DNA of 59,616 nucleotides, the filler included. It is 5 parts of 5 records of this genome, joined end to end, with 100 filler letters (N's around TTAATTAATTAA, not from the genome) between each part and the next. Parts side by side here need not be neighbours in the genome. Positions count along the whole stretch, not along the records: positions 1 to 30,623 come from SRR31156797_20689; 4 more parts are not named here. The stretch is one strand, 5' to 3'. Positions 1 through 59,616 of the stretch are shown here, piece by piece. The position numbers and the translations under genes are program-made. Position 1 is the first letter of the stretch. Every line of letters begins with the position of its first letter. Under the pieces are notes generated by a model. The model was not told where the DNA came from. It did not search any database and was given only the letters and a program-made list of their open reading frames with translations.

Positions 1-36
1 AACGCTGTGGGGGTTCGAGTCCCCCCCTTGGTACCA
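1..36 (+). tRNA. 3' half of tRNA-Leu(CAA); left att site of the island
   Basis: GTGGGGGTTCGAGTCCCCCCCTTGGTACCA gives a T-arm (GTTCGAG), acceptor strand and CCA. The first bases AACG match the last bases of the contig (30620-30623), where the CAA anticodon arm lies. Confidence 0.9.
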
Positions 37-48
37 TTTTTCTTCAAG

Positions 49-95
49 GAAACCCGGAAGGTTACAATATGTAACCTTCCGGGTTTCTTTTTTTG
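49..95 (+). terminator. Rho-independent terminator downstream of the tRNA
   Basis: GAAACCCGGAAGGTTACA-ata-TGTAACCTTCCGGGTTTC perfect stem followed by a T tract. Confidence 0.85.
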
Positions 96-130
96 TGATT
101 TTTCCTAAAAACAGCGTTTGGGGACTGCCC

Positions 131-205
131 GGTCCCCATATGGTCCCCATGAAAAAGTGTGAGTCCCGGTAGGACTCAGGGGTGATTTTCCCATATGGTC
201 CCCAT
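131..205 (+). repeat. Putative integrase arm-type sites, left end
   Basis: GGTCCCCATATGGTCCCCAT at 131-150 and CCCATATGGTCCCCAT at 190-205. The same motif recurs at 30520-30538. Confidence 0.65.
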
Positions 206-538
206 TCTATGGGGGAGAGGCAATTCCCCCCATTTTCATCATGGAAATTATAAGGACTTCAGGTGATTCTCTGAGTTCCTTTTTTGATGTTATTATGCGG
301 AGAATTTACACAAAACCGTCACCAAGGGAGGGGAAGGCGCATTTCAGCGGCTTCAAGCGGCAGGTCTGATCTCAGTTTAACTTTCCCTGCCTATCGTATA
401 CACGAGGCTCTTGGACAAGCCAAATTTCTTGGCGTGTCCAAGAGCCTTTTCTTTACTCATCCGTGGCCTTTGTGGGGTGTCTACGGCGGATGCCCTAAGC
501 ATTTGATAAAAGTAGGGCTTTTTGAAGTTGTGAGGGAG

Positions 539-596
539 CGTTACTGGTGAAGGAATGTGGCTACCAGTAACGTGGGGAGTCAGTGTGAAAAGGGCC
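539..596 (+). repeat. Repeat X copy 1: 34-bp inverted-repeat site plus conserved TGGGGAGTC tail
   Basis: CGTTACTGGT-N14-ACCAGTAACG-TGGGGAGTCAGTGTGAAAAGGGCC. A second copy lies at 13548-13605. Confidence 0.8.
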
Positions 597-698
597 GTAG
601 ATCGCAAAAAAACCGTTGTGTTTGTCGAGATACACTACGGCTTGGGAAGAGCTGTTGGTGGTTGGATGGTTTAGTTGGTATGGAGTGCGTTTAAAGAA

Positions 699-2981
699 CT
701 ACCCACCAATAATCATCGAGCTTTGGCCGTTAAGAACTCCATCTTTAAGTATCTTTTCCATAGCTGTGGAAGAGCAAAGATTAAAAATGAATGTTCCGTC
801 TTCCAGGACGGTGTCGCAATTGGCCCCGGTTTTGACGAGCATTTTTGCTACGGAGGTTAAGTCGAGGGCCACGGCTTGAGTTAGGGGCGTCATCCCGCCC
901 CTGTGTAGAGCGTGAATATCTGCCCCGTTCTCAATCAATATTTCAACTATGCGTTGTGCGTTATCATCGGAGCCGTAGCTTTCATCCAGGCATTTGATGG
1001 TAGGCCTGTCCTCGATGTCGCGGGCGCATGCCAATATTGCGAAGTAAAGTGGGGATATGTCTCCAAATTCTGATGAGAATCGTTTGTTGATGTTCACCCC
1101 TCTAGCAAGAATAAGTTCAAGCAGGTGGGGATTGCGATTGGTTAACACCAGTCGAAGACTGGTTGTCCGCAATCGACGGGAAGGGGTTTCAAGTGTCAGG
1201 GCTTCAATTGGGGATTTTTCCCGCCTCAAGATGGCTTCAGCAACAGGCAGCTTGTGAGGCCAGTAATCCTGGTCCATTGCGTAATAAAAAGCATTATCCT
1301 CGGTGGTGTTTCGAAAATTGAGATCGGCCCCGTCTTTGATAAGTTTCATCGCCTTGGCGAAATTATGCCTGTAGATGGCATTCATCAGCATGCTGTTATC
1401 TCTTGTGTCGTTTCGATAGAGCGTGTTTTTGTGCCCTTTGTATGGGCTTTGGGAATCTGGATTTCCAAGTCCGATGGCAAGGTGGGGGGAGACTTCAAAG
1501 AATGTATCTTCATTCGGGAGCCAGTCTTTGAATCGTTTTTCGAAGAAACGTCTTCCGTTCTCAAGTATTCTGCGTTGGTAGTCTTCGTTGCTCAAGCTGT
1601 GGCCTATCTCCGACCCGTCATCATCCGCTACATTCGTCAACTCAGCGCACATGCCATGCCATTTGGCCCAAGAGACCATGCCACAGATATCACTCCAAAG
1701 GTTTTCGCGTTGCTGATTGTGTCCTGCTCGTTGCGAAAATACGTAGCAGGCGGATGAAAGCGCATCCTCAAGAATTCCTTCCATGAGGAAGCATGCCTGG
1801 AAGCGCGCTTCAAGGTAGGCTTTGTAGAAAGAGCGGGCGGCTGCCTCGTTGTCATGTTGACCTATGTTGTTGAGGCCTTCCAAGAACGGTATGGCAAAGT
1901 CTTTGAATTTTCCCCAAGCAGGTGCCGCTTTCAAAGCTTCAATGTGAATCGTGGCTTCTGCGGTGTTTGAGGCTGTTGGGGGAAGGTTTTGTAAGGCTTT
2001 GTTATAAAGGTCGCTTATTATTTCAAATTGGCTCAAGTCGATGTCGTGCTCAATCTTTTCTCCATAAAGGATTTTTTTAATGATCGGGTCGAATCTTGAT
2101 GCTGACTGTACTTCTTTTTCTATGAGTTGTGAGATGGCATCCTTGGCTTCGAGGCAGGGGAGTTGTCTGGTCTGATCAATGGCGGGTTTGCATCTAGCGT
2201 AAATTGAGTCGAAAAGATGGGTGTATGTTTTCGTGAAGTCCTGAATGAATTCGGAACATGCTTGGCTACCCAACGTGTATTGGATTGTATCGAGAAAGTT
2301 GCTCACCCCACAGGCAATAGTCATAGTGATTAAAAATGAGCGTTTGAGATCAGCCTCCCTCTCTCCCAGGTCCAGATTTGTTTTGTGAATTTTGATGAGT
2401 GTGCTCCTTCGAGGGATTTTGCCTGAAAGCCAGGATTTGAGTGTGCGCTCTGTCGCGCTGTCCTGTACTTTGTCGCAGAAGGTGTCCCATGTGAGGCCCG
2501 CTGTGTTTATCCACCACAGAAGGGTACTTCCTGCGCATGAATTTCCCTTTTGGGGGATGAACCATTCAGGGTCCTTTGGAAGAATTGTTGAGTTGGTCTT
2601 GATGGTAATTGAGTAGACTGCTGTTCGGAATGCCGCATATGCCAGCAGCGATGTCAGGTGCTGCTTGAGGAGGGAGCGCCAGATATTGTGTGGCGTGCCC
2701 CATGCAATAGTATGGAATACTTGCAGTCTGTATACATCGAATACGGTCGCAAGTTCGGTAAACATAAACTGCAAAACTATGCAGTCGGTTTCAGGACGGT
2801 TTATGGTTTCGCCTGCGAGTCGAATGAATTCGCGAAATGAGAGGTCTCCTTTTCTCTGTTTAAACCGGGTCACTTTTTTTTGCGCTGCCGGGCTAAGTAG
2901 AGAGTTGAGTTCCGTCATTTTGAAAAAGCCGTGCACGCATTCAGCAGTGGGAGAGTAATATTTGTCTTTGGATGTGCTCAT
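699..2981 (-). CDS. ~760-aa protein with HTH-like segment, helical region and C-terminal ankyrin repeats
   Basis: Ankyrin-like repeats (LIKDGADLN, LARGVNIN, LIENGADIH..GGMTPL..A) and an HTH-like ERTLKSWLSGK. Start moved to MSTSKDK (2981) because the track's longer start overlaps a hairpin and a separate small ORF. Confidence 0.75.
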   Translation of the reverse strand: MSTSKDKYYSPTAECVHGFFKMTELNSLLSPAAQKKVTRFKQRKGDLSFREFIRLAGETINRPETDCIVLQFMFTELATVFDVYRLQVFHTIAWGTPHNIWRSLLKQHLTSLLAYAAFRTAVYSITIKTNSTILPKDPEWFIPQKGNSCAGSTLLWWINTAGLTWDTFCDKVQDSATERTLKSWLSGKIPRRSTLIKIHKTNLDLGEREADLKRSFLITMTIACGVSNFLDTIQYTLGSQACSEFIQDFTKTYTHLFDSIYARCKPAIDQTRQLPCLEAKDAISQLIEKEVQSASRFDPIIKKILYGEKIEHDIDLSQFEIISDLYNKALQNLPPTASNTAEATIHIEALKAAPAWGKFKDFAIPFLEGLNNIGQHDNEAAARSFYKAYLEARFQACFLMEGILEDALSSACYVFSQRAGHNQQRENLWSDICGMVSWAKWHGMCAELTNVADDDGSEIGHSLSNEDYQRRILENGRRFFEKRFKDWLPNEDTFFEVSPHLAIGLGNPDSQSPYKGHKNTLYRNDTRDNSMLMNAIYRHNFAKAMKLIKDGADLNFRNTTEDNAFYYAMDQDYWPHKLPVAEAILRREKSPIEALTLETPSRRLRTTSLRLVLTNRNPHLLELILARGVNINKRFSSEFGDISPLYFAILACARDIEDRPTIKCLDESYGSDDNAQRIVEILIENGADIHALHRGGMTPLTQAVALDLTSVAKMLVKTGANCDTVLEDGTFIFNLCSSTAMEKILKDGVLNGQSSMIIGG

Positions 2982-2994
2982 GATGAATAATGTG

Positions 2995-3025
2995 GTTGGG
3001 CGATGTCGTTTGGACATCGCCCAAC
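2995..3025 (-). terminator. Stem-loop between micropeptide genes and the ankyrin gene
   Basis: GTTGGGCGATGTC-gtttg-GACATCGCCCAAC, a perfect 13-bp inverted repeat. Confidence 0.6.
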
Positions 3026-3031
3026 TTCTTT

Positions 3032-3169
3032 TTAATCCTCGTCGTCGAGGTAGCTGTCGTTGTTCGGATTGTGAGCGTCTGCCCATTCATCCATGTCATC
3101 TTCATTGTTGGGGTTATTGATATTGGAATAAAGGTCAAGTTCTTCCTGGGTCATATCCGAAGTATCCAT
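3032..3169 (-). CDS. 45-aa acidic micropeptide with two NPNN motifs (not in ORF track)
   Basis: Manual translation MDTSDMTQEELDLYSNINNPNNEDDMDEWADAHNPNNDSYLDDED*. AGGAG RBS upstream; alternative ATG at 3175. Confidence 0.7.
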   Translation of the reverse strand: MDTSDMTQEELDLYSNINNPNNEDDMDEWADAHNPNNDSYLDDED

Positions 3170-3193
3170 AGTCATCTCCTGTGTGGTTGTGGT

Positions 3194-3322
3194 CTACTTT
3201 TTGTTCCATTTCGGGTTTTTCTGCTTTCCGCGGTTTCCTTGAGCCTTGTCGTATTGCTTGTTGGTTCCACGAGTTCCTTTGTTGGCGTTGGGCTGGTTAG
3301 CCTGGCTGTCCTTCGGTTTCAT
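3194..3322 (-). CDS. 42-aa basic Asn/Gln/Lys-rich micropeptide (not in ORF track)
   Basis: Manual translation MKPKDSQANQPNANKGTRGTNKQYDKAQGNRGKQKNPKWNKK*. AGGAGG RBS 5 nt upstream of the ATG. Confidence 0.75.
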   Translation of the reverse strand: MKPKDSQANQPNANKGTRGTNKQYDKAQGNRGKQKNPKWNKK

Positions 3323-3585
3323 AATGTCCTCCTGTTGTGTTGTTCTTCAGACAAGAGGTTATTAGCCGGAAAAACTTCTAGGAGTGAATGCGTTTGGTCG
3401 GACAAGGATTTTAAGCAAGAAGGTTTTGATAGCTAATATGGCTGTTTTGCCTGTGTTTTCAGCTCGGTTGGGACGACGCGATGAAGCATCTCTGGGCGTG
3501 AGATACACGCAAAGAGTGGGGCCTCTGAAGGCTCTGTGTTGAAAATCGAGAGAGAGGGGAGAAAAAAGGAGAAATGAGGGGGGGA

Positions 3586-4173
3586 TTAATCTTCGTATAC
3601 GATCAAAGCGTTGGCAATCAAATCGCACATAGGCTGAGCGCTTTCGGTCACGCCTTCAATGCAAGCGTCCAGCCAGCCGTGTTTGAGCTTTTCCATGTCC
3701 ACTTCATATCCTGCGTTTTCTGCCAACATAGAGAGGAAGTAGCGGCCAGTACGCCCGTTTCCCTCCCTGAAAGGGTGAGCAAGATTGAGTTCCAGCATAT
3801 AATAGGCTGATCGATCTACAAATTCATCCGGGGAGCCGCCTTTGAGAAAGGATTCCTGAGTCAGTTCGGCTGTAAGGGCTGTGATGACGTTTGTGATGAA
3901 GCGTGGATTGCAAAAAAGAGTCTTCCCTTTGCTGATGGAGACAGTCCTCTCTTGTCCGGCCCAGCCATAGACATCTTGAAAAAGGTGGTGATGGATGGCT
4001 TTGATGTGTTGATAGTCGAAGTTGCCGTCTGGAGGGTCTTCAACCATGCGGTTGGCAATAGAAAGGCGCTCGAATTGATCAAGCGCCTCTTGAGTTTTGT
4101 GCCCAGCCTTGTTCTTCAAGACTGACGAATTTTCATATGTGTAAGCGTCTTTATGAGCGTATCGCGTAGTCAT
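3586..4173 (-). CDS. Fic-family AMP-transferase toxin (class I FicT)
   Basis: Canonical Fic motif HPFREGNGRTGR and the HHHLFQDVYGWAG motif. Confidence 0.93.
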   Translation of the reverse strand: MTTRYAHKDAYTYENSSVLKNKAGHKTQEALDQFERLSIANRMVEDPPDGNFDYQHIKAIHHHLFQDVYGWAGQERTVSISKGKTLFCNPRFITNVITALTAELTQESFLKGGSPDEFVDRSAYYMLELNLAHPFREGNGRTGRYFLSMLAENAGYEVDMEKLKHGWLDACIEGVTESAQPMCDLIANALIVYED

Positions 4174-4387
4174 AGTTAGGGAAGCGTTCTTTTAGTAGGC
4201 TTTTGCGTTCTTCCAGAGTGCATCCTTTATAAATACATTCTTCGAAGACAACAATTTCTTCACTGGTTAGGTGGAGCCCCTCAATTTCTAACGAAGCCTT
4301 AGCGTGCATTAGGCGACGCTTCATAGCTTCAACCTTGGTCTTTGGGCGTTTTCCTTTGGCAAATGTGTATTTGCGTGAACTATTCAT
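4151..4387 (-). CDS. VbhA/FicA-type antitoxin
   Basis: Small ORF overlapping the fic start, with the inhibitory (S/T)xxxE(G/N) motif SLEIEG. Start uncertain (4405, 4387 or 4324). Confidence 0.85.
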   Translation of the reverse strand: MNSSRKYTFAKGKRPKTKVEAMKRRLMHAKASLEIEGLHLTSEEIVVFEECIYKGCTLEERKSLLKERFPNYDYAIRS

Positions 4388-4674
4388 AATTTGAACATTA
4401 AACACTCAATGAGGAAAAGGCAAATTATGCCCGTACTATTTTCTTGAGTGTCTAGATAAGTCGTGGTGGGCTTCTGGCTTGTTCCAACGCTTTCCGGTGA
4501 TCATCCAATCCAGCTTATATTCCGGGCTTATGTTAGTCTGCATTGCTCCCTGCGGCCGTTGGCGACGGAGGAGACTGTATGCGCGGTAGTGCAAGTGGGC
4601 TGAGTTTAATTGGTGATTCGGCTCCACTGTTTTATCCTTTTAGTTCTTATCCTTGCAGGCTCTGAGGTGGCATA

Positions 4675-7077
4675 CTATTCACTCTTCTTGCTAAACCAAT
4701 CACCAAGGATATCCCAATCGTGGTAATCAAAGAGATAGCCTTCGCCCGCCTTTTGAGCTTCAACCCCCACGATGAAAACGGGAAGGTCATTCAATGAAAT
4801 TGTAGAATTTAACTTTTCTTCTATCGCTTGGCGTTCCGTTGCCCATTTTCCTCCGCCAGAGAAGAATTCATGGACATAGACATAAGCGCGTTTGCACGCT
4901 CCCCCTTCGGCGACGAATTGTGGTTGATTCCCAAAATAGATTGGAAGGACCGAATACTGATGAATCCCCTTGCAGTTATTGAACGAAGAGCGTGTGGCCC
5001 AATAATGCACACCTTTTTCTTCGTCTATTTTGCTATATTCCAAGGCTCCCCCATATATCCAATCCTCGTTGGTTTCTACTTCGATAGGGCGGCCTACATC
5101 AGAGATAAGATGTCCTTGCAGCCACAGAGAGCCCCCGACAGCGTCGCCTTTCTTGGGAACATACCTAGTGAGTAGATGCTCCCCAACATACAGGGTGATC
5201 GGGATTGACTCTTCTGAGAAATGACAGTGCGTATGGATGCAACAAATTTTGTTCTCGAGAAAGTATGCCCAACTGACATCCAAAACAGGAAGCCAGAATC
5301 CATACTCGCTTGGATACTCTTCTATTTCTTTAAGAAGAGTCATTTCTTTTCCCATGACAAAGGTCTGAGATCCTTTCTCTCCTTTATTGTTTTTTAAGAG
5401 TGCGGCGGGGCCAGGGGCTATGGTGAACTCTCGCTCTTCAGCTTCCCAAATATTGAAGACAAAGCCGGTGAGAATGAATGAGTATTCGTGGTGTTTTTTG
5501 TATATGGATTTATTTCTGTAATATCTCGGATCAAACAATGTCAGGCTACCTCCATCGGTGCTGGCGCAAACAGATCCTTCGACACCGTTCCCCCATTCTT
5601 GCAATGAATGAACCTTCAAAGAAACCTCCTTCCCAACAAACGATGAAGGCACTAGAGACTCTAACCGAAGGGCCTCGTTCGAAGAGTTTGTCGAATATAA
5701 AGAGATGCAAAATGGCGATGTACTTTCGGGAAAGGAGTCAGAATATACAGCCTCCATATCCCCTCGAACACGTTCGCTTGGATGAATCCTGATGCCATCA
5801 TCAATGTTGTCGTTACTGAGGAAAGACCTCAGTGAATTTTCGAAAAAATATTTGGGGTCAGGCAAAAGGCACTCCCAATGGTTGCCATGGGAAAGGCCCT
5901 CAATGAATTTAATGGGCAGCATGTCGCCCATTCCCTTCTCATGAGGTGTGGCGGGAAATGCTTGGAGTTGCTGTTTGAAGCCTTCCGAGCGCCTTTTTTT
6001 GTCAGTTTCCATCAGCCTGTTCAGGCCAAGTAGGGCAACATTGTTTTTTGAGTACAAGTTGGTCGCGGTTATGTATCGATCCTTAGCTTCATCCAAAAGA
6101 GCCAGCCCCTCACAGCATAAGGCGGATGCGGACCATGTCTTGCTAATTTCACTTTCTTTCGCCAGTTCGGAATGGGTCAGTATTTGTTCTAATACTTCCA
6201 AAGCTGGTCGATACTTTCCATTTTGAATGAATTGCGTCGCCAAACTCACGCCTGCGATCCACAGATTTTCTCTGGCCAAATCATTTTTTGAGCCTAATTC
6301 TGCGGCTTTGGAAAAACAATCGCATGCTTCTTGTTTGAAACCAAGCCTGTCCAGTACGCAACCAGCCTCAACCAACACCCTGTCCGGGTCAAACGAGTCA
6401 AATGCGACCCTCAACAATATCGCGGATTCGATCTTCAAGCCCAGTTCAAATGCATAGTAAGCCGAAGTGGAAAGCATGTCGCCTCTTGGAAGATAGTTTG
6501 GCCAACGGCTAGCCCCGACCAGGAACCTTTTGGCTATGTCCGACTCCTTGTCGGCATACTCTTCAAGGATAGCCATGAAAGTGTAAGCGGTGCGCCTTTT
6601 GGTTGAGTAATCTTCAAACTTTTTGATCTTCCATCCATCGGTCAGCATATAGAACTCTAGCTCATCGGTATCCGGCACAGGATCAATCATGGCTTCTGCA
6701 AAGTCTGATTCAAGTGCCGCTTTGTGCGGAAATTTGTGGTCATCGCGCTGTTGGATTTCGTCTATCTCTGCATCGGGGGAGAATTTAAAAATGACTATAT
6801 CCCTGAGGTAGCCAGGAATGCTGAAACACAGTTGTACAACCCACTGTGTTTCAAAGTCTGTGATGGGCTTTTCAAGCCAAATAACCTCTTCTTCAGCACA
6901 GGCTTTTATCCACTTCAATTCTTCAAGTGTGTCGAGGTCAAACTTGGCTCCACAATATGCATGGCGAAGTGCAAAGATCGGATTTTGAGGAATTTGGTCA
7001 TCAATGAATTGGGTAAGGGTACTTTTTATGTGTTCGATCAGCATTTTTACACCATGCTTGGATGAGTTGTTTTGCAT
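4675..7077 (-). CDS. 800-aa protein with central TPR repeats and uncharacterised C-terminal beta-rich domains
   Basis: TPR-like helices (AGCVLDRLGFKQEACDCFSKAAEL; ALCCEGLALLDEAKDRYITA). C-terminus not assignable. Confidence 0.65.
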   Translation of the reverse strand: MQNNSSKHGVKMLIEHIKSTLTQFIDDQIPQNPIFALRHAYCGAKFDLDTLEELKWIKACAEEEVIWLEKPITDFETQWVVQLCFSIPGYLRDIVIFKFSPDAEIDEIQQRDDHKFPHKAALESDFAEAMIDPVPDTDELEFYMLTDGWKIKKFEDYSTKRRTAYTFMAILEEYADKESDIAKRFLVGASRWPNYLPRGDMLSTSAYYAFELGLKIESAILLRVAFDSFDPDRVLVEAGCVLDRLGFKQEACDCFSKAAELGSKNDLARENLWIAGVSLATQFIQNGKYRPALEVLEQILTHSELAKESEISKTWSASALCCEGLALLDEAKDRYITATNLYSKNNVALLGLNRLMETDKKRRSEGFKQQLQAFPATPHEKGMGDMLPIKFIEGLSHGNHWECLLPDPKYFFENSLRSFLSNDNIDDGIRIHPSERVRGDMEAVYSDSFPESTSPFCISLYSTNSSNEALRLESLVPSSFVGKEVSLKVHSLQEWGNGVEGSVCASTDGGSLTLFDPRYYRNKSIYKKHHEYSFILTGFVFNIWEAEEREFTIAPGPAALLKNNKGEKGSQTFVMGKEMTLLKEIEEYPSEYGFWLPVLDVSWAYFLENKICCIHTHCHFSEESIPITLYVGEHLLTRYVPKKGDAVGGSLWLQGHLISDVGRPIEVETNEDWIYGGALEYSKIDEEKGVHYWATRSSFNNCKGIHQYSVLPIYFGNQPQFVAEGGACKRAYVYVHEFFSGGGKWATERQAIEEKLNSTISLNDLPVFIVGVEAQKAGEGYLFDYHDWDILGDWFSKKSE

Positions 7078-7217
7078 TATCTGATTTTGCTATCGTATTC
7101 AGCCTTTGTGTATCAACAAGATAGTTGATGGGTGTTCCAGATTGCGGAATAAGATGGAGAAAAAATGATCATATCATTTCAGCAAGATAAAGGAAAACTA
7201 GAGAAATTCCTGCCAAA

Positions 7218-8207
7218 ATGGATCCATACAGTTCGCCGTCGCAGAAGGTGTTGATCCTCTACAGCTTTCTCATGTTTACAGGCCATCCCTATTCGCTTTC
7301 GCAGCTTCCAAGGGAGTGGCATTGCTCCAAACAAACTGTCCTGCGCATGACCGAGCAGATTAGCCGCAGCTATGGCGGCAGGGTGAAGAGCCTGTTGGAA
7401 AGCGGCAAGCTGATTTACTGGATGCCCGCCCCCAAGGTGAAACCCAAGGTTAGTTTGAGTCCTGAGGAGATCCAGCAATTGGAACTGTGCAGGGGGATGG
7501 TGTTGCATCTGCTTCCCGAGGGGGGGGGGCGCGAACAGGTCAAGCAGACCATCGTCAAGACTGCCTCCATGCTTTCTGATATGGGTGAGCGCGATAAGGC
7601 TTTCGAACCAGTGGTCGTGGCCGAGATCAAGGGCCGTATCGACTACAGTCCGCACCAGATGCACATTGCGACCTTGATTGAGGCGATTCAGGAGAAAAGG
7701 GTGTAGTGAGGTCGCGTATCATGCGCCGAGCACCCCCAAGGCGAAGACATATTGCTTTGCGCCCATCAGGCTTATTTCCTACCGCGAGGCCCTTTACGTC
7801 ACGGGTTGGCGCGTCGAAGATAGAGGGACACCGATTCCCAGACACTCGATCATGCTGGCGGTGCATCGGCTGAAAGATGTTTCAAGGCAGGCGAGGACTT
7901 TTGACATCAAGATGGACGCGGAGAAAAGGAAGAGCTTTTCGGCTTCATGGATTTGGAAAAGGTGCGGGTGAAGGTCAAGTTCGACAAGGAAACCGTCGCG
8001 TATATCAAGGAACGTAAGTGGAGCGACGACCAAGAGTTGAAAGAGTTCAAGAATGACAATGTCATTTTGGGATTCACGGCCAAGAGTATGCCCGAAGTGG
8101 ACTCCTAGGTGCTCGGCTTCGGTTCCCATGCCAAGGTGATAGAATCGAAGGAGCTGAAGGAAAGGGGGCGGGACGAGGTGACTCGGCTTATGGAAATGTA
8201 TGGATAG
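7218..8207 (+). pseudogene. HTH-WYL-WCX transcriptional regulator, disrupted
   Basis: Three consecutive frames give HTH (CSKQTVLRM), WYL (PIRLISYREALYVTGW..LAVHRL) and WCX (YIKERKWSDDQ..VDS*VLGFGSHAKVI). Frameshifts near 7705 and 7925, and an in-frame TAG at 8106-8108. Confidence 0.85.
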
Positions 8208-8208
8208 G

Positions 8209-8335
8209 ACTGTGCAACACATAAAGACTGGCAATATTTGTGTGCTGCACATATGCGCAATATTGATGCGCAGCATGTATATGCAATACAGGTGGGCAAG
8301 CCTCGATTGTCTTGGTGAAGACTGTCGAAGAATAT
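8209..8335 (+). repeat. Repeat Y copy 1 (degenerate ~125-bp element rich in GCAATAT)
   Basis: TGGCAATATTTGTGTGC..ATATGCGCAATATTG..CTCGATTG..GAAGACTGTCGAA aligns by eye with 10437-10550. Confidence 0.55.
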
Positions 8336-8388
8336 AGTCCGAATCAGGTGGCGTGATAAATTCAGTAAGATCAATCTGGTGAGAATAA

Positions 8389-8423
8389 GAAAAGGCTCCT
8401 CCGCCATGAGCGAGGGAGCCTTT
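8389..8423 (-). terminator. Terminator downstream of the 8440-9264 genes
   Basis: AAAGGCTCCT..GGGAGCCTTT stem with an A-run on the left, which is a U tract on the minus strand. Confidence 0.55.
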
Positions 8424-8439
8424 CGTAATGGAGTTTGGT

Positions 8440-8661
8440 TTACTCTTCGCCAAAGAACTCTTTGACATCAAGCACAATCTCAGACTGCTCGTCGAAGTCG
8501 GCCATCGCCTGCCCGTTCGCCTGGTGGAAATCTCCTAGGGCGTCGGAAATGGCCTTAGCTTTCTCCTTCAGTTCGGGAGTTCCCATCACTGCCGGGTGTT
8601 GCAACAAGAACTCATCGAACATGGAACTCAGCATGTAGGCCCTATCGCAGCCTTCATGCAT
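8440..8661 (-). CDS. Small helical hypothetical protein
   Basis: 73-aa ORF. The frame stays open upstream to an ATC codon behind a strong GAGGAGG RBS, so the original start may be mutated or non-canonical. Confidence 0.5.
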   Translation of the reverse strand: MHEGCDRAYMLSSMFDEFLLQHPAVMGTPELKEKAKAISDALGDFHQANGQAMADFDEQSEIVLDVKEFFGEE

Positions 8662-8718
8662 ATGGCCCGCTGTGAGTTTGATTTTGTTGAGATTATCATC
8701 GATTGATTTCCTCCTCTT

Positions 8719-9264
8719 CTACCAACGAAGGTAATGCTTGCTCAGCAACTTGAACAGGTACTGGATATCCTGATCCGCTAGCATGTTTTCATGATCGAAG
8801 CAGGTGCCCAGTTCCTTCCAGGCCTTTTTCATCAGTTTCGGATTGGTAGCATTGGGCCAGTCCGTGAAATGCATGCAATAGTTGAGATCGACATCTCCGG
8901 TTTTATGGTCATAAGCCGGTTCCCAGAAATCGCGCATTTCACCCCATTTTTCTTCATGGCACTTGATGCAGTATTCGCTGTATTCACAGTCTAAGCGGCG
9001 GTTGAGAAGCAGTTCGCAAACATGCATCAAATGCAGGTCGCGTTTAGCGCCCATATAGTGCGGATTAGAGTGCAGTTCGCGCTGCATGAGCACAAGCTTG
9101 TGACGAATGACGGCGAAGAGCCACCGGGACGAATAGTGACGATCACCCCACACAATGGGGAACCATTGGAACAGATTGCGGATACCGAATTTGAGCGCAC
9201 GATACCATTCGTCCACCAGCTCCCACGGAGCGGTGAGGTAGTGCGACCAGTGATAGTCAGGCAT
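8719..9264 (-). CDS. Hypothetical aromatic-rich protein (181 aa)
   Basis: AGGAGG RBS upstream and an intact ORF. No function recognised. Confidence 0.65.
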   Translation of the reverse strand: MPDYHWSHYLTAPWELVDEWYRALKFGIRNLFQWFPIVWGDRHYSSRWLFAVIRHKLVLMQRELHSNPHYMGAKRDLHLMHVCELLLNRRLDCEYSEYCIKCHEEKWGEMRDFWEPAYDHKTGDVDLNYCMHFTDWPNATNPKLMKKAWKELGTCFDHENMLADQDIQYLFKLLSKHYLRW

Positions 9265-9405
9265 GACAGACCTCCTATGGGTTTAAATTACCTCAGAGAA
9301 ATGTCATGTCGCGCCTCCTTGGGCGGTTGAATTGATATGATTCTTGTTGCTGAGAAAAAGTTACAAATGCCTTTTATCAACAAGTGGGTCGAATGTCATG
9401 GAGAG

Positions 9406-9612
9406 CTATTTGTTGGGTAGCTTTCTGGCAAAGAATTTTTCCACACGTTGGATTTGCTCTGCCTCATCGGTTGGCCATCCCACGGCACTGCTCAGATATT
9501 CTTTTGCATGTGCGACAGCATCGGAAATGGTCAGGCCGTGAGCCTTCGCCTGTTCTAGGTATTTCTTGGCCCGGTTTTGATCATGGGCATGAACTGCAAA
9601 GGGAGCAGTCAT
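9406..9612 (-). CDS. Small hypothetical protein
   Basis: 68-aa ORF with amphipathic helical character. Confidence 0.4.
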   Translation of the reverse strand: MTAPFAVHAHDQNRAKKYLEQAKAHGLTISDAVAHAKEYLSSAVGWPTDEAEQIQRVEKFFARKLPNK

Positions 9613-9937
9613 ATGGGCAAAGCTGCCACCGATGAGTTTTACCTAATCAATTGAATTCGTATCCATTTTTGTAACTCCCTTTTTAGGCTTGTCTTTAATT
9701 ACAAGGCATCAAAAGAATGCTAGCATATTGATAACGTTGGCTAAAATTATTGGTAGTCCTTTTGAAAAGGACTGCAAAATTTCTTACATGCTTTTCAAAG
9801 TTATTCCAAGGAGATGCCGTTTTAGATGAAATTTATTTTTTGGGCTTATAGTTTGGTTTTTTAGAATATTGTGTGAATCGTTATAGGGTCGAAATAATTG
9901 ACCTTTAAAAAATATGTTTTAGTTAGCATGACTAGGA

Positions 9938-9963
9938 TATCTAAAACGAAACCGTTTTAGATA
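9938..9963. promoter_or_regulatory. Palindromic operator-like site upstream of the xis-like gene
   Basis: TATCTAAAACG-aaac-CGTTTTAGATA perfect 11-bp inverted repeat. An extra half-site CCGTTTTAGAT lies at 9817-9827. Confidence 0.55.
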
Positions 9964-10064
9964 AGTATTTAATTCAAATGGTTGCGCGATAAAAGTGTTG
10001 ATTAGTGCCATGTTTCTGATATCCTGTGTTCAAGGAGTCGTAATCAACCACATGGAGAAATGCA

Positions 10065-10358
10065 GTGGGTGATACAACAGATCGTAGCACATTAACGATG
10101 TTGCGGGATGACTATGGTATGCCGCTCATGTTGAGCTTCAGAGATCTCGAAAAGTGCACCGGCGTGAGCGAAAAGACATTCAAAAACTGGCAGACGCGCG
10201 GACGCCTTCCTTTTCCGGCTCGCCGATACGGGGGAATGCGAAGGGTCCACATACGTGATGTAGCCAAGTGGATTGACGAAGGCGGGATTGGAAAGCCCAA
10301 ACGGAAAAGAGGGCGTCCGACCGCGACCGAGAAATATCGGGCGCAACAAGCCCGATAA
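10065..10358 (+). CDS. Excisionase/recombination directionality factor-like HTH protein with AT-hook-like tail
   Basis: MerR/Xis-type pattern (LSFRDLEKCTGVSEKTFKNW..GRLP..RRVHIRDVAKWI), KRKRGRP tail, GGAG RBS. Confidence 0.75.
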   Translation: MGDTTDRSTLTMLRDDYGMPLMLSFRDLEKCTGVSEKTFKNWQTRGRLPFPARRYGGMRRVHIRDVAKWIDEGGIGKPKRKRGRPTATEKYRAQQAR

Positions 10359-10410
10359 GGAATTCTGAAAAACGTGCTAATAGCGAATAGAAAAAAAATG
10401 ATTTTTAGGG

Positions 10411-10433
10411 AGCTGCCTTAGGGCAGTTTTTTT
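10411..10433 (+). terminator. Rho-independent terminator after the xis-like gene
   Basis: AGCTGCC-ttag-GGCAGTT followed by a T run. Confidence 0.6.
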
Positions 10434-10436
10434 ATG

Positions 10437-10550
10437 TACTGCACATATTTATTGGCAATATTCGCGTGCAATATGTGCAATATTGGAGTGCTGTATGTCT
10501 GCGCAATCTTTTCTGGCAAATTCTTCGATTGCGTTGTCGAAGGCTGTTGA
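10437..10550 (+). repeat. Repeat Y copy 2
   Basis: TTGGCAATATTCGCGTGCAATATGTGCAATATTGG..TTCGATTG..GAAGGCTGTTGAA, homologous to 8209-8335. Confidence 0.55.
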
Positions 10551-10674
10551 ATCCTCGGTAGAACTGTTGAAGAACGGTGGGGCTTCGTTTGAGGGGGGGG
10601 AGGCTGGCGATGATAAGTTACTCCTATCGAACCCTATCGAGAGTGATCGAAGAATTCAAAAAAAGGCTACATTG

Positions 10675-11718
10675 CTAGCCCTCGAAAAAATTATGGATAG
10701 TCGCTTTGAGACTGGCGTTGCCCAGCGACTTCAGGCCGTCTGCAAAGTATTTGTTCCAGTTGGGACCTCGCTCCTTCAAGTCCCAATAAGCGTCCAGCAG
10801 GGAATTGGGATCATCTTCCATGAGCAACTCGATGAGGAGTTGCGCTTGGAGGAGGTCCTTACGTTTCTTGGCTGTTTCAATCGAAGATCGGCGCTGGGAA
10901 ACAATCAGTTTGTGCAAGGCGAACCTAGCTGGATGAGGGACATACGTCAGCGCCCCTCCGCCCACGAGCATGATCGTTTCAACCGGATTAACGGTCAGGA
11001 AATTCAGGAAGCGTTGTGGGAAGCCGTTACTTTTGAGTTTGTTTGACCAGACAGGGCCTCGCTCAGGGCCTGTGAAGGGCATGAGTACATCAACTCGGAT
11101 CTTGTCCTTGTTGATGTAGGAGGTCGGTGGGGTCGTTGGATCCATCCCAGGAATTTCGCTGAATGTCTCGTCGTATTTTTTCAGCGCTTCCAATAATGGC
11201 ATAGGCAAGTTCTCTTCAGCATTGGCAAGGTCGTCCTTGTCTGCTTGAGTTATGTCAACGTCCAAGGTGTAGCGGGCTGCCTGCCCGAATTTGGCTCCAA
11301 ACATCGCGCCATATGCCTGGAAGGCGACAGTCCCGACCAATATTGCTTTTGCCAAGACGCCAGCTTCGTGCAGTCCGAGAATGAGGTTTGCCAGTTTGCC
11401 GGTCGGGGTTGCTACACCAGAAGACTTCAATGTGCTGATGAGCTCCGCCCTGCTGGAATAGCCAGCCTTAGCGTCCTCAAATACCTGAATCCGCTGAGCC
11501 AATTCAGCATCGTTTTTGGGGCCAAGGTATTCCCGCTTGCGCGTTTTGCCAGGCGAAGTCCGTCTGCTTTTTTGGAAATACCAATGCTCCCGACCATCCA
11601 CCATTGCGGTCACAATGTTACCACTCAAAGGCCAGAGGTCCTTGTTCTGCGGCTCCGTTTTGCATTGGTCAACAAGCTCCGCGTAGAGGGTGTGCGTTAT
11701 GATTGGCAATCGTTTCAT
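10675..11718 (-). CDS. GSU2403-family nucleotidyltransferase-fold protein
   Basis: Motifs LVGTVAFQAY..TLDVDI, RVDVL, VPHPARFALHKLIVSQRR, KRKDLLQA. Start taken at MKRLP. Confidence 0.8.
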   Translation of the reverse strand: MKRLPIITHTLYAELVDQCKTEPQNKDLWPLSGNIVTAMVDGREHWYFQKSRRTSPGKTRKREYLGPKNDAELAQRIQVFEDAKAGYSSRAELISTLKSSGVATPTGKLANLILGLHEAGVLAKAILVGTVAFQAYGAMFGAKFGQAARYTLDVDITQADKDDLANAEENLPMPLLEALKKYDETFSEIPGMDPTTPPTSYINKDKIRVDVLMPFTGPERGPVWSNKLKSNGFPQRFLNFLTVNPVETIMLVGGGALTYVPHPARFALHKLIVSQRRSSIETAKKRKDLLQAQLLIELLMEDDPNSLLDAYWDLKERGPNWNKYFADGLKSLGNASLKATIHNFFEG

Positions 11719-11918
11719 GAGGCAACTATAAACCATTTTGAAAATGGAGTATAGACGGCTTGTCTTGCCCAATGCTGTCGAAGACTGTCGAATTCTCAAC
11801 AGGAGTGTTGAAGGGGAGTGAAGGCAAGCCAAGACTGGTGAGAACTATCAAGTCCTGACTCGAATTGCTCAAGGCGATCGGAGAATTGTACTAATCTGGA
11901 TCGTGTGATGCTCGAAAG

Positions 11919-12239
11919 TTAGATCATAACGGCTTTGATGATTCGATGAAGCTGCTGGAGCTTTTCTCCTTCGGCGGAATCGATCACGGCCTTGAGATTT
12001 GTTCGCAATCGCTCGTCGTTTGTTTTGTGGTCGAAGTCGAAAAGGTCTTTGAGTTCGACTTGAAGGCCGGTTGCGATGTTTTCAGCAAGCGATAAGGTGA
12101 CGTTAGCGCCTTCGCGTTCAACTTGGCTTATATACTTGGCTCCAACATTTGAGGATTCCCCCAGCTGTTCCTGGGTGAGTCCTTTTTGTTTTCTCAGTTC
12201 TCTAATCCGTAAGCCCAATAGTTTTGTCGAGTCAGCCAT
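11919..12239 (-). CDS. XRE-family HTH regulator (C-protein-like)
   Basis: LGLRIRELRKQKGLTQEQL..YISQVEREGANVTL. Start at MADSTK. Confidence 0.88.
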   Translation of the reverse strand: MADSTKLLGLRIRELRKQKGLTQEQLGESSNVGAKYISQVEREGANVTLSLAENIATGLQVELKDLFDFDHKTNDERLRTNLKAVIDSAEGEKLQQLHRIIKAVMI

Positions 12240-12448
12240 AATTACCGTCCTTTGGGGGCTAGTATGGCAATGTATTTTTCTAATAAAAACTTGTTGAATT
12301 AAGATTTTGGCCAAAAAAGTCCTGCTAAGATGTTACTTTTGCTTGACGAAGTCGTGTTGAAGTGGTTTTTAAGAGGAGAATGTAAAGCCACAGTGGGACA
12401 ACTGTTTATTTAAACAGAAAAGTCGATCGTCGGTTGCAGGAGAAAACC

Positions 12449-13285
12449 ATGAATTACGGATTCATTCCAAATGAAACAGTTCAATTCCTTCCGGTTCCTT
12501 CCGGAATCAGTCAAAGCGATGTCGACAGACTGCATAAAGAGTACAAGATCATAATCAACAAGCTGGAGAAAAAGCTTGCTCATGAGAAATCTCAAAGGCG
12601 TTTCTGGGAGGAGCATTCAACTACTTTTCAACGTGCATTGAGGGAGTTGACGATTAGGAGCAACACCTATCCCAAGGACGCACATCGGGCCTTGATCTGG
12701 AATAGGCTGCATGAAGACGGTGCGACCGATGAGCTTGTCAAAGCCTTGGATGGTGAGGATGGCCTGGCCTCAATTTCGATGGATAGTGAAGCCTATTTCG
12801 ATGCGGCAGATAAAATTATTGAGGAACTGGAATTCTTGCGAGCGACTTTCTACATGATGAGGGAGTTTCATGTTTCATGGAGGAGCATTTGTCTGAAATT
12901 CATTGCAGGCCATGGCCTCACGAAAAAGAACGTCTTTGACATCAATGACAAGCACAGGGCTGAATTAAAGCTGAACACCTTTGATTTCCGGGAAGAACAT
13001 AAACCCTTTGAGTTTGATGTGATGGAACGCGATTGTCAGGAGAGAATTGAAGACCTGCTGGACATGTGCACGGAAGCAGCTAATAGGTGCGAGGCGAGGA
13101 AAATCAAAGCGGTGGCAGTGAAAAAGACGTGTCGTCATTTAGCGAAGATGCTTGGATTGGATTTCGAATCGCTGGAAAGACGTCATGAGGTCAATATTAA
13201 GCAGGCTGTCGAAAATAGATTTTACACGAAATATCCGGTCAAAGAAGCAAGAGCATTCGTGGATAAGATCTTTGTAAGCATTTAG
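12449..13285 (+). CDS. Hypothetical alpha-helical/coiled-coil protein, divergent from the XRE gene
   Basis: AGGAG RBS before MNYG; helical, heptad-like composition. Confidence 0.65.
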   Translation: MNYGFIPNETVQFLPVPSGISQSDVDRLHKEYKIIINKLEKKLAHEKSQRRFWEEHSTTFQRALRELTIRSNTYPKDAHRALIWNRLHEDGATDELVKALDGEDGLASISMDSEAYFDAADKIIEELEFLRATFYMMREFHVSWRSICLKFIAGHGLTKKNVFDINDKHRAELKLNTFDFREEHKPFEFDVMERDCQERIEDLLDMCTEAANRCEARKIKAVAVKKTCRHLAKMLGLDFESLERRHEVNIKQAVENRFYTKYPVKEARAFVDKIFVSI

Positions 13286-13341
13286 ATCGTCGGAAGGGCT
13301 GCGTGATGCCCTTAAAGTTGATCGGATACACTTCGTTGTTT

Positions 13342-13373
13342 CAAAAGGACGCCCGTCTTGGGCGTCCTTTTTG
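13342..13373. terminator. Bidirectional-type terminator
   Basis: AAAAGGACGCCC-gtctt-GGGCGTCCTTTT. Confidence 0.75.
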
Positions 13374-13547
13374 TTGGCTTAGGGTGTCGTTTTGAATTTG
13401 TATCGCCTTTAGAGTTTTTGATCGGTTGAGGCACGCGAGTAGCTATTTGAAAAGAAAAGCGAAGTTTGGTGATTTTGCAAATTTTTGATCGGTTCACTGA
13501 TCGGATGTTCATGCACGTTTCAGATAGGCCCGGAAGAGGGCAGAAAG

Positions 13548-13605
13548 CGTTACTGGTGGAAAGACGTGTCTACCAGTAACGTGGGGAGTCGGTTTGAAAA
13601 GTGCC
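13548..13605 (+). repeat. Repeat X copy 2
   Basis: CGTTACTGGT-N14-ACCAGTAACG-TGGGGAGTCGGTTTGAAAAGTGCC. Confidence 0.8.
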
Positions 13606-13738
13606 ACAGGTAGTCATTTGGAGAGGATTTGATCCTCGAAGTGTTACCATGGTAATCAGGCCGATTTTTGCGAGATTGGCAATCCGTGTCGAATCAAATT
13701 GGATGGAGCTTTTTGCGGAGAATTTACGCAAAACACAA

Positions 13739-14836
13739 TCACCATCCTAAAGTTCGAGGGGCATCTTTTTCTAGCTCCTCATCGTCAAAGACAAGGTGCT
13801 CTGGCCAGGATATGGGATTGATTGCCTCAGCGTATCTGCGCGCCCAAGAGATATACTCATCCAAGCTAGGGGTGTCCTTAGCCTTAGCTTGAAGTTCGTC
13901 AAGAAAGGCGGATAGTCCTCTGGACAGCTTCCACTGCTTCACATGGCCGAGGACCTGTTCGCCTTTGTATTCATCTATTTCCTGTCGACGTTTTGCTTGT
14001 CGTCTGAGTTCCCACTGTCGCTCTCGTTCAACTCTTTCCAATTCTCGTCTATGGAGAAGGGGTGCCAGATGTTTCAGCGAAGTGACCACCGAAGATATGC
14101 AGTCTTCAATCCGTTGTATTTTGCCGTCGTTCCAAGAAGACCGGCCCCCATATGAATAGCTCCTCACAACGATCGAAAGCCTGCCTGTCGGGGTGAAGAT
14201 GAACCTGTCTTCCCAGAAGATATATTTCCCCTCCTCCCTTTCTTTCTTTGTTCGCTGAATTTTCTCATCAATGCCTATCTCGATCAGATACCCATCGATT
14301 TCGATTTGTGTTGCACGTGATTCATCTTCGTTTTTTAAGGATACAGGGATACCTTCATTCTCGAGTGTCTTGATCAGAGAGTCGAACACAAGGCAAGCGC
14401 GATCAATTTGAGTACGACTAACCTGAATATCAAGCTGCTGTTTGTTTTTAGAATGAACAACGCCTCGGTCATCTGATTTGCCTCTATGCAGCCCATTACG
14501 GGTAATTTTCACGAGTTTGTGAGGAGCATCTAAAGAGCCCGGGACTACTTCGACTGTTGGTGGTTCCTGTTTTGATATTGGCTGTTTTTGCTCTTGCTGG
14601 TGAAGGGTAATGCTGTTGACCCCTTTGGGAGTGAGTTTCAGGAGCTTGGGGTTTGACGGAACGTTCTTTCCTACACGTTTCTTAGCCCAATATCCACGCG
14701 GAGATTTGGGAATCTCCATTGTTTTGCGTCATTTTGCGATGGCTGCATCGGTTACGCCGAAATTTTTAGCGAGTTTGGTGGTTGGCTTTGACCAGATGAG
14801 TTCGAAGAGTTTTTGACGGGGGAGTGCGTGGGACAT
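13739..14836 (-). pseudogene. Island-associated HTH-containing hypothetical protein with a premature stop
   Basis: The frame continues upstream of the track ORF as MSHALPRQKLFELIWSKPTTKLAKNFGVTDAAIAK*RKTMEIPKSPRGYWAK. TGA at 14729-14731 splits the N-terminal HTH. Confidence 0.7.
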
Positions 14837-14943
14837 GGTGATGCCTTCGGATTATGCTTTGGTTTAGATGCAGCATGATGTGATTGAGAATTGGGGCCAG
14901 AAGTCTCACAGCAATCAAGTTGGATGATCGTAGGGCTACCGTT

Positions 14944-14988
14944 CTGTCATGCAGGAGGCCGCGAGTTCTAGTCTCGTCGCTGCCGCCA
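14944..14988 (+). pseudogene. Degenerate 3' fragment of tRNA-Asp(GTC); relic att site
   Basis: CTGTCAT (GTC anticodon loop)-GCAGG-AGGCC-GCGAG-TTCTAGT-CTCGT-CGCTGCC-GCCA. No 5' half upstream. Confidence 0.7.
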
Positions 14989-15097
14989 CTAAAAGAACTA
15001 GGACATTAATCATTTAGGTTGTGGCCTTTTCTTTTTGGTTAATCGTTAAACGATCTAGAAAAGCCTTTTGATTCAGTTTAAAGGACTTTCTTTGTTA

Positions 15098-17812
15098 CTA
15101 AGTTTGTATGTTTATTAGTGCATCGACTTTTCTTTCTTCAATAATGTGAATCCCTTCAAGAACTGTTTTCATGAAAGTGTATAATGGGGTTGAACTGTCG
15201 TATTGTATCGCTTTGTTGCTAGTTGAAGATTTGTAAATGAATGAGCTGCCTTCCTTTTTGTCGAAGACGAGGCAATCGACACAGTCCCGACTTGGTTTGA
15301 ATATTATAAATGGAGAAAGAGGGAGGGCCGTGTTGCTTTCAAGGTCTACCAGATATGATTCTTGTGGGTTTGCGTCGAACAAGCCTTCATATTCAAATCT
15401 GTTGTAAAAAGTCCTACTATCGTGCGCGCACCGAAATGTACCTTTGTAAGCACCGCTTGAAAAAGGTTTTTTTTGGACATCATCAAATTGCCCAAATATT
15501 TTTCCTTTTAACACCTTGTGAAGGATGTTTGTTATCACGATCAGATATTCATGGTGAGGAAAGTCTTCAGATGAAAGCTTGTCATGCTTATGGGCGTTGA
15601 AGTCGTCTATGGCTTTGTTTATTATATCTTCATTTTTTACAAGTTGCTCATGAAGTTTTTTGGTAAATAGCGCCTTTTTTTTGAGAGTTCTATTTGCTTG
15701 ATAAATCAAATGCTTTAATGGCCCCATAGACCGTTTAAATGATTCGCCGATGGTATTCGGTTTAAAACGATTGTTAAGTATCAATTCAGATGCTGACGTA
15801 TAGGCTAGCAGAGATAAAGCTTGCTCAAATACTTCTCTAGCGTTTTTTGCCGCTCGTTCAGAATCTGCTTCACTTAAGTATTGTTTGAGTGGGAGAGATA
15901 CAAGTATGGGTAGATGCTGGAGGAGGTCTTTAAGTTGCAACCATCCCGGGTCTTGGCTTCTCTTTGTTATGATCTGTATCTGTTCGTTCGTAATATAGCT
16001 TATCGATGAATTGCTGGTTCCAAAGTCAAATCCGATATAACGGTTAGAGTTTGTGTTTTGGTTTGCGGTTGTTACATCGAGCATAAATGGGGCGGCATTT
16101 ATAGTAGAGCCTTTTACTCCTGCATCTTCGTTACCTGATTTGTAGATAAATCGCGGATAGGCCGTACCATCTTTTTTGACAGTGATTTCGACTTTTATTT
16201 TTTTGTCAAAAGCGCTTTGCTTTGGCGTATAAACGATGTTGTCGATGTTGTATAAGCAGTTGTGTTGGTCTTTAATTTCAGAAATTTCGCAGTCAAACTG
16301 TTTTGTGAAGTAATAAGACAGGCTGTGTCGAGGGCCATGGTTAAGTCGGACTTTCCATTGAACAGGCGTGTCGATGAAATGTTGTAAATCCTGTGCGGAT
16401 GGTAATAGGTCGCCCTCTTTAGCTCTGGTCATGTCTATTGCGTTCTTAACAGAGGAAAAGCTACGCAGTTCGATTCCTTTTGTGTCAGGATCAAGCAATA
16501 ATTTCACAGGGTTATATGTGACTGATACAAACTCACTTTCTGAATCATAGTGTCGGCGGGCACATTCTATTGCAAGCCCCTTTGCGACTACTTCCTGAAA
16601 TGAATTGCTTATTGAAATTGGGATGGAGTTTGATAGATCCTTTTTAAAATCTTTATCAATAAGCTTACCAAGCCATCGGATATTCGACGAGCCTCCCGAG
16701 ATTAATGTGCGTGTGATTTTTTTTTCGTCAAGCTCTCCCTTGGCGCGACTCAATGCTTCCTTCACGACCATTTTGATTTTGGCATTCCATATGTCAGTGA
16801 TGAAAATCTTCTTAAATTCATGCCCATATATGTCGATAGAAGCCCATTGAGTGTCCGCATTAAATGGGTCTACAGGGATTGGGACGGTGACTTTTTCATA
16901 ACCCTCAGCGTCAAGAGCCCACTCAGTTATTTTGGATGATAATTCGATTTTTGACTGTTCAACGATATGTTCAAGTTTGTTATAGTTTCGCACAAAAGCT
17001 CGTTTGTCTTTAGCTAGGTCTTCAAGTTTGAGGCCATTCTTGTGCATTCTTTCAAGGGCTTTAAAAAACGTTTTTGCCTGTCGTGAGTCTTTGGGGCACT
17101 CTTCAAGAGATTTGAGTATTAGATATTTGCTAAGGGCAGAATTTACATAATAGCCTCCAACTGGGCAGGATGATGCCGCTAGTGGCTTAGAATGCTTTCC
17201 TTTTATACTTATGTCGCCTTTGTTCGTGGATTCAATTATTGAAACATCAAATGTTCCCCCGCCAAAATCGATGATAAGTGCTACTTGTTTTTCAGCTTCC
17301 TGCATAGCGGGATGTTTTAAGCCATACCTGTAGTATTGATAAACCGCGAAAGGCTCAGGAAGGAAATCTACGTCTTTATATGCATGCAAGATGTTACGGA
17401 TGTTTTTGCGATATTGCCTGATCCAATTGTTGTCTTCTGTGTAAAAAGAGAGAGGCTCTGAAATGATAACTTTGAGCCCTTCTTTTTCATGAAAGACAGT
17501 TGAGGCTGCTCCTTCCACATTTTTAAGAATGGCTTTGAAATAGTCATCTGTTAGTTCGTAGGCTGTCTTTTGTACCCCATCAATATTCGTTGGGTAATGT
17601 CTGTGGGTTGTGATTTTTTGCGGAGTGTATCTTCCGAGTTCTATTTTGAAGTTGGCATTTACAAAGTCCTCATTGCTGAGTCGCGAGATGGCGTTATGCC
17701 CCCAATCGTATTGGTGCTTTTTATTGTAACAGAGGACGGAAGGAATATATTCATGGCCGTCGATAGTGACCAGTTGTGTGCCTTCAACAAAAAAAGTTTT
17801 TTTTGAGTTCAT
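15098..17812 (-). CDS. Atypical Hsp70/actin-fold ATPase fusion (904 aa), apparently circularly permuted, with a HEPN-like C-terminal region
   Basis: IPSVL, LPEPFA, IIDFGGGTFDVS, ISGGSSNI and VVAKGLAI motifs. The phosphate-1 motif IGFDFGTSNS occurs at aa ~593-602 rather than at the N-terminus. Confidence 0.8.
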   Translation of the reverse strand: MNSKKTFFVEGTQLVTIDGHEYIPSVLCYNKKHQYDWGHNAISRLSNEDFVNANFKIELGRYTPQKITTHRHYPTNIDGVQKTAYELTDDYFKAILKNVEGAASTVFHEKEGLKVIISEPLSFYTEDNNWIRQYRKNIRNILHAYKDVDFLPEPFAVYQYYRYGLKHPAMQEAEKQVALIIDFGGGTFDVSIIESTNKGDISIKGKHSKPLAASSCPVGGYYVNSALSKYLILKSLEECPKDSRQAKTFFKALERMHKNGLKLEDLAKDKRAFVRNYNKLEHIVEQSKIELSSKITEWALDAEGYEKVTVPIPVDPFNADTQWASIDIYGHEFKKIFITDIWNAKIKMVVKEALSRAKGELDEKKITRTLISGGSSNIRWLGKLIDKDFKKDLSNSIPISISNSFQEVVAKGLAIECARRHYDSESEFVSVTYNPVKLLLDPDTKGIELRSFSSVKNAIDMTRAKEGDLLPSAQDLQHFIDTPVQWKVRLNHGPRHSLSYYFTKQFDCEISEIKDQHNCLYNIDNIVYTPKQSAFDKKIKVEITVKKDGTAYPRFIYKSGNEDAGVKGSTINAAPFMLDVTTANQNTNSNRYIGFDFGTSNSSISYITNEQIQIITKRSQDPGWLQLKDLLQHLPILVSLPLKQYLSEADSERAAKNAREVFEQALSLLAYTSASELILNNRFKPNTIGESFKRSMGPLKHLIYQANRTLKKKALFTKKLHEQLVKNEDIINKAIDDFNAHKHDKLSSEDFPHHEYLIVITNILHKVLKGKIFGQFDDVQKKPFSSGAYKGTFRCAHDSRTFYNRFEYEGLFDANPQESYLVDLESNTALPLSPFIIFKPSRDCVDCLVFDKKEGSSFIYKSSTSNKAIQYDSSTPLYTFMKTVLEGIHIIEERKVDALINIQT

Positions 17813-17938
17813 ACTTTCTTACCCTTTAAGGTCGGCTGTCGAGGACGTAACGGTCTTTATGTCGGACGTCTGCCCTCATAAATGATTGCCTGGAGCTGTT
17901 GTTTCTTTGATGAGTCTTGTAGGAATTTATATACTTGT

Positions 17939-18808
17939 TTAGCTGCTATTTCTAGTCGAAAGGATCCCCACGTTCGGTAGGGCTTGAAAATTTTTGTTGC
18001 TGAGGCACATACCTTTCATTTTTTTGACTATTTCGTTATATTGCATACCGTTTGATTTCATAAACAAATGAACAGCCTTGTGGCAGTTGGGGCATAGAAG
18101 AGCAAGGTCGGCGATTGAAACCGTATGCTTGTCAGAAAATGAAGAGATGGGCTTTTTATGATGGGCTTCAATGTAGTTAAATCCGTATAGCGTGTTGAAG
18201 TCTAGCCCGCATATTTCACATATCCAATCTTGCGAAGTTTTAATTGCTTCGATCACCCCCTTGCTTCTCTCGGCCATGAGGTGCGATACGTACTTGTGCT
18301 CCCCCTCTTGGAAGAGAAGTTCGTCTTGCGATGGGATTGATTGCTTTGCCGGATCCTGTATCTCAAGAACAACATATTCGTCTTCTATTGAGGTAACTGA
18401 AAACCTGCCTTCAAACTCCCAACCAGAAGGAGCCGCAGTGAACAGCAGGATCGGATACTCGTACTGGGGTTGTTTAATTAAAACCCGATTGGCTTTTTCT
18501 TTTAGGTTAATGCCACCTGCTCTAGCTTTGAAAGAGTATGTGAATGATGCTTTCGCATCATTAGTCCAGCCTTCAAATCCATAAATCCCTGATTTTGATT
18601 TAATTATAACAGCATCAATGTCAGGAAATATTCCGACCCAATTGATTCCTTGTTGGGGGGTGTTTCCAATGATGTTGTGTTCGCCCGACCAGTATCTAGA
18701 GTCGCGAACCTTAGAATATTGGATCAAGTCGTAAAGATTTCGCTTCGAAACGATGTCTCCAGCGGACAATTCAAAAAGATCATTTGTGGCACTGAGTTGT
18801 GTGTTCAT
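17939..18808 (-). CDS. HNH endonuclease with a putative SRA/PUA-like N-terminal domain (type IV-like)
   Basis: CEIC..IEAHHKKP..LLCPNCHKAVH. The N-terminal QQGINW..FTY..N..PILLF..WEFEGRF pattern resembles modified-base reader domains. Confidence 0.8.
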   Translation of the reverse strand: MNTQLSATNDLFELSAGDIVSKRNLYDLIQYSKVRDSRYWSGEHNIIGNTPQQGINWVGIFPDIDAVIIKSKSGIYGFEGWTNDAKASFTYSFKARAGGINLKEKANRVLIKQPQYEYPILLFTAAPSGWEFEGRFSVTSIEDEYVVLEIQDPAKQSIPSQDELLFQEGEHKYVSHLMAERSKGVIEAIKTSQDWICEICGLDFNTLYGFNYIEAHHKKPISSFSDKHTVSIADLALLCPNCHKAVHLFMKSNGMQYNEIVKKMKGMCLSNKNFQALPNVGILSTRNSS

Positions 18809-18999
18809 TGTAACAGGGGGTTGAGGTCTTCAGCATCCTTTTTCACTGCTTATGATTTTTCGATAGGCTAAAGCGTATATTCTGTGGTGGTTGCTTGTCG
18901 ATAATCTATACCAATTTGGTCAGATGGTTGAATTAATATTTGCTTATGTCTATATATATTTGATACGTGAAATAACTGTTTGTCAATAACTCAAATAAG

Positions 19000-20853
19000 T
19001 TGGAAGACATCATGCCGAACAGAATGAACCCTCATGTGCAGAGATTGCATAGATATTTACCATTCGATGCAAATCATGATCAAATATACGAGGAAAACCG
19101 AGATCCTAAAGATACGCTGGAACTCACGACTTCAGCACTTGTCTACCTTATGCGTGTCCTATCTGAAGACCCGAGTGTAATAATCCTGACAGGTGATGCC
19201 GGGCATGGAAAAACCCATCTATGTAGCAGGGTATTAAAAGACCATCTGAAGTATTCGAAAGAAGAAGCTCTGTGTATCTTAAACGATCGTTGTAGCGGAG
19301 AGCAGCTTCAGTCCGAAGAGTGTTCAAAGCCGGTCAGTATTTTTAAAGATTTTTCTGAGTTCTCGATACCCAATGCCCGTCAGAAGCTCTGTGAAGCAAT
19401 AAATGACGATGAGTCGGTTTCGATTATTTGCGTAAACGAGGGGCGGTTGAGGTCGATTTTGGCTGGAAGTTTGGATGACCACCAGCTCGATGAACTCAGA
19501 AGTGAGTTTAATGACTCATTTAAATCTGGAATGGCATCACACCATGGAAAGATACACATTATTAATTTGAACTACCAATCTGTAGCTTCCAGTGAAAATG
19601 CCTTGATTGATAGGGTTCTTAGTGGGGAGTCTCGTAGGGCTGGCTGGCTGGACGGCAGAAGCTGGGCTATCTGTGATCAGTGTGACAGTCGAGACAAGTG
19701 CCCGATTGTCTGCAACAGAGATCTGTTGGCGCAAGAAGGAAATGCTGCAGTCAGAGTCAGAAGGATTCGTGAGCTGTTTAGCATTGTTGAAAGGCTAGGA
19801 ACGGTTGTCACCATTCGTGAGATATTAATGACGATAGCTTATCTGATTACGGGGGGGCTAACCTGTGCTGATGTTCATAGACGAAATAGAGAGGGGTGGC
19901 AGCATGACTATACCTTCTATAGTCTCTTGTTTGCACCACCATCATCTTTGGGACGGGATAAGCTGGCACGAATCCCTGTCCTACAAGCTTTCAAAGGGCT
20001 TGATCCAGGGGTGCACGCGGATCGAATCATTGATGAGAGACTGATTAATGAAGGCGCTAGTTTTGAAGATTGTGGCTGTGAGCTGACTTTTAGTCGTAAA
20101 GTCGGCAATCAACCAATCAAGATTGATGCTAAGGGTGGGATCGATGAAATCGTCGGTAACCCTCGTAGCTTGAAAGAGAGGAAAGCGGAGGCTGACTTTA
20201 CCCTAACAGTTATACGAAATCTGAGGCGTCGTGATTTTTTCGAAGCTGTTTTCGATGATGGATTTGAGGCAAACAGGTTAGGGTTTAACAGTTACAAAGA
20301 TTTTTGGTGGCTTGTTTCTGGTGAAGAAAACATGAACAAGCGAGTTAAAATCAAAAACAAATTGATATCTGGTCTTCACGTGATGCAGGGATTGAGGCTC
20401 CCGGAATCAACGAATAAATTACATTTAGTAGACCCGGCCTTTGGGCGTTCAACCAACAATGCTGCCATTATTACTAAGAAAGTTCCTTCCAACAAGGTGA
20501 GACTGCTGAAGCAATCAGAAGGATGGGGGTTTTTGGATGAGCAAAAAGCAAATTCATTACCTGAAGTAGTCGACTGGATCGAGCGTGAAGTGTTGTTGTC
20601 GGTTAGTCTGAGTCCGATGGATACGTATCAATATCCGCTCAATCTTTTTATGTTTGATTGTATCATGAGGGCTTCGTCTGGGTACCTCCCGGAAACCTTC
20701 TATGCACACGACATTAGAAAAGTTAGCAATTTCTTGGGGCTATTGGCAGAATCAGGAAGGCCTGATGATGAATCCATTAGCATTGTCGTCGCTGGGAAAA
20801 TGCACAACGTTACCCTCGAGGAAGGGGACCAGATCGTCGTGAGTGGAGATTGA
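19000..20853 (+). CDS. P-loop ATPase, DndF/DptF-like
   Basis: Walker A LTGDAGHGKTH, ICVNEGRL, and a CxxC-x5-CP cysteine cluster. First gene of an overlapping triad. Start may be ATG 19012. Confidence 0.7.
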   Translation: MEDIMPNRMNPHVQRLHRYLPFDANHDQIYEENRDPKDTLELTTSALVYLMRVLSEDPSVIILTGDAGHGKTHLCSRVLKDHLKYSKEEALCILNDRCSGEQLQSEECSKPVSIFKDFSEFSIPNARQKLCEAINDDESVSIICVNEGRLRSILAGSLDDHQLDELRSEFNDSFKSGMASHHGKIHIINLNYQSVASSENALIDRVLSGESRRAGWLDGRSWAICDQCDSRDKCPIVCNRDLLAQEGNAAVRVRRIRELFSIVERLGTVVTIREILMTIAYLITGGLTCADVHRRNREGWQHDYTFYSLLFAPPSSLGRDKLARIPVLQAFKGLDPGVHADRIIDERLINEGASFEDCGCELTFSRKVGNQPIKIDAKGGIDEIVGNPRSLKERKAEADFTLTVIRNLRRRDFFEAVFDDGFEANRLGFNSYKDFWWLVSGEENMNKRVKIKNKLISGLHVMQGLRLPESTNKLHLVDPAFGRSTNNAAIITKKVPSNKVRLLKQSEGWGFLDEQKANSLPEVVDWIEREVLLSVSLSPMDTYQYPLNLFMFDCIMRASSGYLPETFYAHDIRKVSNFLGLLAESGRPDDESISIVVAGKMHNVTLEEGDQIVVSGD

Positions 20854-22139
20854 GATCTATGAAGACGCCAGAGATATCAAAAGTTATATTTGGGGGGATT
20901 CTAAACAGCGATGCAGCTGGGTTTTATCCAGGGCTGGAATTGTTTAATTACCTATTTGGCTCTGCTGAAGGCGAAATCTTACCCCAAGAAGAGTACCCCG
21001 TTTTTATTAGAAGATCTCAGGACTTTGCCCGGAGACTAGTTTGGGATCACGATCGGTTTTCAGACGATAAAGAAGGGGAGTCTGTTTTTATTGGCGAGTC
21101 CGCCGAACAAGCACTGAAGAACCTGTTGTCATGTCTTCAGTTACAGGTACCGAACAGAAGAACAAAAAATTGGGAAGCTGCTCACTTTTTTCCCTATACC
21201 CGATCACTAATTCATTGGGACGCAAGAAGACGTCACAACAATCTGTTGATTGAACGAAGGTACTTTCGCGGTGGAGGCGCTATGGCGCACAAGGTATTAA
21301 GAAAGGACCTAGATTTAGAGCGGCTAGAGAGTATTAGAAAGGGATTTTCTGTCTTGCTTCCTGAAGACTCCTCAGCGCCTTTAGAGCGGCTAGCAAATGT
21401 ATTAGGAAATAAATCAATAGAGCCGGTAATCAGCAAAGATGAGAAAATTGAAGGCGGGGTGCCTGTCGATGATACGGATGGTTTAAATGACCTTTATCGT
21501 AATGGTGTAAGAAACATCCTCTCCCATACCGATCTCTCAACAACTTCACGAGTTAAGTCGATTGTTTCGTGGACGGGATTTTGGCTGCTGTTGTGTCAGC
21601 ATAGAAGGGCAACTCACTATCTTGAGGAAGCTGAACTTAACATTCTTATTGATTGCGGCAACGGGCCAAGCCAGTTGAGACGGGCTTCCAGCAGGAATCT
21701 CAAGGACGTATTGTCTGTTGTCTCAAGGTCTGCTCTTCGCTGTACTGAGGAAAATGATGCCCCAGAACCTTCTGCGAAGGATATTAGGCAACTCACTGGT
21801 TTCTTCACAGGCACAAGCGCTTGGATAGGTTTGTTAAACGCATTTTCTGGAAAACGACACTTTGCAGTTAAGCTTGATCTTTTGGAAACACTCGTTCTTG
21901 CCACCACTGGACCAAACGAAGAGGTGGAGTTTGAGTCTTTCATTGACGATGTCATATTTGAACAGTTTGGCTTGATTATTGGACGAGCCGCTGCGTCGAG
22001 AGCCTCGCTTTTGCATAGGCTAGACGCCAGTATTTTTGAAGACAACGAAGAAAGTTTTGCTAATCAGCTCTCTGCTGCTGGTTTGATGCATGACTACTCT
22101 GATGCAACAAGAATGATTAGTGCAAGGGCAATAAAATGA
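20850..22139 (+). CDS. DndG/DptG-like hypothetical protein
   Basis: 429 aa, middle gene of the triad. C-terminal LSAAGLMHDYSDA resembles the winged-helix end I recall for DptG. Overlaps both neighbours by 4 nt. Confidence 0.55.
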   Translation: MRSMKTPEISKVIFGGILNSDAAGFYPGLELFNYLFGSAEGEILPQEEYPVFIRRSQDFARRLVWDHDRFSDDKEGESVFIGESAEQALKNLLSCLQLQVPNRRTKNWEAAHFFPYTRSLIHWDARRRHNNLLIERRYFRGGGAMAHKVLRKDLDLERLESIRKGFSVLLPEDSSAPLERLANVLGNKSIEPVISKDEKIEGGVPVDDTDGLNDLYRNGVRNILSHTDLSTTSRVKSIVSWTGFWLLLCQHRRATHYLEEAELNILIDCGNGPSQLRRASSRNLKDVLSVVSRSALRCTEENDAPEPSAKDIRQLTGFFTGTSAWIGLLNAFSGKRHFAVKLDLLETLVLATTGPNEEVEFESFIDDVIFEQFGLIIGRAAASRASLLHRLDASIFEDNEESFANQLSAAGLMHDYSDATRMISARAIK

Positions 22140-25100
22140 TCGATGCAATAATATCCTCTCTCGCATATGAAACCGTTAAATATATCATTAATGATTCTAT
22201 ATCCGAGGAAAACGATTCAGGTAAGCCCGCAGTCCGTTTAAAGAACTTACAGGCCATGGAGGTCGAGCGTTTTATAAAAGAGTGGGAGTTCCGGTCGGTA
22301 AATGACTCTCTCGAGGATGTTAATGTTGTGATTGGCAGAGATCCTGAGTTGGATATCCCTGAGAAGTATCTTGCTGATAATGACCTTTCCATTACTTATT
22401 ATCGGAATAACAACCCCAATGGTCTCCTGTATATCCAAACAAGGGTTGAGTCGGATGAGCAAGGGCTTGAATCTATGTTCACCATTCAAGATAGAAACTT
22501 CATGGATGGAAGCCTTAATTCTGAATCATTTCATGCTGAGGGGGTATTGATCGATCATGCATGGTCATTGGTTGCTAGAGACAGAAACTTGCCAATTGGA
22601 TTGCAAGAAAAATTGTTGGATGTAAAACATATCCTTCAAACAAAAGATGCTCCTCTGCCAATTCGACTCTTTGCCGCATTTGCCTACTCTGCCTCTGAAC
22701 ATCTAGTTTCAAGCGGAGGGCAGGCTTTCGATGATGAATCAATATCTGAGGCCGTAGGTCTAGCGCTATCGTCTTTAGGGTATTTCCCAGATAAGAACTG
22801 GGAATGCAAGGGGAACAAAGCAAGAAGGCTTGTGTCTAACTTTCGTTTCTCGGATTTAATGAATGCATCCGGTGTGGACCAAGAACCTGAAACATTAAGA
22901 CAAAGTATAGAAGGATTTCATTTTAGGGATGAAGATGAACATCCCCTAGATGATTCTGAGAATGTGCGCATAAGAGAGTTGTGTGTAAAATTTGTGATGG
23001 AGAGGGCGGAGTCGAATCGGGAGCAAATTCCTTATGATTATTACTCTCAGTTGTTCACCAAGTCTTTGGCGGGACTTTTGCTTGGAGAAAGGGTTGAAGC
23101 AGAAATAGGCGAGGCTGACAGCTCTAGAACCGATGAATTTGTTCGTTTGGATATAACTGCAGGGTTGAATAACAAAGAGCAGGATGCAGCTCGAGCTTTT
23201 ATAGAAGAAGAAGGTGTTGAAGAAGAGGGCGTAAATTTATGTGAGCTAATAAAGCCCGGCACACTTAAGATTCTCAAAAAGATTGCGTACCCTCGCGCAA
23301 AAGCGTTTTCAAATCCTTTTATTCAGCTTGTGGAAGTCATTCGCGACTGTACAAACCCAGATTATCTTCCGGGAGCAAAGCTCGTTGTACGGTTAGGGCG
23401 AGGGCATGAGAAAAGTTTGCCTTCTATCGGTCTGTTTGCTTTTTTGTATGGTCCTACCTTGCAGGAGATCGCGGACAGCTCTAATGACGATACTATGGGG
23501 ATTCAGCTCGAAGTCGACCCTCGACTTATCACAGTGAATTCCCCTCCTGATTTGACCTCGAGTTCAGATGATGGTGATGGCGAAATACCTGAACCTATTA
23601 CTTGGGAAAAAATTCCTTTAGAGTTTTCATTTGAAAGACTTGATGGCGGAGCTTGGCGGGCGTTCGATGAGTTCGTAAATTTGTGCTGGAAACCGGATGA
23701 TATCGAGTCTCTTGCATTCGCTTGGTTGATGACCGCAGCCGATGATGCCCCCACCCTTTTGGCGTCCTTGGAATATAGCGGGAAGTTGTTTTCCTCATTA
23801 ATTGCTGAAGGAGTGCAGCGTGTAATTTCGCTTGATTCACTAGTCACATCTTCTGATCTCGATATAGCTGTTGCCGAGTATCCCATTTTGCTCGATTTGG
23901 ATACACTCCGAAAGACTTTTAATAGCACAGCTAGCTCCTCGGGGCTCCAGATAGACTCAATGGGTGAGTATGCTTCCCGCTGGGGGGTGAAATTAAATGA
24001 TGCGAGACTCGAGTATATACCAAGTGGTTCTTTAGACAGACGGTTAAAAGCTTTTCTTTCTGTAGGTATTATTCATAATTTTGAGCATTCTAGAGCTATT
24101 ATGCTTATGACCCATCCAGTCAGACTGCGGTGGTTGGCAACTTACTACGAAGAGTTGCGAGCGTTGGTTTTGAGCGCATTAGGTTTATCTTTATATTTAA
24201 ATGAAGAGAATGAAAGCTATTACCTTGAACATTTGGAGGCGTTGTCTCCACACGGGCAACCGCCTTTGGTAGCCAACAGCCATCGTACATTACTCGTACC
24301 GGTTTCAGAGCATGGATACTCGGAAACTTTTGCAGCGATAAAGAGCGAAGGGACCGCGACCGGGGTTTGGAAGTCAGAAGTGGACGAAGCTTCTTTAAAA
24401 GTAATCTCAAAAGAAGTGATCACTTACTTGGAGTCCCATCCGCATAAAGCTGACGGTCTGAGTCTCCTTTTTGTCCTCCCTTTTGGCGGGGTTTTCCCTC
24501 AGAGTTTGTTGAAACAAGTAAGGAAGGGGGAGTGGAAGTCTATTTCGGTGCAGTGCCATGTCTTAGCCCCCAAAGAGCAATGGGAGTCGCTCGTCACTTC
24601 GTTTCAGGCACTAGAGACAGAAAGTCGTATAGCGAATGGAGCTCGGTATAATTCTCCTATACAATTAATGCTTTATGAGTGGGCTAGGGAGGAGGACGTA
24701 GATAAACATGTTGAGGGACAGTCTTTTGATTTGGCTTTAGTTCCGAACTTTTTTGGAGATAGGGTTGATGTCGATGAATATGCCGACTCCCCCAATGACA
24801 CCCAAGCCCATTTTGATGTCTTGTATGACCACCCTAGCTATATTGATCGGGATTCTGACTCTGGTTCAGTCTCAATCGTGTTGAAGCCGGAGCTGGCCGA
24901 TGATGTGTTCGAAGATTGGTCAACGGTGAATGTGAGATTGCTACGTTCAGAAGCTATTGCTCCTAGTTCACCAGAGTATGTTGATTTTACTAAGTTGAGG
25001 GTCCGCTTTGAAGAAGCTGCTGGCTTATTTGACTCTCTCCATAAGTGCTCTCATTGGGTTGTTACGCTGGATCACTATGTTGGAAGGAAACAGATAGAAA

Positions 25101-27193
25101 GCCTTCCTCAAAAGCCTGATGTGCTGACTGTACGGGAGGGCGTTGGGCAAAATGGTTTATACACTTTGGTCGTTTCCTCAAACGCCGGAAGACAGTTTGT
25201 GATAAATCGGCTTACAAGGAAACTCGAGAAATTCAATGATGTTTTGCCTGAGCTGGATAACAAAGCGTTGGCCCAAAACGTCTATGACGAAATAAGAAAT
25301 ATCGCACCGAGTTTGATTTTGAAATCAATGGGCGTGTCTAGAGTCACTGAGGAGGTATTGGGGTTGATGGTAGCTAAAAGGGCTACTGATGGACTGATAA
25401 AGTGCCTTGGAAGCGATCATGTTTCTATCTGGATTTCATTGGATGAGAATGCAGAGTGGTTTGGTGGGATCCGTGGCGTGCGGGCTGACTTGTGCCGTTT
25501 TGATTTTTACCGACAGGAAGAGAAGCTCCAAGTTGGTATTGTAGTCGTTGAAGGGAAATTGCGCCAAGCATACGATTCGCACGGTGTAGAGCAGGTTTCC
25601 CGAACTATGCTGTTACTTTCAAAAGCTCTAGTGGCAAAGGAAGGCGAGTATTCTCATGACGCAAGACTTTGGAGGCAGTCCATATTGAACGCCTTTGATA
25701 GTGTCGGCAATGACGCTATTAAGTTTGTAGAAAATTCTAATTCCCTTGAAGGAGAATCTTTCCGCTTGCCTGTACAAGATAGGGAGGATTTCCGGTCAGG
25801 AAACTATGAAGTTCGCTATTTAGAGGGTGTGTACTCTCTTTGCCAATATGTGAACTGCAGCACTGCTACCTCCGAAAAGCAAGACGATGTGAGGGTTTTG
25901 GTTTCTCCAGCAAGCGACATAATATCTCTAATCACGGAATCGCAAAGAGAAGAGATTGTTGTAGAGGCGGGGGGAGAGATGGGCGATGGTGTCTCCAACG
26001 CGGATGAAAATGGTTCTGATACAAATGAAGGCGCCAACGACGAGGTTGCTGAGTCGCAAATAACTGCGACACCAGTGGAGATACCATCTCCGGTTGAGCT
26101 TGAAGTTGTTTCAGAGGGCCAAGGAGCTGGGATAGCTAAACTTCAAAGGATGTATCAAACTGTTCTTGATACATTTAGCGAGTTTAAGATTCAGGTACGG
26201 GTCCCGCATGATGATGGTCAGAATTTTGTTGAGGGCCCTGCTTTTGTGCGTTTTAGAGTGCAGCCTGGTCATGGTGTTGAGCCCAAAAGGATCAGCGAAA
26301 AGGAAGAAGCATTAAGACTGAAGCTTGGGTTGGATGCTGACAAACGTATTCGGTTTGAAATTGGCGGTGGGGCTGTCAATATCGACGTACCTAAAGAAGA
26401 TGCAGATAGATACTATGTTGATGCCGAACAGATGTGGGAACAATGGGATGAAGCTGATACGGAAAAGTTGATTGTGCCTCTCGGAGAGAATCAGCAAGGT
26501 GAGATCATTAGTGTCGATCTTTCTTCAGCCAACTCCCCCCATCTCTTGATAGGCGGGGCAACAGGCAGCGGTAAATCTGAAGCACTAAACACGATACTTC
26601 GTGGCATGCTTAAGTATTATAACGAGACAGAGTTGCGATTGGTGTTGATAGATCCTAAGCAGACCGAACTGGCTTCATTTGAAGATGTCCCACATTTGTT
26701 GGGTGATATTGGTTACTTCGAAGAAGATGCTGTTGAGTGCTTAGAAGATGCTGTAGGTGAGATGCAGAAGCGATATACTGCGTTTAAAGCCATTCGTGCT
26801 CGTTCTTTGCCTGATTACAACTCTAAAGTTGACGCTACTGATCGAATTCCGTGGATCGTGATTGTCTTGGACGAGTATGCGGATTTGGTTTCAGATCCGG
26901 ATGCACGCAAAGCAATTGAAGGGCGCGTGAGACGACTTTCGCAGAAGGCTAGAGCGTGTGGTATCCATATTATCATTGCAACCCAGAAGCCTAGTGCAGA
27001 AAATCTAAGCACCACAATTCGTTCTAACCTTCCTGCCCAACTTGCCTTGAAATGCCGAGGCGCAACTGAAAGTCGGATTATTATGGATGAATCTGGAGCG
27101 GAGGCATTGAATGGTAAAGGAGACGCCTTTTTTAGGACAGCTCGAGGTATAGAAAGGATCCAGTGCGCTCTTTATGCCGAAAGCTGCGACTAA
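22136..27193 (+). CDS. 1685-aa DndH/DptH-like protein with a PD-(D/E)xK-like nuclease motif and a C-terminal FtsK/SpoIIIE-type ATPase
   Basis: RADL..VVEGK at aa ~1116-1141; PHLLIGGATGSGKS, LIDPKQ, IVLDEYAD, ATQKP and LNGKGD. No obvious N-terminal transmembrane segments. Confidence 0.8.
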   Translation: MIDAIISSLAYETVKYIINDSISEENDSGKPAVRLKNLQAMEVERFIKEWEFRSVNDSLEDVNVVIGRDPELDIPEKYLADNDLSITYYRNNNPNGLLYIQTRVESDEQGLESMFTIQDRNFMDGSLNSESFHAEGVLIDHAWSLVARDRNLPIGLQEKLLDVKHILQTKDAPLPIRLFAAFAYSASEHLVSSGGQAFDDESISEAVGLALSSLGYFPDKNWECKGNKARRLVSNFRFSDLMNASGVDQEPETLRQSIEGFHFRDEDEHPLDDSENVRIRELCVKFVMERAESNREQIPYDYYSQLFTKSLAGLLLGERVEAEIGEADSSRTDEFVRLDITAGLNNKEQDAARAFIEEEGVEEEGVNLCELIKPGTLKILKKIAYPRAKAFSNPFIQLVEVIRDCTNPDYLPGAKLVVRLGRGHEKSLPSIGLFAFLYGPTLQEIADSSNDDTMGIQLEVDPRLITVNSPPDLTSSSDDGDGEIPEPITWEKIPLEFSFERLDGGAWRAFDEFVNLCWKPDDIESLAFAWLMTAADDAPTLLASLEYSGKLFSSLIAEGVQRVISLDSLVTSSDLDIAVAEYPILLDLDTLRKTFNSTASSSGLQIDSMGEYASRWGVKLNDARLEYIPSGSLDRRLKAFLSVGIIHNFEHSRAIMLMTHPVRLRWLATYYEELRALVLSALGLSLYLNEENESYYLEHLEALSPHGQPPLVANSHRTLLVPVSEHGYSETFAAIKSEGTATGVWKSEVDEASLKVISKEVITYLESHPHKADGLSLLFVLPFGGVFPQSLLKQVRKGEWKSISVQCHVLAPKEQWESLVTSFQALETESRIANGARYNSPIQLMLYEWAREEDVDKHVEGQSFDLALVPNFFGDRVDVDEYADSPNDTQAHFDVLYDHPSYIDRDSDSGSVSIVLKPELADDVFEDWSTVNVRLLRSEAIAPSSPEYVDFTKLRVRFEEAAGLFDSLHKCSHWVVTLDHYVGRKQIESLPQKPDVLTVREGVGQNGLYTLVVSSNAGRQFVINRLTRKLEKFNDVLPELDNKALAQNVYDEIRNIAPSLILKSMGVSRVTEEVLGLMVAKRATDGLIKCLGSDHVSIWISLDENAEWFGGIRGVRADLCRFDFYRQEEKLQVGIVVVEGKLRQAYDSHGVEQVSRTMLLLSKALVAKEGEYSHDARLWRQSILNAFDSVGNDAIKFVENSNSLEGESFRLPVQDREDFRSGNYEVRYLEGVYSLCQYVNCSTATSEKQDDVRVLVSPASDIISLITESQREEIVVEAGGEMGDGVSNADENGSDTNEGANDEVAESQITATPVEIPSPVELEVVSEGQGAGIAKLQRMYQTVLDTFSEFKIQVRVPHDDGQNFVEGPAFVRFRVQPGHGVEPKRISEKEEALRLKLGLDADKRIRFEIGGGAVNIDVPKEDADRYYVDAEQMWEQWDEADTEKLIVPLGENQQGEIISVDLSSANSPHLLIGGATGSGKSEALNTILRGMLKYYNETELRLVLIDPKQTELASFEDVPHLLGDIGYFEEDAVECLEDAVGEMQKRYTAFKAIRARSLPDYNSKVDATDRIPWIVIVLDEYADLVSDPDARKAIEGRVRRLSQKARACGIHIIIATQKPSAENLSTTIRSNLPAQLALKCRGATESRIIMDESGAEALNGKGDAFFRTARGIERIQCALYAESCD

Positions 27194-27220
27194 AGGCTTG
27201 GAAGGTTCCAGTCGTTAGTT

Positions 27221-28798
27221 TTAGCTCTCTATTTTAATAAGTAACTCCCTAATACTTTTTGCAATTTGATATGCGAGGTAAGGTGGGACCGCATTTCCGA
27301 CTTGGGTGAATTGAGCGGTTCTTGGGCCTTCAAAGAAGTAGTTGTCAGGGAAAGTTTGCAACCTGGCCGCTTCTCTAACTGTAAGGCTTCTGCATTGCAT
27401 TGGGTCGTAGTGGATGAAGAAATGGCCATCCTTAGAAATGTGGCTTGTTATAGTCGTTGAAGGATGATCTGCTATTTGGACACGAAATCTGTCGTCAAAA
27501 TGCCCCGTTTTGGCATTGGCATGATTGGGGAGTAGTGACTCTGGGTAGTCGCTCAACTTGGGGCTCACGCCGGTTGCTTCAGCGTAGCAAGCTGCAAAAA
27601 TATACCGGTAAAGGTCTTCAAGCATATGGCATCTTGTCGTTGAGTTACAAACAAACTCCATATGTGCGTCGTTGTACCAGCCCCCAAGGGCATTACAGTT
27701 TGTCTGGTGTAGTATATACTCTCCACCCGTGTTAGGAAACTCTTCCTGAAGTCTTGAGGAAACTGCTTCAATAATCCTTTGTTTAATTTGTGTGATCTTA
27801 GCAGGCTCAAGGTCAAGAGATGATATCTCGCTGAACCAGTTCCTTTCTAAAGAGTCATATAGCTGGTTGCCACACGAAAAAGGATATTTACCTAAGCCTC
27901 TAGAAAGCTGACTACCAAGGGGGGGGAGGTCCGCTAAAACATCTTTCACGGTTGTCTTTCGATCTACTTCCTTTAGAAGCGGGATGGATCCAATGTCCAA
28001 ATCTTCTCTAACACCAACAACAAATACACGTTGCCTAGCTTGTGGCACGCCATGTCTGTCGGCATGTACTAAGAAGTGATACGGATCTGTTATCTTAGTG
28101 TTGTGGCGTAGGACTGGGCTTTCGTGAGTTAGTGGGTAGAGATTGTATTTGGCATTACCATATACAGACTCACCATTGTTTTTTAAGGTCTCTCCAGGTC
28201 TCGCTAAGTCTTTCAGGATGCGAGGGAATATTTTTTCTCCATTAATTTGTGACGAAAGTATCCCACGGACATTTTCCATTACAAAAATAGCAGGCTCATG
28301 GACCCCAAGAATTCTGAGGTATTCTTTGTACAAGAAATGTCTCGGATCCTTTTCGGCGATGTACTCTTTATTCCCTTTATTTCTAGCCCTGCCGACAATT
28401 GAATATGCTTGGCACGGCGGGCCACCAATCAAAACCCAGTGGGTTTCTCCTTCAAGTGCTTTTGATATCCGAAGATTCAGTGCGTCTACTGTACATGAGT
28501 TGCTACAGCCCAGTTCGGCGTATAGCGTTTCTCTTTCCGCTTTTATTAGCGCGTCTGGATGTTTTTCAAACAGTTCTTTTTTGGATAGATCGCCTTTAAG
28601 GTAGCTGTAGTAATCATGGGTGGATTTAGGAGGCAATGCTCTGAAAAAAGCTCTAAGTTTTAGTGTGTTGAAGGCATGGGCTTCTTTTTCAACAGACAAG
28701 CCGATTTTAAAATGGCTTTCTCCGTTGGTGCGTCTAACGCTGCTGAATCCCTCGGCCAAACCACCGGGGCCAGCGAATAAGTCAATAACTACAGTCAT
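27221..28798 (-). CDS. DNA (cytosine-5)-methyltransferase
   Basis: Motifs DLFAGPGG, GGPPCQ, MENV, PQARQRV, RSLTVREAARLQTFPD and QVGNAVPP. Confidence 0.96.
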   Translation of the reverse strand: MTVVIDLFAGPGGLAEGFSSVRRTNGESHFKIGLSVEKEAHAFNTLKLRAFFRALPPKSTHDYYSYLKGDLSKKELFEKHPDALIKAERETLYAELGCSNSCTVDALNLRISKALEGETHWVLIGGPPCQAYSIVGRARNKGNKEYIAEKDPRHFLYKEYLRILGVHEPAIFVMENVRGILSSQINGEKIFPRILKDLARPGETLKNNGESVYGNAKYNLYPLTHESPVLRHNTKITDPYHFLVHADRHGVPQARQRVFVVGVREDLDIGSIPLLKEVDRKTTVKDVLADLPPLGSQLSRGLGKYPFSCGNQLYDSLERNWFSEISSLDLEPAKITQIKQRIIEAVSSRLQEEFPNTGGEYILHQTNCNALGGWYNDAHMEFVCNSTTRCHMLEDLYRYIFAACYAEATGVSPKLSDYPESLLPNHANAKTGHFDDRFRVQIADHPSTTITSHISKDGHFFIHYDPMQCRSLTVREAARLQTFPDNYFFEGPRTAQFTQVGNAVPPYLAYQIAKSIRELLIKIES

Positions 28799-28874
28799 AT
28801 TGTGATCTAAAGGGCTGATGTGAAAATCGTTGGAGGAGTGATACCAAGTTGCCGTTCAAAACTCTAGTATTTCA

Positions 28875-29294
28875 TCAAAATGGGCACATAGAGAGAATCT
28901 CATTAAAGAGTGTTTTGGTAAGCCTTTGAATGTCCTTGGTTTCGCACTCCCATACAATGACCACATGCCATCCTGATTTTTCGAGCTGCCTGATTGCTTT
29001 TCTATCACGCAAGACGTTGGCTTCAAATTTGGTCTCCCAAAACTCTGTGTTTGACTTGGGGGTAGTGGCATACGAACACCCTTGGTGACGGTGCCAATAG
29101 CATCCATGTACAAAAATAGCTGTCTTATACTTTGGAAGGACAATGTCTGGAGATCCAGGCAGATCCTTCCTGTGCAACCTGAATCTGAAGTCCCTCTTGT
29201 GCAGAAGAGATCTAACAAGTTTTTCTGGTTTTGTGTCTTTTGATTTAATCCTAGACATATTCCAGCTGCGTTTTTCAGGCGATAATTTGTCCAT
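28875..29294 (-). CDS. vsr: Very short patch repair endonuclease
   Basis: MDKLSPEKRSWNMSRIKSKDTKPE, LPGSPDIV, FVHGCYWHRH, VWECE. Confidence 0.96.
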   Translation of the reverse strand: MDKLSPEKRSWNMSRIKSKDTKPEKLVRSLLHKRDFRFRLHRKDLPGSPDIVLPKYKTAIFVHGCYWHRHQGCSYATTPKSNTEFWETKFEANVLRDRKAIRQLEKSGWHVVIVWECETKDIQRLTKTLFNEILSMCPF

Positions 29295-29483
29295 TTAATT
29301 AGTTTGCATTCAGTCGATTTTCTGATCGGTTTTATATGTAAATTTGTGCTTAGTAAAAATTGAGCGCTTTTTAAAACAGGGGCTGCTTCAATGTGTTACC
29401 TACATACCGCAAGACATGAGTTCGATTTGGATACATGCTACATATTATCACTAATACTTTAAATGGCAATGGAGGAGCACGGC

Positions 29484-30497
29484 CTACTGCGTTTTACTTT
29501 TTTCCCCCCGTGCAGCCCCGGCCAACCTCTCAGCCAACCGGTCTGCCCTCAAATGTGCATACCGAGCCAACATTTGCATTGACCGATGGCCAGTAATCAA
29601 TTTGATCTCCATCGCGTCCAAATCCGTATTCTCAAACAGCCGACTTGTCGCCTCATGGCGGAGGTCATGGAATCGGATATCTTCCACTCCTGCCTTCTGA
29701 GCTGCGGCCACAAAAGCCTTTGAGATTGAGTCTGGCCGATAATTGAAAACAGAGCCTGAAATGTTGCGCGGAAAGCTATTCAAAATCTCCAGCGCCTTGG
29801 GCGACAGGGGGATCGTTCTTGAATCCGAGTTCTTCGTGACAGCCAAGAAGGCCGTTTTGTTTTTCAAGTCTACATCGGCCCAGTCGAGATTCGCGATCTC
29901 TGACCGGCGCATGGCCGTCTCCAATGCGAATTGGATAACCGGCTTGAAACGCGGATAGGCCTTTTCCAGGAGTCTCTTTTCTTCATCAGGAGACAGTCTT
30001 CGTGTGCGCCCCTGAGGAATTCGGGGTTTTCTTGAAAGCTTTACTGGGTTCGGCAAATAATCCATTCCCCATTCTTGGATTGCAGCTTCGAAGGTGCGGG
30101 AGATGACAGCCATGTCAAGCCGGACCGTATTTGCAGAAACTCCATCTGTCGTTTCTCGAATTCGAACGTAATCCGCGATGTCCTTCGGTCTGATTGCCGC
30201 CAGCGAGAGGTCGGCGATCTTTCGCTTTTGGATAGCCTTGGCGCGGTTTCTCTCCTGTTTGGGGTGCTTCAGTCTTGGAGTGTGCTCCTCGATATATCTC
30301 TGAAGAGCAGAGTGGAGTGAGAAGTTTTCGGCCTCGGTGCGGTCGACGTAGCTGCCGAGTTTCATGTCGCTTTCGACTTTTTCTGCCCAGAGGCGCGCAG
30401 CGCTTTTGGTTGGGAAAGTGCGTGTCTGTCGCTTGAAGCCTTTTCGCTTGATTATTGCCCTGAATTGATGCGGTCCGCGTTTCTCGATGCTTGCCAT
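29484..30497 (-). CDS. Tyrosine recombinase/integrase
   Basis: Catalytic residues in TAMRRSE, TKNS, FHDLRH and GHRSMQMLARY. Adjacent to the att site. Start at MASIEKRG. Confidence 0.95.
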   Translation of the reverse strand: MASIEKRGPHQFRAIIKRKGFKRQTRTFPTKSAARLWAEKVESDMKLGSYVDRTEAENFSLHSALQRYIEEHTPRLKHPKQERNRAKAIQKRKIADLSLAAIRPKDIADYVRIRETTDGVSANTVRLDMAVISRTFEAAIQEWGMDYLPNPVKLSRKPRIPQGRTRRLSPDEEKRLLEKAYPRFKPVIQFALETAMRRSEIANLDWADVDLKNKTAFLAVTKNSDSRTIPLSPKALEILNSFPRNISGSVFNYRPDSISKAFVAAAQKAGVEDIRFHDLRHEATSRLFENTDLDAMEIKLITGHRSMQMLARYAHLRADRLAERLAGAARGEKSKTQ

Positions 30498-30519
30498 AAA
30501 AATTCCCCATTTTTGTTTC

Positions 30520-30538
30520 GGTCCCCATATGGCCCCCA
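30520..30538 (+). repeat. Putative integrase arm-type sites, right end
   Basis: GGTCCCCATATGGCCCCCA, matching 131-150. Confidence 0.65.
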
Positions 30539-30593
30539 AAAAAGAACTTCTGAGAAAATTTATATTGTATTTTCAAGCAATAAGCAAGTTTGA

Positions 30594-30623
30594 CAGCGGA
30601 TTCAAAATCCGCCGGCGGTAACG
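30594..30623 (+). repeat. Right att site: tRNA-Leu(CAA) anticodon and variable arm without the 5' half
   Basis: GCGGA-TTCAAAA-TCCGC anticodon stem-loop followed by CGGCGGTAACG. No D-arm or acceptor strand upstream. Confidence 0.85.
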
Positions 30624-30723
30624 NNNNNNNNNNNNNNNNNNNNNNNNNNNNNNNNNNNNNNNNNNNNTTAATTAATTAANNNNNNNNNNNNNNNNNNNNN
30701 NNNNNNNNNNNNNNNNNNNNNNN
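30624..30723. other. Artificial contig linker (also 38923-39022, 45774-45873, 54171-54270)
   Basis: N-runs flanking TTAATTAATTAA, with abrupt composition changes and truncated genes on either side. Confidence 0.97.
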
Positions 30724-30880
30724 GTCCGGGCGGACGCGTCGTTAGCGAAACGCTCAGGTCCACGTCGTCCAGCCGCTTGCACAGCTCCCGGACGATCGTG
30801 CTCTTGCCCACCCCGGATGGACCGCTCACGACGATCACTTTGCCCCGTGCCTGCTTCTTCGGATCGATTCCGTTGCTCAT
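30724..30880 (-). CDS. gmk: Guanylate kinase, N-terminal part (truncated by contig end)
   Basis: VIVVSGPSGVGKST..SVSLTTRPP; downstream of yicC. Confidence 0.9.
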
Positions 30881-30969
30881 CTGGCTCACAATCAATGCAG
30901 AAGAGGCCGACCAAGCCCCCTCCAACGCATCCGTCGACCGACACCCGGCCAAGCCGGACGCTGCGTGTT

Positions 30970-31854
30970 TCATTCCACGTTCTGGATCTGTTCTTTCAAG
31001 CGCTCGATGAGACACTTCATATCGACCACACTGCGAACGATGTCGGCGTCGGCCGCCTTGCTCGCCACAGTGTTGGCTTCCCGCAGCATTTCCTGGCTCA
31101 GGAAGTCCAGCCGTCGACCCGCCTGGCCCTCCTTCTCACAGATCTCCCGGAACTGCTCCAGATGTGCGTCCAACCGCGCGATCTCCTCGGCGATATCGGA
31201 GCGGTCGGCCAGGACCGCGACCTCCCGAGCCAACGTTTCTTCATCCAGCCTCAGCTTCGCTTCGGCCAACAACGCGTCCACCCGCTTGCGCAACCGCTTG
31301 GCGTATTCGACAATCACGCCGTCGCTGCGCTGTTGGACGCTGGCCAATTCCTGAGCCATCGCTTCACAATGCTTGCGCAGGTCGGCCTCCAGAAACTTCC
31401 CTTCCGCCTCGCGCATTTGTTTGAGCTTATCGACCGCCTCCTGCGTAATGCGCAAGACCAGTTCGCGAACCTTGAGGCTCTCCTCCTCGTCGGGCACGAT
31501 CGGACGCACGACGCCGGGCAAGGTCAAGAGACTCGCCATGTCGATGGTCCCTTCGATGCCGACGGAACTGCTAACCGACCCGAGCCGTTCGACCACCGAC
31601 CGCAGCGCGCCTTCGTCAATGTCGAACAGGATGTTACCCGCGACACCCTTGAGTCGGACCACGCAGTTGATCGTGCCCCGCGCCAGATTATGGCGCAGGC
31701 ACTTGTCGATCTCGTCTTCCAGGAAGGCGATGGCTTCCGGCAGCTTGATGATGGTCTTCAGATAGCGGTTGTTCACCGCCTTGATCTCGACGGCATAGCA
31801 AACGCCGTCCAGGTGATCATCGGCGCTGCCGTATCCGGTCATGCTGTTAAGCAT
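30970..31854 (-). CDS. yicC: YicC/YloC family endoribonuclease
   Basis: MLNSMTGYG, EIKAVNNRYL, GRRLDFLSQEMLREANTVASK, EQIQNVE. Confidence 0.93.
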   Translation of the reverse strand: MLNSMTGYGSADDHLDGVCYAVEIKAVNNRYLKTIIKLPEAIAFLEDEIDKCLRHNLARGTINCVVRLKGVAGNILFDIDEGALRSVVERLGSVSSSVGIEGTIDMASLLTLPGVVRPIVPDEEESLKVRELVLRITQEAVDKLKQMREAEGKFLEADLRKHCEAMAQELASVQQRSDGVIVEYAKRLRKRVDALLAEAKLRLDEETLAREVAVLADRSDIAEEIARLDAHLEQFREICEKEGQAGRRLDFLSQEMLREANTVASKAADADIVRSVVDMKCLIERLKEQIQNVE

Positions 31855-31947
31855 TGTCTCTTGCCTCTCAAACAGGAATTGGGCGTCTGTGCATCGCTCC
31901 GACAAGCATCTCGTCCCGACCGCTCCCGTCGAAGGCCCTGGGCGTCA

Positions 31948-32343
31948 CTACCCTCCCGTCGAATTGGCGTCGTCTTCTGCCGGGACGTCCGCCGGTGGCG
32001 CGGGGGCATCGATGGCCGGCGCTGCGCCCTCGGTCGTGGCCGGCTGGGTGGCGACTGTCTCGTCGGCCCCAAAGTCACCAACGGTGGGTCGATAGAACCG
32101 ACCCATCAGAACGGCCAGGCCCAGAAAGACCGCGACCAGCACGATGGTGACCCAGGTGAGAAAGTCCCCGGTCTTCGAGCCGAGGAGGCCGCCGCCCATG
32201 CCGCCGCCGAAGGCCGCCGTGAGCCCGCCGCCGCGACCCTTCTGCAGCAGGATCACCAGGATCAGGACGATCGAGACCAGGACAAAGAGAACGGCCACCA
32301 TCTTCATCAAAACGCCCACTGCCAGTATCGGTAAAACAGTCAT
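31948..32343 (-). CDS. secG: Preprotein translocase subunit SecG
   Basis: ILLQKGRGGGLTAAFGGG with two TM helices; follows tpiA. Confidence 0.92.
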   Translation of the reverse strand: MTVLPILAVGVLMKMVAVLFVLVSIVLILVILLQKGRGGGLTAAFGGGMGGGLLGSKTGDFLTWVTIVLVAVFLGLAVLMGRFYRPTVGDFGADETVATQPATTEGAAPAIDAPAPPADVPAEDDANSTGG

Positions 32344-32437
32344 ATTCGTGCCCCAAACACACATCGCTAAGTCACAGTGCAAAATTGGCTCAGGTCCCGA
32401 TGCCGCACCCGTGACGTCGGGCCCTGCCAGGGCCGCC

Positions 32438-33199
32438 TCACACGGCCGCCTGGATAATCCCAACGAAATCGTCCGCCTTCAGACTGGCTCCACCGACGAG
32501 GCAACCATCGACATCCGGCTCGCTCAGCAGTTCCTTGGCATTGCTCGGCTTGACCGATCCGCCATACTGAATGCGGATCTCGGCCGCCAAGGCATCGCTA
32601 TACATCTCGGCCAGCAACTTTCGGATGAAGGCGTGCACCTCCTGAGCCTGCTCGCGCGTCGCGGTGCGGCCCGTACCGATCGCCCAGACCGGCTCGTAGG
32701 CGATGGTCACCGCCGCCATCTTCTCGGCATCCACGCCCGCCAGACCGGCCCGGAGTTGGCGCTCAACCACCGCCTCGGTCTGTCCGCCGTCGCGTTCTTC
32801 CAGCAACTCGCCCACGCAGAGAATCGGCAGCAACCCACCGGCCAGGGAGGCCAACAGCTTCTTGTTGACGATCTCATCCGACTCACCGAGGACGTGACGC
32901 CGCTCCGAATGCCCGCAGAGAGCATACGTACAGCCGACATCCTTCAGCATAGCCGGGCTGATTTCGCCCGTGAAGGCGCCTTTCTCCTCGAAATACACAT
33001 CCTGGGCGCCGAGCGCCACACCGGATGAGCTAACGGCCCCAGCGACAGCAGGCAGATAAACGAACGGGGGAATCACCGCGACCGTGACACTGTTCCCGGC
33101 CAGATTCCCTGCCCCTTCGGCTACGCCCTTCGCCAGGGCCGCACCCGTCTGGCTGTCCATGTTCATCTTCCAGTTACCGGCTACAAACGGCTTTCTCAT
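32438..33199 (-). CDS. tpiA: Triosephosphate isomerase
   Basis: AGNWKMN, GHSERR, AYEPVWAIGTG, YGGSV, LVGGASL. Confidence 0.98.
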   Translation of the reverse strand: MRKPFVAGNWKMNMDSQTGAALAKGVAEGAGNLAGNSVTVAVIPPFVYLPAVAGAVSSSGVALGAQDVYFEEKGAFTGEISPAMLKDVGCTYALCGHSERRHVLGESDEIVNKKLLASLAGGLLPILCVGELLEERDGGQTEAVVERQLRAGLAGVDAEKMAAVTIAYEPVWAIGTGRTATREQAQEVHAFIRKLLAEMYSDALAAEIRIQYGGSVKPSNAKELLSEPDVDGCLVGGASLKADDFVGIIQAAV

Positions 33200-33250
33200 G
33201 ATGCTCTCCTATCGTCCTCTGAGTTCACAGTCGCGATCAATATTCAATGC

Positions 33251-34321
33251 TTACAGCAGTTCCGTCGCACGCGGGAAGCTGCCCAGCACCGAAAGCTGAA
33301 GGCAGTGCTCCCGAGACTCCTCCAGGACATCCTGCACCCGCTTCTCCGTGTGGTGGCCGAGGAAATCCATGAAGAAATAGTACTCCCATCCCCGATTCTT
33401 GCTGGGCCGGGATTCGATGTTCGTCAGGTTGACCGAGTATTTCTTGAAGACCTCCAGCACATCGGCCAATGCCCCCGCCTTGTGGGCCGTGCTGAACAGG
33501 ATGGCCGTCTTGTCGTCGTCGGTAGGTCTGGCATCCTCATCGCTGATGACCAGGAACCGCGTGACGTTGTTGGCAATATCCTCGATATTCTCGCAGACGA
33601 TCTTCAGGCCGTACAGTTCGGCCGCCACCTTCGAGCCAATCGCCGCCGCGCCCGGCTCGGCAGCCGCCATCTGGGCCGCCCGGGCCGTTGAAGCCACCGG
33701 AATCGTCTTGGCCTCCTTGAAGGTCGCCGTCAACCAGTTGCGACACTGAGCGAATACCTCCGGCTTCGAGTAGATCTTCTCCACCTCCTCGAGCGTGCAA
33801 TTCGCCAGCAGACTATGGTGGATAGCCATCTGCACTTCCGCACAGACTTTTCGATCGGTTTCGATCAGCGCGTCGAGCGTTTCGATCACGCCGCCGCCGC
33901 TCGAATTCTCGATCGGCACGATACCCAGATCGCAGTGCCCCTTGCTCACCTCGTCGAAGATGCTGCGGATGTCGGCCAGAGGCTCGTATTCGACGCTCTG
34001 ACCAAATTTCAGCATGGCCGCCGAGTGGCTGAAGCTGCCCGCCGGGCCCAGATACCCGATCCGCAGGGGCTTTTCCAGCATAAACGAGCCGCTCATCAAC
34101 TCCCGCCAGATCGCCACCAGCGTCCGATCGTGCAGCGGACCCTCGTTGGCCCTCTTGATCTTCTCGAACACCTGCTTCTCGCGATCCGGCGCATAGATTG
34201 GCCCGTCGGTCTTGCTCTTGAGCAGCCCCACCTCCACGACGACCTGGGCCCGCTCGTTGAGCAATTTCACCAACTGATTGTCAATTTGATCTATGCGCTG
34301 TCGTAAGTCTTCTAAAGACAT
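33251..34321 (-). CDS. pheA: Chorismate mutase/prephenate dehydratase
   Basis: LRQRIDQID (CM), VPIENSSGG, NVTRFLVI, NLTNIESRP (ACT). Confidence 0.96.
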   Translation of the reverse strand: MSLEDLRQRIDQIDNQLVKLLNERAQVVVEVGLLKSKTDGPIYAPDREKQVFEKIKRANEGPLHDRTLVAIWRELMSGSFMLEKPLRIGYLGPAGSFSHSAAMLKFGQSVEYEPLADIRSIFDEVSKGHCDLGIVPIENSSGGGVIETLDALIETDRKVCAEVQMAIHHSLLANCTLEEVEKIYSKPEVFAQCRNWLTATFKEAKTIPVASTARAAQMAAAEPGAAAIGSKVAAELYGLKIVCENIEDIANNVTRFLVISDEDARPTDDDKTAILFSTAHKAGALADVLEVFKKYSVNLTNIESRPSKNRGWEYYFFMDFLGHHTEKRVQDVLEESREHCLQLSVLGSFPRATELL

Positions 34322-34562
34322 AAAGGCGATTCCGCGTATCCGTTAAGGACGTCCTCCAGCCCACCAAGGAAACGGCTCCGGCCGGGAGATCGTAGTCATT
34401 CTACGCAAAGGTTGCCCGGGGGCAATCTCCTGGTTACGGCCCCGATATCCCTCGGAAGCCCGATTCGATTTTATAAAAACTCTTTTCTCTATCAGAATTT
34501 TGCCCTTGCGTCAATACATTTCAACCGTAAGGTACAATATTTCGGGGCAAGGAGAATCGCGC

Positions 34563-35126
34563 ATGAACCCAGCAGCATTGCGCTATACGATCTTCAAGAC
34601 GCGTTGGGGCCACTTCGGTCTGGCCTGCCGCGTCGAGTCCGTCTGTGCCACATCCCTGCCCGCCCCCGACCGGGCGGCAGCCGAGCGAACGCTTCTGGCA
34701 AACCTCTCGGCCGACGCGACTGAGCTCTCCTTCGATCGGGCGCTGTGCCCGGGTCTCCAGCAGCGTATCATCGCCTATTTCGAAGGTGACAACGTCGATT
34801 TCAGTACTGATCCGGCGGTTGACCTGACCGATTTCAGCGCCTTTGGCCAGGCCATCCTCACGGCTTGCCGGCAGATCGGCTTGGGTCAAACACGGACCTA
34901 TACCGAGCTGGCCGAAACGGTCGGCCGGTATGGTGCGGCCCGCGCCGTCGGCGGAACCATGGCCCGCAACCCCCTCCCGCTGATCGTTCCGTGCCACCGC
35001 GTCGTTCGCACCGACGGCGGATTGGGAGGCTTCTCGGCCGTCGGCGGAACCGCCACGAAGCAGAGAATGCTCCTGCATGAGCAATCGGCCGTCCAAGCCA
35101 CCTGTCTGCAGGGCAGCCAACGTTGA
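34563..35126 (+). CDS. ogt: Methylated-DNA-protein-cysteine methyltransferase
   Basis: ARAVG..NPLPLIVPCHRVV active-site motif. Confidence 0.93.
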   Translation: MNPAALRYTIFKTRWGHFGLACRVESVCATSLPAPDRAAAERTLLANLSADATELSFDRALCPGLQQRIIAYFEGDNVDFSTDPAVDLTDFSAFGQAILTACRQIGLGQTRTYTELAETVGRYGAARAVGGTMARNPLPLIVPCHRVVRTDGGLGGFSAVGGTATKQRMLLHEQSAVQATCLQGSQR

Positions 35127-35160
35127 ACCGAACCGCATGAGAGCCATGGAGGGATCGCTT

Positions 35161-36516
35161 ATGTGCCGGATGACAGCCAGACGCTATGCTCTCGCCCTAT
35201 TCCTCATGCTCGCCCTTTCGGCAGGGTGCCGGACGTTCAACAAGCACATCACCGAGGCCGTGCTGGATGGCGGGCAGGCCAAACAGTGGCAGGTCCACTA
35301 TGGCAGTGCCCGGCAGTACAAACTGGACAACGACAGCCTGGAACAGGTTGAATTCGAGGGCATCGTCAGCGGTCCGCGCATCAGCGTGCGCTACCAGCGC
35401 AACCTCCACGACCAGGCCGAACACATCGCCCATCAAACCGCCGAGATGCTCCAGCAGGTCGAACAGCGCATCGGGACCACCATCACAACCAGCAGCACCG
35501 TCCACCTGTTCCGCTTCGATGCGACCCCGCAGAACTACAACATCCGCCTGACCGTCGAGCCCAACGAATTCCCCTGGCTGTTGTTTGTCCGCGCCGGCGA
35601 CGAATCCTACCCTGCCATCCTGGCCGAGAATCCGAGCTACCCGTACCTGTTCGTACACGAGCTGGTCGAGACGTCTCTGGTCTCCAGCGGGGCCGACGCC
35701 CGGCTGCTGCCGGACGTGGGATGGGGCGCGCTGGGCCTGACCGCCCACGTCAACAACTACACCCGCTGGTTCCGCGACGGACTGGCCAACTATGCCGGCT
35801 ACGTAGCCCATGGGATCGTCGCCGAAGAACTCGCTCAATCCGAATCGACGTCTCTGAACCGATCGCTCCTGCATACGAGCCCGTTCTCGTCGCTGGCCCG
35901 GATCCGGCACAAGTTATTCTCCTGGCCCCAATCGGCCCAGAAGGCCCAGCAGCGAGAATACTACAACGCCGCCCTGGGCTTGTTCCTGCTGCTCGAGCAT
36001 CGCTTTGGAGAGCAGACGATCCGGGATATCATGACGGAGATCGCCGCCCGCGACGCCGTCGACCGCAGCGATCTGCTGGAGATCACCAACGCCACGATCG
36101 GCACCGACGTCAAGAAGCTCGTCGCGGACTTCCGGTTCCCCGCCACCGGCCTGCGACTCGTCCGGACCTCCCCGGCCCTGGCCCTCAACAACGGCCTCGA
36201 CATTGAAAAGGGCCTCTTCGTCGACGCCGTGAAACCTGACAGCCTGGGCGATCGAGCGGGTCTTCAGGCCAAGGATGTCATCGTCACAGCCGAATCGGCG
36301 GCCCTTGTCAGCGAGTTGGACTTCGAGCTGGCCCTGTTCAGGGCCAGAGAGCAACGGTCCATTCCTCTAACAGTCCGCCGACCCAGCGAAGGGACGGTCG
36401 CCGTGGAGATGACCCTGCCGCCGACCAGACAAGCCGCAGTCTCCCGGGGAAAGCGCCGTAACCCTCTGAAAAAAGGCAGGATAGACGTCATCGAATCGTT
36501 CCCCTTCCTGCACTGA
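35161..36516 (+). CDS. Lipoprotein with a gluzincin-like domain and C-terminal PDZ
   Basis: Lipobox LSAGC, VHELVE..WFRDGLANY, and PDZ pattern GLFVDAVKPDSLGDRAGLQAKDVI. Confidence 0.7.
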   Translation: MCRMTARRYALALFLMLALSAGCRTFNKHITEAVLDGGQAKQWQVHYGSARQYKLDNDSLEQVEFEGIVSGPRISVRYQRNLHDQAEHIAHQTAEMLQQVEQRIGTTITTSSTVHLFRFDATPQNYNIRLTVEPNEFPWLLFVRAGDESYPAILAENPSYPYLFVHELVETSLVSSGADARLLPDVGWGALGLTAHVNNYTRWFRDGLANYAGYVAHGIVAEELAQSESTSLNRSLLHTSPFSSLARIRHKLFSWPQSAQKAQQREYYNAALGLFLLLEHRFGEQTIRDIMTEIAARDAVDRSDLLEITNATIGTDVKKLVADFRFPATGLRLVRTSPALALNNGLDIEKGLFVDAVKPDSLGDRAGLQAKDVIVTAESAALVSELDFELALFRAREQRSIPLTVRRPSEGTVAVEMTLPPTRQAAVSRGKRRNPLKKGRIDVIESFPFLH

Positions 36517-36615
36517 CAGCACCCTCACCCGTCTCCCAACACCCGCACCGCCGCCGGTTCGACCGCCCCTCTCCCTCGCCCCGGAAGAAAATCGCGGAAA
36601 ATGAGTAATATACAA

Positions 36616-36644
36616 TTGACATCATGTAATTTATAGATTACATT
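36616..36644 (+). promoter_or_regulatory. Sigma70-type promoter overlapped by a palindromic operator
   Basis: TTGACA-17 bp-TACATT, with palindrome ATGTAAT-ttatag-ATTACAT at 36624-36643. Confidence 0.7.
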
Positions 36645-36703
36645 CTGTCTGGTATCTATTACATTAGTGCGGCCATGAACCTCTAGAAACGGGAGGACCG
36701 GAC

Positions 36704-37180
36704 ATGAACAGTCAGACGAAAGAAGCGTGTCTTGGGCTGCTCCTGGTGGTGCCTATGATTCTCATCATCGGTGGAGTTGCCGTGTTCATCGCCTACGACC
36801 AAGGGATTTCCTTCGGGCCCCTTCTGATGTTTGCCGGCACCGTCGTTGCGGGCGGCCTCATCTGGCTGGTGCCCCTCATTTCCAGCCGGATCGGCAAGCC
36901 AAAGGAGAAAGTCAACTTTGACGAGCGAGACCTGCTGATCCACAAGAGAGCGGTGATGGCCGCGTACGTCGTGCTTTGGCTCTACTTCGTCGCCGCCTGC
37001 GTGATCCCCTGGTGCATCGTGGGTTCCCAAGGTTCGATCTCTGTCAACGTGATGCCCCTGGCACTCCTGGGGGGGCTCATCGTCTTTACGGTAGCGCAGG
37101 GCTTGGCGACCGTGGTTCAATACGGGCGAGGGGGCAGAGGGGATCAGACGTCAGCGGATCGCGGAGTGGCAGCCGAATGA
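36704..37180 (+). CDS. DUF2178-like membrane protein
   Basis: TM helices flanking FDERDLLIHKRA. Confidence 0.7.
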   Translation: MNSQTKEACLGLLLVVPMILIIGGVAVFIAYDQGISFGPLLMFAGTVVAGGLIWLVPLISSRIGKPKEKVNFDERDLLIHKRAVMAAYVVLWLYFVAACVIPWCIVGSQGSISVNVMPLALLGGLIVFTVAQGLATVVQYGRGGRGDQTSADRGVAAE

Positions 37181-37215
37181 CGTGCCCGCAGCCAGCGAGA
37201 GAAAGGATCAAGGCA

Positions 37216-37638
37216 ATGAACGTATTGCAGAAGAGAGCGTGGACCGAACTGGTTCTCATGGTCATTTGTGTTGCTACAGCAGCGGCATCTCTGGCTTTGA
37301 TGGTTCACATGAACTCCAAGGGCCTCAGCTATGTCATCATCTTCGTAGCGGTCGGGACCCCAACGGGTTTTCTGACCTGCCTGCACAACCTCAAGAACGC
37401 GGGGCGATACGACGAACGCGAGAGGAGCATCCTGCACCGGGCCACCATGCTGGGCGGCTTCGTCCTGGCGCTGGTCATCGGATGTGCGTCCTTTGTCGCG
37501 TTCTTCCTCGTTGGCGGCGCGGGGACCGTCCCGGTCTACGTGCTGCCTGCGACGTTTCTCGGCGCGTTGTGCGCGGCACAACTCGTACAGTCGGCGGCTA
37601 TTCTGATCCAGTTCGCGCGGGAGCAGATCGATGAGTAG
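37216..37638 (+). CDS. DUF2178-like membrane protein (paralog)
   Basis: YDERERSILHRA between TM helices. Start taken at MNVLQ. Confidence 0.65.
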   Translation: MNVLQKRAWTELVLMVICVATAAASLALMVHMNSKGLSYVIIFVAVGTPTGFLTCLHNLKNAGRYDERERSILHRATMLGGFVLALVIGCASFVAFFLVGGAGTVPVYVLPATFLGALCAAQLVQSAAILIQFAREQIDE

Positions 37639-37867
37639 TACCCATGTCACCAACCGGATCAGACGCCTGCGGTTCGACCACGGCGAAATGACCCAACAAC
37701 AACTGGCCGAGAAGGCCCGCGTGACACGGCAGACGATCATCGCCATCGAGGCGGGCAAGTACGCCCCGTCGCTGCTCCTGGCGTTTCGCATCGCCGGCGC
37801 CTTCGGCCTGCCCCTCGAGGAGGTCTTCCAATACGACCGCACTGGCGATCCACCGCCCGTCCCGTGA
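37631..37867 (+). CDS. XRE-family HTH regulator
   Basis: NRIRRLR..MTQQQLAEKARVTRQTIIAIEAGKYAPSL. Confidence 0.92.
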   Translation: MSSTHVTNRIRRLRFDHGEMTQQQLAEKARVTRQTIIAIEAGKYAPSLLLAFRIAGAFGLPLEEVFQYDRTGDPPPVP

Positions 37868-37880
37868 TTCGACCGGGCTT

Positions 37881-38615
37881 TCAGCCGCGAAACATGTACG
37901 GCAGGACCGCGCCCGAGATGAAGTTGCCCGACTCGGAACAGAGGAAGGCCACGCCCTCAGCGATGTCTTGCGGTGAGGCGGTGCCCCGTTGTTGCCAGGC
38001 ACCGCCGCGGTCGCATTGCTCGATGGCTTCGTCGAGGGTGGCGATCTCGGGGACGGGCCCGGGCCCGATCGTGTTGAGTGTTACGCCCTGGGACCAGGCC
38101 GCATCGCGGGCAATCAGCAGCGCTTGTGTCCGTGCGGCCTTCCCTACGTTGTAGGCATAGGCGGGTGAGTTGTAAGGCGGCGTCAAAGCCAGTGCGATCA
38201 GCCGACCCCACTTCTTTTCGTACATCCCAGGCAGCACCAGAGGCATGAGATGGTAGATCGGCGCCAATTCCTTCTGAACGTCGTCAAGCGCCCCGGCCGA
38301 GTCCAGTTTGTCGACGGGTTCCGGATGCCAACCGGCGCCGGGTCCGATGATACAGATGTCGACTTGGCCAAATGTCTCGCGCGCCGCGTCCACCAGCGCT
38401 CGGCACTGATCCGGCTCGGCCACATCCGCCCCAAACGCCAGGGCGCGACCGCCCCGGCTCTCGATATGCGCGACGATCGCGGCGGCACTGTCCGCACTCG
38501 TGCGATAATCGACAACGACCTTCGCACCTTCACGCGCCAGCGTCAAGGCAATGCTGCGTCCCATCCCCTTGCCCGCGGCACCAGTAACGATCGCCACCTT
38601 CCCTGAACACATCAT
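37881..38615 (-). CDS. SDR family oxidoreductase
   Basis: VTGAAGKGMG, YNVGK (YxxxK), NTIGPG. Confidence 0.9.
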   Translation of the reverse strand: MMCSGKVAIVTGAAGKGMGRSIALTLAREGAKVVVDYRTSADSAAAIVAHIESRGGRALAFGADVAEPDQCRALVDAARETFGQVDICIIGPGAGWHPEPVDKLDSAGALDDVQKELAPIYHLMPLVLPGMYEKKWGRLIALALTPPYNSPAYAYNVGKAARTQALLIARDAAWSQGVTLNTIGPGPVPEIATLDEAIEQCDRGGAWQQRGTASPQDIAEGVAFLCSESGNFISGAVLPYMFRG

Positions 38616-38668
38616 GTTACGCGTCCCCCTAGCTGAAGGGCGTGCCCGCCGACCCTGCCAAGCGCAGG

Positions 38669-38922
38669 TCAGGGCAGCGGCGAGCAGAGTTCGACGAGGA
38701 AGCCCTGCTTGTCGCGCACGTAGGCGACGGTCTGGCCCCAGGGCTTCTCGACCGGTTCGCTGACGACCGCGGCCCCGGCCTTCACGGCCCGCTCGAACAG
38801 AGCCGGCACATCGGACGTCGTCAGAGCAATCTCCACCCCCAGCGGCGCCTTGTCCGGCGCGGCCGTAATAGCGGGTTCCGGCAGGTGCGAGTTCGCCAGC
38901 TTCAGACTCGCAAACGCCAACC
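38669..38922 (-). CDS. VOC/glyoxalase family protein (5' truncated)
   Basis: RAVKAGA..PVEKPWGQTVAYVRD..GFLVEL. Confidence 0.88.
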
Positions 38923-39022
38923 NNNNNNNNNNNNNNNNNNNNNNNNNNNNNNNNNNNNNNNNNNNNTTAATTAATTAANNNNNNNNNNNNNNNNNNNNNN
39001 NNNNNNNNNNNNNNNNNNNNNN

Positions 39023-39706
39023 GGCACCATCCAAAATCATCCCCAGCCAATCCGCTTCGCCCTTGGTCAGGCGCGCGAAATGATCACGCACCTCACTGAA
39101 CACGCGAAACCTGGCCATTTGAGATCCATGGTTGGGCGTTGCCACCATAATCAGCATCTCCACCCGGGGCACCTGGCCCTTTCGACTAGCATGGTGGTAA
39201 TTCAGGGATGGCCGGGTCAGCATCTCTCTGGAAACCAGCCCCCCCATGCTGTGGGCCACGATGGAGATCCGGTGAACACCGAACGACTTGATTGTTTCCA
39301 ATTCTTTGAACAGTAGATCAGCGGATTCCGCTACCGGCTGATCATTGGGATAATTCATCAACAAGACGTGATGTCCCTTGCCGAGCAGTTCCGGTGCCAG
39401 GCTTCGCCAGACCTTACCCGGATCGTCCAGACCATGCACAAGAACGATACCAGCGTCACTGTTTATTGTATTTTTCGATATGGGTTCACTTGCTTCGAAG
39501 GAATAAAGACCGAATGTCTCCAAGAAAGCGGCACTTCGATGCGGAAATTTTTCTTTGACCTTTTCCCGCAGCTGAATTCTCAGCGCTTTTTCTTCTTCTC
39601 CATAATTATTGGATAGGAGATGCCACGCAGCGATCAACGCGAGAAGCGCAATGGCAACCCAGATCACAAGTTTTATGGATGGCCATCTCTTTTTATGATC
39701 GGTCAT
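39023..39706 (-). CDS. Alpha/beta hydrolase (lipase/esterase-like), 3' truncated
   Basis: LVHGL, VAHSMGG, ATPNHGS; N-terminal membrane anchor. Confidence 0.88.
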
Positions 39707-40959
39707 GGCTCTTTCCCAACCAGACTAAAAACCATCTGGTCATACCACCATAGCTTTTCGAAGAAGTGGTTGGCTTGCTCTCGCGTTAGCGTTGGCCGTT
39801 TTTTAGCGCTTCGAAGCAAGAGTTCGCCGATGGTACGCCGTCCATCGATATCGATATATATCCCCTTCTCCTCGCTGCTGATCGGCAAAGCCAGATCGGA
39901 ATCCGTATGACTTGGATTGATCAATACGGCATCCGCGCCCTCAGGCAGGCGATCGACGATACACCGTGTTTCCGGCAATCGAATCGGGATGCAAGCCTCC
40001 CACCTGTCACCCGCAAAGTGGATGGGGGGTGGCGCCTCCCGGTGAAGAATGGCGCTGTGGCGCATCATTGTTCCCCGGAATAATTCCATGGCCGTATACT
40101 GCTCCTCTGCTGCCAGATTTTCCAGGCGAGCGGCATGGGGTGTGCCAGCCGGCGCACCGCAACAGGGCAGATAAGGTGCCTGCCGCAACCACCGACCAAA
40201 GTGAAGCCCGCCTCGCTCGATCAGATCAAAAAACTGAGGCACCGTATAGGCACGATCCCGGGGGTGAAGGAGTGCATCGGCCAGTCCTGCCTTGGTTCGA
40301 AAATCCGGCACCGCAGCCAGCAATGGGGCAAGCGGGTGTCCGGCCGGCAACGCCATCAGTGTGTTGGCAAGGGCCACGATCTCTTCGTCGGACCGTCCTA
40401 CGCCCAATCGGCGGCAATACTCCTGCAACATGTAGATGCCTGAGCGGCCATAGGTGGCATACACCATGAGGTGCATCACCCCGTCGGGTTTAAGGACGCC
40501 TCGCAAGGCGTGTAATCCCGCCTCCGGATCCGGGAGGTGATGCAGAACGCCGGTACAGACCACCTTGTCGAAGGCTTCGCCCAAATCACCGACCCGCTCA
40601 ATCGGCAGTTGGACAAGGTCGAGATTGTCCAAATGATAGCCGTGCTTCAAGGCCTCGGTGTGCCGAATGCTCGCTGCACTGACGTCGATACCGACAACAC
40701 GGCCCGACGACTGGCGCAGCGAATACTTGGCCGCCTGTGAGGTGCCGCATCCGGCCACGAGTATCGCCAGATTGTCTCGGTACGGTCTGTCCGGCCAATA
40801 GAGATGAAAATCCGCTCGGCATCGGTTCTGATCCGACCAGCGCCGGCGGTAATCATTCAGATCAGATACCGGCGTCGGATAAGGGTGGCTTTCGTAAAAG
40901 TCCTTCACCCCACAGCTGACAGGCGGCAACCCGTTATCGGATCTATTGTGGTCGACCAT
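39703..40959 (-). CDS. Class I SAM-dependent methyltransferase with C-terminal extension
   Basis: FYESHPYP, LVAGCGT, CTGVLHHLPDP, DALLHPRD. Confidence 0.88.
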   Translation of the reverse strand: MVDHNRSDNGLPPVSCGVKDFYESHPYPTPVSDLNDYRRRWSDQNRCRADFHLYWPDRPYRDNLAILVAGCGTSQAAKYSLRQSSGRVVGIDVSAASIRHTEALKHGYHLDNLDLVQLPIERVGDLGEAFDKVVCTGVLHHLPDPEAGLHALRGVLKPDGVMHLMVYATYGRSGIYMLQEYCRRLGVGRSDEEIVALANTLMALPAGHPLAPLLAAVPDFRTKAGLADALLHPRDRAYTVPQFFDLIERGGLHFGRWLRQAPYLPCCGAPAGTPHAARLENLAAEEQYTAMELFRGTMMRHSAILHREAPPPIHFAGDRWEACIPIRLPETRCIVDRLPEGADAVLINPSHTDSDLALPISSEEKGIYIDIDGRRTIGELLLRSAKKRPTLTREQANHFFEKLWWYDQMVFSLVGKEP

Positions 40960-40979
40960 GGTACCCTTTTAGGCGGTTT

Positions 40980-42203
40980 TCAGTTGGCTTGTCCAGTCGC
41001 TTCTTCAGCCAGCAACCGCATGATCTCCGTGGCCGGCAGACCCCGTCGGATCAAACCGGCCAATATTCTCAACGATCGGTCAGCGTGGTGAAAAAAAGAT
41101 CGGTAGCCGGCGCACAGGTAGTTCAAACCGCTTTCGCCATCCGGTGTGGTCAAAAATCGGTTTTTCGGGCATTCGCCATGGCAGGCAAAAAGCACATCGC
41201 ACGCACGGCAATAGCGGGGCAACGCATCGCGTTTATCGTGTCCGAATGTAAGTTGCGCATCGGATCCGGCCAGTTCACGCATATGCCGTTCGAGGATGTT
41301 GCCCCGCAAGTAATCGGGTTCCACAAAGTGGTCACAGGCGTACAGGTCGCCATTGTGCTCCAGGGCAAGACCGTGCCCGCAGACTGGATCGAACACACAC
41401 ATTCCAGAGGATCCCGGCCCCAGCCAGTTACGGACCGCAGCCTCGAAGGTCTGTACGAAAACAGCGCCCACATCGTGGCGCACCCATTCGTCGAAAATGG
41501 CACTGAGGAACTGACCCCACTGCTCCGGGAAAACAGTGCGCTCCGAGACATTTGTACCTTTTTGTTCCAGGGCAAGACCATCCTCGTTGAGACGTTCGAC
41601 CGCCGGTATGAACTGAATCCAGCTGGCAGCAGCCTCATCACGCAGGTATTGGTAAACCGCCAGCGGTTCATCGGCATTTCTTCGATTAACGGTAACAAGC
41701 ACGTTCGTTTCGACCCCATGTTTCTGCAACAGTCTGAACCCACGCATCACCCGATGGAAGGTGGGGCGACCCTGTTTGTCCAACCGGTAGGTATCGTGCA
41801 GTTCGCGCGGGCCGTCGATACTGATGCCGACCAGAAAGTTGTTTTTGTACAGGAATTCACACCACTCGTCATTCAACAGGGTCCCATTGGTTTGGAGGGT
41901 GTTTTCGAAGGTCATTCCCGGTCGACGATATCTTTCTTGAAACGCAAGTGCGCGTCTGAAGAAATCGATCCCCATGAGAGTCGGTTCGCCTCCCTGCCAG
42001 GATACCGTGACCTGGTTGGCACGATGGGAATCGATTAATTGCCTGATATAGGTCGCCAGTACTCGATCACTCATCCGGAAACGACTTCCCGGGTAATAGC
42101 TGGCTTTGTTGAGAAAAAAGCAATAGGCGCAGTTCAGGTTGCAGGCCGCCCCGGTAGGCTTGGCCAGAACGTGAATGCTGGGTGGGAGGGTGGTGGTATG
42201 CAT
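40980..42203 (-). CDS. Anaerobic sulfatase maturase-type radical SAM/SPASM protein
   Basis: CNLNCAYC, WQGGEP, SPASM cysteines (C..CG..YACDH..CRAC..CHGEC..C). Confidence 0.92.
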   Translation of the reverse strand: MHTTTLPPSIHVLAKPTGAACNLNCAYCFFLNKASYYPGSRFRMSDRVLATYIRQLIDSHRANQVTVSWQGGEPTLMGIDFFRRALAFQERYRRPGMTFENTLQTNGTLLNDEWCEFLYKNNFLVGISIDGPRELHDTYRLDKQGRPTFHRVMRGFRLLQKHGVETNVLVTVNRRNADEPLAVYQYLRDEAAASWIQFIPAVERLNEDGLALEQKGTNVSERTVFPEQWGQFLSAIFDEWVRHDVGAVFVQTFEAAVRNWLGPGSSGMCVFDPVCGHGLALEHNGDLYACDHFVEPDYLRGNILERHMRELAGSDAQLTFGHDKRDALPRYCRACDVLFACHGECPKNRFLTTPDGESGLNYLCAGYRSFFHHADRSLRILAGLIRRGLPATEIMRLLAEEATGQAN

Positions 42204-42230
42204 GCAAGGGACTCCATTTGGAGTTCGAGA

Positions 42231-42644
42231 TCAGGAAGAACGGTCGGGCATCCTTCTTTTGACCGCATAGAAGGCGGCGGCAATAGCGACAATCAATCCG
42301 GCCGTTCCCAGCACGGTAAGGCCATCGTAATTTTCGAAATCGAGGGTGATGGCCTTGCGGGCGATGGCAATGAGCGCAACCTCAAGAATGATTTCAACAT
42401 GGATGATATGTTCGACTAAATAGGCCTTCATGGTCTCCAGCAGTTCGATGCCGATCAGCACCATCAGGAAAAACCCGAATATCTCCTTGAGATCGGGGAT
42501 CACAAGCAAAAACAACGGCGGCGCCATGAGATCTTCAACGATGATCACCCCCAGTTCGACAGTAGATACAAGGATGACGAAGGCAATCATCATGATAAGC
42601 GTGTATAGAATATACTTCTCAAATTGCTTTAAAAAGGCGATCAT
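42231..42644 (-). CDS. PsiE-family membrane protein
   Basis: Four TM helices with LIGIELLET and ALIAIARKAI motifs. Confidence 0.85.
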   Translation of the reverse strand: MIAFLKQFEKYILYTLIMMIAFVILVSTVELGVIIVEDLMAPPLFLLVIPDLKEIFGFFLMVLIGIELLETMKAYLVEHIIHVEIILEVALIAIARKAITLDFENYDGLTVLGTAGLIVAIAAAFYAVKRRMPDRSS

Positions 42645-42923
42645 ATGCTGTTCCGCTGATGCAACGTTAGCAGTGTAGGAAAACGGGAGCCGTTCATCCG
42701 ATCGAATTCACGATAATGAAATAAAATGTACACTACAATCGCTAAAAAAGCAAAACTTCTCCTGTCTGGATGACCGGTCAGAAGCTCTGCCGGCATTGTC
42801 CCGTTTCCTGGGTCAAAAGGACCGACAACATCGAAAGAATCAGGCCAATGCAGGTTAGGGTGATCAGCAGAGTGCCCAATTCAGAATAGATCGCGAGACT
42901 GGCATCCATCCCCCCCCCAAAAA

Positions 42924-42960
42924 AAGGAAGCGATCAGACTGAAAGTCGACCGCTTCCTTT
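42924..42960. terminator. Terminator downstream of the degQ-like gene
   Basis: AAAGGAAGCG..CGCTTCCTTT stem. Confidence 0.6.
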
Positions 42961-42962
42961 AT

Positions 42963-44456
42963 TTATCCCTGCTGTTCCAGCGAGACGTAAAGCTTACCCT
43001 GTTGGCGTTGTACCAGCAGCAGCAATCGGTCTTGATTTTTGGATTTGTCGATATGCGCTTTCAACTCGCCGACCGAGTTGACGGCATGGCGATTCACTTC
43101 GACAATCACGTCGCCCTTGCGAATACCGACCTCATGTGCTGGGCTGTCGGGCTGTACGCCGACGACGACGACGCCCTGATCCGCCCGAACCTTTAACTGT
43201 TGGGCGATTTCAGGGGTCAGATCGTGGAGTTGGAGTCCCCACTTTCCCTTGGCAGGCTTGGCGCTATTGGCCAGATCGCTTTTTTCTGAGGGCAGTTTGC
43301 CAACTTTCACGGTCAGATCGTGCTTTTTACCGTCGCGAAGTACGGTCAGCTTGGCCTTCTCGTCAACGGGGGTTGCCGCCACCATGGCCGGCAGGTCATG
43401 ACTGTCTGTAACGGTCTTGCCCTTGTATGTTAAAATGACATCACCTCGCACGATGCCGCCCTTGTCTGCCGGACTGCCGGCAACAACATCGGCAACCAGA
43501 ACGCCTTCACGGGAGTCAATATCCATTGCTTCGGCAAGGTCGGGGGTGATGGTCTGGATGCTGACACCGAGATATCCGCGGGTGACTTCTCCATCGGATA
43601 CCAACTGAGGGATCAGCGGTTTGGCTGTATTCACCGGAATGGCGAATCCGATACCCTGGCCCTGGGGAATAATAGCGGTGTTGATGCCAACGACCTCGCC
43701 CTTCATATTAAACAAGGGTCCACCGGAATTTCCGGGATTGATGGACGCATCCGTTTGGATGAAGTCATCGTATGGTCCGGCACCAATCACCCGGCCCTTG
43801 GCGCTGACGATGCCGGAGGTCACGGTGTGGTTCAGGCCAAAGGGGTTGCCAATGGCGACGACCCAGTCACCGACATTGAGTTGCTCGGAATCACCCAACC
43901 TGGCAGCAGGCAATCGCTCTTTAGCATTGATCTTTAGCACGGCCAGGTCTGTCTTCGGGTCGCGACCGACAACCTCGGCATCATATTCCTCTTCATTGGC
44001 CAAGGTAACGGTTACGGCTTTGGCACCTTCGACCACATGGTTGTTGGAGAGCAAATAACCATCCGAGCTGATAATGACACCCGATCCGGCACCATGTGCC
44101 TGGCGGTTGTTTGGCATTTGCGGCATCTCCTTGAAAAAGCGGCCGAAGAAGTCACCGAACTGATCCGGCGACATCTGATGCCCGCCAAACGCGGCTTTCT
44201 CGATCTTGGTCACTTTGACGTTGACCACCGTTGGGCTCAGGGTGTCTGCGAGTTCAGCAAACGAACTGGGCATAACTGGCGGTGCGTCAATGGTCAATGA
44301 CGATCCATTATCATATTCCAGCGCCACTGAAGGTCGCGTCCACTGAAGGCCTGACGAAATCAACAATCCCGCCACCAGAAAGGGAAGCCCGACAGCGATG
44401 ATCTGCTTCACACGGAAACGTCTGTCGTTCATTTCTTCTTTTACTTTGATCCTCAT
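42963..44456 (-). CDS. Do/DegQ family serine endoprotease with two PDZ domains
   Basis: GSGVII, NNHVV, TDLAVLK, INPGNSGGPL, two PDZ repeats. Confidence 0.95.
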   Translation of the reverse strand: MRIKVKEEMNDRRFRVKQIIAVGLPFLVAGLLISSGLQWTRPSVALEYDNGSSLTIDAPPVMPSSFAELADTLSPTVVNVKVTKIEKAAFGGHQMSPDQFGDFFGRFFKEMPQMPNNRQAHGAGSGVIISSDGYLLSNNHVVEGAKAVTVTLANEEEYDAEVVGRDPKTDLAVLKINAKERLPAARLGDSEQLNVGDWVVAIGNPFGLNHTVTSGIVSAKGRVIGAGPYDDFIQTDASINPGNSGGPLFNMKGEVVGINTAIIPQGQGIGFAIPVNTAKPLIPQLVSDGEVTRGYLGVSIQTITPDLAEAMDIDSREGVLVADVVAGSPADKGGIVRGDVILTYKGKTVTDSHDLPAMVAATPVDEKAKLTVLRDGKKHDLTVKVGKLPSEKSDLANSAKPAKGKWGLQLHDLTPEIAQQLKVRADQGVVVVGVQPDSPAHEVGIRKGDVIVEVNRHAVNSVGELKAHIDKSKNQDRLLLLVQRQQGKLYVSLEQQG

Positions 44457-44725
44457 TTTAATTCTCCTTTGGTTGCTTTTTACCTTGTCACTCTTTTTTC
44501 GTTCAACGCGCCATTGCCAGCCACTATAGCCGGTTAAAATGAAGTGGAGATGAATCGAACATTAGAAGAAGTCTTTACTCCCACACAGATTCACGGCGTC
44601 ATGGTAGCACCAATCATCCACAACATCGAAACATCCTCTGAATGATTGGGGAGAAGGTATACCAGGAACATTAAAGGAAGATTAATTAGGGATTATGGTT
44701 TGATAATAGAAGTGCGGAAGAAAAA

Positions 44726-45773
44726 TCACATCACTGCTGCGTTTGATGATTCTATCGTTTGTAACAATGGAAGACGAACCGTGAAAACGCTTCCTTGGCC
44801 CAAGGTACTTTCCACGGTAATACGGCCACCATGCGCTTCGGCAATTGAACGGGCGATGTTCAATCCTAGACCGCCCCCTTGGATATCCCTGCCACGGGTA
44901 TCCGTAGACCGGTGAAAGCGATCAAATACAAGCCTGCGCTCCGATTCTGAGAGACCTACGCCGGTGTCAGTAACACCGAGCCTCACCCAATCTCCTTGGG
45001 AATGGAGGGAGAGCGTCACGCGGCCGCCAGCCGGTGTATATTTGATGGCGTTATCCACCAGGTTGAGAATAAGCCTTCGCAAATGCGCTCGGTCTCCATT
45101 AATAGTGACCGGGTCAGACGGTTTCAATCTGAGTTCAATGTCATTCACTTCGGCGACAACATTCATTAATGCATTGATTTCCCGTAAGAGCCTCATCAGG
45201 TCAACGAGTTGGTTGTCGAGCCGCATGACCCCAGCATCGGCACGGGCAAGCAGCAAGAGACTTTCCACCAAGTGGTTGATTCGATCGATCTCCTCCAAGC
45301 TGCTGCTGAGAACGCGCTGATACTCCACAGGTTCTCTTTCTGCACGCAGGGCCACTTCCATCTCTCCCTTCAGGATCGTCAACGGTGTTTGCAACTCGTG
45401 GGAGGCATCGGCACTGAACTGGCGCATTTGATCGATAGCCACATTGAGCCGGCCAAGCATCGCGTTCAATGTTGCCGCCAGTCTATCCAACTCATCGCCG
45501 CTACCACTCAACTGCAGACGCTCATTCAGGTTTTCTCCACTGATTCGTTGGGCGGTCCGGGTCATTCGGTCGACCGGTCGTAATGCACGTCGCGCCAGTA
45601 GCCACCCGCCCCCACCGGCAAACAGTAAGCCCAACGGCAATACCGCGCCCATGATCAGTAAAAAGCGTTTTCGGGTTTTGATGGTGTTTTCCAAGGACAT
45701 GCCGACACGCACCATGTTGACCACGCGCCCGGAGCGGACCACCGGCAAGGTCAGCAGCCTCACCGGGTATATA
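44726..45773 (-). CDS. HAMP-domain sensor histidine kinase (heavy-metal sensor type), 5' truncated
   Basis: FSADASHELQTPL, NLVDNAIKY, DTGVG, GGGLGL. Confidence 0.92.
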
Positions 45774-45873
45774 NNNNNNNNNNNNNNNNNNNNNNNNNNN
45801 NNNNNNNNNNNNNNNNNTTAATTAATTAANNNNNNNNNNNNNNNNNNNNNNNNNNNNNNNNNNNNNNNNNNNN

Positions 45874-47458
45874 CAACCGGCTCGTCCCAGATAATGTCAG
45901 CCGGTGTAAAACCTGAATCAATCGCCGCAGCATAAATAAAAGGCTTGAAAGCCGACCCGGGCTGCCTCAAGGCCTGAACAGCCCGGTTAAACTGGCTGCT
46001 CTCAAAACTTCTGCCGCCTACCATGGCTTTAACATGGCCTGACTTGCTTTCCATGCAAACCAGCGACGCCTGAATATCCGTTTCCGACAGTAAAACAAAA
46101 CTTTTTTGCGTCCCATTGTCGTGAAAACGAACCAGAACAATGTCCCCTTCATTAAACCATTTCTTAATCCTGCTCTTTCCTCCCGCCCAATTCAAACTGC
46201 TTTTATTAATAAAATAATCACGGGCGCCGATCCTTATGTATATTTCATTTTTGTCGACTCTATTTATCACGGCCTCATAAACTCGGCCGTCTTCGGGAAT
46301 CAGGTCAATATCGCCCGCTTCATTCGAATTTTTTTCAGATGATCGTTTTGTCGGCCCCTTATACCCTGTGCGAACCGATATCTCATTAATTCCGCGGTCA
46401 ACCGCCTTCCTCGCCGCCTGTTGCATTTCAATGCTGATGGTCGTATATACTTTTATTCCCTGCCTGTACAGAACGTCCCGGCCCAGCTTTTCCTCGATTA
46501 TTCTCCTTACATGTTCCGCAAACTGCGGCGTAGGATCCATCCCATGTCTCCGGTTTACAAATTTAAGCTCTTCCGCGGACGCTCTTTGGGCCTCTTTTTC
46601 TTTAATAAAAGATTCTTCAACCATTCTCTTCAAGACGTATTCCCGCCTTTTAATAGCCTCCCTTTCTTTACCTGACCTGGAATACCGGCTCGGCGCCTTG
46701 GCCAGTCCGGCGATGAAAGCGGCCTCGCCCAATGTCAGATCAGACGCCGGCTTATTGAAATATTCCCTTGCCGCCGCTTCAATTCCATAGGCCCCCATAC
46801 CCAAATATATCTGATTTAAATATAGAAAAAGTATTTCATCCTTGCTCAATTCCTGTTCCAGGCGATAAGCAAGAATTGCCTCTCTAATCTTTCTTCGGTA
46901 ACTTTTTTCATTAGTCAGAAGAAAAGTTTTTGTCACCTGCTGGGTTATGGTCGATCCGCCCTGGACAATTCGACCTGCTTCCCTGTTTCTTAAAAAAGCC
47001 CGGATGATTCCCAACAAATCAACACCCGGATGATCGTAAAAATTGGAATCTTCCGCCGCCAGAAAAGCCTTTAAAACATGATCCGGAATTCGATCAAGAG
47101 GCGTCACTATTCTGTATTCATCCGCAAATTCACCTATAATCCTTCCTTCCGATGAATAAAAATAGCTAACAACCGGCGGCCGGTAATCTTTTTTCAAACT
47201 TCCAATTGAAGGAAGGTCCTGTGCAAAATGGTGATAAGCCGCATAAACAACAAATATGGGAATAATAGCCAGGGAAAGGAAAAATATATCAATGCCGGTT
47301 ATCATTCTTCCAATCCATCCGGGACGACTCGGTCGCCAGCCAAATTTTATTAGCGGTTCTTTTTTATTGGATGGTTTAAAACCGGACTTTTCAATCCGTT
47401 TCTTTACTCTGTCGGCTTCGGAAGGTTTTTCAGTGGTGGGATTCCGGTAATTATCCAT
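45874..47458 (-). CDS. mrcA: Penicillin-binding protein 1A, 3' truncated
   Basis: AAEDSNFYDH, GGSTITQQ, RKIRE, RQPGSAFKP. Confidence 0.9.
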
Positions 47459-47665
47459 GATAATATATTATAATGCCGGAAAGACGCGACCAGGCCTTTA
47501 TAAGAATAAACCGCCTGGACAGGCTTCAGGGTCTTTTCCTGTAAAATCCCCGCAATAATATGCGCGTCCCCCAAAAGCTCCCTTTTTATATATTGGCCGT
47601 TTTAGCTTTATTAAAAATATACCGTATTCAGTCTGCAAAAACTATATAAACGCAGCTGTTTATAG

Positions 47666-48649
47666 TTAACCGCCTATCAGGTTCATATCTCGCGCCTGGG
47701 CCGCGTGAACGTCGCTCTGTAAATGGTGACGCCCCGGCTTCGACTTAACCGCCTCACGCAGAATATAGGCAAGTTCCTCAATGTTCGCGCCCCCGCGCAG
47801 CGAACTCTTAATATCCACCTCCAAATCCGACAGGAGACAAAGCCGAAGCTTACCATCGGCAGTTAATCGCAGCCTGTTGCATGTAGCGCAAAAATGATCC
47901 GTCACCGGACTTATGAAGCCCAGATTGCCTATAGCCCCTTTAAGTTTGAATAATCTGGCCGGTCCGTCTCCTTTTGAACGGTCCACGGGCCTCAATTCAC
48001 CCAACCGTCCCAAATAATTTTTTATTTCTTCCGTGGAAACTATCTTATCCTCGGACCAGAAATCACAATGCCCCAAAGGCATGAATTCAATGAATCTGAC
48101 ATCAACAGGCATTTTCATGGTCAGCAGGGCGAAATCTATAATTTCTTTATCGTTAAATCCCCGGATCGGGACGCAGTTTATTTTTATCAAGTCAAATCCG
48201 ACATCAATCGCCTTTTCTATGCCGGCCCATACCCTATCAAAATAATCCCGGCCTGTAATATCTTCAAATGTATCCCTCTTTAAAGAATCAAGGCTGATGT
48301 TTATCCTCTTAACCCCGGCATCCAACAACTCCTCGGCCTTTTCATACAAAAGAACGCCGTTGGATGTCATGCGCAAGTCCATTATTCCCTGAATATCTGA
48401 AAGGTTACGGATAAAATCAATAACTCCCTTCCTCACCAGGGGCTCTCCCCCGGTAAGCCTGACCTTGGTCATCCCCTCCGATGCCGCGGCCTTTACAACT
48501 TTAAGGAATTCCTCGTAAGTAAGAATATCTTCATGGTTGATCTTTGATACGCCCATTTCAGGCATACAATACCGGCAGCGGAGATTGCACCTGTCTGTGA
48601 TTGATATTCTTAAGTAAGTTATATTTCTATGAAAAGTATCAATAAGCAC
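47666..48649 (-). CDS. moaA: GTP 3',8-cyclase
   Basis: YLRISITDRCNLRCRYCMP, FCATCNRLRLTADG..C, C-terminal IGG. Confidence 0.96.
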   Translation of the reverse strand: MLIDTFHRNITYLRISITDRCNLRCRYCMPEMGVSKINHEDILTYEEFLKVVKAAASEGMTKVRLTGGEPLVRKGVIDFIRNLSDIQGIMDLRMTSNGVLLYEKAEELLDAGVKRINISLDSLKRDTFEDITGRDYFDRVWAGIEKAIDVGFDLIKINCVPIRGFNDKEIIDFALLTMKMPVDVRFIEFMPLGHCDFWSEDKIVSTEEIKNYLGRLGELRPVDRSKGDGPARLFKLKGAIGNLGFISPVTDHFCATCNRLRLTADGKLRLCLLSDLEVDIKSSLRGGANIEELAYILREAVKSKPGRHHLQSDVHAAQARDMNLIGG

Positions 48650-48860
48650 TATTTTTACCCGTCGATTCCTTCGTTCGCGACCAAGTCATAATATGGACTT
48701 ATGTTTTTAAGAATTCAATAATTATTTATCTACAATCTTGTCTATAGTGGTTCCAGTATAATCGCTAAAGGAGCAAGAAAAATACTGAGAGATCCTGATT
48801 CCAACGTCTATTACTTAGCTGGCATTCATCATTAACTGATACTCATAGACTTATCCGACA

Positions 48861-48886
48861 TGGATTCCCGCGAAAGCGGAAATGAC
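48861..48886. repeat. Single REP-like palindromic element
   Basis: TGGATTCCCGC-GAAA-GCGGAAATGAC resembles the GTCATTCCCGCGNAAGCGGGAATCCA class of intergenic repeats. Confidence 0.5.
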
Positions 48887-49167
48887 AGATCGGCGCCGGG
48901 AAAATCAATTGGCCGCAAGCGTACAACCCCGTTATTGAATCCAAACTCTTATATAAACATTTCAACAAGTTAAAATTAATCTAAAGCTGATTGCGGTCGA
49001 TTTTGGACAGAAGTTATTTCGCTATAATTACGAGCAATATTTGTTAGTGTCCAATAGATTGGAAATACCTATTTCAAAAAACATTTTTGTTGATTAAAAC
49101 GTAATTTTTTGTTAAGATTATACAGTTTAAATACTTGTTATTACAATGTTTTTTTTAGGTTGTTTTA

Positions 49168-50526
49168 GTGATTGCAATTTTTACTCAATTTATGAGCAGA
49201 CTCGAAGCGGAACTTCCCGTCAAGGAATTCCAACGCTGGTTTTCACCTTTGAGCTACCACAGTGGATCCAACAATGTTTTGACCATACAAGTACCTAATA
49301 TATTTTTCAAATCATGGATTATTGATAAATATTCCACAAAAATGAAAAATATTATATCAGAAATAGCACAGAAAAATATCGAGTTGGATTTCATTTGTGG
49401 AGAAGAAGATAATATCGAACCTGAAAAAATAATCCTTCAATCCGAATTTTCCAACGAAGCCGGTCTGGAAACAGGCGCATCCGAATTTATCGATTTCCAA
49501 TCCGGGCTAAGCGACAAGTATACTTTTGAAAACTTCGTGGTCGGCAGTTCCAACCAGCTGGCCCATGCCGCTTCGAAAGCGGTCAGCAACAAAAGCGCCG
49601 CCTATAATCCGTTGTTTCTGTATGGAGGATCCGGACTGGGAAAAACCCACCTGCTCAACGCTATAGGCAACAATCTGCTTCAACTTGACAATAATCTCAG
49701 AATTGTTTATCTGAGTTCCGAAGATTTCACCAATGAACTGATAGAAGCGCTCAGGTCCGAGCACATGAGCGATTTCCGCCAAAAATATAGAAATATAGAC
49801 GCATTACTTATCGACGATATACACTTCATCGGCGGCAAGGAAAGAACCCAGGAAGAATTCTTTTACACTTTCAACGCGCTGTATGAAGCAGGCAAGCAAA
49901 TTGTCCTTTCAAGCGACAAAATGCCCAAGGAAATACCGGATTTGGAAGACAGGTTGAGGTCCCGCTTTGAAGGAGGTCTTTTCGCCGACATATCGCCTCC
50001 CGACCGCGAAACCAAAGTCGCCATCCTCAGCAAAAAAGCGGAAGAAGAAGGCATTGAACTCAGCAACGAAGTCGGTTTCTACCTGGCTTCACAAAATGAG
50101 ACCAATATCAGGGTTCTGGAAGGATATTTGGCCAGGTTGGGCGCCTATACATCCCTGACCAACAAGCCCATTGATATGGAAACCGCCCAGAGACTGCTCG
50201 GTTTGTTTATAGAAGCCGACCAGAAGCAGATAACCATAGACTTGATAATGAAAGTCACGGCCGATTTCTTTAATATCAAAATCAGCGACCTTAAATCCGG
50301 CAAGAAACAGAAAACCATAGCTGCTCCCCGCCAGGCGGCCATGTACATTACCCGGCAGATGACCCCTTTATCCACAATTGAAATCGGGCGCCGCTTTGGG
50401 GGAAGAGACCATTCCACGGTAATACACGCTGTTAAAAAAATAGAATCCAGGATGGAAAGCGATCGCCATTTCGCCCAAACCATCTCCGAATTAAAGAAAA
50501 ACATCCGCAGCAATGCGGCTCAATAG
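49168..50526 (+). CDS. dnaA: Chromosomal replication initiator
   Basis: YNPLFLYGGSGLGKTHL, LLIDDI, RLRSRF, GGRDHSTVIHA. Confidence 0.98.
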   Translation: MIAIFTQFMSRLEAELPVKEFQRWFSPLSYHSGSNNVLTIQVPNIFFKSWIIDKYSTKMKNIISEIAQKNIELDFICGEEDNIEPEKIILQSEFSNEAGLETGASEFIDFQSGLSDKYTFENFVVGSSNQLAHAASKAVSNKSAAYNPLFLYGGSGLGKTHLLNAIGNNLLQLDNNLRIVYLSSEDFTNELIEALRSEHMSDFRQKYRNIDALLIDDIHFIGGKERTQEEFFYTFNALYEAGKQIVLSSDKMPKEIPDLEDRLRSRFEGGLFADISPPDRETKVAILSKKAEEEGIELSNEVGFYLASQNETNIRVLEGYLARLGAYTSLTNKPIDMETAQRLLGLFIEADQKQITIDLIMKVTADFFNIKISDLKSGKKQKTIAAPRQAAMYITRQMTPLSTIEIGRRFGGRDHSTVIHAVKKIESRMESDRHFAQTISELKKNIRSNAAQ

Positions 50527-50778
50527 GAAACTATCAACACCCGGCTTTTAATAACTTGACAAAATAGTGACGAAACAATGGTCAATAACGAAAATATGAA
50601 AACAAGATTAATATCCAGGTTGATAACCTGAATGAAAATATCACTTTTTGTCAATTTTAAATATCTGTAAATATTACAAAAACTACAGTTTTCGACAATT
50701 TCACAGATACTATTAATATTGTTATTATTTTTTAAAGAATTATAAAGAACTCTCGTTGAAAACCTAAAAGGAGGATAA
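50527..50778. other. Probable oriC region between dnaA and dnaN
   Basis: AT-rich spacer with degenerate DnaA-box-like nonamers (CTATCAACA, TTTTCGACA) and an AT-rich TAN-triplet tract at ~50708-50735. A perfect TTATCCACA lies inside dnaA at 50368-50376. Confidence 0.55.
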
Positions 50779-51903
50779 TTGGTTATGCTGGAATTAAAAC
50801 TCAAAAGGGAAGAATTACTTAAAGGCGTATCGCAGACTCAATCGATAGCCGAAAAAAGAAGCTCTATGCCTATTCTTTCCAATGTCCTTCTGGAGGTGCG
50901 TGAAAACAGGCTGGCCATTACAGCTACGGATTTGGAAATTTCTTTTCGCGGCACATATGAAGCGGAAATAATCGAAGAAGGTCGTTTGACCGTACCCGCC
51001 CGTAAACTATTCGAAATAGTCAGGGTAATCGGTGATGACGAATTCAGCATCAAGGAAACCGAAAATCACAGCCTGATCATAAAAGGATCCAGGTCCAAAT
51101 ACCAACTCAACGGTCTGTCCCCGGAAGATTTTCCTCCCATGCCGGATTTTGACGAAGTCAGCTACCTGGACATGGAAGCCGAAACAATTCTGGATATGAT
51201 AGAAAAAACGATTCATTCCATTGCCATGGAAGAAACCCGCTACAATCTGGCCGGCGTCTACTTTGAAAAAGGAGATCTCGAAGATAAAAAAGTTGTTAGA
51301 TTTGCCTCAACCGACGGCCACAGACTCAGCCTTGTGGAAAAGGATATGCCTAATCTCGAAGTCCTGGATCTGCCCAAGGGCGTGATTATTTCCAGAAAAG
51401 GCGTTACCGAAATGAAAAAACTGGCCGAGGAAGGCGGCGTTCTCAAAATAGGCTTCACCACAAACAGCGCCGTAATGAAGGGAGAAAACGTAGTTTTGGT
51501 CATGAGGCTGCTCGACGGACGTTTTCCGGATTACAACCTGGTAATACCCAAGAAAAACGATAAACATCTGTCGTTGGGACGCAAGGATTTCCTGGAGATG
51601 CTGCGCAGGGTTTCTGTAATGAGCAGCGATGATTACAAGGGCGTTAAATTTTCGCTTTCACCCAAGGAGCTTACATTAACCGCCGTCAACCCGGATCTCG
51701 GCGAAGCCCGTGAAAGCCTGCCCATTGACTATGAAGGGCCGGAACTGGATATCGGCTTTAACCCGAGATATTTTATTGAAGCCTTGTCATCGCTTAAAAG
51801 CGATCTTATAACCTTATCCTTGCTGGATGCCGGAAATCCCAGCATGATGACCGCCTCTGATGACATTGGCTATACCGGCGTCATTATGCCGATGAAGATA
51901 TAA
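50779..51903 (+). CDS. dnaN: DNA polymerase III beta clamp
   Basis: PILSNVLL, ATDLE, STDGHRL, RLLDGRFPDY, VIMPMKI. Start may be ATG 50785. Confidence 0.97.
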   Translation: MVMLELKLKREELLKGVSQTQSIAEKRSSMPILSNVLLEVRENRLAITATDLEISFRGTYEAEIIEEGRLTVPARKLFEIVRVIGDDEFSIKETENHSLIIKGSRSKYQLNGLSPEDFPPMPDFDEVSYLDMEAETILDMIEKTIHSIAMEETRYNLAGVYFEKGDLEDKKVVRFASTDGHRLSLVEKDMPNLEVLDLPKGVIISRKGVTEMKKLAEEGGVLKIGFTTNSAVMKGENVVLVMRLLDGRFPDYNLVIPKKNDKHLSLGRKDFLEMLRRVSVMSSDDYKGVKFSLSPKELTLTAVNPDLGEARESLPIDYEGPELDIGFNPRYFIEALSSLKSDLITLSLLDAGNPSMMTASDDIGYTGVIMPMKI

Positions 51904-51916
51904 CGAAGGGAAGTAA

Positions 51917-54170
<2,254 letters not shown>

Positions 54171-54270
54171 NNNNNNNNNNNNNNNNNNNNNNNNNNNNNN
54201 NNNNNNNNNNNNNNTTAATTAATTAANNNNNNNNNNNNNNNNNNNNNNNNNNNNNNNNNNNNNNNNNNNN

Positions 54271-54904
54271 CAAATCCCCACCAACCTTTATGGTTCATAG
54301 TAAAAGTAAATACACCATTGTCATCAGTTTTTACCACTTGTGTGATATGGGCATCACTTGGAGCTTTAAGACCATATTCATTATAAAGTTCCACTTCAAC
54401 CTCTACATTGGCTGCTGGCTTTCCATCATGAAGCACTTTTGCACTAAAGGAGTTTCCTGCATATACCCCAAAAGGTTTTGAGAGAGGAATCATCTCATAT
54501 TTTAAGCCAATAGGTTCATCCCAACCATCTTCAAGACCAAATGAGCTTATGATCACTTTTGGAACATGGGAGATAAATTTTTCCTCTGCTGGTTCAAAGT
54601 AAGGTTGCGGTTCTACAAAAAACTTGTAAACCCCAGGTGCTTTAATATTATATGAACTTTTCCAAGCTTTATGATCAAACTTTTTTGTTTCACTTAAAGG
54701 TAATGAGTTTTTTTTACTATTCATATAAAGAACAGGTTTTTCCATTGTCATACCAGTTTGTTCAAATGGATGGATAAAAGAGATATCAAAGTCTATTTTT
54801 GACTCTTTTTTATTCTCTACATTATCTGTAGTTGGTAAGAAAGTTAAAAAGTGAGCATTAGCAGCAAGAGCTAAACCTAGAATGAAAGGAGATACTTTTT
54901 TCAT
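54271..54904 (-). CDS. DUF4198 (NikM-like) periplasmic protein, 3' truncated
   Basis: Signal peptide ending ANA-HF, FIHPFE, PYFEPAE, TQVVKTDDNGVF. Confidence 0.8.
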
Positions 54905-55032
54905 ATGACAGAATCCTTGTGTTTTATTTTTTAGTGAATGAATGTGGAGAAATTATAAGAACATCTTCTTACATTGATATAAATTTTTTTACTTCTTATA
55001 TATTTTTAGCACTAAAAAGATAAAATTCTTGT

Positions 55033-55707
55033 ATGATGTGTCCATATTGTAATCATAGTAGAACCTATTTATTAAAAACAACTCAGAGAAAATGCTCTAA
55101 ATGTTTTAGAAAATTTAGTCCAACAAAGATCAAAAGAGATCAAGATATCATAGAGTGTTTTTGTAATGATCTTAGTGCAAGAGAGTCCTCTAAACAGTTA
55201 GGTCTTAATTATATCACTGTAAAAAATAGATACGAATATATAAGAAAACTAGTCGCTTCATTCTTAGAAGAGGAGTATCAAGGAAAAACTTCAAGTGAAT
55301 ATGATGAATATGTTTATCTCCCAAAAACAAAAAAGAAGATACAAAAAAATATCTTTGATGCACAAAACTTTTTAACTTTTTGTTTTGAGAGTACAAAAGT
55401 TTATAATCTTTTGATGCCAAACCTTCATCGATTTAAAACAGAACTTTTAGATGATGATCTTGATGAAGTTTATTTTAAAGAGTTCTCAAAGTTTATGATG
55501 TGGAATAAAATTGCAAAGATCGAAAAAAAAGAAAATACCATAACACAGTTTTGGAATTTTTTTGAAAATTCTATTGTAAGATATAAAGGGATAAATAGTG
55601 AGAATTTTATCTATTATTTAAAAGAGTTTGAGTTTAAGTTCAATTATACAAAAGAGCAAAGAAAGGAGATACTCTTTACTCTTTTTAAAGAGAAACTATT
55701 TGTTTAG
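55033..55707 (+). CDS. IS1595-family transposase-like protein, apparently degenerate
   Basis: Zn ribbon CPYC..KCSKC, HTH (SARESSKQLGLNYITV), EYDEY, and C-terminal YKGI..YLKEFEFKFN. Confidence 0.65.
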   Translation: MMCPYCNHSRTYLLKTTQRKCSKCFRKFSPTKIKRDQDIIECFCNDLSARESSKQLGLNYITVKNRYEYIRKLVASFLEEEYQGKTSSEYDEYVYLPKTKKKIQKNIFDAQNFLTFCFESTKVYNLLMPNLHRFKTELLDDDLDEVYFKEFSKFMMWNKIAKIEKKENTITQFWNFFENSIVRYKGINSENFIYYLKEFEFKFNYTKEQRKEILFTLFKEKLFV

Positions 55708-56262
55708 TTTTCCCTCGATCTCTATTTCAAGTTTTACTTCATCGCCAACAGCAACACCACCAGCTTCTAAAACTCTATTCCATGTGATCCCATAATCACT
55801 TCTTTTTAGTTTTCCACTTAAGGTAAATCCTGCTACAGTATTTCCTCTCATATCGACAATACTTCCACCTGGTTCATAATCAAGTACAATATCTTTTGTA
55901 ACACCTTTCATTGTAAAGGTACCATAAGCTTTATCATTTTCTAGTTTTGTAAGTTTAAAAGTGATAATAGGATATTTTGCTGCATCAAAAATATCATCAG
56001 CTCTTAAGTGCTTATCTCTTTTTTCATTTGCTGTATTAATAGAAGCAACCTCAATTGTTCCATCTAATGCTTGGAGTGCATTTGTTTTTTCATCAAAATC
56101 AAAGCTTCCTGAAAACTTATCAAAGCTCCCTTTTACATTTGATATCATCATATGTTTTACTTTAAAGCCAACACTTGAATGAGCTTGATCAATCGTAAAA
56201 GTCCCTGCAAAAAGTGAAGAGACAAAAAGTAGACTCGCAACGGTGATTTTTTTAATGTTCAT
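55696..56262 (-). CDS. YceI-family lipid/polyisoprenoid-binding protein
   Basis: IDQAHSSVGFKVKHMMISNVKGSF, RDKHLR, RSDYGI. Confidence 0.93.
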   Translation of the reverse strand: MNIKKITVASLLFVSSLFAGTFTIDQAHSSVGFKVKHMMISNVKGSFDKFSGSFDFDEKTNALQALDGTIEVASINTANEKRDKHLRADDIFDAAKYPIITFKLTKLENDKAYGTFTMKGVTKDIVLDYEPGGSIVDMRGNTVAGFTLSGKLKRSDYGITWNRVLEAGGVAVGDEVKLEIEIEGKLNK

Positions 56263-56489
56263 ATTTTTTCCTTATTTTGGTTTGAAAAAGTTTATAGATA
56301 TTTCGTTAATGAAATATTAACGGGGAATAGTTTTAGATTTTTATTTTAAGTAATAATTTATTTTATTCTTTTGTGTCACATTATGTATTTACAAAGAGGA
56401 AAAAAGTTTATGAAATTACTTTATTAATTATTAAATAAATATCTTTTTTACATTACAATGAATAATTAAGAATGATAAAAGGATAAAAC

Positions 56490-58106
56490 ATGAATAGAAA
56501 TTTAAAAACCTTTGGAGTAAAACTAGAAGATAGTTTATTTCATATAAATGAACATAAAATGGATAGAGAAAAAAAGCAAACAGCTCTTGAAAAATTACAC
56601 ACATATCAGTTTACACAAAAGAAAAATTTTTTAGGGTATCAAGTAAATCAAGATATTGACTATCAAAAAAACTATTCAGAGTATCTGAATATCTCTTTAA
56701 ATAATGTAGGAGACCCTTTTGTAGATGGAAACCTTACTACCCAAACAAAGATGGTAGAAAGAGAAGTTTTAAAATATTTTGCAACACTATGGAACAATCC
56801 AAACAGAGATGATAAGCATCCAAAGAATAATGATTATTGGGGATATGTTGTCTCCATGGGATGTACAGAAGCAAATATCTTTGGTCTGTTAAGTGGAAGA
56901 GATTATCTAGAAGGGAAATATCTTTTAATAGATGAAGAAAAGCCTAAACAAGCTAAGAGTTTAAGTGAGGAATTAAAAGATATAGATTGTATGGTAGATG
57001 ATCATCTTATGACAAAATATGGAAAAGTAAAAAATGAAAATCATAATGGTTTGATCCCTATTGCTTTTTACTCTCAAGATACACACTATTCAAATGTAAA
57101 AGCTATGGAAGTATTAAAGGTGAATACTTTTAATAAAGAAGCGTCACTAAAAGGGTATGAGTCACCATTAGATAGTTCAGACTTTCCAAAAGGGTTTTCA
57201 GAAATTTATTTAGATGATAATGGATGGCCTAAAGAGGTACCTTCAAATCAAGATGGATCTATCCATATTCCAGCTCTTCTAAAATTAGTAGAATTTTTTG
57301 CACAAAAAGGGCATCCAATACTTATCTGTTTTAACTATGGGAGTACGTTTAAAGGTGCTTACGATCATGTTGATAGTGCTGTGGAGCAACTTGTCCCAAT
57401 ATTTAAAAAGTATGATCTTTATGAAAGAGAAATAGAATACGATACAGGAAAAACAGATATAAGAAATGGATTTTGGATCCATGTGGATGGAGCTTTAGGT
57501 GCTGCATATATGCCATATATCGAAAAAGCTTTAGATCAGGGTAAACTTGATAAACCATATGAAGAGTATACTTTTCCTGTTTTTGATTTTAGGATACCAG
57601 AGATTCACTCTATCTCTATGAGTGGACATAAGTGGATTGGTTCCCCTTGGCCTACAGGTATTTATATGTCAAAAGTAAAATATCAACTCAAACCAGTAGA
57701 TGATCCTATGTATATAGGTTCTCCAGATACAACCTTTGCAGGATCTAGAAATGGTTTTTCTCCACTTATCCTTTGGGAGTATTTATCAAATAACTCTCTT
57801 GAGGATCATATAACAAGTGTAACAGATGTGGAAAAACTAGCACAAGAGACTTTTGAAAGATTGAAAAGTTTAGATAAGGATAAGGAGTGTTGGATCCAAA
57901 GATCAACTTTTTCATTGACAATCCGTATGAAAAAACCAAATGATGATATAGTTTTTAAGTATTCTTTATCTACGGAGGATCTTTATGTAAATGGTAAACC
58001 TAGAAGCTATGCACATATCTATATTATGAAACATGTTACAAAAGAATTAATAGAAAGTTTTATAGAAGATTTGATAAACTCAGGATATTTTGAAAAAGGT
58101 GAATAA
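56490..58106 (+). CDS. Group II PLP-dependent amino-acid decarboxylase (histidine/serine decarboxylase-like)
   Basis: LNNVGDPF, YWGYV..G.TEAN, DTHYS, IHVDGALG, SGHKWIG (PLP lysine), TFAGSRNG. Confidence 0.88.
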   Translation: MNRNLKTFGVKLEDSLFHINEHKMDREKKQTALEKLHTYQFTQKKNFLGYQVNQDIDYQKNYSEYLNISLNNVGDPFVDGNLTTQTKMVEREVLKYFATLWNNPNRDDKHPKNNDYWGYVVSMGCTEANIFGLLSGRDYLEGKYLLIDEEKPKQAKSLSEELKDIDCMVDDHLMTKYGKVKNENHNGLIPIAFYSQDTHYSNVKAMEVLKVNTFNKEASLKGYESPLDSSDFPKGFSEIYLDDNGWPKEVPSNQDGSIHIPALLKLVEFFAQKGHPILICFNYGSTFKGAYDHVDSAVEQLVPIFKKYDLYEREIEYDTGKTDIRNGFWIHVDGALGAAYMPYIEKALDQGKLDKPYEEYTFPVFDFRIPEIHSISMSGHKWIGSPWPTGIYMSKVKYQLKPVDDPMYIGSPDTTFAGSRNGFSPLILWEYLSNNSLEDHITSVTDVEKLAQETFERLKSLDKDKECWIQRSTFSLTIRMKKPNDDIVFKYSLSTEDLYVNGKPRSYAHIYIMKHVTKELIESFIEDLINSGYFEKGE

Positions 58107-58113
58107 ATAGTCA

Positions 58114-59616
58114 ATGAATAAAAAAAAGACCCTTGAGCAATTGCTATCAGAAAATATTAAATTTTCTACCCTTATCCCTATAGTTTTAATATCAGTCGTA
58201 CTTTTTAGTATATATCTTTTGGTAATGAATTATATCTCCAATGAAAATGAAAAGATCATTATTAAAAATGCAAGAGAATCCTTAGTATATTCAGTAGATA
58301 GGGAATCTAAAAATATAAGTGAGAAAATGACTAGTATAGCCAATAGTCAAAAAAGTATCTTTACCCAAGCTGATCATTTTTATAAAAATAGACAAAAGTA
58401 TACAGTCCTTGATACAAATATCGAATATGCAAAAAGCAAGTACGGCTTATATTATCAAATAGAGAATACAGGTGGAGCAGATGCCATGTCTTTTTTATTT
58501 ACAAAACTAGATAAAAAAGAGATAGTAACATACCTCAATGAAACACAATGGCTTGATATACATTTAAAAAACGCTGTTGAAGATAGTGAAGCAGTAGTAG
58601 CTTCTTGGATCATTGATAGTAATGCAATGATACGATATTATCCTTTTATTGGTCTTCATCAGTATATGTCAGATGTGAGTAACTTTTTTGATTGGACATT
58701 TTATTATGAAGTGGATCCAAAGCATAACCCTGAAAGAAAAGCTTTGTGGAGTACGATCTATTTAGATCCTGCACAAAATGGATGGATGACATCATATATC
58801 ACACCAGTATATGATAATAATGATAACTTTCGCGCTGTAGTTGGAGTCGATGTACCTATAAAAGCTTTAGCTAAAGAGGTATTACCCAAAGAGATACCTT
58901 TTGAGGGGGAAGTTTTTTTAACTGATGATAAAGGGATGATCATTGCAATTACAGATAAATTAAATCTCTTTTTTGATCTGGTTGAGTTACAAAAGAATGA
59001 TAAAAACAAACTTATTATAAAAGAGATATTAAAGCCTGCTGAACATAATCTTTTAAAGCATAAAGATCCTAGCTTTGTAACACAATTTAAAAAGTACTTC
59101 TTTGATGATGCAAATAGTGGGGAATTTGTTTTTAAAGACAAGCATTTTCTTGTAGAGACTCAAAATATCACTGGAACAAATTGGAAAGTGTTTTTTCTTA
59201 TAGATAAAGATCAGTTGATACAAGATAGTCTAAAAGTACAAAAGCACTCAGACAAAATCTCTTATATTGTATTTATATCTATGGTGATTTTTGTAATAGT
59301 GTTTTTATTTTTATTAACAAAACTATCAAAAAGACTCTCTTCAAAAATATCTTATCCAATCACAGCACTTTCAGAAAATACAAAAAATATCACGATGTAT
59401 AAAAGACAAGAAGATACAAAAATAGAAGAGATAGATATACTACTAGAGAACTTTGATAAAATGACAATAGAGGTAAAAGACAATAGGAAAAACCTTGAAG
59501 AGAAAATCACACAAAGAACCAAAGAGCTAGAAGAACAAAAAGAGAAAGCAGTGAGTGCAACAAGAGCTAAATCAGAGTTTTTAGCCAATATGTCCCATGA
59601 GATACGAACTCCTATG
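58114..59616 (+). CDS. Cache-domain sensor histidine kinase, 3' truncated (not in ORF track)
   Basis: ATG at 58114 is in frame with the last bases of the window. TM, then Cache motif (WSTIYLDPAQNGWMTSYITPVY..VVGVDV), TM, HAMP-like region, and H-box KSEFLANMSHEIRTPM. Confidence 0.9.
   Translation, partial: MNKKKTLEQLLSENIKFSTLIPIVLISVVLFSIYLLVMNYISNENEKIIIKNARESLVYSVDRESKNISEKMTSIANSQKSIFTQADHFYKNRQKYTVLDTNIEYAKSKYGLYYQIENTGGADAMSFLFTKLDKKEIVTYLNETQWLDIHLKNAVEDSEAVVASWIIDSNAMIRYYPFIGLHQYMSDVSNFFDWTFYYEVDPKHNPERKALWSTIYLDPAQNGWMTSYITPVYDNNDNFRAVVGVDVPIKALAKEVLPKEIPFEGEVFLTDDKGMIIAITDKLNLFFDLVELQKNDKNKLIIKEILKPAEHNLLKHKDPSFVTQFKKYFFDDANSGEFVFKDKHFLVETQNITGTNWKVFFLIDKDQLIQDSLKVQKHSDKISYIVFISMVIFVIVFLFLLTKLSKRLSSKISYPITALSENTKNITMYKRQEDTKIEEIDILLENFDKMTIEVKDNRKNLEEKITQRTKELEEQKEKAVSATRAKSEFLANMSHEIRTPM

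Follow-up and report, generated by a model that had tools for sequence, protein, structure and literature searches.

Hsp70 proteins are among the best-studied molecular machines, and the order of their motifs is treated as fixed. In canonical members such as DnaK, BiP and Hsc70 the phosphate-1 hairpin is N-terminal, and a helical lid follows the beta-sandwich of the substrate-binding domain (SBD-beta). The 904-aa protein described here differs from them in carrying the phosphate-1 hairpin behind its SBD-beta, in having no recognizable helical lid but a 296-aa family-specific tail whose helices come after the hairpin, and in belonging to a sparse, island-borne family. The available part of the report on the CoCoNuT type III McrBC-like systems describes CnuD/CnuCD, in which a divergent Hsp70-like nucleotide-binding domain (NBD) and SBD precede a helical domain, in a defense context that its authors link to HEPN RNases; CnuD has the McrBC-like partners CnuB and CnuC, carries degenerate 'Walker A-like' motifs with probably little ATPase activity, and is not described as permuted in that part (PMC11090510). 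As far as a comparison with the published description of CnuD goes, the 904-aa protein is alike in placing a helical domain after a divergent Hsp70-like NBD/SBD unit and unlike in having no McrB or McrC neighbor and in keeping all of its catalytic residues. In the accessible part of a preprint on EACC1-protease modules, a lidless DnaK-like domain that is 50% identical to DnaK shares one chain with a death-effector module and is proposed as a sensor; the effector there is a protease and pore-former rather than a HEPN-like or Fic domain, and that part makes no mention of permutation (PMC12642450). Our protein likewise fuses an Hsp70-type domain with no recognizable lid in one chain to a putative effector. 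Set against the HEPN toxins HepT, RnlA/LsoA, Csm6, the AbiA HEPN and the HI0074/AF0298 type, as far as the consulted part of the source describes them, its tail lacks the Rx4-6H motif, has additional helices with a beta domain fused to them, and shows no sequence or profile match, and the same source records HEPN families without the R of that motif (PMC3710099). A literature search, mostly at the level of abstracts and outside supplementary files, found no permuted Hsp70, Hsp70-Fic or Hsp70-HEPN-like fusion.

The gene lies in a window of 59,616 nucleotides, filler included, which is the whole stretch of DNA that was analyzed. The ORF list and translation give 904 aa plus a stop codon at 15098..17812 on the minus strand, and because an in-frame TAA lies 9 nt 5' of the ATG, the ORF has no upstream extension. 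Its layout is as follows.

15098..17812, minus strand: whole gene, a stand-alone permuted Hsp70-like protein (ORF list, translation, homologues)
16538..17812, minus strand: aa 1-425, Hsp70-type nucleotide-binding domain in which neither strands beta1-beta2 nor the phosphate-1 loop is present
16070..16537, minus strand: aa 426-581, conserved linker with the sequence EFVxVTYNP, followed by a beta-sandwich resembling Hsp70 SBD-beta
16043..16069, minus strand: aa 582-590, variable loop from the SBD-beta-like domain to the hairpin (alignment A1, pLDDT)
15989..16042, minus strand: aa 591-608, transposed beta1-loop-beta2 hairpin with phosphate-1 motif D596-F-G598-T599-S600 (DSSP, conservation, Pfam, hhalign)
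15500..15988, minus strand: aa 609-771, helical domain whose residues from about 632 to 770 form a HEPN-like bundle
15101..15499, minus strand: aa 772-904, beta-rich C-terminal domain

As expected of an Hsp70, the protein has an actin-like NBD fold and, after it, an SBD-beta sandwich. The Pfam HSP70 profile (PF00012) matches at 50.7 bits, above its curated cut-off of 20.6, and covers aa 163-418 only, while the NCBIfam DnaK and HscA scores fall well under their cut-offs (39 bits vs 648). The sequence-only reading that preceded this analysis had the protein starting at about Hsp70 residue 20-30, and this holds: the start of the protein corresponds to DnaK residue ~20, and the protein has no N-terminal DxGT motif, and carries IDGHEYIPSVL at aa 17-27. 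The later ATPase motifs follow in normal order, as had also been claimed, with NFKIELG at aa 54-60, LPEPFAV at 151-157, DFGGGTFD at 182-189 and SGGSSN at 372-377, and the hallmark first motif, IGFDFGTSNSSISY, does sit at aa 593-606, behind the SBD-beta-like region of aa 426-581; the earlier reading had placed it after a beta-rich region. The NBD from DnaK ~20 is thus succeeded by the linker and the SBD-beta-like domain, and only then by the hairpin of aa 591-608. In the six frames of 14701-18900 the internal copy is the sole match to D.G[ST][STAC], so the missing hairpin is not on a separate small ORF. A promoter and terminator scan of 13500-19100 gave counts close to shuffle expectation, and we therefore infer no operon.

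The permuted layout, judged from aligned homologues, is not a chance feature of one copy, being common to 157/157 full-length homologues, the set over which all conservation counts are given. None of the 157 has a D.G[ST][ST] motif within its first 40 residues, which contradicts the idea that this copy is merely truncated; the comparison DnaK ORFs from our loci have DLGTT at residue 8. Within the displaced hairpin, D596 and G598 are invariant and position 599 is T or S in all 157. The rest of the ATP site is equally constrained: K56, E153, D182, G184, G186, D189, G373 and G374 are each present in 157/157, with G185 in 155/157 and T187 in 156/157. K56 and E153 are presumably the counterparts of DnaK K70 and E171, an equivalence taken from the hhalign alignment and DnaK residue numbering. 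With DnaK ORFs found in the genome-contig search serving as the canonical Hsp70 profile, hhalign aligned aa 18-417 with DnaK 31-372 and, in a second match of just 29% probability (P 5.8e-4), aa 591-618 with DnaK 3-30; these pieces complement each other across DnaK. The 40 residues of aa 586-625 scanned alone against Pfam matched HSP70 only, at profile positions 2-27 with E 0.019, under the family cut-off. In the full-length AF2 model (pLDDT 88.3, pTM 0.87) DSSP assigns the hairpin strands to 591-596 and 601-608, with pLDDT 92 and 91, whereas the preceding loop of aa 582-590 has low conservation and indels in alignment A1 and a pLDDT of 76 for block 581-590. A predicted complex of aa 1-585 with aa 586-625 scored 0.82 in three runs, and one unrelated 44-residue control also reached 0.69, so that the result speaks neither for nor against the pairing. 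From the conservation and the full-length model, the internal hairpin probably inserts into lobe I of the ATPase, completing the ATP site.

Co-variation was rejected as evidence on hairpin contacts, since a Neff of 128-153 gives mean-field DCA no power for this alignment. Gap artefacts dominated the first run (157 sequences); the second, on the same number, ranked 422-591 fifth, 421-606 twenty-second and 422-592 twenty-third; and a third, on 193 sequences with a reduced alphabet over the whole protein, did not recover these pairs. Its top 200 pairs were scattered across every combination of domains, among them 37 within the NBD, 32 between helical tail and NBD and 31 between beta tail and NBD, and we read them as noise.

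The same module occurs with another tail. A sister family of about 1020-1100 aa (P0238, P0249, P0251, P0257, P0258, P0260-P0264, L003, L104, L127, L134, L139 and L153) joins a permuted Hsp70 module to a Fic/DOC domain and, like the 904-aa protein, has an NBD without the N-terminal motif, an SBD-beta and an internal DFGTS hairpin. Alignment of the two families by hhalign equates 21-608 with 12-573 (probability 100%, E 7e-73) and finds nothing past 608; the sister tail, an intact Fic domain by its motifs, is unrelated to that of our protein. Pfam Fic was detected in 10/10 sister proteins scanned (E 1e-15 to 1e-21), HPFx[DE]GNGR in 11/12, and PF00012 together with PF02661 on 6/6 database matches. 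These profile and motif matches show that an intact Fic domain is joined, in the sister family, to a module that stops precisely with the hairpin. As both families have the permuted module through to the last residue of the hairpin and differ in their tails, the module is portable and the tails are exchangeable.

The tail of our own protein, aa 609-904, had been described as some 290 helical residues with a degenerate HEPN RxxxxH motif, and each part of that description stands in part. Secondary structure in the AF2 model is helical up to aa ~770, but aa 772-904 are beta-rich. FNAHKH is present at aa 738-743, with RSMGPLK at 694-700, and H743, found in 157/157, stands at the end of helix 728-742; the consensus around it, however, is [FL]-x-x-x-K-H with F or L at position -5, and no conserved Arg occurs at -4 to -6 (N/T, F/L, D/x) as HEPN Rx4-6H would have it. 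Besides H743, the helical domain conserves K742 (153/157), E663 (156/157) and R694 (146/157), a pattern of near-invariance that suggests a site rather than a scaffold; in the beta domain D851 is kept in 151/157 and C847 in 116/157. In the VIA-wide comparison of the tail, HEPN-fold proteins account for a majority of the top 15 rows, and among the best 50 many HEPN proteins appear and no Hsp70 lid. Profile methods gave nothing comparable. Pfam had no match to the tail, scanned within the whole protein or alone, and of 41 tails scanned singly 0/41 matched any HEPN Pfam family at E≤1; hhalign against 24 domains of PF05168, the sole HEPN family profile compared, returned a probability of 0.1%. Against PDB sequences the tail profile found no true match (best a nanobody, E 0.043) and phmmer found nothing, while Foldseek gave no match at E≤0.001 in either the PDB (best E 7e-3) or the BFVD viral models (best E 6e-2). 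In the protein atlas the whole tail matched unnamed clusters only, with a best score of 0.82.

The family is rare and lies mostly in mobile and defense regions of bacterial genomes. Homologues of about 900 aa number 307, with 126 clusters at 50% identity and E≤1e-30; the center genome was the sole carrier among 400 sampled genomes of its class (0/399 others), and 50,697 phage records gave 0 matches. A genome-contig search with generic patterns returned ordinary DnaK or other Hsp70-like genes at 75/78 loci, and the remainder were a full-length member (L001), a partial one (L002) and a sister-family gene (L003). PADLOC-DB 2.0.0 has no model for the protein, its best match being PDC-M61B, which aligns with an 85-residue stretch of the phosphate-2 region (E 0.0011, 15.7 bits). 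Restriction, BREX, ABC-3C and transposon genes are frequent neighbors: across loci we found ABC-3C, BrxL, DNA methylases with ResIII or Vsr, PLD, PD-(D/E)xK/UvrD, transposases and integrases, and other mobile contexts include a Tn7-like element and a conjugative plasmid. The window itself holds SspFGH-like genes, HNH, a C5 methylase and an integrase, with no tRNA gene to mark an integration site. The restriction, BrxL, ABC-3C and mobile-element neighbors agree with the expectation that homologues sit in defense islands, but several loci have housekeeping neighbors instead (SecA/TilS, polyprenyl synthase, exonuclease VII). No neighbor gene is conserved: no cluster occurs in more than 2 of the 46 loci with a full-length member, and the 2-locus clusters checked (L117/L102 and L093/L088) have matching layouts that look like repeats of one contig. 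McrB and McrC families had no match at E≤1e-5 in the 97 neighboring proteins scanned or in the window neighbors scanned.

We give a probability of roughly 0.55 to the reading that the permuted Hsp70 module with its transposed hairpin is an ATP-driven switch gating a HEPN-like effector tail, as a putative single-gene conflict system. The hairpin would fold back into the center of lobe IA and complete the ATP site, so that the chain would run from the active site directly into the tail. The module would then be an ATP-driven, ligand-gated switch whose SBD-beta-like domain may bind a cue, either a peptide or a protein, with the hairpin relaying the nucleotide state to the output domain. That output would be a helical bundle of HEPN-like type, its third core helix ending in a near-invariant Lys-His, together with the beta domain. 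The tail would act as an effector, toxic or regulatory in nature, and may be a non-canonical RNase, and the whole protein would be a putative system for anti-phage defense or abortive infection that travels on mobile and defense islands. More tentatively, as a reading that is less likely than not, we propose that circular permutation made Hsp70 a portable immune switch, in which the hairpin bridges the SBD and an exchangeable toxin (HEPN-like or Fic) and a phage polypeptide and the ATP cycle license that toxin. With the phosphate-1 hairpin as a covalent bridge from SBD to toxin, phage-polypeptide binding and the ATP cycle would do so directly; the hairpin would sense the gamma-phosphate, and activation might proceed by hairpin exchange between protomers.

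A specialized chaperone that remodels a client such as a mobile-element protein, its tail a non-enzymatic, non-toxic lid, oligomerization domain or adaptor, would fit the retention of NBD, linker and SBD-beta-like domain with all catalytic residues, the helical lid that canonical Hsp70 has after SBD-beta, the housekeeping neighbors at some loci and the want of a recognizable catalytic motif or family in the tail. We consider it unlikely, as HEPN proteins rather than any Hsp70 lid appear among the best 50 VIA-wide rows for the tail, the (near-)invariant H743, K742 and E663 and the R694 kept in 146/157 suggest a site, the sister family has an intact Fic enzyme in the tail position, and the family is very sparsely distributed, with ties to mobile elements. 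Alternatively, aa 591-608 could be all that remains of a second Hsp70 domain that has decayed, and now belong structurally to the tail, which would leave a nucleotide-binding-deficient NBD. The weak matches of the isolated hairpin to Hsp70 profiles (E 0.019; probability 29%) would be expected of such a pseudo-ATPase, and its insertion in lobe I is itself predicted; yet D596, G598 and T/S599 are kept in 157/157 while the flanking loop varies, the remaining ATP-site residues are also invariant, the hairpin stays with the Hsp70 module when tails are exchanged, and the model forms a single confident body (pTM 0.87, hairpin pLDDT 91-92), which makes this quite improbable.

An HNH endonuclease gene (17939-18808, minus strand) lies 126 nt upstream on the same strand, and its domain, a Pfam HNH match, resembles ZorE-type HNH (E 1.4e-6), so that the two genes might form a system like the ATPase-plus-HNH defense pairs; an HNH_2 gene also lies two genes away at locus L091. 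Such a pairing is very unlikely, however, since the window HNH protein clusters with no neighbor at the other loci with full-length members, and the few neighbor clusters shared by two loci look, where checked, like one contig repeated. A truncated or mis-started ordinary Hsp70 paralogue would explain the missing N-terminal motif and nothing else, and it is scarcely credible given the stop codon that precedes the ATG by 9 nt, the lack of an upstream hairpin in any frame, and a start and N-terminal consensus identical across 157 homologues from many genera.

A family with its hairpin relocated behind the SBD would offer a natural test of the coupling between nucleotide state and the SBD, and the swap between Fic and HEPN-like tails on one module points to an unrecognized gating of toxin domains. 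The 904-aa protein represents a candidate new single-gene defense family, unnamed in PADLOC, Pfam and NCBIfam. If Hsp70 has indeed become a portable switch here, such proteins would form a chaperone-derived class of single-chain sensor-effectors, parallel to STAND/NLR-type sensors, and the fusion of Hsp70 to Fic in bacteria would recall the FICD-BiP pair of animals, in which the Fic enzyme FICD modifies the Hsp70 BiP.

The 904-residue protein considered here passes the Pfam Hsp70 threshold, with the folds of the superfamily present and the canonical motif order absent. Its ATPase motifs other than the internal hairpin follow the usual Hsp70 order, as a sequence-only reading had described, and the other peptides picked out in that reading lie where it had placed them:

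15098-17812, minus strand: permuted Hsp70-like gene, ORF translation of 904 residues
aa 17-27: IDGHEYIPSVL
aa 54-60: NFKIELG, ATPase motif
aa 151-157: LPEPFAV, ATPase motif
aa 182-189: DFGGGTFD, ATPase motif
aa 372-377: SGGSSN, ATPase motif
aa 593-606: IGFDFGTSNSSISY
aa 738-743: FNAHKH

One explanation of a start without the first motif is an N-terminally truncated copy of an ordinary Hsp70. This is ruled out, as the reading frame is already closed by a TAA 9 nt before the ATG and D.G[ST][ST] occurs within the first 40 residues of 0/157 aligned full-length homologues (the family), all of which share the unusual start. The sole DxGT-type motif in the six frames of window positions 14701-18900 is the internal one, and the 126 nt between the gene and its upstream neighbour contain no such peptide in any reading frame. 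A word-indexed search returned 307 homologues, labelled 'hypothetical protein' or 'Hsp70 family protein' in their source databases; nearly all are 897-950 aa long and share 35-60% identity across 92-100% of the query. They derive from Pseudomonas, Marinobacter, Halopseudomonas, Stutzerimonas, Motiliproteus, Geobacter and many metagenomes. When 1.84 billion cluster representatives were searched exhaustively, 401 matched at E<=1e-3, of which 126 reached E<=1e-30. The alignment comprises the 157 proteins of 850-1000 aa out of 259, the remainder being fragments or members of a sister family. Columns 596 and 598 are D and G in 157/157, column 599 is T in 130 and S in 27, and K56, E153, D182, G184, G186, D189, G373 and G374 are invariant, with G185 in 155/157 and T187 in 156/157. 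Three proteins of 965-1000 aa (P0143, P0154 and P0160) are 60-100 residues longer and match as three separate segments; with the hairpin motif at about residues 646-689, their insertion precedes the hairpin.

The full-length AlphaFold2 model (115 sequences; mean pLDDT 88.3, pTM 0.87) has full-length DnaK, BiP, Hsc70 and Hsp110 chains as its Foldseek partners (best E 9e-17). In VIA-align rows, model residue 6 stands opposite DnaK residue 20-21, model residues 6-10 stand opposite residues 20-26 of human and bovine Hsp70, and the model N-terminus covers the first Hsp70 hairpin in 0/50 rows, which bears out the proposed start at later Hsp70 residues. These alignments extend to model residues 575-581, opposite DnaK 502-505 or BiP 524-530, and the beta-rich region noticed earlier before the first motif is therefore identified as the Hsp70 substrate-binding-beta domain (SBD-beta). 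Ahead of it lies a conserved stretch resembling a linker, EFVxVTYNP, in which F428, T432, Y433 and N434 are invariant, and after it come a variable loop (block 581-590, pLDDT 76) and two strands assigned by DSSP on the model, 591-596 and 601-608 (pLDDT 92 and 91). In an isolated Pfam scan of aa 586-625 the one match is HSP70, below the cut-off at 13.7 bits (E 0.019) and spanning profile positions 2-27; the first 26 residues of the protein have no Pfam match. Comparison of the family profile with a canonical profile of 48 DnaK ORFs from fetched loci (DLGTT at residue 8) placed 18-417 on DnaK 31-372 in the best alignment (probability 98.7%, E 1.5e-16) and 591-618 on DnaK 3-30 in the second (probability 29%, P 5.8e-4). 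Judged from these profiles, the two alignments are complementary, with the piece absent at the front found behind the substrate-binding domain, and the protein is circularly permuted relative to the nucleotide-binding domain, with linker and SBD-beta at the new junction.

A sister family of 1020-1100 aa, recovered as weaker matches, also starts without DxGT and carries DFGTS at about residue 550. Its members include the proteins P0238, P0249, P0251, P0257, P0258 and P0260-P0264 and, in other genomes or metagenome contigs, ORFs at L003:7968-11093, L104:9557-12664, L127:482-3616, L139:1708-4878 and L153:1406-4516 and one in L134. When the two family profiles are aligned with each other, 527 columns match (probability 100%, E 7e-73), covering query residues 21 to 608, the last hairpin residue, with no alignment past it. 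The sister tails are Fic/DOC domains (10/10 scanned proteins match, E 4e-16 to 4e-21), intact by the presence of HPFx[DE]GNGR in 11/12 proteins, and PF00012 plus PF02661 are found on 6/6 database matches. Because the shared module ends at the hairpin and the tails differ, the hairpin travels with the Hsp70 module in tail exchange; in our view, no other comparative evidence at the level of sequence ties it as strongly to the ATPase. The genes around sister-family members differ from locus to locus and include integrases, transposases, a DSP-phosphatase and a Macro-domain protein. The animal Fic enzyme FICD AMPylates the Hsp70 BiP.

The homology of the hairpin, the invariance of its catalytic residues and of the remaining ATP site, the position at which the module ends and a confidently predicted single-body model lead us to infer that the hairpin packs into lobe IA. 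The permuted architecture proposed earlier is well supported by sequence comparison, and we put the probability that the permuted ATPase is real and functional at about 0.85.

A separate model of the tail (aa 609-904; 148-sequence alignment, pLDDT 94.0, pTM 0.92) has helices to aa ~768 and a beta-rich domain after. Pfam scans and PDB sequence searches found no family for the tail, and Foldseek gave no match at E<=0.001 among PDB or viral models. A Foldseek-independent VIA search of 48,161 chains with the helical part (tail residues 1-163) matched 1wwp (8.8), an AMPylated HEPN toxin (8.3), HI0074 (8.2), the AF0298 'HEPN domain protein' (7.9), Csm6 (7.8), SO_3166 (7.3), TT1696 and ST0689 (7.2), AbiA (7.0) and LsoA (5.9). 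On the model, the tail probably has a HEPN-like fold; the earlier HEPN assignment would hold at the level of fold, but not of sequence. The 157-sequence alignment has no conserved Rx4-6H, and by our reading a canonical HEPN active site is absent. H743 is invariant, preceded by K742 in 153/157 and with F or L at position -5, and in the model it marks the end of helix 728-742, where the loop towards the next helix begins. Sections of PMC3710099 place the HEPN catalytic His likewise at a helix end and loop start, and describe some HEPN families that retain H without R. By its position, the helix of H743 may correspond to HEPN helix 3. Residues E663, R694, K742 and H743 form a conserved polar site of putative function, and RNase activity of the tail is, in our estimate, unlikely.

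The gene lies in the lower-GC part of the window (0.41-0.50 up to about 30 kb versus 0.55-0.62 beyond), and the step up at about 30 kb, from about 0.45 to 0.55-0.62, is suggestive of an integrated-island boundary; the window holds no tRNA gene. Around the gene are:

10675-11832, minus strand: PF12281 nucleotidyltransferase (NTP_transf_8, E 3e-45)
11919-12314, minus strand: HTH/Xre-type regulator beside it
12434-13285, plus strand: 283-aa ORF without Pfam or PADLOC family
13739-14719, minus strand: 326-aa ORF without Pfam or PADLOC family, downstream of the gene
17939-18808, minus strand: HNH gene, 289 aa, C-terminal HNH (Pfam E 6e-8; ZorE-type HNH likeness E 1.4e-6), 126 nt upstream of the gene
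19000-27193, plus strand: SspF/SspG/SspH-like genes (PADLOC E 6e-49, 8e-21, 9e-87)
27221-28798, minus strand: C5 cytosine DNA methylase, after the Ssp-like genes
29484-30539, minus strand: tyrosine integrase, after the methylase

The low-GC region also holds a small, free-standing Fic/DOC protein (195 aa, E 3e-18; 3586-4173, minus strand) and a 795-aa ankyrin-repeat protein (699-3086, minus strand). Elsewhere in the window, dnaA, dnaN and gyrB stand in a row (49168-54226, plus strand) and therefore mark the chromosomal origin region; immediately after them the GC content is 0.30 (54000-58000), far lower than in the remaining window; at 39703-42203 (minus strand) a radical SAM/SPASM protein adjoins a class I methyltransferase, possibly as a peptide-modification pair.

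A pattern scan of metagenome contigs gave 120 stretches, which together with the window and loci L001 and L079 yielded 46 loci where a full-length member is present. When as many as four flanking genes per side were clustered all against all, no cluster of neighbours recurred in more than 2 of these 46, and the two-locus pairs checked (L117/L102 and L093/L088) have matching layouts and are apparent repeats of one contig. A family scan covered the 97 proteins of 140 aa or more that are encoded no further than three genes away, excluding those of the window, of L079 and of L102, L088, L156 and L141 (likely repeats of L117, L093, L081 and L126). The neighbours include an ABC-3C system (L158), BrxL (L126), DNA methylases with ResIII, DUF5131 or Vsr/HATPase_c_3 (L148, L155, L103), PD-(D/E)xK and UvrD (L159, L114), PLD (L083), DUF1156 and NOV_C (L140), a WYL regulator (L114, L105) and numerous transposases and integrases, as well as housekeeping genes (SecA/TilS, polyprenyl synthase, exonuclease VII). 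The gene thus often, though not always, adjoins defence genes, so that the defence-island setting expected of homologues is found in part, and the proposed 'defence cassette' is better described as an autonomous gene in a defence island. In Dechloromonas hankyongensis (L001:843-7487 and 7986-10703) a family member has TnsA, a Mu-type transposase, TniB and TniQ as immediate neighbours, and is therefore apparent Tn7-like transposon cargo; in Bradyrhizobium the gene is on conjugative plasmids (3/72,556 plasmid records), and a search of phage records found none carrying it. Among 400 sampled genomes of the class it was found solely in the centre genome, G001, the Dechloromonas genome holding L001. 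Its lack of recurrent neighbours, sparse spread and presence in mobile elements mark the gene as autonomous, rare and mobile.

Other explanations of the protein were weighed against a permuted ATPase with an exchangeable tail. The hairpin might not be inserted in the ATPase at all, but it stays with the Hsp70 module when the tail is exchanged. The gene might instead work as a pair with the HNH gene close upstream, but no conserved counterpart of that gene adjoins the homologues at the 46 loci. The protein could also, though less probably, be a specialised chaperone with a lid-like tail.

The linker of Hsp70 couples the substrate-binding domain to ATP binding and hydrolysis. By analogy, the linker of the permuted protein would couple ATP binding and hydrolysis to the SBD-beta-like domain, and the hairpin would close the ATP site, so that the chain would pass from the active site into the tail. 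A ligand on the SBD-beta-like domain, plausibly a polypeptide appearing during infection, could alter the nucleotide cycle and, via the hairpin, change the state of the tail, which would then act as effector. Sequence comparison shows exchangeable Fic or HEPN-like tails directly behind the hairpin and strict conservation of the full Hsp70 catalytic residue set. We lean modestly toward a conflict or defence role for the gene.

PADLOC 2.0.0 has no model for the family, and in literature covered mostly at abstract level we found no account of a permuted Hsp70 or of an Hsp70 fused to Fic or to the family tail. The nearest defence-linked relatives, by concept and compared by description, are the CnuD Hsp70-like NBD/SBD proteins of CoCoNuT (excerpts of PMC11090510) and lidless DnaK-like domains fused to EACC1-protease modules (excerpts of PMC12642450). 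CnuD is described there as having degenerate ATP motifs and needing McrBC-like partners, whereas the family here has invariant catalytic residues and an autonomous gene. The Hsp70s of GTPase-centred conflict systems, in the portions of PMC7159879 that describe them, are ordinary Hsp70s in multi-gene loci. The architecture is real, conserved and unusual, a variant within the Hsp70 superfamily, and makes the gene a candidate single-gene conflict system.
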